UHGV virus genome: UHGV-1593002
Length of the DNA: 17,928 nt
Direction: 5' to 3' (one strand)
Source of the DNA: a virus
Part shown: positions 1-17,928 of the stretch, piece after piece
How positions within the stretch are numbered: the first letter of the stretch is position 1
How the letters are laid out: every line of letters starts with the position of its first letter
Translations under genes and position numbers: made by a program
The notes under the pieces: generated by a model
Seen by the model: only the letters and a program-made list of their open reading frames with translations
What the model was told of the DNA's origin: nothing
The model's database searches: none

Positions 1-17
1 ACATAAAACATTTTGCA

Positions 18-689
18 TCAGCGACCAATCACCACAACCTGACCACCATCCCCTTCGTCTGCCGTGCTGATCTCCTGAGAAACCACGCGTGACCCCACGC
101 GCATTTCACCGTACAGAACAGGCAGAACATTGCCCTGGGCAACCATGTTATCCAGTGAGGAGAAATAGGTGTTCTGTTTGCCGTTATCCGTTGTCTGTGT
201 ACGGGGAGTTCTGGCTTTCGGTGCCAGCATCTGCGCCACACCACCGAGCACCATACTGGCACCGAGAGAAAACAGGATGCCGGTCATACCACCGGCCCCA
301 ATGGCTGCCCCCCATGCTGCAAGGGTGGCTCCGGCAGTAAAGAATGATCCGGCAATGGCGGCTGCTCCCAGGACAATCTGGAATACGCCACCTGACTTGG
401 CCCCGGCGACTCTGGGAACAATATGAATCACAGCGCCATCAGGCAGAGTCTCATGTAACTGCGCCGTTAACCCGGACGTGCTGACGTCCCGCCCGGCAAT
501 CCGTACCTGATACCAGCCGTCGCTCAGTTTCTGACGAAACGCCGGGAGCTGTGTGGCCAGTGCGCGGATGGCTTCAGCCCCCGTTTTCACACGAAGGTCG
601 ATGCGGCGGCCAAATCGTTGCAAATCCCCGTAAAGGCAGATGCGCGCCATGCCCGGTGACGCCAGAGGGAGTGTGTGCGTCGCTGCCAT
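18..689 (-). CDS. I: Tail tip assembly protein I (lambda gpI-like), 223 aa
   Basis: Full ORF of 223 aa, the length of lambda gpI; overlaps the 3' end of K by 103 nt as in lambda; position at the distal end of the tail gene block. Identity recognised from memory of lambda. Confidence 0.9.
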   Translation of the reverse strand: MAATHTLPLASPGMARICLYGDLQRFGRRIDLRVKTGAEAIRALATQLPAFRQKLSDGWYQVRIAGRDVSTSGLTAQLHETLPDGAVIHIVPRVAGAKSGGVFQIVLGAAAIAGSFFTAGATLAAWGAAIGAGGMTGILFSLGASMVLGGVAQMLAPKARTPRTQTTDNGKQNTYFSSLDNMVAQGNVLPVLYGEMRVGSRVVSQEISTADEGDGGQVVVIGR

Positions 690-1330
690 TTGTCGGTGTA
701 CCTCTCTCGTTTGCTCAGTTGTTCAGGAATATGGTGCAGCAGCTCGCCGTCGCCGCAGTAAATTGCGGCGTGATTCGGCACCGATGAACCAAAACAGCAC
801 AGCAGCACATCGCCCGGCTGTGCCGCTGACAACGGCACCTGATACAGCCCCGTCGCCTCCAGATTATCCAGATAGAGATTCTGGCCGTTACGCCACCAGT
901 CATCCTCACGATGAAAGTCCGGCATCTCAATCCCCGCCAGATGATAAGCATCCCGGAACAGTGTGTAACAGTCCGTCACACCGTGCTCAAAGCGCCGCCC
1001 GGTGAGATGCGGCACACAGCGGAACTTATGAATCGTCCCCCGGCAGACCAGCCACCACGGCAAATCACTCTGCACCTGCAGCCGCCGGTCGGCCTCACTC
1101 AGCCAGGGCAGACCACCGGGGTGGCTGTGGACCAGCGCCACAATCTCACCCTGCATTTCTGCCTGCAGCCAGTCTTCCGGCGACATACGGAAATACGCCT
1201 CCGGCTCACCGGAGATATTCACGCAGGGGAAATATCTTTCCCCCTCCGGCGTGCTTACCACGAAGCCGCACGACTCCGCTGGCGCACATCGCCGGGCGTG
1301 CGCCAGAATCGCTGATTCTGTCTGTGTCAT
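587..1330 (-). CDS. K: Tail tip assembly protein K (JAB/MPN JAMM motif plus NlpC/P60-like C-terminal region); ORF as drawn is 247 aa, the lambda-annotated 199-aa form would start at the internal Met at 1186
   Basis: ATG at 1330 lies 5 nt after the L stop. Translation contains HSHPGGLPWLSEAD, matching the JAMM metalloprotease motif HxHx7Sx2D. The C-terminal 199 aa correspond to lambda gpK as I recall it. Confidence 0.85.
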   Translation of the reverse strand: MTQTESAILAHARRCAPAESCGFVVSTPEGERYFPCVNISGEPEAYFRMSPEDWLQAEMQGEIVALVHSHPGGLPWLSEADRRLQVQSDLPWWLVCRGTIHKFRCVPHLTGRRFEHGVTDCYTLFRDAYHLAGIEMPDFHREDDWWRNGQNLYLDNLEATGLYQVPLSAAQPGDVLLCCFGSSVPNHAAIYCGDGELLHHIPEQLSKRERYTDKWQRRTHSLWRHRAWRASAFTGICNDLAAASTFV

Positions 1331-1335
1331 GGGAT

Positions 1336-2034
1336 TTACTGCGAAAGTTTGTTAATGGAAAGGAAGCCGCCAAAGTTGCCGACGTTATTGCGGAACTTAC
1401 AACCGCTCAGGCATTTGCTGCATTTATCCTTCGTGATATCGGACGTTGGCTGGTCATATTCATCCGCGACCGCCGGACCGCTATAACCGCACTCGTCACC
1501 GCGATAGGTCCAGGTGCAGGTGTTGGCCAGCATGATACGTCCCGGAAAAACAGCGCCATCCGTTTCCGTCGGCGTGGACAGTACAAAGGAGGCACTCACC
1601 GCGCTCAGTTCGCTGCACTGCTCAATGCGCCAGCGGCTGATCACCTCCTGCTCCGGATCGGCATAACTGTTTCCGTTGACGAAGTTCACCGCATCCAGAA
1701 AACGGGCGTAAACCTTACGCCGGACCACCGTTCCGCCGACCAGACTCTGCATATCTTCCGCCATCCCGGTGACCATACCGTACAGGTTAGAAACCGTCAG
1801 CGTGGGGCGCGTACTGGTGCCTTTGCCATTCAGTTCAAAACCGCTCCCCTGAATGGGATACGGCTGATACTGTCGCCCCTGCCAGGTGACCGGCTCACCT
1901 TTTTCGTTCTGCTCATTACAGAAAAAATAACGTTCTCCACCGACCTCTGTCAGGTCGATTTCCCAGAGCACCACGCTGGCCGACTGCTCCGCACGGGTGC
2001 ATTCATTCAGTGTTTCCTGCCGGATATCCTGCAT
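1336..2034 (-). CDS. L: Tail tip assembly protein L (lambda gpL-like), 232 aa
   Basis: 232-aa ORF, same length as lambda gpL, with Cys-rich C-terminus (CSKCLSGC); start overlaps the M stop by 1 nt as in lambda. Confidence 0.9.
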   Translation of the reverse strand: MQDIRQETLNECTRAEQSASVVLWEIDLTEVGGERYFFCNEQNEKGEPVTWQGRQYQPYPIQGSGFELNGKGTSTRPTLTVSNLYGMVTGMAEDMQSLVGGTVVRRKVYARFLDAVNFVNGNSYADPEQEVISRWRIEQCSELSAVSASFVLSTPTETDGAVFPGRIMLANTCTWTYRGDECGYSGPAVADEYDQPTSDITKDKCSKCLSGCKFRNNVGNFGGFLSINKLSQ

Positions 2035-2363
2035 CAGTTCACCACCTGTTCAAACTCTGCGCTGAACTCAACACGCAGCATACTGACCCGCGACGACCAT
2101 TTTGCGCAGGTCACCTTTATCTGCCGCCACTCATAAGGCGGCGTCCACAGAAAGGCTTTCCAGCCCCCGTGCTCTTCCAGAAACGACTCCAGTACCGTGG
2201 CCTCCTCACGGGGGACAGAAAGCGTCACGCTGTACGTTTTCAGGTTGGCATTCAGCCCGGCAGGCGCTCGCTGGGAACAGCCATCACCAAAGCGCACCTT
2301 TCTTACAGAAGGGGCCGAAGCCACATCCATACCGGGTTTCACTTTCCAGCGGAAGGTTTTCAT
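2034..2363 (-). CDS. M: Tail tip assembly protein M (lambda gpM-like), 109 aa
   Basis: 109-aa ORF between H and L; start overlaps the H stop by 4 nt as in lambda. Confidence 0.9.
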   Translation of the reverse strand: MKTFRWKVKPGMDVASAPSVRKVRFGDGCSQRAPAGLNANLKTYSVTLSVPREEATVLESFLEEHGGWKAFLWTPPYEWRQIKVTCAKWSSRVSMLRVEFSAEFEQVVN

Positions 2364-4921
2364 CGTCCACCTCCGGAGAACAGACCACCATCACGCATCT
2401 GTGTCTGAATTTCATCACGGGCACCCTTGCGGGCCATGTCATACACCGCCTTCAGAGCAGCCGGACCTATCTGCCCGTTCGTGCCGTCGTTGTTAATCAC
2501 CACATGGTTATTCTGCTCAAACGTCCCGGACGCCTGCGACCGGCTGTCTGCCATGCTGCCCGGTGTACCGACATAACCGCCGGTGGCATAGCCGCGCATC
2601 AGCCGGTAAAGATTCCCCACGCCAATCCGGCTGGTTGCCTCCTTCGTGAAGACAAACTCACCACGGTGAACAATCCCCGCTGGCTCATATTTGCCGCCGG
2701 TTCCCGTAAATCCTCCGGTTGCAAAATGGAATTTCGCCGCAGCGGCCTGAATGGCTGTACCGCCTGACGCGGATGCGCCGCCACCAACAGCCCCGCCAAT
2801 GGCGCTGCCGATACTCCCGACAATCCCCACCATTGCCTGCTTAAGCAGAATTTCTGTCATCATGGACAGCACGGAACGGGTGAAGCTGCGCCAGTTCTGC
2901 TCACTGCCGGTCAGCATCGCCGCCATATTCTGTGCAATACCATCAAAGGTCTGCGTGGCTGCACTTTTTACCTGCGACATACTGTCCGTGGCGCTCTCTT
3001 CCCACTCACTCCAGCCGGACTTCAGGCCTGCCATCCAGCTCCCGCGAAGCTGGTCTTCAGCCGCCCAGGTCTTTTTCTGCTCTGACATGACGTTATTCAG
3101 CGCCAGCGGATTATCGCCATACTGTTCCTTCAGGCGCTGTTCCGTGGCTTCCCGTTCTGCCTGCCGGTCAGTCAGCCCCCGGCTTTTCGCATCAATGGCG
3201 GCCCGTTTTGCCCGTTGCTGCTGTGCGAATTTATCCGCCTGCTGCGCCAGCGCGTTCAGGCGCTCCTGATACGTAACCTTGTCGCCAAGTGCAGCCAGCT
3301 GGCGTTTGTACTCCAGCGTCTCATCTTTATGCGCCAGCAGGGATTTCTCCTGTGCGGACAGCTGGCGACGTTGTGCCGCCTCCTCCAGTACCGCGAACTG
3401 ACTTTCTGCCTTCCACAAATCCCGGCGCTGCTGGCTGATTTTCTCATTCGCTCCGGCATGCTTCTCCAGCGTCCGGAGTTCTGCCTGAAGCGTCAGCAGG
3501 GCAGCATGAGCACTGTCTTCCTGACGATCGCCCGCAGACACTTTCACGCCGGACTGTTTCGGCTTTTTCAGCGTCGCTTCATAATCCTTTTTCGCCGCCG
3601 CCATCAGCGTGTTGTAATCTGCCTGCAGGATTTTCCCGTCTTTCAGTGCCTTGTTCAGTTCTTCCTGACGGGCGGTATATTTCTCCAGCGGCGTCTGCAG
3701 CCGTTCGTAAGCCTTCTGCGCCTCTTCGGTATATTTCAGCCGTGACGCTTCGGTATCGCTCTGCTGCTGCGCATTTTTGTCCTGTTGAGTCTGCTGCTCA
3801 GCCTTCTTTCGGGCGGCTTCAAGCGCAAGACGGGCCTTTTCACGATCATCCCAGTAACGCGCCCGCGCTTCATCGTTAACAAAATAATCATCCTTGCGCA
3901 GATTCCAGATGTCGTCTGCTTTCTTAAACGCAGCCTCTGCCTTAATCAGCATCTCCTGCGCGGTATCAGGACGACCAATATCCAGCACCGCATCCCACAT
4001 GGATTTGAATGCCCGCGCAGTCCTGTCTGCCCAGGTCTCCAGCGTGCCCATGTTCTCTTTCAGGCGGCGGGTCTGGTCATCAAACCCTTTCGTTGCGGCC
4101 TCGTTCGCCGCCTGCAATGCCCCGGCTTCATCGCCGGAACGCTGCAACTGAGCAACATACGCAATCTGCTCCGCCGTCACGTTATGGAACTGGCGTGCCA
4201 TCGCCGTCAGCCCCGACGTCGGGTCTGTGGTCAGCTTCCCGAAGGCTTCAGCGACCTTGTCCACCTCCACGCCGGATGCAGAGGAGAAACGCGCCACACT
4301 CTGGCTGATGGACGCAATCTGAGCCTCACCGCTTACCCCCGCCTTAACCAGTGCGCTGAGTGACTCGCTGGTCTGGTTAAACGTCAGCCCTGCCGCCTGC
4401 CCGGCTCTGGACAGGACCAGCATACGATCTGCCGTCAGACCCGACTGATGACCGGAAAGGACCAGCGTTTTGTTGAAATCGGACAGGGTTGAGTTGCCCT
4501 GATACCAGGCATACGCCAGCGCACCGGTCGCCACCGCCAGCGAGGTGGCCCCCACCATCGGCAGGGTGATCGCACCGGCAAGCCCCCTGAACATGGGGAT
4601 CATCCCGCCGAAGGAGTCCTTCACCTGCCCCCCCTGTTGCAGCAGGATCAGCCACGGACTTTGCCCGCCTGCAAGCTGCGTGGCCACGTCAGTGAACTGC
4701 GCAGGCAGCATACGCATGGCAGCTTTATACTGCCCGACGGAAATCCCCGCTTTCTGTGCAGCCAGCGCCTGTCGGCTCAGCGACTGTTCAACGACTGCCG
4801 CTGTTTTTTTCGCATCACTTTCCGTACCGGAAAAATGACGCCTGACTCTGGCCATCTGCTCGTCAAATCTGGCCGCATCCAGACTCAAATCAACGACCAG
4901 ATCGCCTACCGGTTCAGCCAT
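2360..4921 (-). CDS. H: Tail tape measure protein H (lambda gpH-like), 853 aa
   Basis: 853-aa ORF, the length of lambda gpH; long coiled-coil-like central region rich in A/Q/E/K/R and Gly-rich C-terminal segment; overlaps T by 8 nt as in lambda. Confidence 0.95.
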   Translation of the reverse strand: MAEPVGDLVVDLSLDAARFDEQMARVRRHFSGTESDAKKTAAVVEQSLSRQALAAQKAGISVGQYKAAMRMLPAQFTDVATQLAGGQSPWLILLQQGGQVKDSFGGMIPMFRGLAGAITLPMVGATSLAVATGALAYAWYQGNSTLSDFNKTLVLSGHQSGLTADRMLVLSRAGQAAGLTFNQTSESLSALVKAGVSGEAQIASISQSVARFSSASGVEVDKVAEAFGKLTTDPTSGLTAMARQFHNVTAEQIAYVAQLQRSGDEAGALQAANEAATKGFDDQTRRLKENMGTLETWADRTARAFKSMWDAVLDIGRPDTAQEMLIKAEAAFKKADDIWNLRKDDYFVNDEARARYWDDREKARLALEAARKKAEQQTQQDKNAQQQSDTEASRLKYTEEAQKAYERLQTPLEKYTARQEELNKALKDGKILQADYNTLMAAAKKDYEATLKKPKQSGVKVSAGDRQEDSAHAALLTLQAELRTLEKHAGANEKISQQRRDLWKAESQFAVLEEAAQRRQLSAQEKSLLAHKDETLEYKRQLAALGDKVTYQERLNALAQQADKFAQQQRAKRAAIDAKSRGLTDRQAEREATEQRLKEQYGDNPLALNNVMSEQKKTWAAEDQLRGSWMAGLKSGWSEWEESATDSMSQVKSAATQTFDGIAQNMAAMLTGSEQNWRSFTRSVLSMMTEILLKQAMVGIVGSIGSAIGGAVGGGASASGGTAIQAAAAKFHFATGGFTGTGGKYEPAGIVHRGEFVFTKEATSRIGVGNLYRLMRGYATGGYVGTPGSMADSRSQASGTFEQNNHVVINNDGTNGQIGPAALKAVYDMARKGARDEIQTQMRDGGLFSGGGR

Positions 4922-5348
4922 ACCGGACTCCTCCTGCGATCCCTTCTGATACTGTCATCAGCATTGCGTCATCCTCCGTCATGTCCGCCACATCCGGGGA
5001 AGTAGGGATAACTTCATTCCCGTCCGGGCCAAAGCGGACACCTCCGGCAAGCCCTGCCGCTTTCTGCATCAGCACATCATCTTCAGGCTCTTCGTCAGCC
5101 TCGCGCCGGTTCAGCAGACTGAAATCCAGCGGATGCATATCCGGATCGCTGAAAAACAGGCTGAGCACGGTGTACGTCAGCCCGGAAAAGTGCATATCCA
5201 GCAGAACATCATGAAAATAATGGGTACTGTAAAAGCGGTGCCAGTCGGCATACTCCGTGGATGACATCCCGGCAAGCATGGCACGCCAGTCGGGTCGCCC
5301 CATCTCACGCGCCAGTTTCAGGGCAAAACTCAGCTCACCGTCGAACAC
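4914..5348 (-). CDS. T: Tail assembly chaperone T segment, expressed only as a G-T fusion by -1 programmed ribosomal frameshift from G
   Basis: ORF in the -1 frame relative to G, beginning inside the 3' end of G directly at the slippery heptamer; no plausible independent start (first codon is GTG within the slip site). Confidence 0.85.
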   Translation of the reverse strand: MFDGELSFALKLAREMGRPDWRAMLAGMSSTEYADWHRFYSTHYFHDVLLDMHFSGLTYTVLSLFFSDPDMHPLDFSLLNRREADEEPEDDVLMQKAAGLAGGVRFGPDGNEVIPTSPDVADMTEDDAMLMTVSEGIAGGVRYG

Positions 5349-5752
5349 TTTCCCGCAGAAACAGGTTCTGCGGGCCCGGCGTCCTCTGCCTGTTCAGGGG
5401 CATTATTCACCACAAACTCATACATACCAGACAGCCGGTACACCACGTTTTCAGCATGAGAAATTGCCTCTGTGGGCCAGGTGGTAAGCACTTCCTGCTC
5501 AATCTGTTTAACGGCTTCATTCATGGAAGGCTGCTTTGTCTTCTGCGGATGGTTATGCCACAGGGACATCGCCACCAGAAACGCGCCGGTTCTGATGGCG
5601 TCTTCCACAGTAAACTTCCGGTTGCTGTCTGACTCCGCCTGTTCTGCCTGCCGTTTCATCAGGGCGAGATGCTCAATACGCTGCAGGGCTGACAGTTCAG
5701 AAAGCGTGACGGTCACACCGTTATGTTCAAATGATTCGGTTTTCAGGAACAT
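5330..5752 (-). CDS. G: Tail assembly chaperone G (lambda gpG-like), 140 aa
   Basis: 140-aa ORF immediately downstream of V; contains the frameshift site near its 3' end. Confidence 0.9.
   Translation of the reverse strand: MFLKTESFEHNGVTVTLSELSALQRIEHLALMKRQAEQAESDSNRKFTVEDAIRTGAFLVAMSLWHNHPQKTKQPSMNEAVKQIEQEVLTTWPTEAISHAENVVYRLSGMYEFVVNNAPEQAEDAGPAEPVSAGKCSTVS
5348..5354 (-). other. -1 programmed ribosomal frameshift slippery heptamer G GGA AAG (G to G-T)
   Basis: Minus-strand sequence GGGAAAG is in X XXY YYZ register with the G reading frame (G codons GGA and AAG); the -1 frame continues open into T. Confidence 0.8.
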
Positions 5753-5767
5753 CTCTGACTCTCCGGA

Positions 5768-6508
5768 TTAACTGGCGGTGACGGTGATTTCTGCAACCGC
5801 AGCAAACTCACCATTACCGGATACAATCGGAATGTTGACCTTGCCTGCAGCAACGCCATTCACGGTGATGGTCATACCACTGACCGACACGGTGGCTTTT
5901 GTTTTATCCGCTGACACCGCACGGAAGCTCTTGTCGGTTGCGCCTTCCGGCTGGAATGCCACGGTCAGCGTGGTGCTCTTCCCTTTCACTACGGAAGCGC
6001 TGGCTGGCGTCACGGTCATACCGGTTACCGCTGTTACCGTGCTGCGATCTTCTGCCATCGACGGACGTCCCACATTGGTGACTTTCACCGTGCGGGTGAT
6101 CACTTCCTTCGCCGTCACCGCCTTACCGATACTGCTGACCCAGCCGCGGAACACATCGACCGTGCCGTTCGGGAAGCGGATTTTATAGGCACGGGTATCA
6201 CCTTCATTAAACCACGCCAGCAGCGCCTGCTGCCCCTGCTCTCCGGGCATCCACGCCAGCGTGAAGCTGGTATCTCCGGCGGATTTCTGCCCCTGTCCGG
6301 TCGCGGTCCAGTCCGCATCTTCATCATCGAGATAACTGTCGTCATAGGACTCAGCGGTCAGTTCGCCGGGCGTCAGGTCTTTAACCTTTGCCAGACGCGA
6401 CCAGTCATTGTCTGAAAGCGGGTTTGCATAAGGGTCGCCGCTCCCGTTATAAACCCACAGGGTGGTCCCGGCCCCTTTCACCGGTGCCAGAGGATTTGGT
6501 GTTGGCAT
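5768..6508 (-). CDS. V: Major tail tube protein V (lambda gpV-like), 246 aa
   Basis: Recognisable gpV sequence with the C-terminal Ig-like segment; start placed at the ATG giving MPTPNPL (246 aa), not the longer ORF-finder start at 6538. Confidence 0.9.
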
Positions 6509-6515
6509 ATCGTCC

Positions 6516-6911
6516 TCACATTTCATAGGTAATGACATAAGTCAGATCGGCTGAACTCCACAGGCCCGCATCATCGTCGCGCCGGTAGTCATAGCCACTG
6601 GCCACCATACTGGTGATCAAATCTGACAGTGCCGGGATATCGCTCATCACCGGATAAATCCGGGACTCCATCCACGCATCCAGCTCTGAATCCGGCACCT
6701 GAGCAGGCAGGAAAACTTCGATATGCAGCTCCGCCTGCCAGGTATCGCTGTCCAGCTCTTCGCCCGTGTATTCAGCGCCGGTGAGATAAACGGCAACTGC
6801 CGGAAAATCCGCCTCATCAAAAACAGCGGGGCGACCATCAAAAAACGTCGCCCCGGTGTCATGCTTCTCCAGTGCATCCAGTACGGCTGCGCGGAGTTCA
6901 GTATGTTTCAT
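6516..6911 (-). CDS. U: Tail terminator protein U (lambda gpU-like), 131 aa
   Basis: 131-aa ORF; start overlaps the Z stop by 4 nt as in lambda. Confidence 0.9.
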
Positions 6912-7486
6912 CGCTTTATTACCATTCTCAGTTGATGCTGCAGCGCATAGCCCAGCTCTTTCGGAAGACGTTCACGCCGTATCCGCTCAATATTCTGTTT
7001 AAACGCCGTGGTCAGCGGCACCGCCATCGGAATTTTCACCACATCAATGGGGTAACGGTTTTTCCCGGCCACACGCTGCATGACATGCCACCGGCCATTT
7101 TTCAGTTGCTGAATAAACGCGCCGGGAATACGACGGTTTCCCACCACAAGCACGCTGCCGCCACCTTTCAGGGATGAACGCTGCCCCTTTTTACGACGCC
7201 TGCGGCGCGAAAGGACAACCCGCGCATTACCCAGCTTGATTACGGGCAAATCCCCCCGGTTAACCTTGATTCTGGCCTGCGGATTTTTGACCGTGGCCCT
7301 TTTCAGCCTGGCCCTTTCCTTTACCAGTTTCCGGCGTACCTTTGTCTCACGGGCAACCTGTGACGCCGACTGCGATATCGCGGATGAAGCAACTCGGTTA
7401 ATGGCCATTGCGGCGGCACCGGGCACCGCCGTTCTGCTGATACGGCTGAGGTTTTCAACGGCCTGCTCAAGACCTTTTATGGCCAT
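6908..7486 (-). CDS. Z: Tail completion protein Z (lambda gpZ-like), 192 aa
   Basis: 192-aa basic protein (RRRRRKKGQR stretch) between FII and U. Confidence 0.9.
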   Translation of the reverse strand: MAIKGLEQAVENLSRISRTAVPGAAAMAINRVASSAISQSASQVARETKVRRKLVKERARLKRATVKNPQARIKVNRGDLPVIKLGNARVVLSRRRRRKKGQRSSLKGGGSVLVVGNRRIPGAFIQQLKNGRWHVMQRVAGKNRYPIDVVKIPMAVPLTTAFKQNIERIRRERLPKELGYALQHQLRMVIKR

Positions 7487-7497
7487 ACATCCCCCTT

Positions 7498-7851
7498 TCA
7501 GCGGCGACGGTTAACGGCAGGCGGTACGCCCCGTCCAAGCCAGAGATGACAGCTTCCGCCATCATCCGGCGAAACCCGATCTACCCAGAAATTTTCCTCA
7601 CCGATGGTCAGCGTGTCTCCACGCCGCAGCTGCCGCACCTCATCAGTCCGGACAAACAGGGACGGGCTGGAGCCTTCAACGCGCACGCCCTGTCCGGCAT
7701 AGCTGATATTTTCAGGGTCATCAAAAACACCACGTATCACCGCACCTGACTGCTCACCGGATGTAATGGTGGCTGACGTTCCCATGTACCCGCGTATCGT
7801 TTCATCGGCGCGGGCAATGGCAGCATCGAACAGGTTATCGAAATCAGCCAC
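7498..7851 (-). CDS. FII: Head-tail connector protein FII (lambda gpFII-like), 117 aa
   Basis: 117-aa ORF in the conserved position between FI and Z. Confidence 0.9.
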   Translation of the reverse strand: MADFDNLFDAAIARADETIRGYMGTSATITSGEQSGAVIRGVFDDPENISYAGQGVRVEGSSPSLFVRTDEVRQLRRGDTLTIGEENFWVDRVSPDDGGSCHLWLGRGVPPAVNRRR

Positions 7852-7862
7852 AGCGCCTCCCG

Positions 7863-8261
7863 TTATTGCATTCTGGCCAGGCCGCGCTCTGTCATTTCGG
7901 CTGCCACACCGGCAGAGACACGAAACGCCGTTCCCGGCAGCACAAATGCCACAGGTTCATCCCGCGTGGCGTGAAGTGCATCAGTATGCAGCTTCACCAG
8001 TGCCACGACCGTGACCAGTTCAGACGTATCCAGAATCACGGTATCCGGCTGCGCTGATCCCACCTCATTTTCATGTCCGGTCAGCACATTTTCCCGGCTG
8101 AGAGGGGTGTCCTGACCGGCAGTTTCATCCGTGTCATCAAGCTCCTCTTTCAGCTCTGCCACACGGAGCGCCAGTTCTTCTTTCGTCCCCGTCAGGCTGA
8201 CATCACGGTTCAGTTGTTCACCCAGCGAGCGGAGACGGGCAATCAGTTCATCTTTCGTCAT
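7863..8261 (-). CDS. FI: DNA packaging / head assembly protein FI (lambda gpFI-like), 132 aa
   Basis: Start placed at the ATG giving MTKDELIARL (132 aa); the longer ORF-finder start at 8300 is rejected; acidic linker region typical of gpFI. Confidence 0.9.
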   Translation of the reverse strand: MTKDELIARLRSLGEQLNRDVSLTGTKEELALRVAELKEELDDTDETAGQDTPLSRENVLTGHENEVGSAQPDTVILDTSELVTVVALVKLHTDALHATRDEPVAFVLPGTAFRVSAGVAAEMTERGLARMQ

Positions 8262-8302
8262 GGACTCCTCCACAGAGAAACAATGGCCCCGAAGGGCCAT
8301 GA

Positions 8303-9328
8303 TTACGCCAGTTGAACGGACACGAACTCATCAGGATCAGCCAGCAGCATCAGCGGTGCTGACTGAATCATGGTGAACTCACGCGCCGGATCGCCGGTAG
8401 TCACCCAGTTTTTCGGGTAACGGGCAGAGGCGTTAATGCCTTCGCGCTGTGCGTCCGCATCCTGAATGCAGCCATAGGTGCGCAGACCGCGAGCCTGAGT
8501 GTTCCCCAGCACCATCGTGTTGTCCGGCAGGAAGTTCTTTTTGACGCCGTTTTCCACGTACTGTCCGGAATACACGACGATGGCCACATCGCCATACATT
8601 CCCTTATAGGACACCGCTTTGCCCAGGTCTTTTACCGCTGTCTCCAGCTCGGAATGAGAGCCGCGACGGGTATCCAGCTTCTCCTTGACGGCTTTGAAGG
8701 AACGGAACAGCGCCCAGCCTTTCGGATCAAACACGATGATATTCACCACACCGCTGGCGTTCAGCGCGTAGGCTTCGATATCGTCGGTCGGGTCATACGT
8801 GGACTTGTCACGCTTGCTCCACTCCGTGCCGCCGGACTGCGTGATGTTATTCGCCTCACTGCGGCCCATATCCACCTCAACCGGATCGAAGGCTTCACCG
8901 GTCATGGTATATTTGCCCTTAAGCACGGCAGAAACTGCCTGCATCTCTTCGACCTGAGCAATGGCCAGCTCTTCGTCACGCATGTTCTGCATGATGATGC
9001 GACGGCGGCGGTAAGCCGGGTCCGCCAGATTCTGCGGATCTTCATCCGGCAGGCGACGCAGGGTCATCTGCGGATTCACTTCATGCTTGGGTTTGACATA
9101 TCCCGGCGTAAATTCAGAGGTGGAGCCGCCACGGGAACGGATAACCTCACCGGAAACAATCGGCGAAACGTACAGCGCCATGTTTACCAGTCCCGGAATT
9201 TGTGAGAGATAGACTTTCTCCGTAGTGAAGGGATAGCTCTCACGGAAAAAGAGACGCAGAAACAGCGGATCAAACTTAAATTTCTGCTCATTTGCCGCCA
9301 GCAGCTGGGCGGTTGTGTACATCGACAT
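8303..9328 (-). CDS. E: Major capsid protein E (lambda gpE-like), 341 aa
   Basis: Start at the ATG giving MSMYTTAQLL (341 aa); the ORF-finder extension upstream is rejected. Confidence 0.95.
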   Translation of the reverse strand: MSMYTTAQLLAANEQKFKFDPLFLRLFFRESYPFTTEKVYLSQIPGLVNMALYVSPIVSGEVIRSRGGSTSEFTPGYVKPKHEVNPQMTLRRLPDEDPQNLADPAYRRRRIIMQNMRDEELAIAQVEEMQAVSAVLKGKYTMTGEAFDPVEVDMGRSEANNITQSGGTEWSKRDKSTYDPTDDIEAYALNASGVVNIIVFDPKGWALFRSFKAVKEKLDTRRGSHSELETAVKDLGKAVSYKGMYGDVAIVVYSGQYVENGVKKNFLPDNTMVLGNTQARGLRTYGCIQDADAQREGINASARYPKNWVTTGDPAREFTMIQSAPLMLLADPDEFVSVQLA

Positions 9329-9342
9329 AAAAAAATCCCGTA

Positions 9343-9367
9343 AAAAAAGCCGCACAGGCGGCCTTTA
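9343..9367 (-). promoter_or_regulatory. Intercistronic GC hairpin followed by a T7 run between D and E
   Basis: Minus strand reads GGCCGCCTGTGCGGC followed by TTTTTTT, 5-6 bp G/C stem with CTGT loop, directly upstream of the E start. Confidence 0.35.
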
Positions 9368-9383
9368 GTGATGAAGGGTAAAG

Positions 9384-9716
9384 TTAAACGATGCTGATTG
9401 CCGTTCCGGCAAACGCGGTCCGTTTTTTCGTCTCGTCGCTGGCAGCCTCCGGCCAGAGCACATCCTCATAACGGAACGTGCCGGACTTGTAGAACGTCAG
9501 CGTGGTGCTGGTCTGGTCAGCAGCAACCGCAAGAATGCCAACGGCAGCACCGTCGGTGGTGCCATCCCACGCAACCAGCTTACGGCTGGAGGTGTCCAGC
9601 ATCAGCGGGGTCATTGCAGGCGCTTTCGCACTCAATCCGCCGGGCGCGGTTGCGGTATGAGCCGGGTCACTGTTGCCCTGCGGCTGGTAATGGGTAAAGG
9701 TTTCTTTGCTCGTCAT
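9384..9716 (-). CDS. D: Capsid decoration protein D (lambda gpD-like), 110 aa
   Basis: Start at the second in-frame ATG ([11 protein letters not shown]), which has AAGGG about 6 nt upstream; 110 aa. Confidence 0.9.
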
Positions 9717-9725
9717 AAACATCCC

Positions 9726-10331
9726 TTACACTGGTGTGTTCAGCAAATCGTTAACGGCATCAGATGCCGGGTTACCTGCAGCCAGCGGTGCCGGTGCCCC
9801 CTGCATCAGACGATCCAGCGCAGTGTCACTGCGCGCCTGTGCACTCTGTGGTGCTGCGGCCAGAATGCGGCGGGCCGTTTTCACGGTCATACCGGGGGTT
9901 TCTGCCAGCACGCGTGCCTGTTCTTCGCGTCCGTGAGCCTCCTCACAGTTGAGGATCCCCATAATGCGGCTGTTTTCTGCCGCAACCGCTGCGGTGATCT
10001 GCGCGTTCACGTCCGGCTGCGCCGCGCTGGCGTTCTCGCCCTCCGTCGCTGGCACCACGTCAGTAACGTCAGCCTGCGAAGCAGTGGCTGAAACAGTTGT
10101 TGATTGAGTCTCTTTGGTCATTCGCCCTCCTGAGAGACGGGATTTACGTGCATCCAGTGCATCACGCATGACGGTGATCGCATCGGTGCTGTTAACAAGT
10201 TCATCAGCCAGTCCGGCATCAATGGCCTCCTGACCGCTGTACACTGCAGCCTCGGTATCCAGCACAGCCTGCACGGACAGGCCGGTATATGCCGACACCT
10301 TCTGTGCAAACATCCGGCGGGTTGCATCCAT
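9726..10331 (-). CDS. Nu3: Scaffolding protein Nu3, nested in frame within the 3' third of C
   Basis: Internal in-frame ATG at 10331 (MDATRRMFAQ) giving a 201-codon product co-terminal with C, the lambda C/Nu3 arrangement. Confidence 0.8.
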   Translation of the reverse strand: MDATRRMFAQKVSAYTGLSVQAVLDTEAAVYSGQEAIDAGLADELVNSTDAITVMRDALDARKSRLSGGRMTKETQSTTVSATASQADVTDVVPATEGENASAAQPDVNAQITAAVAAENSRIMGILNCEEAHGREEQARVLAETPGMTVKTARRILAAAPQSAQARSDTALDRLMQGAPAPLAAGNPASDAVNDLLNTPV

Positions 10332-11025
10332 CCGGGACTGCAGTGTTTCCCGGACATCATCCGGTAGATGGCTGTAGGGGTTGCCATCCACCTTATGGCT
10401 GCCGCTGTAAATCAGCGTGATTTCCACGCCCTGTTTCTCCAGCGCAGCACCGTAATTACTGTGAGCCATCATGACGCCGATGGAGCCTGTCCGGGCGGTC
10501 TGCGTGACCAGACGCCGGGAGGCGGCGCTGGCAAGCAGCTGACCTGCACTGCAGTTCATGTCGTTGGCCAGCGCCCATACCGGTTTTATGTCTCGCACAC
10601 GGGCGATGATGTCAGCACAGTCAAATGCTCCCGCCACCATCCCGCCCGGTGTGTCCATATCCAGCAGAATGCCGTCCACCATCGGATCGCTGGCAGCCTG
10701 TTGCAGACGGGCGATAATGCCGTTGTAACCGGTCATTCCCGAATACGGCTGCAGCGCCCGCGTCCGGCTGACCAGCGTACCGGACACCGGCAGCACGGCG
10801 ATGCCGTTCATGACCTGATAACTGCGGGCCTGTCGTGGTCCGTCATCATCACCGGATAACGCCAGCGCCGCGGGTGCCTCTCCGGCAGTCAGGCTGTCGC
10901 CGGATACTGCATCCGTCAGGCGGCTGATCCCAAACTGGCCTGCAAGCGCACAAAAGAAAACCCGCGCATAGGCGGGTTCAAGCATCAGCGGCTCATTAAA
11001 AGCCATGCTGGCAATATGCGGGAGA

Positions 11026-11045
<20 letters not shown>
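9726..11045 (-). CDS. C: Capsid assembly protease C (lambda gpC-like, S49/ClpP-type), 439 aa, GTG start
   Basis: GTG at 11045 overlaps the 3' end of B by 20 nt, as in lambda; the 484-aa ORF-finder version is an in-frame read-through of the B 3' end. Confidence 0.85.
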
Positions 11046-14726
<3,681 letters not shown>

Positions 14727-14752
<26 letters not shown>

Positions 14753-15272
14753 TCAGCAACCCCGGTATCAGTTCATCCAGCGCGGCTGCTTTGTTCATGG
14801 CTTTGATAATATCCCGTTTCAGGAAATCAACATGTCGGTTTTCCAGTTCCGGAAAACGCCGCTGCACCGACAGGGGGAGCCCGTCGAGAATACTGGCAAT
14901 TTCACCTGCGATCCGCGACAACACGAAAGTACAGAATGCGGTTTCCACCACTTCAGCGGAGTCTCTGGCATTCTTCAGTTCCTGTGCGTCGGCCTGCGCA
15001 CGCGTAAGTCGATGGCGTTCGTACTCAATAGTTCCTGGCTGGAGATCTGCCTCGCTGGCCTGCCGCAGTTCTTCAACCTCCCGGCGCAGCTTTTCGTTCT
15101 CAATTTCAGCATCCCTTTCGGCATACCATTTTATGACGGCGGCAGAGTCATAAAGCACCTCATTACCCTTGCCACCGCCTCGCAGAACGGGCATTCCCTG
15201 TTCCTGCCAGTTCTGAATGGTACGGATACTCGCACCGAAAATGTCAGCCAGCTGCTTTTTGTTGACTTCCAT
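14727..15272 (-). CDS. Nu1: Terminase small subunit Nu1 (lambda gpNu1-like), 181 aa
   Basis: 181-aa ORF starting MEVNKKQLADIFGASIRTIQNWQEQGMPV (winged-HTH N-terminus), immediately downstream of cosB. Confidence 0.95.
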
Positions 15273-15289
15273 TGTTCATTCCACGGACA

Positions 15290-15449
15290 AAAACAGAGAA
15301 AGGAAACGACAGAGGCCAAAAAGCTCGCTTTCAGCACCTGTCGTTTCCTTTCTTTTCAGAGGGTATTTTAAATAAAAACATTAAGTTATGACGAAGAAGA
15401 ACGGAAACGCCTTAAACCGGAAATTTTTCATAAATAGCGAAAACCCGCG
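15290..15449. promoter_or_regulatory. cosB: terminase (Nu1) binding region with three R elements and an AT-rich putative IHF bend
   Basis: Three copies of the CGTTTCC core (15302-15308 and 15403-15409 as GGAAACG, 15342-15348 as CGTTTCC); the two inner copies form an inverted repeat (GAAAGGAAACGACAG / CTGTCGTTTCCTTTC) flanking AT-rich DNA; located between cosN and the Nu1 start. Confidence 0.7.
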
Positions 15450-15461
15450 AGGTCGCCGCCC
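15450..15461. other. cosN: the 12-bp lambda cohesive-end sequence (joined form)
   Basis: Plus strand AGGTCGCCGCCC is the reverse complement of the lambda cohesive end GGGCGGCGACCT; the flanking sequence matches the lambda left and right termini as I recall them. Confidence 0.85.
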
Positions 15462-15467
15462 CGTAAC

Positions 15468-15495
15468 CTGTCGGATCGCCGGAAAGGACCCGCAA
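15468..15495. promoter_or_regulatory. cosQ region (approximate)
   Basis: Placed by position only, about 15-30 bp on the right-end side of cosN where lambda cosQ lies; the motif itself was not verified. Confidence 0.4.
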
Positions 15496-15660
15496 AATGA
15501 TAATAATTATCATCTGCATGTCACAACGTGCATCTACGCCATCAAACCACGTCAAATAATCAATTATGACGCAGGTATCATATTAATTGATCTGCATCAA
15601 CTTAACGTAAAAACAACTTCAGACAATACAAATCAGCGACACTAAATACGGGACAACCTC

Positions 15661-15894
15661 ATGTCAACGAAGAACAGAACCCGCAGAACAACAATCCGCA
15701 ACATCCGCTTTCCTAACCAAATGATTGAACAAATTAACATCGCTCTTGATCAAAAAGGGTCCGGGAATTTCTCAGCCTGGGTCATTGAAGCCTGCCGCCG
15801 GAGACTGTGCTCAGAAAAAAGAGTTTCTCCTGAAGCAAACAAAGAAAAGAGTGACATTACTGAATTGCTCAGAAAACAGATCAGACCAGATTGA
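15661..15894 (+). CDS. ylcI: Ribbon-helix-helix DNA-binding protein, YlcI/YnfO (DUF3950)-like, 77 aa
   Basis: MSTKNRTRRTTIRNIRFPNQMIEQINIALDQKGSGNFSAWVIEACRRRL fits an RHH fold (beta strand TIRNIRF, helix NQMIEQINIALDQ, turn GSGN, helix FSAWVIEACRRRL) and matches my recollection of the DLP12 prophage protein YlcI, which lies next to the Nu1 homologue nohD. Confidence 0.65.
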   Translation: MSTKNRTRRTTIRNIRFPNQMIEQINIALDQKGSGNFSAWVIEACRRRLCSEKRVSPEANKEKSDITELLRKQIRPD

Positions 15895-15950
15895 AGCAAT
15901 TTAGATAATCGTGCAGACTACGCCCCTCATATCACATGGAAGGTACCACA

Positions 15951-16361
15951 ATGGCTCAGGTTGCCATTTTTAAACAAATATTCGATAAAGTGCGAAATAA
16001 TTTAAACTATCACTGGTTTTATTCTGAACTAAAACGTCACAATGTCTCACATTACATTTACTATTTAGCTACAGAGAATATTCATCTTGTTCTTGAAAAC
16101 GATAATACGGTTTTAATAAAAGGACAGGGTAAGGTTGTAAATGTAAGATTTTCAAAAAATAAATGCCTTATAGAAGCCACCTTAAAAGGATTCAAATCAG
16201 GAGAGTTATCATTTTACGAATACAGGAAAAATCTTGCTACAGCAGGGGTTTTCAGATGGATTACAAATATCCACGAAAACAAAAGGTATTACTATACCTT
16301 TGATAATTCATTACTCTTTACTGAGAACATTCAGAACACTACACAAATATTTCCGCACTAA
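15951..16361 (+). CDS. Hypothetical prophage moron protein, candidate DUF1398 (YbcV/YdfO-like), 136 aa from the second ATG
   Basis: ORF 15936-16361; the second ATG at 15951 has GGAAGG 7 nt upstream. Markedly AT-rich compared with the late genes; 56 nt downstream of the YlcI-like gene on the same strand. Family assignment is from memory and unverified. Confidence 0.55.
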
Positions 16362-16406
16362 ATCATAACGTCCGGTTTCTTCCGTGCCAGAACCGGACTC
16401 GCTGGC

Positions 16407-16571
16407 ATGATGAAATATGTGTACCCGGTAACCCCGGTGTGCATCGTTTTTGATTATTCCCGCACACTCGCGCAGAAGGAGTTCCCCGTCGGGCTACGGT
16501 CTCTGTTAATACGGGAATACGGCGACGATACAGCGCATGATGTGTCAGGCTTGAATACCTTTATCCTTTAA
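16407..16571 (+). CDS. Hypothetical small ORF, 54 aa (MMKYVYPVTPVCIVFDYSRTLAQKEFPVGLRSLLIREYGDDTAHDVSGLNTFIL)
   Basis: Uninterrupted 55-codon frame with ATG start, found by hand (below the ORF-track length cut-off); lies between a perfect 8-bp hairpin (16372-16399) and a plus-strand terminator; no convincing RBS. Confidence 0.2.
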   Translation: MMKYVYPVTPVCIVFDYSRTLAQKEFPVGLRSLLIREYGDDTAHDVSGLNTFIL

Positions 16572-16617
16572 AAGGGATATCAGTTAAGTTATCCCGTGTA
16601 GGGTATAAACCATTATC

Positions 16618-16647
16618 AAAGCCACTCTGTAGGAAGTGGCTTTTGTA
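16618..16647 (+). terminator. Putative rho-independent terminator (plus strand)
   Basis: AAAGCCAC - 10-nt loop - GTGGCTTT stem followed by TTTTGTAAT; no T-run on the opposite strand. Confidence 0.5.
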
Positions 16648-16650
16648 ATG

Positions 16651-16680
16651 GCAATAAAAAGCCCCGCGAATGCGAGGCTA
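16651..16680 (-). terminator. Putative rho-independent terminator (minus strand)
   Basis: Minus strand AGCCTCGC-ATTC-GCGGGGCT (8-bp stem with one G-U pair, 4-nt loop) followed by TTTTTATT; about 27 nt downstream of the small ORF that follows Rz. Confidence 0.6.
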
Positions 16681-16706
16681 AATCCTGGTATTTGTAATGA
16701 CTGGTT

Positions 16707-16856
16707 CTTATCTCAACGCAGCCCCTTACCGCGCGCAAAATGCTCAATATCAAGCATCAGCAATGAGATGTTTAATCTGGATTCACTCCAGAAGTGAGCA
16801 CCACCCTGTCTACAGAGCCAGATGTGAAGGATGATGAGTAAAATTATCGCTATCAT
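16707..16856 (-). CDS. Hypothetical small protein, 49 aa, hydrophobic N-terminus ([47 protein letters not shown])
   Basis: ATG overlaps the Rz TGA stop in an ATGA arrangement (translational coupling); ORF is followed by the minus-strand terminator; found by hand, not on the ORF track. Confidence 0.3.
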
Positions 16857-17320
16857 CGAAGGCATTGCGTCCTGATGTATTCCTGAAGCGTTCTCAGTGC
16901 TGTTTGGTCGCGGATAATTCCGTCCCGGATACCGAGAACGTTTCGTCCAGCAACTGGAGAGAGTTCGACGGTGGCATCATTGCCCATGCCGGAGGCGCTG
17001 GAGGTTTCGGCTGAGGATGGCACAGGGCATTTTCCTTTGACGAGCACCCGACCACCATTATCAAGCTTGCGCCGAAGAGCATCATTTTCAGCTTTCGCAT
17101 CAGCTAACTCCTTCGTGTATTTATCATCGAGTGCATCAGCATCACGCTGGCGCTGCTGCATGTCAGTAATGGTGGCGTTCGCCTTCTCCAGTTCACTGGC
17201 CTTGTTATCACGCTGTTCTTTGTAGGCGATTGCATTATCACGGTAATGATTAACAGCCCATGACAGGCAGACGATGATGCAGATAACCAGAGCGGAGATA
17301 ATCGCGGTTACCCTGCTCAT
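16853..17320 (-). CDS. Rz: i-spanin Rz, 155 aa from the ATG at 17320
   Basis: N-terminal TM anchor ([26 protein letters not shown]) followed by a charged coiled-coil-like region; ATG overlaps the endolysin TGA stop (ATGA); contains the embedded Rz1 frame. The ORF-track start at 17332 is a GTG and was rejected. Confidence 0.85.
16894..17100 (-). CDS. Rz1: o-spanin Rz1 (outer-membrane lipoprotein), embedded in the +1 frame of Rz, 68 aa
   Basis: [21 protein letters not shown] contains a signal-peptidase II lipobox (VVGC); Pro-rich mature region ([16 protein letters not shown]); entirely inside Rz in a different frame. Confidence 0.8.
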
Positions 17321-17810
17321 TGTTGCCCCCACAAACAGACCTCACGCTCAATCTCACGACGAGTCATCAGGCCTTTCCATTGCTTACCGCCAGCGTATGC
17401 CCAGCGACGTAGCTGGTCACATGCGCCCTTGATATCGCCCTGGTTTATTTTGCGAAGAAGAGTAGATGTTCTGAAATTGCCTGCGCCCACGTTATAGACG
17501 AACGAGTAAAGAGCGCCGCGCGTTGTTTCCGGTATATCGACTTTGATGTACGGGTTAATTTGTCTGGCTACCGTGGCAAGGTCTTTATTCAGGAGGGCTT
17601 TGCATTCTGCTTCGGTATACGTTTTACCGGGAATGATGTCTTTTCCTGTATGCCCGTGACATACAGTCCATACGCCAACGATATCTTTGTATGGTATGTA
17701 GCTGACACCTTCCAGACCATCGTTACCACTTGGGCCAGTGATTAACACTGATGCTATAGCAATTGCTCCGCCACCAATAGCAGCAGCAACGGCTTTTCGT
17801 AATGATGGAG
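17317..17810 (-). CDS. R: SAR endolysin (phage 21 R / DLP12 RrrD-like lysozyme, GH24), 5' end interrupted by IS2 at about codon 2
   Basis: Gly/Ala-rich weakly hydrophobic SAR segment ([23 protein letters not shown]) followed by a T4-lysozyme-like E-x8-D-x5-T catalytic motif ([16 protein letters not shown]). The in-frame 5' extension to a TTG at 17838 lies inside the IS2 terminal repeat, so the native start codon and RBS are missing. Confidence 0.8.
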
Positions 17811-17928
17811 TAGACTGGCCCCCTGAATCTCCAGACAACCAGTATCACTTAAATAAGTGATAGTCTTAATACTAGTTTTTAGACTAGTCATTGGAGAACA
17901 GATGATTGATGTCTTAGGGCCGGAGAAA
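17811..17928 (+). mobile_element. IS2 insertion sequence, left end (IRL) and first 118 bp; element continues beyond the window
   Basis: TAGACTGGCCCCCTGAATCTCCAGACAACC... matches the IS2 left terminal inverted repeat as I recall it, and 91 bp later the InsC (OrfA) start MIDVLGPEK begins. Confidence 0.85.
17902..17928 (+). CDS. insC: IS2 transposase OrfA (InsC), N-terminal 9 codons only (truncated by window end)
   Basis: ATG ATT GAT GTC TTA GGG CCG GAG AAA = MIDVLGPEK, the N-terminus of IS2 InsC, preceded by GGAGAA as RBS. Confidence 0.8.

Follow-up and report, generated by a model that had tools for sequence, protein, structure and literature searches.

The segment described here, positions 15273-17810 of a 17,928-nt stretch of viral DNA (the window), started just past the start codon of Nu1 and ended at the last base ahead of an IS2 end, exactly as delimited in the initial annotation. 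The minus strand carried an endolysin gene, the spanin genes Rz and Rz1, and a 50-codon open reading frame (ORF); two accessory genes of opposite orientation came next, then cos, and the rest of the window was a lambda-type morphogenesis arm. The features, in the order of their coordinates, were as follows.

1-15461, minus strand: lambda-type morphogenesis arm with genes I, K, L, M, H, T/G, V, U, Z, FII, FI, E, D, C/Nu3, B, W, A and Nu1 (98.6% identity to lambda)
15273-15461, no strand: cos region left of the nick, cosN to Nu1 (99.6% identity to lambda 1-462; cohesive end read directly)
15462-15823, no strand: segment right of cos with the first 54 codons of the ynfO/ylcI ORF (94.2% identity to lambda and 97% to DLP12; blastn, binned identities)
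15661-15894, plus strand: ynfO-type gene, 77 aa, DUF3950 (Pfam PF13132, 5.3e-21; phrog_949; alignment with YnfO, YlcI and the lambda ORF)
15951-16361, plus strand: DUF1398 gene, 136 aa, homologue of lambdap78, YbcV and YdfO (Pfam PF07166, 3.3e-43; PDB 2hh8, YdfO, 2.9e-67)
16370-16399, plus strand: hairpin right behind the DUF1398 stop codon, kept in lambda, DLP12, Qin and mEp460 (-13.4 kcal/mol, z -1.1, weak alone)
16407-16571, plus strand: 54-codon ORF, possibly no gene (no Pfam or PHROG match; 'hypothetical' in phage Kati)
16610-16679, no strand: terminator-like hairpins, back to back, where the two converging units meet (folds and terminator scan)
16713-16865, minus strand: 50-codon ORF with a hydrophobic N-terminus (phrog_11822, 1.8e-36; annotated in MS6198 and mEp460)
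16853-17320, minus strand: Rz, i-spanin, 155 aa, HK620-family allele (Pfam PF03245, Phage_lysis, 3.8e-29; phrog_13)
16894-17100, minus strand: Rz1, o-spanin, 68 aa, embedded in Rz (Pfam PF06085, 3.8e-21; phrog_3198; alignment with lambda Rz1 and RzoD)
17317-17810, minus strand: ORF of an SAR endolysin of the RrrD/phage 21 type, codon 2 onward with the stop codon, without the first 4 nt, ATGC (PDB; Pfam PF00959)
17811-17928, plus strand: IS2 left end, with the ATG of the transposase ORF (insC) at 17902 (117/118 identical to K-12 IS2A positions 1-118)

Positions 1-15461 matched reverse-complemented lambda NC_001416, positions 1-15461, over the full length; the differences amounted to 210 mismatches and two single-base indels, and the lowest 500-bp bin shared at least 95.4% identity. 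The ORFs of this arm, all open, mapped one to one onto lambda Nu1, A, W, B, C, D, E, FI, FII, Z, U, V, G, T, H, M, L, K and I, and these coordinates, together with 98.6% identity over 15461 bp, bear out the gene order proposed initially, namely that of lambda from gene I to cos. The arm was of the lambda type (Lambdavirus) in its colinear Nu1-to-I order, its high identity and its cohesive-end sequence. The lambda sequence has corrections at positions 138 and 14266, on which a literature search yielded nothing usable. The 12-nt cohesive end, AGGTCGCCGCCC, was located at 15450-15461, and the continuation from 15462 was that of the lambda right end. The cosN-Nu1 interval, which in lambda is the terminase-binding site cosB, contained a 25-nt inverted repeat at 15297-15353. 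An 85-codon ORF crossing cos (15388-15645) and a 45-codon ORF at 16616-16753 had no family match in Pfam or PHROG and were taken as chance ORFs; no Rfam family was detected anywhere in the window at gathering thresholds.

From the Rz stop codon at 16853 to the cos nick at 15461/15462 the distance was 1391 bp versus 2075 bp in lambda (46427-48502), in agreement with the earlier estimate of about 1.4 kb instead of about 2 kb. The 684-bp shortfall comprised two replacements, that of lambda 47528-48140 (613 bp, including lambdap79) by 54 bp and that of the lambda bor segment 46428-46867 (440 bp) by 315 bp. The reported lack of bor was confirmed, with Bor and BorD giving no tblastn match to the window better than E=2.3, and searches for bor, lambdap79/ybcW and lambda R over the whole window returned nothing better than E=1. 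The designation of this module as non-lambda needs qualification: the alleles differ and bor and lambdap79 are absent, but the DUF1398 gene and a ylcI-like ORF are also found in lambda, the former as lambdap78 in an equivalent place and orientation with 82% nucleotide identity, the latter as an unannotated ORF at the corresponding place.

The ynfO-type gene runs opposite to the late operon and is labelled 'YlcI/YnfO family protein' in the identical segment of MS6198; its C-terminal 23 codons were of the Qin type, not the DLP12/lambda type. A PDB search with YnfO gave no match, and a permissive Pfam scan gave no family except DUF3950. The pattern RFP...IEQINIAL...SAWVIEACRRRL was considered as a ribbon-helix-helix DNA-binding fold, which is not claimed here, no tool result supporting it. 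The region around the DUF1398 gene (15874-16537) was a diverged allele with 82-83% nucleotide identity to both lambda and DLP12, and the match to Qin (15001-16399), 91.3% overall, ranged from 67% to 90% per 100-bp bin across this gene. G+C content was 38-40% across 15501-16500 versus 52-62% in the arm, a departure from the flanking phage genes of the kind that marks a moron, an accessory insert with expression of its own in the sense of Juhala and Hendrix. No sigma-70-like promoter site for the pair was found on the plus strand upstream of 15661, and such sites were no commoner in the window than in shuffled sequences. Literature searches found no functional studies of DUF1398, ynfO or ydfO. 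The Qin-like and mEp460-like matches overlapped at the 16370-16399 hairpin. The hairpins that separate the converging units were a palindromic one at 16610-16651 (-21.1 kcal/mol, z -5.4) and, on the minus strand, one with a T-run at 16679-16660 (-15.2 kcal/mol, z -2.9); a 'terminator' feature is annotated under the matches to this region in phages Ayreon and epsilon34.

The predicted Rz protein had a hydrophobic N-terminus, read from the translation, and the Phage_lysis match, as expected of an i-spanin with an N-terminal transmembrane segment and a periplasmic coiled-coil. Rz1, with a VVGC lipobox and a proline-rich mature part, started 220 nt into Rz in the +1 frame and lay wholly inside it. 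Identity of Rz to the lambda protein was 71/83 over residues 1-83 and 25/69 over the remainder, which supports the initial description of a lambda-like N-terminus and a diverged C-terminal half and sets Rz/Rz1 outside the lambda allele family. The corresponding values for the N-terminal and C-terminal halves were 74/83 and 69/72 with HK620 and 72/83 and 71/72 with mEp460. At the nucleotide level, HK620 shared 95.5% identity over 16654-17320, which includes the whole of Rz, and mEp460 shared 93% over 16370-17319. The 50-codon ORF, which overlaps the Rz stop codon, accompanies Rz of the HK620 type and was about 96% identical in nucleotide sequence in HK620, mEp460, Sf6 and epsilon34. Nucleotide similarity to lambda and DLP12 ended at 17073, nucleotide 248 of Rz and 28 nt past the Rz1 start, with no HSP beyond this point, where identity was about 50%.

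The endolysin matched Phage_lysozyme (PF00959, 8.5e-46) and, over residues 3-165 in each case, PDB entries 4zpu (RrrD, 1.9e-107) and 3hde (1.3e-106), the latter being the phage 21 endolysin, which the PDB table lists as 'Lysozyme'; phage 21 was compared at the endolysin only, by way of this entry. In the alignment to 4zpu, the region of the GH24 Glu-Asp-Thr catalytic triad (E35/D44/T50 in the numbering of the phage 21 endolysin) was unchanged, and the weakly hydrophobic, Gly/Ala-rich N-terminal SAR domain was identical to that of RrrD. These matches at about 1e-107 and the absence of lambda R by tblastn uphold the view that this enzyme is an SAR endolysin of the 21/DLP12 type, not the lambda transglycosylase R. 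Together with the 5' half of Rz, the gene shared 92.3% nucleotide identity with DLP12 rrrD and the 5' half of rzpD.

The IS2 boundary coincided with the annotated first base of K-12 IS2A, with insC pointing away from the endolysin gene, and the matches to this end are annotated as 'IS3-like element IS2 family transposase'. As judged from alignment with Kati and MS6198, IS2 sits after nucleotide 4 of the endolysin ORF and replaces ATGC, leaving the ORF without a start codon of its own. The window ended 118 nt into IS2, and the holin position and the remaining part of IS2 lie beyond it. The exact endolysin-IS2 junction had no contiguous match among 5426 complete E. coli genomes; the identical insertion is therefore absent from that collection. 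The earlier description did not mention that its interval ended where IS2 cuts the endolysin ORF.

The block 15273-17810 was found 100% identical and contiguous in the chromosomes of E. coli MS6198, ST648, ECONIH1 and others, and 535 of the 5426 complete E. coli genomes covered at least 80% of it as query, with a median of 6 matching places per genome. The isolated phage Kati (PP925833) shared 99.4% identity over the same block, and 16434-17810, comprising the endolysin gene, Rz and the region downstream, was also present in phages Ayreon and vB_EcoS-569R4 (96-97%). The window contained neither an attachment site nor bacterial flank, and the term prophage is used because of the IS2 insertion and the identical chromosomal copies.

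Varied degrees of likeness were shared with known systems. Kati, MS6198, ST648 and ECONIH1 have the same lambda-like arm, cos, ynfO, DUF1398 gene, small ORFs, HK620-type Rz/Rz1 and RrrD-type endolysin gene, but in these the endolysin start is intact and is adjoined by a gene for a holin of 68-71 aa (essD type). In the lambda right end the lysis genes are ordered and oriented in the same way, and an accessory block pointing in the reverse direction and cos are also present, with identities of 88% over the 5' 248 nt of Rz, 82% in the DUF1398 gene and 94% in the cos-proximal 362 bp, whereas its R is a transglycosylase of another family, its Rz 3' half and Rz1 differ from those of the window (36% amino acid identity), and it carries bor and lambdap79. 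DLP12 (essD, rrrD, rzpD/rzoD, borD, ybcV, ybcW, ylcI, nohD) has an rrrD-type SAR endolysin gene beside Rz, 92.3% identical in nucleotides, and a 97% identical nohD/cos/ylcI side, but differs in its lambda-type Rz/Rz1, its borD and ybcW, and a ylcI of 64 aa versus 77 aa in the window. Qin (nohA, ynfO, ydfO) was colinear with the window from Nu1/nohA up to 16399 (91.3% identity), a stretch that takes in ynfO (77 aa) and the DUF1398 gene; beyond it Qin has gnsB, cspI and then an unrelated spanin/lysozyme pair (rzpQ, rrrQ). Members of the HK620 family of embedded spanins (HK620, mEp460, Gifsy-1 and others) have an Rz1 in the +1 frame and the 50-codon ORF downstream, but the neighbouring endolysin is lambda-R-like in HK620 and a 177-aa lysozyme in mEp460, in contrast to the RrrD/phage 21 type seen here.

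On the minus strand, 15273-17810 is best read as the last, promoter-distal part of a late operon belonging to a lambda-family prophage, with cos behind it, and as a patchwork of modules, a reading to which we assign a probability of about 90%. The order in the operon is SAR endolysin (RrrD/phage 21 type), embedded Rz/Rz1 (HK620 family), 50-codon ORF and terminator, with the low-G+C pair of ynfO (DUF3950) and the DUF1398 gene converging from the opposite strand; this pair fills the place of lambda bor, lambdap78 and lambdap79 and is followed by cos and the near-lambda morphogenesis arm. By sequence comparison, each module occurs elsewhere at 91-100% identity. At least five breakpoints were located relative to lambda, DLP12, Qin, HK620, mEp460 and Kati, near 15823, 15877, about 16370-16537, 17072 and 17320. 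The initial proposal of a lambda-colinear structural arm joined to a non-lambda lysis region stands in this respect, but its one junction is too few; the alignment to lambda, DLP12 and Qin that had been suggested as a check gave a left arm that is 98.6% lambda and a right segment that is a patchwork and not lambda-identical. Homologous recombination in conserved stretches flanking the variable parts is the most likely origin given where the breakpoints lie, and Nu1/cos, the hairpin behind the DUF1398 gene and the 5' half of Rz would be candidates for such stretches. In keeping with this, active lambda x DLP12 recombinants with lambda R and Rz or nu1 replaced have been described, half of the junctions adjoining cos (De Paepe et al. 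2014, PMC3945230).

Other origins were considered. Misassembly of reads from several prophages as the source of the junctions could be suspected from the many related lambdoid segments in each E. coli genome, which can mislead assemblers, but the 2538-bp block is intact in many independent complete chromosomes and nearly so in a separately isolated phage, and the chance of an assembly chimera is negligible. A recent lambda x DLP12 hybrid of the classical qsr' type, with the lysis region taken straight from the K-12 cryptic prophage, would resemble the present arrangement in joining a lambda arm to DLP12 lysis genes in a viable phage; such hybrids arise readily (De Paepe 2014), the endolysin gene resembles that of DLP12, as does the 5' half of Rz, and identity to DLP12 is 97% over 15001-15823. 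This origin is nevertheless highly improbable: the identity to rrrD is just 92.3%, borD and ybcW are absent, the 3' end of ynfO is Qin-type, and DLP12 contains no nucleotide match to Rz1 or to the 3' half of Rz, such segments effectively refuting it. The junction that had been suggested in or near Rz corresponds to a real break at about nucleotide 248, and if it came from the recent history of this prophage, a lambda-type 5' half would have been joined to a foreign 3' half. The abrupt end at 17073 of the similarity to lambda (88%) and DLP12 and the unbroken DLP12 match from the endolysin gene into the Rz 5' half (17073-17810) fit such an event, but the whole of Rz is one known allele, matched in full by HK620 (95.5%) and, within 16370-17319, by mEp460, and the bins of the 5' half are at least as close to HK620 (92% and 90%) as to lambda (85% and 90%) or DLP12 (84% and 88%). 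The HK620 spanin family (HK620, mEp460) is moreover listed apart from the group of phage 21, DE3, HK629 and HK630 (Kongari et al. 2018, PMC6139136). Because the whole Rz is the HK620/mEp460 allele, a separate family in that catalogue, a junction made in this prophage is unlikely; on the sequences compared, the mid-Rz break is the divide between two old, known allele families, and the module boundary relative to HK620 and mEp460 is the R/Rz gene boundary at 17320/17321.

By analogy with phage 21 and lambda, the endolysin would be exported through its N-terminal SAR domain and would stay inactive in the inner membrane up to the depolarisation of that membrane by a pinholin; Rz and Rz1 would then span the periplasm, leading to disruption of the outer membrane. 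Since IS2 separates the endolysin ORF from its start codon, the upstream holin and the late promoter, this copy of the prophage is probably lysis-defective. It could still be fully functional if translation started at a TTG in the IS2 end or if another endolysin complemented the defect: the morphogenetic ORFs are open without exception, neither the SAR domain nor the catalytic residues have been altered, and a fusion ORF of 173 aa could be read from the in-frame TTG at 17838. We consider this improbable, as the ATG and its upstream translational context are displaced by IS2, no Shine-Dalgarno-like sequence is visible ahead of the TTG, and IS2 lengthens the packaged genome by 1.3 kb.

The right end is thus a familiar lambdoid mosaic, its lysis and accessory genes being already known from coliphages and cryptic prophages, and its only unusual feature is the IS2 that removes the start of the lysis enzyme gene. 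The finding matters little beyond annotation: such mosaicism is textbook, the full arrangement is present in hundreds of E. coli genomes and an isolated phage, and recombination of this kind, between lambda and DLP12 across the same region, has already been demonstrated experimentally. For annotation, the spanin label should read HK620-family, not lambda-type, and this copy is best treated as probably lysis-defective, the start of its SAR lysozyme having been removed by IS2. The ynfO/DUF1398 pair adjoins cos in lambda, DLP12 and Qin. As a minor point, independent insertions of IS2 into lysis cassettes of the rrrD type, in this window and elsewhere, might reflect a recurrent disarming of prophage lysis. 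In the two types of Rz the membrane anchor and the first coiled-coil are alike (about 86-89% amino acid identity), and the distal Rz helix and all of mature Rz1, from 28 nt past the Rz1 start, may have been swapped (about 36%). Lambda-type and HK620-type spanins may tentatively be viewed as an old intragenic chimera pair whose tips were swapped as a co-adapted cassette, a suggestion that we hold at somewhat less than even odds. If true, both contacting spanin tips would exchange within a single gene, the conserved 5' half serving as the recombination handle.

Over its full length, the left arm of the window (1-15461) aligned with lambda NC_001416 1-15461 in reverse complement at 98.6% identity, with 210 mismatches and two single-base indels, and even the lowest 500-bp bin retained at least 95.4% identity. 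Its ORFs, which run on the minus strand, paired one to one with lambda Nu1, A, W, B, C/Nu3, D, E, FI, FII, Z, U, V, G, T, H, M, L, K and I, with the lambda overlaps kept, so that the lambda-like order and overlaps described in the initial annotation were borne out. From nt 15462, immediately after the cohesive end, the sequence was the continuation corresponding to the lambda right end. The limits assigned to the mosaic, 15273-17810, were exact, nt 15273 following immediately on the Nu1 start codon.

Features from the cohesive end to the end of the window
15450-15461, cohesive end, 12 nt, AGGTCGCCGCCC
15661-15894, plus strand, ynfO (DUF3950, 5.3e-21)
15951-16361, plus strand, DUF1398 gene (3.3e-43; PDB 2hh8 (YdfO), 2.9e-67)
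16610-16651, strong palindromic hairpin between converging units (-21.1 kcal/mol, z -5.4)
16679-16660, minus strand, hairpin with a T-run between converging units (z -2.9)
16713-16865, minus strand, 50-codon ORF of family phrog_11822, with a hydrophobic N-terminus, overlapping the Rz stop
16853-17320, minus strand, Rz, 155 aa (PF03245, 3.8e-29)
16894-17100, minus strand, Rz1 (PF06085, 3.8e-21)
17317-17810, minus strand, endolysin ORF (Pfam Phage_lysozyme, 8.5e-46)
17811-17928, left end of IS2, insC ATG at 17902 (117/118 identical to K-12 IS2A from the first annotated base)

The only two indels relative to NC_001416 were a G absent at lambda 138 (window ~15324) and one additional G at lambda 14266. 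The latter opens gene K (window 587-1330, minus strand) to 247 codons, abutting L, as against 199 codons in the lambda annotation. Both positions presumably correspond to corrections published for the lambda sequence of 1982, and the reference may accordingly annotate gene K too short; searching the literature on corrections at 138 and 14266 returned nothing usable.

For the region right of cos, blastn comparisons set nt 15001-17928 against lambda, the E. coli K-12 prophage regions DLP12 and Qin, three phages (HK620, mEp460 and Kati) and the E. coli MS6198 chromosome. Here the sequence was broken into segments of differing affinity.

Matches right of cos
15462-15823, lambda 94.2%, DLP12 97%
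15824-15877, Qin match only
15878-16537, lambda 82% (lambdap78 and downstream spacer), DLP12 83% (ybcV)
nohA up to 16399, Qin colinear, 91.3%
16370-17319, mEp460 93%
16654-17320, HK620 95.5%
17073-17320 (first 248 nt of Rz), lambda and DLP12 match resuming only here, 88%
through the endolysin to 17810, continued DLP12 match, 92.3%

In place of 15824-15877, lambda carries 613 bp (47528-48140, with lambdap79) and DLP12 carries ybcW. The spacing from Rz to cos was 1391 bp versus 2075 bp in lambda, and the 684-bp shortfall was fully accounted for by the replacement of 613 bp with 54 bp and of 440 bp (the bor segment) with 315 bp. No tblastn match to Bor, lambdap79/YbcW or lambda R was found anywhere in the window; these values agree with the roughly 1.4 kb versus 2 kb, and the lack of bor, noted at the outset.

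The ynfO and DUF1398 genes face the late operon convergently from the opposite strand and lie in the sole low-G+C stretch of the window (38-40% versus 52-62% in the arm). The accessory block had been regarded as non-lambda, which is correct insofar as bor and lambdap79 are absent and the alleles differ, the pair here comprising a Qin-type YnfO of 77 aa and a DUF1398 variant 67-90% identical per 100-bp bin to lambda, DLP12 and Qin. However, a DUF1398 gene (lambdap78) occupies the matching place and orientation in lambda, which also has, on the complement strand from 48303 to ~48109, just inside its right end, an unannotated 64-codon ORF in which every residue equals that of DLP12 YlcI (DUF3950). 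Within the DUF1398 allele, divergence peaks in mid-gene, at 16101-16200 (67-75% nucleotide identity to the three references versus 84-90% in most flanking bins), and the protein differences are concentrated mainly in one stretch. As to the moron character of the block, its composition fits and terminator-like hairpins are present; a promoter scan yielded no demonstrable promoter for it. A 'terminator' is annotated in the records of phages Ayreon and epsilon34 where they match the hairpin segment.

In mEp460, whose match starts at 16370, the 83-codon minus-strand gp59 begins ~86 nt into the match and extends past its start; a 34-codon minus-strand ORF of the window (16363-16467) may thus be the remnant of a gene severed at the module junction. 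The 50-codon ORF is conserved (~96% nucleotide identity) in HK620, mEp460, Sf6 and epsilon34, where it follows immediately on Rz; its place in the lysis cassette, at the end, is constant.

Rz1, whose lipobox is VVGC and whose mature part is rich in proline, lies wholly within Rz in the +1 frame. Rz shared 71/83 residues with lambda Rz over positions 1-83 and 25/69 over the remainder, confirming a lambda-like N-terminus and a diverged C-terminal half; nucleotide identity fell from ~88% to ~50% at Rz nucleotide ~248, 28 nt past the Rz1 start codon. This break had suggested a recombination junction within or near Rz; an origin of that junction in this prophage found no support, as the Rz genes of HK620 (74/83 and 69/72 aa) and mEp460 (72/83 and 71/72 aa) matched over the entire gene. 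In the Rz 5' half the window is no further from HK620 than from lambda or DLP12. The HK620 spanin family (HK620, mEp460, Gifsy-1 and others) is set apart from the phage 21/DE3/HK629/HK630 group (Kongari et al. 2018, PMC6139136). The mid-Rz break thus divides two established allele families with a common conserved 5' half. Relative to HK620 and mEp460, the alignments place the module boundary of this lineage at the R/Rz gene boundary, where HK620 has a lambda-R-like endolysin and mEp460 a different lysozyme. A plausible reading is that Rz and Rz1 exchange their contacting ends together, as one co-adapted cassette, and that the conserved 5' half of Rz serves as the recombination handle.

Residues 3-165 of the endolysin matched the solved structures of RrrD (4zpu, 1.9e-107) and 3hde (1.3e-106), the latter of which we take to be the phage 21 endolysin. 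The Gly/Ala-rich N-terminal segment and the catalytic positions (...LEG...YKD...WT...) were unaltered, and the predicted product is a SAR endolysin, as proposed initially.

The 2538-bp block 15273-17810 was 100% identical in E. coli MS6198, ST648, ECONIH1 and others, with query coverage of at least 80% in 535 of the 5426 complete E. coli genomes. The isolated phage Kati (PP925833) has the same arrangement at 99.4% with a lambda-like arm at 97.9%, and Ayreon and vB_EcoS-569R4 possess the block 16434-17810 (endolysin, Rz and downstream). Lambda has been shown to recombine with DLP12 over precisely this stretch (R, Rz, cos, nu1, A); the recombinants are active and have the lysis genes of DLP12, and half of the junctions adjoin cos (De Paepe et al. 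2014, PMC3945230). The conserved stretches at the module edges fit this mechanism: the side of Nu1 and cos, the 5' half of Rz, and a hairpin following the DUF1398 gene, which lambda, DLP12, Qin and mEp460 have in common. Recombination at such edges would build the mosaic, as we infer for this lineage. Both the type of mosaic and its details have been described before. The initial description, as a mosaic with non-lambda lysis genes, was right in outline, and imprecise on the Rz junction and on the foreignness of the accessory genes.

Neither the phage collection nor any of the chromosomal copies with 100% identity aligned past 17810. The IS2 element measures 1331 bp in K-12. Alignment with Kati and MS6198 placed IS2 after nucleotide 4 of the endolysin ORF, and therefore the endolysin ATG is displaced, along with the holin and late promoter found upstream in intact copies. 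An in-frame TTG at 17838 within the IS2 end could give a 173-aa fusion protein; no ribosome-binding site was seen ahead of it. This prophage copy is therefore probably lysis-defective. The same endolysin-IS2 junction was absent from all complete genomes in the collection (5426 E. coli). Among other E. coli genomes, the rrrD of another prophage remnant, adjoining trkG, is cut by IS2 in the same orientation after 84 nt in AP021892 and after 93 nt in CP059929, and the element sits immediately upstream of essD in CP100947; the IS2 cases in rrrD-type lysis cassettes look like several independent insertions, which might reflect a target preference or selection against lysis. The IS2 end at 17811-17928, left out of the initial annotation, interrupts the endolysin ORF and is the window's best evidence for a resident prophage, not a free phage genome.

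Follow-up and report, generated by a model that had tools for sequence, protein, structure and literature searches.

The 17,928 nucleotides of DNA that were analysed (the window; virus genome UHGV-1593002) represent the late region of a lambda-type phage or prophage, in which the structural, packaging and lysis genes are all located on the minus strand. An ORF survey placed every long chained ORF of the window on this strand. On the plus strand, between cosN and Rz, a pair of ORFs runs antisense to the late genes (Table 1), which raises the question whether these two genes form one functional module. The original prediction, made from the sequence alone, had described them as an AT-rich moron encoding a ribbon-helix-helix (RHH) protein of the YlcI type and a DUF1398-like protein, and had proposed a toxin-antitoxin, superinfection-exclusion or anti-phage module. 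The arrangement itself was borne out. ORFs and RefSeq annotation agree on two co-directional genes of 77 and 136 codons separated by a spacer of 56 nt (15895–15950), and the strand of the long chained ORFs and the location of cosN place them antisense to the late genes, between Rz and cos.

Table 1. Features of the late region around the ylcI and DUF1398 genes (positions in the window)
Feature	Position	Strand	Basis and remarks
Terminase large subunit	12827-14752	-	ORF
nu1	14727-15272	-	ORF
cosN, cohesive-end sequence AGGTCGCCGCCC	15450-15461		Read from the sequence; the region shares homology with the ends of lambda
Perfect palindrome ATGATAAT-A-ATTATCAT	15497-15513		Sequence comparison; between cosN and ylcI
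ylcI/ynfO-type gene, 77 aa	15661-15894	+	ORF, profile matches, RefSeq/PGAP annotation of identical DNA
PdhR-box-like sequence AACAGATCAGACCAGAT	15875-15891		Comparison with the sites listed in PMC7660256; 3' end of ylcI
-10-like hexamer GATAAT	15904-15909	+	Consensus match only; no recognisable -35
DUF1398 (YbcV/YdfO-type) gene, 136 aa, pI 9.4, GC 31%	15951-16361	+	ORF, Pfam, RefSeq
Conserved non-coding segment, ~170 nt	16370-16540		Alignment with lambda and YYZ-2008
Terminator-like hairpin with U-tract	16618-16646	+	-24.1 kcal/mol for a 66-nt stretch, z = -4.2
Intrinsic-terminator-like hairpin with T-run	16660-16679	-	Downstream of Rz; z = -3.3
Rz	16853-17332	-	ORF; Rz1 lies inside Rz
R (endolysin)	17317-17838	-	ORF

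The cosN sequence is the reverse complement of the left end of lambda, and it marks the right end of the virion DNA, approximately 200 nt upstream of ylcI. The feature had been predicted to start at position 15500. The genes do extend to 16361, but 15500–15660 is cos-proximal non-coding DNA of approximately 160 nt. The G + C content of the DUF1398 gene (0.311, with a GC3 of 0.30) was far below that of the entire window (0.552). For ylcI it was 0.436, only moderately lower than the window, and 0.48 in the first 150 nt, which are the conserved part of the gene. With 0.311 versus 0.436 for the two genes, the term AT-rich describes chiefly the DUF1398 gene.

The cassette is not new. Many complete E. 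coli chromosomes contain the segment 15300–16850 (1.55 kb) with 100% identity, and the family names are already annotated there; in such a chromosome, PGAP names the 77-aa product a YlcI/YnfO family protein. Some match to the segment was found in 4899 of 5426 E. coli genomes. Among phages, it was 99.3% identical in phage Kati; in lambda, HK629, HK630 and DE3 the identity was approximately 88%, across three quarters of the segment. Lambda, HK629 and E26 carry both gene types. The two genes are the standard right-end ylcI/ynfO and ybcV/ydfO genes of lambda, Qin and DLP12.

In lambda, the homologous DNA runs from cos through the DUF1398 gene plus approximately 190 nt. The order in that phage is a ylcI-like ORF (48157–48303, unannotated in NC_001416), the ybcW-like gene lambdap79 on the opposite strand, the DUF1398 gene lambdap78, and then bor. 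The YlcI core and the DUF1398 protein of lambda are 96% and 76% identical, respectively, to those of the window. DLP12 (ylcI-ybcW-ybcV) also has an opposite-strand ybcW-like gene between the pair, and this gene, the lambdap79 neighbour of lambda, is absent from the window. The statement that the pair occupies the position where lambda carries bor was imprecise, as lambda itself has both homologues and bor is located further downstream. In the window bor is missing; its slot consists of approximately 300 nt with convergent terminators, and the -10 element of lambda p_bor is not conserved there. Qin (nohA-ynfO-ydfO) has members of both families beside the nu1/noh packaging gene, with order and orientation as in the window. 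Its YnfO shares the tail type of the 77-aa protein of the window, and its YdfO is approximately 76% identical to the DUF1398 protein of the window in a structure alignment. Qin is a decayed cryptic prophage, whereas the late region of the window is intact.

HMM searches confirmed both family assignments. The 77-aa protein scored 74.7 bits against Pfam DUF3950 (PF13132, cut-off 25) and 35.7 against NCBIfam YlcI_YnfO_N (NF041551, cut-off 30), and it also matched phrog_949. Among homologues, residues 1–50 are near-invariant (MSTKNRTRRTTxRNIRFPNQMIEQINIALDQKGSGNFSAWVIEACRRRL), and the C-terminal tail is variable and lineage-specific. The conserved block is short (150 nt) and ends abruptly at codon 50, like a mosaic junction, which could mean that the ylcI ORF is no protein gene at all but a conserved DNA element, for instance a sequence at a module boundary or for recombination. 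The substitutions argue otherwise. Comparison of the first 50 codons with those of the Stx phages YYZ-2008 and JLK-2012 gave a pS of 0.49–0.67 and a pN of 0.06–0.10 (pN/pS 0.10–0.16), so that the differences are overwhelmingly synonymous. Between lambda-type and Stx-type loci, homology begins exactly at the ATG of ylcI. In addition, curated Pfam and NCBIfam families exist for the protein. The synonymous bias and the start of homology at the ATG indicate that ylcI is a genuine protein-coding gene on which purifying selection acts strongly, and we consider the DNA element hardly credible.

Residues 1–50 of YlcI consist of a basic arm and a predicted RHH core with a pI of 11.5, which fits the predicted binding of nucleic acid. 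This part of the protein could be aligned without gaps to Arc of phage P22, with RNIRFP opposite FNLRWP, KGSGNFS opposite NGRSVNS, an equal P-x14-G spacing, an Arc-like turn (G-S-G-N in YlcI), and N14 and R16 opposite N11 and R13 of Arc. Like Arc and Mnt of P22, YlcI has an N-h-R-h-P strand motif that lies 14 residues from the glycine turn, a basic arm at its N-terminus and, as predicted, a core of two helices. An AF2 monomer model showed an extended N-terminus and helices at 19–32 and 34–53, with a core pLDDT of 82–85. hhalign placed the strand and helix A in the Arc register, but with a probability of only 3%, and gave no alignment of the YlcI alignment with CopG. The best Foldseek matches of the model were of the RHH type (TCP domains, Reg576 and Arc, 1par), every one with an E-value above 1. 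Searches of the PDB by sequence and by profile yielded no relevant match for YlcI, and neither Arc nor Mnt reached a significant sequence or fold score. A further difference from these repressors is that the window has no ant-type target gene. An Arc/Mnt-like RHH protein is the best reading and a plausible one, judging from the model and the alignment, although the fold searches fall short of proof.

The second gene can be read from two starts. The longer ORF (15936–16361) encodes 141 aa; the internal ATG at 15951, which gives 136 aa, is preceded by the Shine-Dalgarno sequence GGAAGG (15938–15943), 7 nt upstream, and is the start that RefSeq/PGAP uses for the DUF1398 protein in the identical chromosome. 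The product matched PF07166 (DUF1398) with 147 bits (cut-off 22) over profile positions 1–119 of 119, and it closely matches the solved YdfO structure 2HH8, which places it within the YdfO fold. This fold is a duplicated helix-helix-strand-strand-strand module that is found only in YdfO; a fold search revealed no relative among known toxins. YdfO 2HH8 was solved by NMR as a single chain. On inspection, no signal peptide or hydrophobic segment was seen in either protein sequence, from which both products are judged to be cytoplasmic and the DUF1398 protein to be soluble. Two existing labels, 'head protein' for PHROG 413 and 'putative envelope protein' for lambdap78, were rejected, as nothing was found that supports either.

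A type II toxin-antitoxin system was one form of the proposed module. In this reading YlcI, as an RHH antitoxin, would repress the operon and use its C-terminal tail to neutralise a toxin encoded by the DUF1398 gene. The layout agrees with this, since a small RHH gene comes first and a larger gene second, both on one strand. In ParDE, RelBE, KacAT and FitAB, too, the gene of a small RHH-like protein that is extended at its C-terminus precedes a larger gene, and these systems gave weak structural matches. Moreover, the tail of YlcI differs between loci with different downstream DNA. The distribution of the genes argues against such a system, as they are not inherited as a unit. Of the phage records, 154 encode the YlcI core, as against 43 for DUF1398. 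The complete E. coli genomes gave 7950 places for the ylcI core, spread over 3777 genomes, and 3411 for the DUF1398 gene, spread over 2717. Solo loci occur both ways. The Stx phages YYZ-2008 and JLK-2012 carry ylcI alone, in antisense orientation, with the lysis genes on one side and an HNH-TerS-TerL packaging module on the other; no DUF1398 lies within 3 kb, and no downstream ORF runs in the same direction. DUF1398 was found without YlcI in six contexts. Among these, its neighbour in a Flavobacterium chromosome is a small ORF of the CxxS thioredoxin-like type, and MetQ and adenosine deaminase genes accompany it in metagenomic contigs; ycgX of E. coli adjoins bluR/bluF, and in another phage the gene lies between Q and holin. 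A locus search with a single distant DUF1398 protein returned one Flavobacterium locus only.

Apparent YlcI-DUF1398 fusions (P0134 and P0130) resembled Rosetta-stone evidence for a link between the two proteins, but they have W at the position of the TGA stop or contain internal deletions, and were read as gene-calling artefacts. Many of the ENA contigs of approximately 3.5 kb are probably noisy reads of lambda control DNA.

Nor do the two genes form a tight bicistronic operon. The 56-nt gap contains a separate -10-like element, a PdhR-like box lies close by, and in lambda and DLP12 the two genes are separated by a gene on the opposite strand. In addition, the downstream protein resembles no known toxin fold, and overexpression of its homologues is tolerated. 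Overexpression of ybcV in an ASKA screen gave viable, glycogen-deficient cells (PMC2853380). YdfO was presumably overproduced alone for the NMR structure, and for neither protein was lethality reported. We therefore regard a toxin-antitoxin system as very improbable. From the sequence comparisons, the evidence indicates that ylcI and the DUF1398 gene are independent accessory genes and not one functional module. The label moron suits them unequally. It fits the DUF1398 gene, with its atypical G + C content (0.31 against 0.55) and its variable presence (43 against 154 phage records), but ylcI is far less atypical (0.44) and much more constant. Some functional coupling, for example by read-through co-transcription, is possible, because all lambda-type phages that have DUF1398 carry ylcI upstream of it on the same strand.

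The non-coding DNA of the cassette was compared in the same way. The palindrome between cosN and ylcI is kept in lambda-type cos-proximal DNA only. It is missing at the ylcI loci of Stx phages, so it was rejected as a YlcI operator and is probably cos-associated. Only weak promoter-like matches were present in the cassette, and no convincing sigma-70 promoter was found upstream of ylcI. The PdhR-box-like sequence at the 3' end of ylcI differs by one base from the gSELEX-derived PdhR site between ynfO and ydfO of Qin; it reads GAT in place of the GGT of Qin, and may therefore bind poorly. The hexamer GATAAT in the spacer is also present upstream of the lambda DUF1398 copy, and is, from its sequence, a candidate activator-dependent promoter of the DUF1398 gene. 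The homology between lambda and the window, which is broken by the ybcW insertion in lambda, resumes at the PdhR-like box, and the DUF1398 gene thus appears to bring its own control region.

Downstream of the DUF1398 gene, the conserved segment has its counterparts upstream of bor in lambda and downstream of the solo ylcI in Stx phage YYZ-2008. Its alignment showed substitutions without synonymous bias, and frame-breaking indels in lambda. A 54-aa ORF at 16407–16571 was rejected as a gene, with approximately 4 synonymous and approximately 7 non-synonymous differences from YYZ-2008 and with its frame broken by the lambda indels. The layout is consistent with a conserved frame of ylcI and this segment that received the DUF1398 gene as an insertion, with or without ybcW. 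The plus strand hairpin beyond it is likely to be the 3' end of the plus strand transcripts of the cassette, and the minus strand hairpin downstream of Rz converges on it. A search of 15200–17000 against Rfam at a permissive threshold gave chance-level matches only.

A full-text search of the literature on both families, including the names ybcV, ydfO, ylcI and ynfO, found no functional study. Incidental data are available; those on expression come from homologues in K-12 cryptic prophages and in O157, and not from the prophage of the window. gSELEX placed PdhR peaks both between ynfO and ydfO and in the spacer of ybcV and ybcW, and in a pdhR mutant ybcV mRNA is down 10-fold (PMC7660256). Overproduction of T4 MotB, which is reported to alter H-NS-dependent repression, raised ybcV and ybcW of DLP12 more than 1000-fold (PMC7827196). 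In K-12 RNA-seq data the ybcW and ylcI transcripts are convergent and overlap (PMC12288877), and O157:H7 shows differential expression of a DUF3950 gene of 228 nt (PMC7709258). Lambdap78 was non-essential by CRISPRi (PMC10695390). Ionic liquid transiently induces ydfO (PMC4077768). The same paper states that YdfO overexpression confers resistance to oxidative stress. The work it cites names YfdK, YfdO and YfdS of CPS-53, without ydfO in the main text, and we have treated this claim as a confusion of names.

The location beside cos could itself be the clue to function. YlcI might aid packaging or injection, or the cassette might be transcribed very early, from the end that enters first. The right end of lambda DNA is packaged last and injected first, and the cassette reads inward from it. 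ylcI is also antisense and adjacent to the packaging genes whether these are of the lambda Nu1/A or of the unrelated HNH-TerS-TerL type. Against this, the DUF1398 gene of lambda is non-essential, the cos-proximal palindrome is missing from Stx-type loci, and no promoter is evident. Furthermore, an antisense gene would collide with late transcription just when packaging takes place. A function tied to cos is consequently quite unlikely in our view.

Superinfection exclusion, defence against phages or anti-defence by one or both proteins was weighed as well. Lysogenic-conversion genes, bor among them, are found in the slot that separates the lysis genes from cos, and the cassette is extremely widespread among E. 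coli prophages. In addition, a 2026 preprint on DUF4062 NADase defence names lambdap79 six times, with the word 'escape'. However, searches with the PADLOC-DB 2.0 models gave no match for YlcI and only a chance-level one for DUF1398 (Csx23, E = 0.025). No paper was found that ties either family to phage resistance, the sole mention in a phage-resistance study being an incidental gene loss. Distant DUF1398 members are located in ordinary chromosomal contexts and not in defence islands. We judge a role of this kind unlikely, though slightly less so than one tied to cos, and a defence role for the two genes together is unsupported. The independent distribution, the intervening gene in lambda and DLP12, the lack of a PADLOC match and the tolerated overexpression together speak against a toxin-antitoxin pair and lend no support to a paired defence module.

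We somewhat favour the explanation that the locus holds two separate, non-essential accessory genes of lambda-type prophages, a probable YlcI regulator and AT-rich DUF1398 cargo, both in the variable DNA that separates the lysis genes from the right cos end. Residues 1–50 of YlcI would most likely form an Arc/Mnt-like RHH dimer, reading DNA through the R-N-I-R-F-P strand (N14 and R16) together with the basic N-terminal arm. YlcI would then be a stand-alone transcriptional regulator, made by the prophage and antisense to the late operon. Its target should be conserved too, since the residues that would read the DNA do not vary between unrelated phage backgrounds. The DUF1398 gene would have been acquired horizontally and placed downstream of ylcI, with a regulatory region of its own that comprises the putative PdhR box and the -10 element. 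By analogy with the K-12 homologues, it may be silenced by H-NS and switched on by PdhR, the pyruvate sensor of the host. The protein itself probably binds a host component and shifts host physiology without killing the cell. Among known systems, bor and lom of lambda are likewise antisense or independent late-region genes with an atypical composition and a terminator-like end; they encode envelope proteins, whereas the two products of the window are predicted to be cytoplasmic.

A bolder version of these roles, in which YlcI is a conserved 'guardian' repressor of the prophage and DUF1398 a conversion factor of a novel type, seems to us rather unlikely. The invariant head of YlcI and its fixed antisense site at the junction of lysis and packaging genes would suggest a common operator across lambdoid phages, and YlcI could possibly silence late or terminase expression, or an antirepressor, in the lysogen. 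DUF1398 would be an unrecognised effector with a unique fold that, once freed from H-NS silencing by PdhR, would couple the metabolic state of the host to phage exclusion or altered carbon storage.

The practical outcome is negative, in that the locus offers no new toxin-antitoxin or defence module. It is an ordinary cassette, carried by lambda itself, by most E. coli prophages and by considerably more than half of the complete E. coli genomes that were searched. The interest that remains lies in the two families, which are functionally blank despite their presence in the best-studied phage and one solved structure. The strong purifying selection on YlcI, and its constant position across unrelated packaging modules, may point to a conserved piece of lambdoid phage biology that has been overlooked.

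Three loci, namely the window (downstream of the DUF1398 gene), lambda and the Stx phage YYZ-2008, share a conserved segment of some 170 nt (see the table for the coordinates of all features). In lambda the segment lies upstream of bor and takes in the annotated p_bor region; in YYZ-2008 it lies downstream of a solo ylcI. Comparison of the three copies showed no coding signature, and the -10 of lambda p_bor is not kept in the copy of the window. The segment may be a module-boundary or regulatory element.

In both Stx-phage loci, ylcI is divergent to an HNH endonuclease gene at a distance of 41 nt, followed by TerS and TerL. Because the Stx-phage ylcI adjoins HNH-TerS-TerL, ylcI keeps its antisense place beside two packaging modules that are unrelated to each other. 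In both of these loci, genes for Ant or KilA-N lie 1-1.5 kb away.

Two convergent terminator-like hairpins separate the + strand cassette from the end of Rz in the window, whereas in lambda this slot is occupied by bor. Rfam also gives a weak hit for STnc560, an sRNA of Salmonella (20.6 bits versus a gathering score of 55), that overlaps the - strand terminator; this hit is most likely due to chance. On the other side of the cassette, some 40 nt in from the right cos end, lies a perfect palindrome that is conserved in lambda-type DNA and that the ylcI loci of Stx type lack; when the window was shuffled 200 times, only 7 of the shuffled sequences contained any match at up to 2 mismatches. The ORF of 85 aa across cosN is probably not a gene; the short version in lambda starts at a GTG, which is ATC in the window.

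Features in the window, in lambda (L003) and in the Stx phages YYZ-2008 (L010) and JLK-2012 (L011)
Feature	Locus	Position	Strand	Remarks
Conserved segment	Window	16370-16540
Conserved segment	L003	1665-1830
Conserved segment	L010	about 3400-3590
ylcI/HNH endonuclease region	L010	2594-3228
ylcI/HNH endonuclease region	L011	2429-3201
Palindrome, 8+1+8	Window	15497-15513		ATGATAAT-A-ATTATCAT
ORF, 85 aa	Window	15388-15645	+	spans cosN; C-terminal half matches phrog_9395
Terminator-like hairpin	Window	16618-16646	+	z = -4.2
Terminator-like hairpin	Window	16679-16660	-	z = -3.3
STnc560 match	Window	16590-16781	-
lambdap79 (ybcW-like)	L003	754-960

The ybcW-like gene lambdap79, which we take to be lambda 47738-47944 in NC_001416, sits between the ylcI-like ORF and the DUF1398 gene of lambda; a gene of this type is absent from the window. 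In a bioRxiv preprint on DUF4062 'NIR' NADase defence (September 2026), lambdap79 is named six times and 'escape' is used eight times.

The only published 'function' of YdfO is resistance to oxidative stress upon overexpression (PMC4077768). This appears to be a mis-citation, as the source cited for it (PMC3105296) reports YfdK, YfdO and YfdS of CPS-53. The family of the gene at 15951-16361 is labelled 'head protein' in PHROG 413 and its lambda member, lambdap78, is annotated as 'putative envelope protein'; no support for either label was found in sequence, structure or the literature retrieved.

Two database proteins (P0134 and P0130) are apparent DUF3950-DUF1398 'fusions' with a W at the position of the TGA stop, consistent with gene prediction under a genetic code in which TGA=Trp. 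In addition, many ENA contigs with these families are noisy, measure 3.4-3.6 kb and look like nanopore lambda control DNA. Together, the 'fusions' and the noisy contigs of about 3.5 kb make the DUF3950 and DUF1398 families seem more diverse, inflating their apparent diversity.

Follow-up and report, generated by a model that had tools for sequence, protein, structure and literature searches.

The locus and its genes

The window is the whole stretch of DNA that was analysed, 17,928 nucleotides of the virus genome UHGV-1593002. It represents a lambda-like E. coli prophage that is read on its reverse strand, with the gene order RrrD, Rz/Rz1, small ORF, two plus-strand genes, Nu1/NohD and then the head genes. 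RrrD, in the lysis cassette, is a SAR-type lysozyme (PF00959). The large terminase subunit, the portal and other head genes are located on the minus strand and, along with Nu1, downstream of the small ORF. The genes and translation signals of this region are as follows.

Rz: 16853..17320, minus strand; i-spanin gene of 155 aa, assigned by a profile match to phrog_13 ('Rz-like spanin').
Rz1: 16894..17100, minus strand; o-spanin frame inside Rz with the lipobox MVVGC, assigned from sequence and context.
Shine-Dalgarno-like AGGA: 16870..16873, minus strand; 4 nt 5' of ATG 16865.
Small ORF: 16713..16865, minus strand; 50 aa from the start ATG 16865, assigned from sequence, phrog_11822 and RefSeq WP_001139678.1.
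Alternative start: ATG 16856-16854, minus strand; in frame, three codons 3' of ATG 16865, giving 47 aa.
ATGA overlap: 16853..16856, minus strand; internal ATG of the small ORF sharing nucleotides with the Rz stop TGA (16855-16853), read from the sequence.
Stop of the small ORF: TGA 16715-16713, minus strand, read from the sequence.
DUF1398 gene: 15936-16361, plus strand.
YlcI/YnfO-like gene: 15661-15894, plus strand.
Nu1/NohD: 14727-15272, minus strand.

The original prediction, made from the letters of the window, had an ATG overlapping the Rz stop codon as ATGA, and we confirmed this on the minus strand at 16856-16853. The overlap is a possible termination-reinitiation coupling site. PGAP, in turn, sets the start of the small ORF at ATG 16865. 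Two predicted measures had to be corrected: the low end had been put at 16707, 6 nt off the actual stop, and the length at 49 codons, where the frame has 47 sense codons from the ATGA start (50 from ATG 16865). Dozens of ORFs of 47-50 codons are present within the same 2.9 kb. The length of the small ORF alone is within chance, and therefore the question of whether it is a gene is decided by comparison with its relatives.

Relative to K-12 DLP12, homology is lost from 17073 to 16537. In that stretch, DLP12 has another Rz allele, represented by its 3' half, and, on the opposite strand, borD; the window has the 3' half of the resident Rz there, followed by the small ORF and the hairpins. A bor remnant was rejected, as no homology to the K-12 bor region was found. 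Lambda is absent from the 47 phage records matching the small ORF, which, together with the opposite-strand bor in the DLP12 slot, agrees with the predicted lack of a lambda counterpart. The last ~36 nt of Rz (to ~16888) and the small ORF move together as a single mosaic unit, and mosaic joints are located at ~16888, 16691 and ~16654.

Annotation, family and distribution

The small ORF had been taken as unannotated. It is, however, an already annotated and catalogued gene (PHROG 11822). The identical sequence is contained in RefSeq as hypothetical protein WP_001139678.1 (PGAP), and the same gene is known as gene 65 in Shigella phage Sf6, gp67 in Salmonella phage epsilon34 and a hypothetical protein in phage Ayreon. 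In HK620 and CUS-3, the sequence is present without a gene call. The match to phrog_11822 ('unknown function') has E = 1.8e-36 and aligns residues 1-50 with positions 1-50 of the 50-position profile. Klebsiella and Kluyvera orthologues also match this profile (E = 5.4e-11 and 1.3e-6, respectively). Searches of Pfam, NCBIfam, PADLOC and the PDB gave no match to the small protein beyond one chance alignment in Pfam (see below).

Of 5426 complete E. coli genomes, 2570 contain a 341-nt block consisting of the ORF, both hairpins and short flanks, and 1482, about a quarter of all, contain it at full length. Model phages that have the sequence are Sf6, HK620, CUS-3 and epsilon34. A blastn match in Klebsiella phages led to a 45-aa ORF, MLILFILLSIWLCRLSEKPGWFKVSHIISMLALEDEHPARGKGLR, directly after their Rz, and further divergent copies were gathered by protein and genome searches. 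These orthologues (~44-58% identity) are from Klebsiella, Raoultella, Kluyvera, Citrobacter and Phytobacter, including Citrobacter pasteurii and K. grimontii.

A HMMER profile search of 1.84 billion representative proteins returned 27 clusters only, and these are 44-50 aa peptides of one architecture or fusion artefacts caused by read-through, stop-loss or frameshift. Among the longer matches was the unrelated repeat protein P0095. As no larger relative exists among the 1.84 billion proteins, the small ORF is not a fragment of a larger gene, and the suggestion of a gene remnant was dropped.

Literature searches for ECs0822, WP_001139678, phrog_11822, NP_958239 and genes downstream of Rz/spanin returned nothing on the family, nor were translation data for it (ribosome profiling, mass spectrometry, tagged product) found in the literature. 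The small-protein study of Weaver et al. names rzoD/rzpD only, and the epsilon34 genome paper does not discuss gp67.

Coding capacity and selection

The 25 proteins from Escherichia, Klebsiella, Raoultella and Kluyvera that we compared align without a gap. Their invariant and near-invariant residues cluster in an N-terminal I-W-L-C-R and a C-terminal A-R-x-K-G-L-R. In ten divergent DNA sequences, the ORF frame is free of stops (10/10); four of the five other frames have 1-6 stops in each of the ten. Substitutions were counted along the minimum spanning tree of 31 unique ORFs, and the 282 inferred substitutions created one stop, with ~11 expected. Among copies of the E. coli clade, no genuine indel was found in the 141-nt ORF, as against four distinct ones in the adjoining 33-nt spacer. 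The codons used for the invariant Arg are AGA, CGA and CGG.

The helix codons 2-14 have a synonymous excess (omega ~0.44, binomial p = 5e-4). This test is not circular because the sequences had been anchored on the C-terminus; for the same reason, the omega of ~0.28 for codons 37-45 is biased by the way the sequences were collected. Codons 15-36 have omega ~1.3, and the middle of the small protein evolves neutrally. For the whole ORF, omega is ~0.85 (~1 within the E. coli clade), and selection on the small protein is weak overall.

Of 67 unique viral contigs anchored on the terminator, 61 have an intact ORF. A second scan of viral contigs was anchored on the C-terminal codons and is blind to the state of the remaining ORF; here, 31 of 33 unique sequences have it intact. 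Substitutions in these 67 terminator-anchored sequences fall on first, second and third codon positions in the ratio 5:5:9, and roughly three quarters of them are amino-acid replacements. The intact frames of close relatives are not very informative, as these sequences share 94-100% identity. Degraded copies were also found: a TAG in L127, W13 changed to a stop in L034, and stop-loss extensions up to 106 aa. In phage SEN22, an IS element lies between Rz and the ORF, and the first 14 nt of the ORF are lost. GAGGT or AGGTGA is placed 3-5 nt ahead of the ATG in most divergent upstream contexts.

Following the frame through homologous prophages gave no refutation, as it is kept across genera. With the gapless alignment, the deficit of stops and indels and the synonymous excess in the helix, the original prediction of a genuine gene stood. 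The small ORF is thus very likely a protein-coding gene in which the N-terminal helix and the C-terminal tail are constrained and the linker evolves freely. The database call 'hypothetical protein, 50 aa' is probably correct and worth keeping in the annotation.

Conservation is seen at the nucleotide level, too. The third positions of CTC in TGG-CTC-TGT and of TCA in ATC-TCA never vary, and conservation continues for 10 nt past the stop, which argues for a nucleotide-level constraint beyond coding.

Properties of the encoded protein

The N-terminal 13-15 residues have a Kyte-Doolittle mean of 2.9-3.1. For the window protein, the mean is 2.95 over 15 residues, and the N-terminus is strongly hydrophobic, just as had been noted. 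The hydrophobic segment comprises 18 residues with the 16865 start; it begins at the initiator Met without a preceding charge and is ended by an invariant Arg. A fast-evolving linker of ~20 residues follows and leads to the conserved basic C-terminus EH-x-AR-G/S-KGLR, with a net charge of the tail of +2 to +4. The summed Hessa scale is negative only in windows of 13-17 residues. AlphaFold predicts one long helix with a pLDDT of 82-84 for residues 1-20 and low confidence past residue 20. The hydrophobic helix is short for a full membrane span. By the positive-inside rule, the protein would be an N-out/C-in membrane anchor, albeit one with a segment short of full span. A related solved structure was not found in the PDB. 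We compared the protein with the following classes.

Lipoprotein or Rz1-like o-spanin: The lipobox L-[AS]-[GA]-C is not present. In I-W-L-C-R, Leu is at position -1 of the Cys, and some orthologues have W, Y or F in place of the Cys. This class was rejected.

Holin: No Pfam holin family matches at E ≤ 10, and the sole Pfam match is a chance one to DUF998. The PHROG search gave phrog_11822 only, plus a weak 'transglycosylase' match (E = 0.04). The protein is not assigned to the holins.

Hok/Gef type I toxin: PF01848 does not match at E ≤ 10, and there is no plus-strand promoter-like site over the ORF; the plus-strand promoter-like sites of the region all point away from it. This class was rejected as well.

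Defence protein: As PADLOC gave no match, this assignment was not retained.

Terminator T, stem-loop H and the post-stop motif

Four elements follow the stop codon of the small ORF.

Post-stop motif: 16703..16712, minus strand; GATAAGAACC (consensus GATAAGAGCC), non-coding and nearly invariant across genera.
First CATTACAAA copy: 16691..16699, minus strand; homology to Sf6/mEp213-type phages stops exactly here.
Terminator T: 16651..16679, minus strand; stem-loop AGCCTCGC-ATTC-GCGGGGCT (16679-16660) plus TTTTATTGC, assigned by folding and annotated in epsilon34 and Ayreon.
Stem-loop H: 16611..16650, minus strand; CATTA, internal loop, AAGCCACT...AGTGGCTT, TAATG, assigned by folding and covariation.

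T: The sequence AGCCTCGCATTCGCGGGGCT plus TTTTATT begins 33 nt after the stop of the small ORF and forms a stem of 8 bp (6 G-C pairs) with a 4-nt loop ahead of the TTTTATT. It is present in both the MFE and the centroid fold (z = -4.5 for the 121-nt region). By its G+C-rich stem-loop and U-run, T is predicted to be an intrinsic (Rho-independent) terminator. The same-strand hairpin with U-run described in the original prediction was thus located at 16679-16660; its distance from the stop had been underestimated at ~27 nt. In the Klebsiella-type loci L157, L158 and L169, the T stem also follows the ORF, with differing loops. T is absent from Sf6, mEp213 and most Klebsiella-type loci, which have H instead. 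T is not a fixed partner of the small ORF.

H: The general form of H is CATTA, an internal loop, AAGCYNNN...NNNRGCTT and TAATG. In 18 distinct sequences, 98.5% of the cells are paired, and five pairs are changed on both sides. The covariation score was reached by none of 500 shuffles, and slid controls gave 36-50% pairing. Three positions have U-G pairs that would be A-C mismatches if read on the other strand. These data give good support to H as a sense-strand RNA structure. The H variant of the window is perfectly Watson-Crick, and its plus strand continues with TTTTGT; therefore, H can also terminate the convergent plus-strand genes.

Combination of T and H: All 159 anchored loci have T and/or H after the stop (T only in 56, H only in 44, both in 59), but these proportions are not population estimates because the first set of loci was selected on T. 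In the window, T is part of a 49-nt unit (16699-16651). The unit opens with CATTACAAA, a second copy of which follows directly after the unit; the window contains no further copy. Because homology to Sf6/mEp213-type phages ends at the first copy, this is a mosaic joint, and the 49-nt unit looks like the junction of two versions of one boundary.

Post-stop motif: The conservation of the 10-nt GATAAGAGCC is not explained by coding. Its reverse complement, GGCTCTTATC, resembles the boxA of lambda. A boxA/nut-like reading was rejected, since the strand and the order relative to the hairpin are wrong. A GATAAT after the hairpin was likewise rejected as a promoter, as no acceptable -35 is seen by eye at 16-18 nt.

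Known RNAs: Rfam 15 gave no match at the gathering thresholds over the whole window. A hit to STnc560 (20.6 bits, threshold 55) is a chance alignment to the two hairpins; STnc560 is the MgrR locus, ydeI/ydeE in Salmonella (PMC2515195). The match to mir-458 is below threshold and corresponds to the H hairpin on the plus strand. The EHEC anti-sRNAs EcOnc01-03/AsxR/AgvB were discarded because they are encoded elsewhere than after Rz, namely downstream of PR' beside a moron CDS (PMC4104026), and svsR was discarded because it is located in cI (PMC12803456). A preprint on the Pas sRNA does not mention lysis genes.

Lambdoid late genes are expressed as a single Q-antiterminated transcript, and the head genes of the window are downstream of T on the same strand. 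We therefore infer that the late transcript reads through T in lytic growth. T and H would then not be where late transcription has to end. More probably, polymerase that lacks the Q modification is halted by them where the late genes meet the convergent genes expressed in the prophage. H might, in addition, serve in RNA processing or stabilisation.

The block could be conserved mainly as an RNA or DNA element, either as a folded 3' part of the lysis mRNA or as a 'boundary sequence' for recombination at a mosaic joint, and the peptide would then be functionless, its frame tolerated or weakly selected. The conservation running beyond the stop into GATAAGAGCC, the invariant degenerate positions of CTC and TCA, the clear covariation in H, the three mosaic joints and the omega of ~1 in mid-ORF and within the E. 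coli clade all agree with such an element. RNAalifold predicts a helix between AUCUCA of the ORF and UGAGAU across the stop, with no compensatory changes, and places two hairpins in the C-terminal coding part, where the variable sites are G-U to A-U. A structured non-coding RNA, however, would gather indels and stops, and none are present in 135 nt at ~30% nucleotide divergence, next to a spacer with several indels. Neither the synonymous excess in the helix region nor the Shine-Dalgarno sequence and ATG that are re-created in unrelated upstream contexts is expected of such an element, and apart from a few in weak 5' hairpins, no convincing double compensatory pair occurs inside the ORF. We therefore regard an RNA or DNA element without a functional peptide as unlikely, and take it that some RNA-level constraint overlies the coding sequence.

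Position in the lysis cassette and expression

In all contexts seen, the small gene sits at the 3' end of the lysis cassette. It follows the Rz of PHROG 13 in the E. coli, Sf6 and Klebsiella types, the unrelated Rz of PHROG 312 in Kluyvera L136, and a separate o-spanin lipoprotein of PHROG 1275 in L160/L135. The three spanin families (13, 312 and 1275) are mutually unrelated. In L139, the preceding gene is an extra one of 94 aa that follows Rz, and in L146, it is a 58-aa membrane protein (phrog_8494) in a cassette with a LydA holin and a GH108 endolysin. Cassettes carrying the small gene include at least three endolysin types (SAR-type lysozyme, lambda-R-like and GH108) and three holin families. 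As the endolysins and holins vary in this way, no specific lysis partner stands out for the small gene.

In none of the contexts is the start of the small gene more than ~10 nt from the stop of the gene before it. A consensus scan of 16866-17300 on the minus strand found no sigma-70-like promoter between Rz and the small ORF. As the start abuts the preceding stop and no promoter-like site is present, the simplest reading is that the small gene is expressed as the last cistron among the late lysis genes. The placement directly after Rz, together with the translation signals, makes it the last gene of the lysis cassette. The original prediction of a terminal gene of the lysis transcript is therefore right for the cassette, but not for the transcript, as the head genes follow downstream on the same strand.

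A small membrane protein in this slot could also serve the prophage or block competitors, for example by superinfection exclusion or as a Hok-like toxin carried as a moron with its own terminator. The size of ~50 aa, the hydrophobic N-terminal helix and the charged tail resemble type I toxins and small exclusion proteins, the fast-evolving linker is like that of arms-race proteins, and a terminator or hairpin follows the ORF at all loci. The slot is the one taken by the lysogenic-conversion gene bor in lambda and DLP12. However, there is no promoter-like site upstream on the same strand, so that the gene was rejected as a moron in spite of its terminator, and the start is placed at most ~10 nt after the stop of mutually unrelated late genes, which makes a shared internal promoter unlikely. 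Moreover, neither Hok/Gef nor any other Pfam family nor PADLOC matches, and an antisense promoter over the ORF is missing. A role in exclusion or as a toxin is hence quite improbable.

A functionless remnant or chance ORF, kept by recent recombinational spread of the block, would fit the 94-100% identity of most E. coli, Shigella and Salmonella copies and the degraded ones (L127, L034, the stop-loss forms to 106 aa and SEN22), but it appears largely refuted by cross-genus conservation, as orthologues from other genera, at 45-58% identity, have retained the frame with its start and length and the conservation at both termini, and no larger parent is found among the 1.84 billion representatives, so we give it next to no weight.

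Proposed role of the small protein

Our favoured explanation, which we consider probable, is that the small ORF is a real gene for a late-expressed inner-membrane peptide with an accessory role. The gene would share its transcript, which starts at the Q-antiterminated late promoter, with S, R and Rz/Rz1 and would be translated from its own AGGA and ATG (16865), or by reinitiation at ATGA (16856). The peptide would most likely insert in the inner membrane with the N-terminus out and the basic tail in the cytoplasm. Both this topology and the time of expression are deduced from the properties of the segment and the gene order. Late in infection, the peptide may act as a non-essential accessory membrane factor, e.g., by modulating the triggering of the holin, the spanins or events at the membrane, and its action would be independent of any particular holin or endolysin type. 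At the junction of the late operon and the convergent prophage genes, T and H would stop polymerase not modified by Q and may stabilise 3' ends, and Q-modified polymerase would pass both to the head genes.

Lysis by lambda needs S, R, Rz and Rz1 alone. As lambda does not have the small gene and SEN22 has it disrupted by an IS element, any role in lysis is dispensable or accessory. That the peptide acts in lysis at all is a tentative suggestion, for which the position of the gene is the basis.

A further-reaching and rather doubtful reading is that phrog_11822 represents an unrecognised fifth component of the lysis cassette, i.e., a spanin-coupled inner-membrane peptide that modulates the last steps of lysis, together with a conserved regulatory or processing stem-loop at the mRNA 3' end. 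The modulated steps may be holin triggering, membrane depolarisation or spanin activation. If this is true, the component was overlooked because lambda is without it.

Lambdoid lysis is described with four genes, for holin, endolysin, i-spanin and o-spanin (PMC2629481). In many phages of Escherichia, Shigella, Salmonella, Klebsiella, Kluyvera and Citrobacter, a further small and apparently coding gene ends the lysis cassette. If its peptide influences the timing of lysis or events at the membrane, a textbook pathway would gain a component. If it has no role in lysis, it would still illustrate well how a small phage membrane peptide can evolve fast, and its surroundings how RNA hairpins are conserved at a mosaic junction. 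The family is widespread and present in model phages.

Comparison with known systems

Bor: Lambda Bor and DLP12 BorD share the slot between Rz and the packaging genes with the small ORF, and the breakpoints of DLP12 homology bracket this swap. The small ORF has the orientation of the late operon and directly adjoins Rz. In contrast, bor runs in the opposite direction under its own promoter and encodes a 97-aa lipoprotein without sequence similarity to the small protein.

Morons: In the passages of PMC4104026 and PMC2629481 that cite Juhala et al. 2000 for the moron concept, morons are defined by their own promoter and prophage expression. The small ORF is like lambdoid morons in being an extra gene in some related phages, at a fixed slot and with a terminator after it. 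It differs in that no promoter was found and the start abuts the preceding late gene.

Hok/Gef type I toxins: These have ~50 aa, an N-terminal transmembrane helix with a polar tail, and a conserved structure near the mRNA 3' end, and the small ORF is similar in its size, its predicted membrane helix and tail, and its mRNA. It lies, however, inside the late operon behind another gene and is not a stand-alone locus.

Accessory lysis proteins: Short accessory membrane proteins of phage lysis cassettes include the antiholins S107 of lambda and LydB of P1, and gp25 ('releasin') of Mu. The small protein resembles them as a short, presumably membrane-anchored, probably non-essential and modulatory product of a lysis cassette. 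It has no sequence relationship to such proteins, and its gene occurs with more than one type of holin and endolysin.

Sf6 gene 65, epsilon34 gp67 and WP_001139678.1: These belong to the same PHROG and have the same position after Rz as the window ORF. The same terminator follows gp67 in epsilon34, and the window protein is identical to WP_001139678.1. Nothing of substance differs between Sf6 gene 65 or epsilon34 gp67, both entered as 'hypothetical protein' calls, and the small ORF of the window.

Sequence elements 3′ of the small ORF

The sequence behind the small ORF, the membrane-peptide gene (phrog_11822) that directly follows Rz, contains the following elements in the window:

16703-16712, minus strand: post-stop 10-nt motif GATAAGAACC, consensus GATAAGAGCC
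16691-16699 and 16642-16650, minus strand: repeat CATTACAAA, two copies
16611-16650, minus strand: extended RNA stem-loop H, arranged as CATTA, internal loop, 10-bp upper stem and TAATG

Post-stop motif: The 10 nt directly 3′ of the stop codon are non-coding, yet near-invariant across the E. coli, Kluyvera and Klebsiella copies. AGAGCC of this motif is complementary to GGCTCT, which is invariant within the small ORF (codons W-L-C).

Stem-loop H: This structure lies downstream of the small ORF and is conserved in phages from several genera; it was also located in locus L126 (approximately 2070-2110), in L136 (Kluyvera), L135 and L139, and in Sf6 (L004). Compensatory changes are present, and its U-G pairs are valid on the late-transcript strand only. 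Most versions are devoid of a U-run, and it corresponds to no Rfam family. H may serve as a processing site, stabilise the 3′ end or terminate transcription weakly.

Repeat: The window has exactly two copies of CATTACAAA, spaced at a period of 49 nt, and the intrinsic terminator T is located between them. Homology to Sf6/mEp213-type phages stops at the first copy. The arrangement resembles a joint at which recombination has brought together two versions of a module boundary.

Neighbouring frames

16894-17100, minus strand: Rz1 o-spanin frame embedded in Rz, lipobox LIMVVGC
16407-16571, plus strand: 54-aa ORF MMKYVYPVTPVCIVFDY..., downstream of the DUF1398 gene

In RefSeq record NZ_CP033401.1, Rz1 is not annotated, and "lysis protein" is the sole entry at this locus. 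The 54-aa ORF has no match in PHROG and may be non-coding; at the DNA level it shares 83% identity with the region between bor and ybcV in the K-12 prophage DLP12, an intergenic stretch that carries no annotation.

Variation of the small ORF among phages

L128 (Salmonella phage SEN22), 285-1432: IS/transposon insertion between Rz and the small ORF
L127 (Klebsiella phage ST13-OXA48phi12.5), 1920-2057: decayed small ORF, in-frame TAG at codon 36
L139 (Kluyvera sichuanensis prophage), 1445-1729: 94-aa gene between Rz and the small ORF
L146 (IMG/VR contig 2667528069_000002), 3680-4940: differing lysis cassette, last gene phrog_11822

The SEN22 insertion deletes the first 14 nt of the small ORF; hence, if SEN22 is viable, the gene is dispensable. 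In the Klebsiella phage, the Rz upstream of the decayed copy is broken or replaced, and an annotated Rz1 lies 400 nt downstream. Loss of the stop codon (TGA to TTA) extends the small ORF to 106 aa in the IMG/VR E. coli-type contigs L051, L075, L087 and L107, where the frame crosses the terminator region into the sequence downstream. This loss is recurrent (four unique sequences, six contigs).

The product of the 94-aa gene in the Kluyvera prophage has ...KMQEACMWACRAV as its C-terminus and aligns with the last third of phrog_717, a family of unknown function. Its position shows that the slot directly 5′ of the small ORF can take insertions.

The L146 cassette, in which neither Rz nor Rz1 is recognisable, encodes a LydA-type holin, an endolysin with GH108 and PG_binding_3 domains and a 58-aa two-helix membrane protein (phrog_8494). 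The latter might stand in for a spanin or work together with the holin.

Follow-up and report, generated by a model that had tools for sequence, protein, structure and literature searches.

What became of the start of the endolysin gene R at the far end of the UHGV virus genome UHGV-1593002, and could a prophage carrying this allele still lyse its host? The window analysed here is the whole stretch of DNA (17,928 nt), and its last part contains three features on the plus strand.

17811..17928, + strand: IS2 left end, cut by the window end (matching bases 1-118 of K-12 IS2A)
17811..17852, + strand: IS2 left inverted repeat (IRL, 42 bp, length from PMC3299598), with A>G at position 32
17902..17928, + strand: first 9 codons of IS2 orfA (insC), MIDVLGPEK..., running off the window (from the mapping of insC1, IS2 base 92)

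The comparison with 'insertion sequence:IS2A' of E. coli K-12 MG1655 (NC_000913.3, 1331 bp) detected 117 identical bases out of the 118 nt at 17811-17928, starting from IS2 base 1 (TAGACTGGCC...), which rules out a chance match. The original prediction of an IS2 terminal repeat from 17811 followed by the InsC start was borne out, and nothing in this comparison spoke against it. The sole mismatch, A>G at IS2 position 32 (window 17842), lies inside IRL, and the same G is present in all five other contigs with the R-IS2 junction. The insC1 start codon is at 17902-17904, preceded by GGAG at 17893-17896, and the weak inward promoter PIRL is located in the left-end region of the element (PMC3299598). 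The window itself includes orfA for its first 9 codons only. Contig L002, which has the same junction, carries 1310 of the 1331 nt of IS2 contiguously, with 2 mismatches to K-12 IS2A, the last 21 nt, including the outer IRR, being past the contig end; its transposase call of 422 aa (OrfAB-type, domains HTH_Tnp_1, HTH_21, rve, and rve_3) corresponds to the frameshift-fused orfA/orfB DDE transposase. Judged by these matches, the inserted element is IS2 (IS3 family), known for a 5-bp target duplication and copy-out/paste-in transposition via a minicircle, and the left end and orfA start of the window copy differ from those of K-12 IS2A by the one base in IRL.

The sequence beyond the IS2 end belongs to a truncated gene on the opposite strand.

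17317..17810, - strand: 5'-truncated SAR endolysin gene R/rrrD of phage-21 type, starting at base 2 of codon 2 and ending with TGA (PF00959, homologues, and intact relatives)

Positions 1-17810 of the window are 100% identical to an uninterrupted lambdoid prophage at the DLP12 site in several complete E. coli genomes (ECONIH1 and others), and the identity stops exactly at 17810, 4 nt (ATGC) before the R start. The uninterrupted gene in MS6198 and ECONIH1 reads ...cgtaatgatggag|gcattattcacc on the window plus strand, and the comparison with these two genomes placed IS2 in codon 2 of R (rrrD type). The remaining gene, without its ATG and the base that opens codon 2, matches the intact gene at 100% identity as far as 17810. 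The phage lysozyme domain was detected in R (PF00959, E=1e-45, 155.6 bits), residues 10-173 of the open frame align to residues 2-165 of PDB 4ZPU ('Lysozyme RrrD') and 3HDE, and the placing of PSLRK at residues 3-7 in the original prediction was correct, as the alignment from residue 2 indicates. The weakly hydrophobic, Gly/Ala-rich N-terminal SAR segment following basic residues is kept, aligning to residues 6-28 of 4ZPU and 3HDE, and the catalytic motif E-X8-D-X5-T, given for SAR endolysins in PMC9239132, is readable in the truncated R. R thus belongs, by prediction, to the R21/RrrD-type SAR endolysins among the GH24 phage lysozymes. The start codon and ribosome-binding site of R, and with them the coupling to the pinholin gene, are missing from the window, where we found no in-frame ATG, no usable Shine-Dalgarno sequence (SD), and no intact ATG-initiated R, in agreement with what had been proposed.

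The R-IS2 junction was found, base for base, in at least five independent assemblies from different assemblers. An exact-protein look-up of the chimeric open reading frame crossing it detected the junction in 6 contigs, each stopping inside IS2, and it was seen in 3 assemblies at NCBI as well as in contigs at ENA that come from at least 20 samples. The same junction is absent from 5,426 complete E. coli genomes, in which the best matches were IS2 copies at other positions, and an exact-pattern scan for this left junction did not find it in viral_contigs, metagenome_contigs, or genome_contigs. The window ends, as is typical of draft contigs, inside a multicopy repeat, which would fit a repeat-induced chimeric contig end; however, SKESA-type NCBI contigs, a SPAdes NODE contig, and MEGAHIT k141 contigs from separate samples share the identical junction, including its private G at position 32. 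The recurrence in at least five independent assemblies makes an assembly artefact vanishingly improbable. The junction is best read as a real IS2 insertion, which appears to be recent and clonally inherited, given the zero differences from the intact relatives over 17.8 kb.

The genes following R in the same direction are intact.

16853..17320, - strand: Rz i-spanin, 155 aa (PF03245, E=4e-29, 101.8 bits)
16894..17100, - strand: Rz1 o-spanin lipoprotein, inside Rz in another frame, lipobox ...VVGC (PF06085, E=4e-21, 75 bits)
16660..16679, - strand: terminator-like GC hairpin with a T run downstream of the lysis cassette (consensus scan only)
1..16600, - strand: rest of the late operon, all intact (identity to ECONIH1 and others, no pseudogene flagged there)

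The Rz ATG overlaps the R stop codon (ATGA) and has its own SD, GGGGG (duplex -8.4 kcal/mol); the identical sequence in ECONIH1 is annotated as 'lysis protein'. Rz with the embedded out-of-frame Rz1, both intact after R, forms a two-component spanin pair, embedded as in phage 21 and lambda. The late operon genes include small moron genes, Nu1 (PF07471), A, W, portal, protease, D, E, FI, FII, Z, U, V, G, T, tape measure, M, L, K, and I, the moron genes DUF1398 and YlcI being on the plus strand. In the intact relatives, the upstream neighbours of R are Q, three moron genes, and essD; Q is located about 3.1 kb upstream of essD, and the gene directly upstream of R encodes a PF04971 'P21 holin S' with an MKSM dual start and a TAATG overlap with R. 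The arrangement is that of the phage 21 cassette (S21 pinholin, R21, Rz/Rz1) and of K-12 DLP12 (essD-rrrD-rzpD/rzoD), the window R being near-identical to RrrD (4ZPU) and R21 (3HDE), except that the window R has no start codon and IS2 is in codon 2. A near-identical cassette (99.1%) is present in the deposited genome of Escherichia phage Kati. ECONIH1 has the same gene set as K-12 DLP12 upstream of Q (emrE, ybcK, ybcN, ninE, ybcO, rusA, and ylcG). The K-12 DLP12 prophage is defective, whereas in the window prophage the head, tail, and terminase genes form a full lambda-like set.

All contigs with this junction, the window included, end inside IS2, and the far side of the element was predicted from related loci.

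17806..17810, no strand assigned: predicted 5-bp target (tggag on the + strand, CTCCA in the R sense; from related loci)

By this analogy TGGAG should recur at the IS2 right end as the duplication, and the predicted far junction reads ...GGGGCAAATCCA + TGGAG + GCATTATTCACC (the essD 3' end), i.e., ...GGAAATATAGGGGCAAATCCA-TGGAG-GCATTATTCACCTCTCG. In all 13 complete-genome loci with junctions read (13/13), the IS2 of the cassette was simply inserted and is flanked by a perfect 5-bp duplication; in a fourteenth locus, L020, no left inverted repeat was detected, and it was left out of the junction reading. Since the relatives are 100% identical, essD is expected beyond IS2 in this allele also. 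A larger rearrangement, in which essD, Q, and the early region were lost or moved elsewhere by an IS2-mediated adjacent deletion or by IS2-IS2 recombination and the window stayed behind as a stranded late-gene remnant, was considered as well. Related loci with IS-rich, rearranged cassettes do exist (L014 beside ISEc12, L019 and L020 with IS3), and the right junction was found nowhere: not in the 5,426 complete E. coli genomes, nor, as IRR + TGGAG + GCATTATT..., in the viral, metagenome, and genome contig collections, scanned (viral_contigs, metagenome_contigs, genome_contigs) with the pattern of IRR, 0-12 nt, and GCATTATTCACCTCTCG. The left junction is equally absent from the same collections, so that their silence carries no information. 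The padded query for the predicted 31-aa right-junction peptide (MPPWICPY...) gave 381 unrelated ORFs reading into the IS2 IRR, none of which had MPP at its N-terminus; among the 120 matches listed, the smallest had 37 aa, so the absence of a 31-aa peptide is uninformative. Simple insertion with perfect duplication at all 13 loci read and the IS2 unbroken for at least 1310 nt in L002 argue against a rearrangement, which we consider very improbable; a simple insertion into R, with essD on the far side, is the preferred reading.

The frame of R continues into IS2 on the opposite strand, as had been noted, and the resulting open reading frame begins within the element.

17811..17838, - strand: IS2-derived 5' extension of the open frame (from translation), with TGA in frame two codons upstream

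The minus-strand ORF (17838..17317, 173 aa) starts with TTG in IS2, crosses the junction, and continues into R. Its first codons are IS-derived, as suggested, but codon 10 (ACT) is a hybrid, with A from IS2 and CT from R. Only one further in-frame start exists, the GTG of codon 31; it was rejected as an alternative, since it has no SD and the SAR helix would be lost. Could the chimeric ORF nevertheless work as a TTG-started SAR endolysin with an N-terminus 8 residues longer, lysis being only delayed or leaky? No stop codon separates the IS2 part of the frame from R, RefSeq/PGAP names the product 'lysozyme RrrD' (WP_160483594.1), and this product keeps the basic residues R14 and K15 along with the SAR helix and the E-X8-D-X5-T motif. 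Assemblies encoding WP_160483594.1 include GCA_012305205.1 and GCA_053000165.1. SAR endolysins are moreover released spontaneously and can cause slow lysis even at a low level or without a holin (PMC9239132). Against this, TTG is a weak start, its anti-SD duplex is just -2.1 kcal/mol, compared with -7.1 kcal/mol at the native R start (ATG), folding predictions put both the TTG (in a hairpin of the MFE and centroid structures) and the GUGAU stretch in base-paired regions, and the translational coupling to essD is gone. A mechanical ORF call or a homology-based name is no evidence of expression. No outward promoter through IRL was detected at the scan threshold in the IS2 sequence, and the consensus scan found no terminator-like site in IS2 on either strand. 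In view of the weak duplex and the predicted fold, the IS2-internal TTG is best taken as a product of mechanical ORF calling and not as a plausible place for translation to begin, and a working chimeric endolysin is improbable.

The explanation that fits the whole is very probably that a full-length IS2 transposed into codon 2-3 of R in an otherwise complete DLP12-site prophage, leaving it R-null and lysis-defective. According to this reading, IS2 would have jumped into the essD, R, Rz/Rz1 cassette with its transposase genes divergent from R, and the R ATG, its Shine-Dalgarno sequence (GAGAGGTG), and the TAATG overlap with the essD stop codon would be displaced by about 1.34 kb. The body of R would stay attached to Rz/Rz1, with the TTG in the IS2 inverted repeat as the only in-frame 'start', and would be effectively untranslated since this TTG lacks an SD and is sequestered by a hairpin.

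Loss of the R start was one part of the original prediction and is retained; the other, that R-Rz-Rz1 is cut off from the late promoter, was overstated. Even without the insertion, about 3.1 kb separate Q from essD, and Q-modified RNA polymerase is terminator-resistant in lambda biology. This distance and this property together suggest a mainly translational lesion affecting R, and not one that shuts off transcription of Rz/Rz1 and the morphogenesis genes. The classical polar IS2 insertions (lambda r32 and galOP::IS2) are likewise located within a phage transcription unit, after a promoter under antiterminator control, and their polarity is relieved by phage antitermination; here, in contrast, the main damage would be that one gene loses its translation start, rather than any transcriptional polarity. 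Upon induction, Q-antiterminated late transcripts would probably still cross IS2, and Rz/Rz1, head, and tail genes would be expressed. SAR endolysins pair with pinholins, which form only nanometre-scale holes (PMC9239132). The pinholin would still depolarise the membrane and kill the cell; without endolysin, the murein would stay, the culture would not lyse, and the virions would be trapped. An R-null, lysis-defective prophage is most likely and a reasonable prediction from the gene structure, and such a prophage would be lysis-defective but not harmless. Other prophages in the same genome may provide endolysin in trans when co-induced.

IS2 was detected in R and the 5' part of Rz in 46 complete-genome records, versus 0 in the terminase control. 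The targets TTAAC, GTTAC, and AATTG were each used in both orientations, in different strains and prophages.

Many further IS2 copies are distributed across R and Rz in other genomes. One case is E. coli FAHZZU6014 (NZ_CP182912.1), with IS2 (1331 bp, duplication GTAAT) in the same R allele, 7 nt from the window site, and essD intact beyond it. The window copy differs from this and other IS2-interrupted rrrD genes in its opposite orientation and target pentamer, indicating independent events. Dozens of independent IS2 insertions have occurred in this lysis-gene cluster, and the window copy is one of them.

Base composition was examined as the cause of the clustering. The GC content is 49% in R and the 5' part of Rz, 53% in the terminase control, and 42-45% in the moron region; the AT-rich control had fewer insertions than R-Rz, so AT-richness alone does not explain the clustering, and this candidate was rejected. 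Similar regional clustering, with identical 5-bp targets reused in both orientations, is found among the known non-random IS2 targets (the P1 hot region, Sengstag and Arber; hemB; the curvature model, Lewis et al., PMC3299598). The R-Rz cassette was not named as an IS2 hot target in the literature searched, and no paper with both 'rrrD' and 'IS2' was found there. We tentatively propose, at somewhat less than even odds, that IS2 has in the essD-R-Rz cassette of phage-21 type a regional hot target not described before, in which the transposase apparently chooses specific pentanucleotides, and that IS2 is a recurrent, quasi-programmed inactivator of SAR-endolysin modules in E. coli. If so, the window insertion would be a fresh example in an otherwise intact prophage. 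Less likely, some of the insertions leave a low-level, holin-uncoupled endolysin expression that is exploited by the host.

The window insertion is an ordinary gene knock-out of a known kind, textbook prophage decay, and matters little in itself; the repeated IS2 insertion in the cassette is more interesting. The lesion is masked by homology-driven annotation, the IS2::R chimera being listed under the name of the intact lysozyme. With every other gene of the window undisrupted, the element would probably pass as intact in prophage-completeness tools despite its probable inability to lyse the host. The predicted uncoupling of killing from release, with the pinholin intact and the endolysin lost, would be relevant to inducing such lysogens and to estimating phage-mediated gene flow, and the wider pattern bears on IS target choice versus selection in prophage domestication.

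R was not found in the window as a functional gene with its own start, and this is the central finding. The last 118 bases (17811-17928), which open with TAGACTGGCCCCCTGAATC, are identical to K-12 MG1655 'insertion sequence:IS2A' at 117 of 118 positions, starting from IS2 base 1, and the window ends 118 nt into the element. The sole mismatch, at IS2 position 32 (window 17842) within the left inverted repeat, is an A>G change. IS2 termini are inverted repeats of 42 bp (left) and 41 bp (right), and a weak inward promoter, PIRL, is placed just within the left end (Lewis et al., PMC3299598). The insC1 start of K-12 maps onto 17902-17904 and is preceded by GGAG, bearing out the original prediction of an IS2 left terminal repeat from 17811 followed by the InsC start. 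The lysozyme frame on the opposite strand, with Rz and Rz1 behind it, had also been described accurately.

Features of the lysis region (coordinates, strand, feature)
15661-16361, + strand: YlcI/YnfO (DUF3950) and DUF1398 genes, between the lysis cassette and Nu1 (family matches)
16713-16865, - strand (late strand): 50-aa hydrophobic ORF of no family, overlapping the Rz stop (ORF list)
16853-17320, - strand: Rz (PF03245), its ATG overlapping the R stop
16894-17100, - strand: Rz1 lipoprotein gene (PF06085), embedded in Rz
TTG 17838 to TGA 17317, - strand: chimeric IS2::R ORF, 173 aa (mechanical ORF list)
17811-17928, + strand: IS2 left end (117/118 to K-12 IS2A)

The small-gene region between the lysis cassette and Nu1 has 42-45% GC, versus 55% for the window. 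The product of the 173-aa ORF matches Phage_lysozyme (PF00959, E=1e-45), and its residues 10-173 align with residues 2-165 of 4ZPU ('Lysozyme RrrD') and of 3HDE, labeled merely 'Lysozyme' in the database, which we take to be phage 21 R. It differs from 4ZPU by four substitutions, and the alignment confirms that PSLRK corresponds to RrrD residues 3-7, as originally proposed. The R21-type catalytic domain, the SAR segment, and the E-X8-D-X5-T motif are all present. The chimera is deposited as WP_160483594.1, HAG8324665.1, MGS3735082.1, and MWV01813.1 under the names 'lysozyme RrrD' (RefSeq WP_160483594.1) or 'glycoside hydrolase family protein', and the disruption is hidden by annotation because the chimera is listed as an ordinary protein.

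An exact-protein look-up detected the chimeric ORF on a 22-kb contig of GCA_012305205.1, on an 18.7-kb contig of GCA_053000165.1, and on SPAdes- and MEGAHIT-built ENA contigs, one of them in at least 20 samples. The R-IS2 junction is identical base for base across these contigs, and all of them have the private G at IS2 position 32. An assembly artefact has next to no chance of being the source of a junction that NCBI, SPAdes, and MEGAHIT contigs share down to this G. On a sister contig with the same junction, IS2 extends over 1310 of its 1331 nt, differs from K-12 IS2A at two positions (one of them IS2 position 606), and has a 422-aa transposase call. The junction common to the contigs and this nearly full-length element show that the window carries neither an artefact nor a mere IS2 fragment.

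All contigs with the R-IS2 junction terminate within IS2. The junction was found in 0 of 5,426 complete E. coli genomes, and exact scans of three contig collections found neither the left junction nor the predicted right junction. The matches listed for the 31-aa predicted right-junction peptide were all unrelated ORFs that run into the right end of IS2. We infer that in this allele the IS2 right end, the target duplication, and essD (the pinholin gene) would follow beyond the element, because the relatives are 100% identical and the other cassette IS2 copies are simple insertions (13 of 13 with junctions read are 1331-bp insertions with a perfect 5-bp duplication). Some related loci are riddled with IS elements, as would suit a larger IS2-mediated rearrangement past the unseen end, which we nevertheless consider very improbable beside a simple insertion.

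In the complete genomes MS6198 and ECONIH1, which carry uninterrupted R, the window + strand reads cgtaatgatggag followed directly by gcattattcacctctcg, the break point lying between the two. Identity to both is 100% through 17810 and ends there, four bases (ATGC) before the R start, placing IS2 between ATGC and CTCCA. If IS2 duplicated 5 bp here as it usually does, its target would have been CTCCA (tggag, 17806-17810). The native order in phage sense is GAGAGGTGAATAATGCCTCCATCA, in which the essD stop TAA and the R ATG share one base, and the native R Shine-Dalgarno (SD) sequence is GAGAGGTG.

Prophages in ECONIH1, MS14385, IR53017, and others match window 1-17810 with 100.0% identity, and pseudogene flags are absent from all 24 late genes of this stretch. 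IS2 is thus the only difference between the window and a complete-looking DLP12-site lambdoid prophage, and the lack of any other difference in 17.8 kb means that the insertion is recent. The deposited genome of Escherichia phage Kati shows 99.1% identity across the terminase-to-R stretch. The upstream genes of the ECONIH1 prophage are an S24-peptidase repressor, a cro-like gene, O/P replication genes, and bet/gam; it also has the DLP12 set emrE-ybcK-ybcN-ninE-ybcO-rusA-ylcG, followed by the Q antiterminator (PF06530), three moron genes, essD (PF04971 'P21 holin S', with an MKSM dual start), and then R directly. The moron genes (10988-13747 of the ECONIH1 locus, L011) encode a lipocalin, a YbgA family protein, and an AraC-type HTH regulator. 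Toxin genes of Stx phages occupy this same position between Q and the holin, suggesting that the cargo genes probably ride on late transcription.

The Q-to-essD interval is an IS sink as well. The AraC-type gene holds IS2 in E. coli 042 and 13 related complete genomes (L012, duplication CTAAA) and in 1517k (L013, duplication TCGCT), and IS1 lies immediately upstream of essD in MS6198 and strain 165 (L015).

Other IS2 copies hit the R-Rz cassette repeatedly. In FAHZZU6014 (NZ_CP182912.1; locus L014) the same R allele carries an opposite-orientation IS2 (2615-3945 of the locus) only 7 nt away from the window's site, with the duplication GTAAT (window equivalent 17799-17803) and essD intact beyond the element; this is an event independent of the window's. 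PGAP calls a 163-aa 'lysozyme RrrD' there, with its start within the IS2 end. Complete genomes were searched with synthetic queries joining a 121-nt anchor to either IS2 end, detecting IS2 within ~620 nt of the anchor.

IS2 records per anchor (orientation relative to the window's IS2; fixed windows sampled; records counted, related lineages included)
Rz anchor 17070-17190 (5' Rz and all of R; window 17176-17810): 19 same, 27 opposite
R 5'-end anchor (R 5', essD, upstream): 11 same, 17 opposite
Terminase A anchor (control): 0 same, 0 opposite
AT-rich YlcI/DUF1398 anchor (control): 4 same, 10 opposite

The Rz and R 5' anchors overlap; records whose IS2 falls within the opening ~120 nt of R count under both. 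Judged by differences in total place counts, the control anchors occur in the collection at roughly the frequency of the R anchor or above it. At least 20 distinct IS2 positions were detected in the R-Rz region, indicative of many independent hits and a regional excess. Many of these hits are in defective Rac-site remnants; relaxed or positive selection would account for the excess equally well, as would the long residence of such remnants, since Rac/DLP12-type remnants keep R-Rz without terminase. That the essD-R-Rz cassette is an IS2 hot target is a tentative reading, somewhat short of an even chance.

Three targets were used in both orientations: TTAAC (17742-17746; L007/L015), GTTAC (17722-17726; L008/L016), and AATTG (17475-17479; L021/L022). 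The pairs span different strains and even different prophages (Rac-site versus iss-carrying), and another pair (L023/L024) nearly shares its target, 1 nt apart (ACAGG/GACAG at 17267/17266). That the same targets received IS2 in either orientation speaks for a nucleotide-level target preference of the IS2 transposase in the cassette, in agreement with the non-random insertion already described for this element (P1 hot region, hemB, curvature model; PMC3299598).

The copies near trkG (L007-L009) form a second IS2 lineage, with 57-62 mismatches per 1331 nt (~4.3-4.7% diverged from K-12 IS2A); on comparison, these three have the same termini and the same length. PGAP labels the copies at L013, L015, and L016 generically as 'IS3 family transposase'. 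Canonical IS2 occurs in the same cassette in the window, L012, and FAHZZU6014.

No in-frame ATG for R is left in the window. An in-frame TGA stands two codons upstream of the IS2 TTG, and within the 20 nt preceding this TTG anti-SD pairing reaches at best -2.1 kcal/mol, compared with -7.1 at the native R site and -8.4 at that of Rz, so the loss of both ATG and SD, as proposed, holds. The only other in-frame start, GTG at codon 31, is without SD, and its use would remove the SAR helix. Folding prediction for the IS2-antisense/R leader places both the GUGAU stretch and the UUG in paired positions (mean unpaired probability 0.33 versus 0.50 at the native site). With this pairing and the weak SD, a working TTG-initiated SAR endolysin with an N-terminal extension appears quite unlikely, and we infer that R is essentially untranslated.

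Sequence scans found no sigma-70-like promoter reading outward through the IS2 left end and no intrinsic-terminator-like site on either IS2 strand. In lambda, polymerase modified by Q resists terminators, and IS polarity is suppressed by phage antitermination; transcription of Rz/Rz1 and the morphogenesis genes therefore probably continues through IS2. For R, separation from the start codon matters more than separation from the late promoter; the former stands as predicted, and the latter carries lesser weight, Q already lying ~3.1 kb upstream of essD in intact relatives.

The components (IS2, the phage 21/DLP12 pinholin-SAR endolysin-spanin cassette, IS-mediated prophage decay) are already known, the literature search found no paper naming both rrrD and IS2, and the insertion itself is an ordinary event. 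Taken together, the core of the original prediction is supported: IS2 lies in codon 2 of R, ATG and SD are lost, and a lysis defect of the prophage is probable. SAR endolysins are the usual partners of pinholins, whose holes are nanometre-scale (PMC9239132), and therefore, upon induction of the R-null cassette, pinholin depolarisation should still kill the cell, which should not lyse or release virions.
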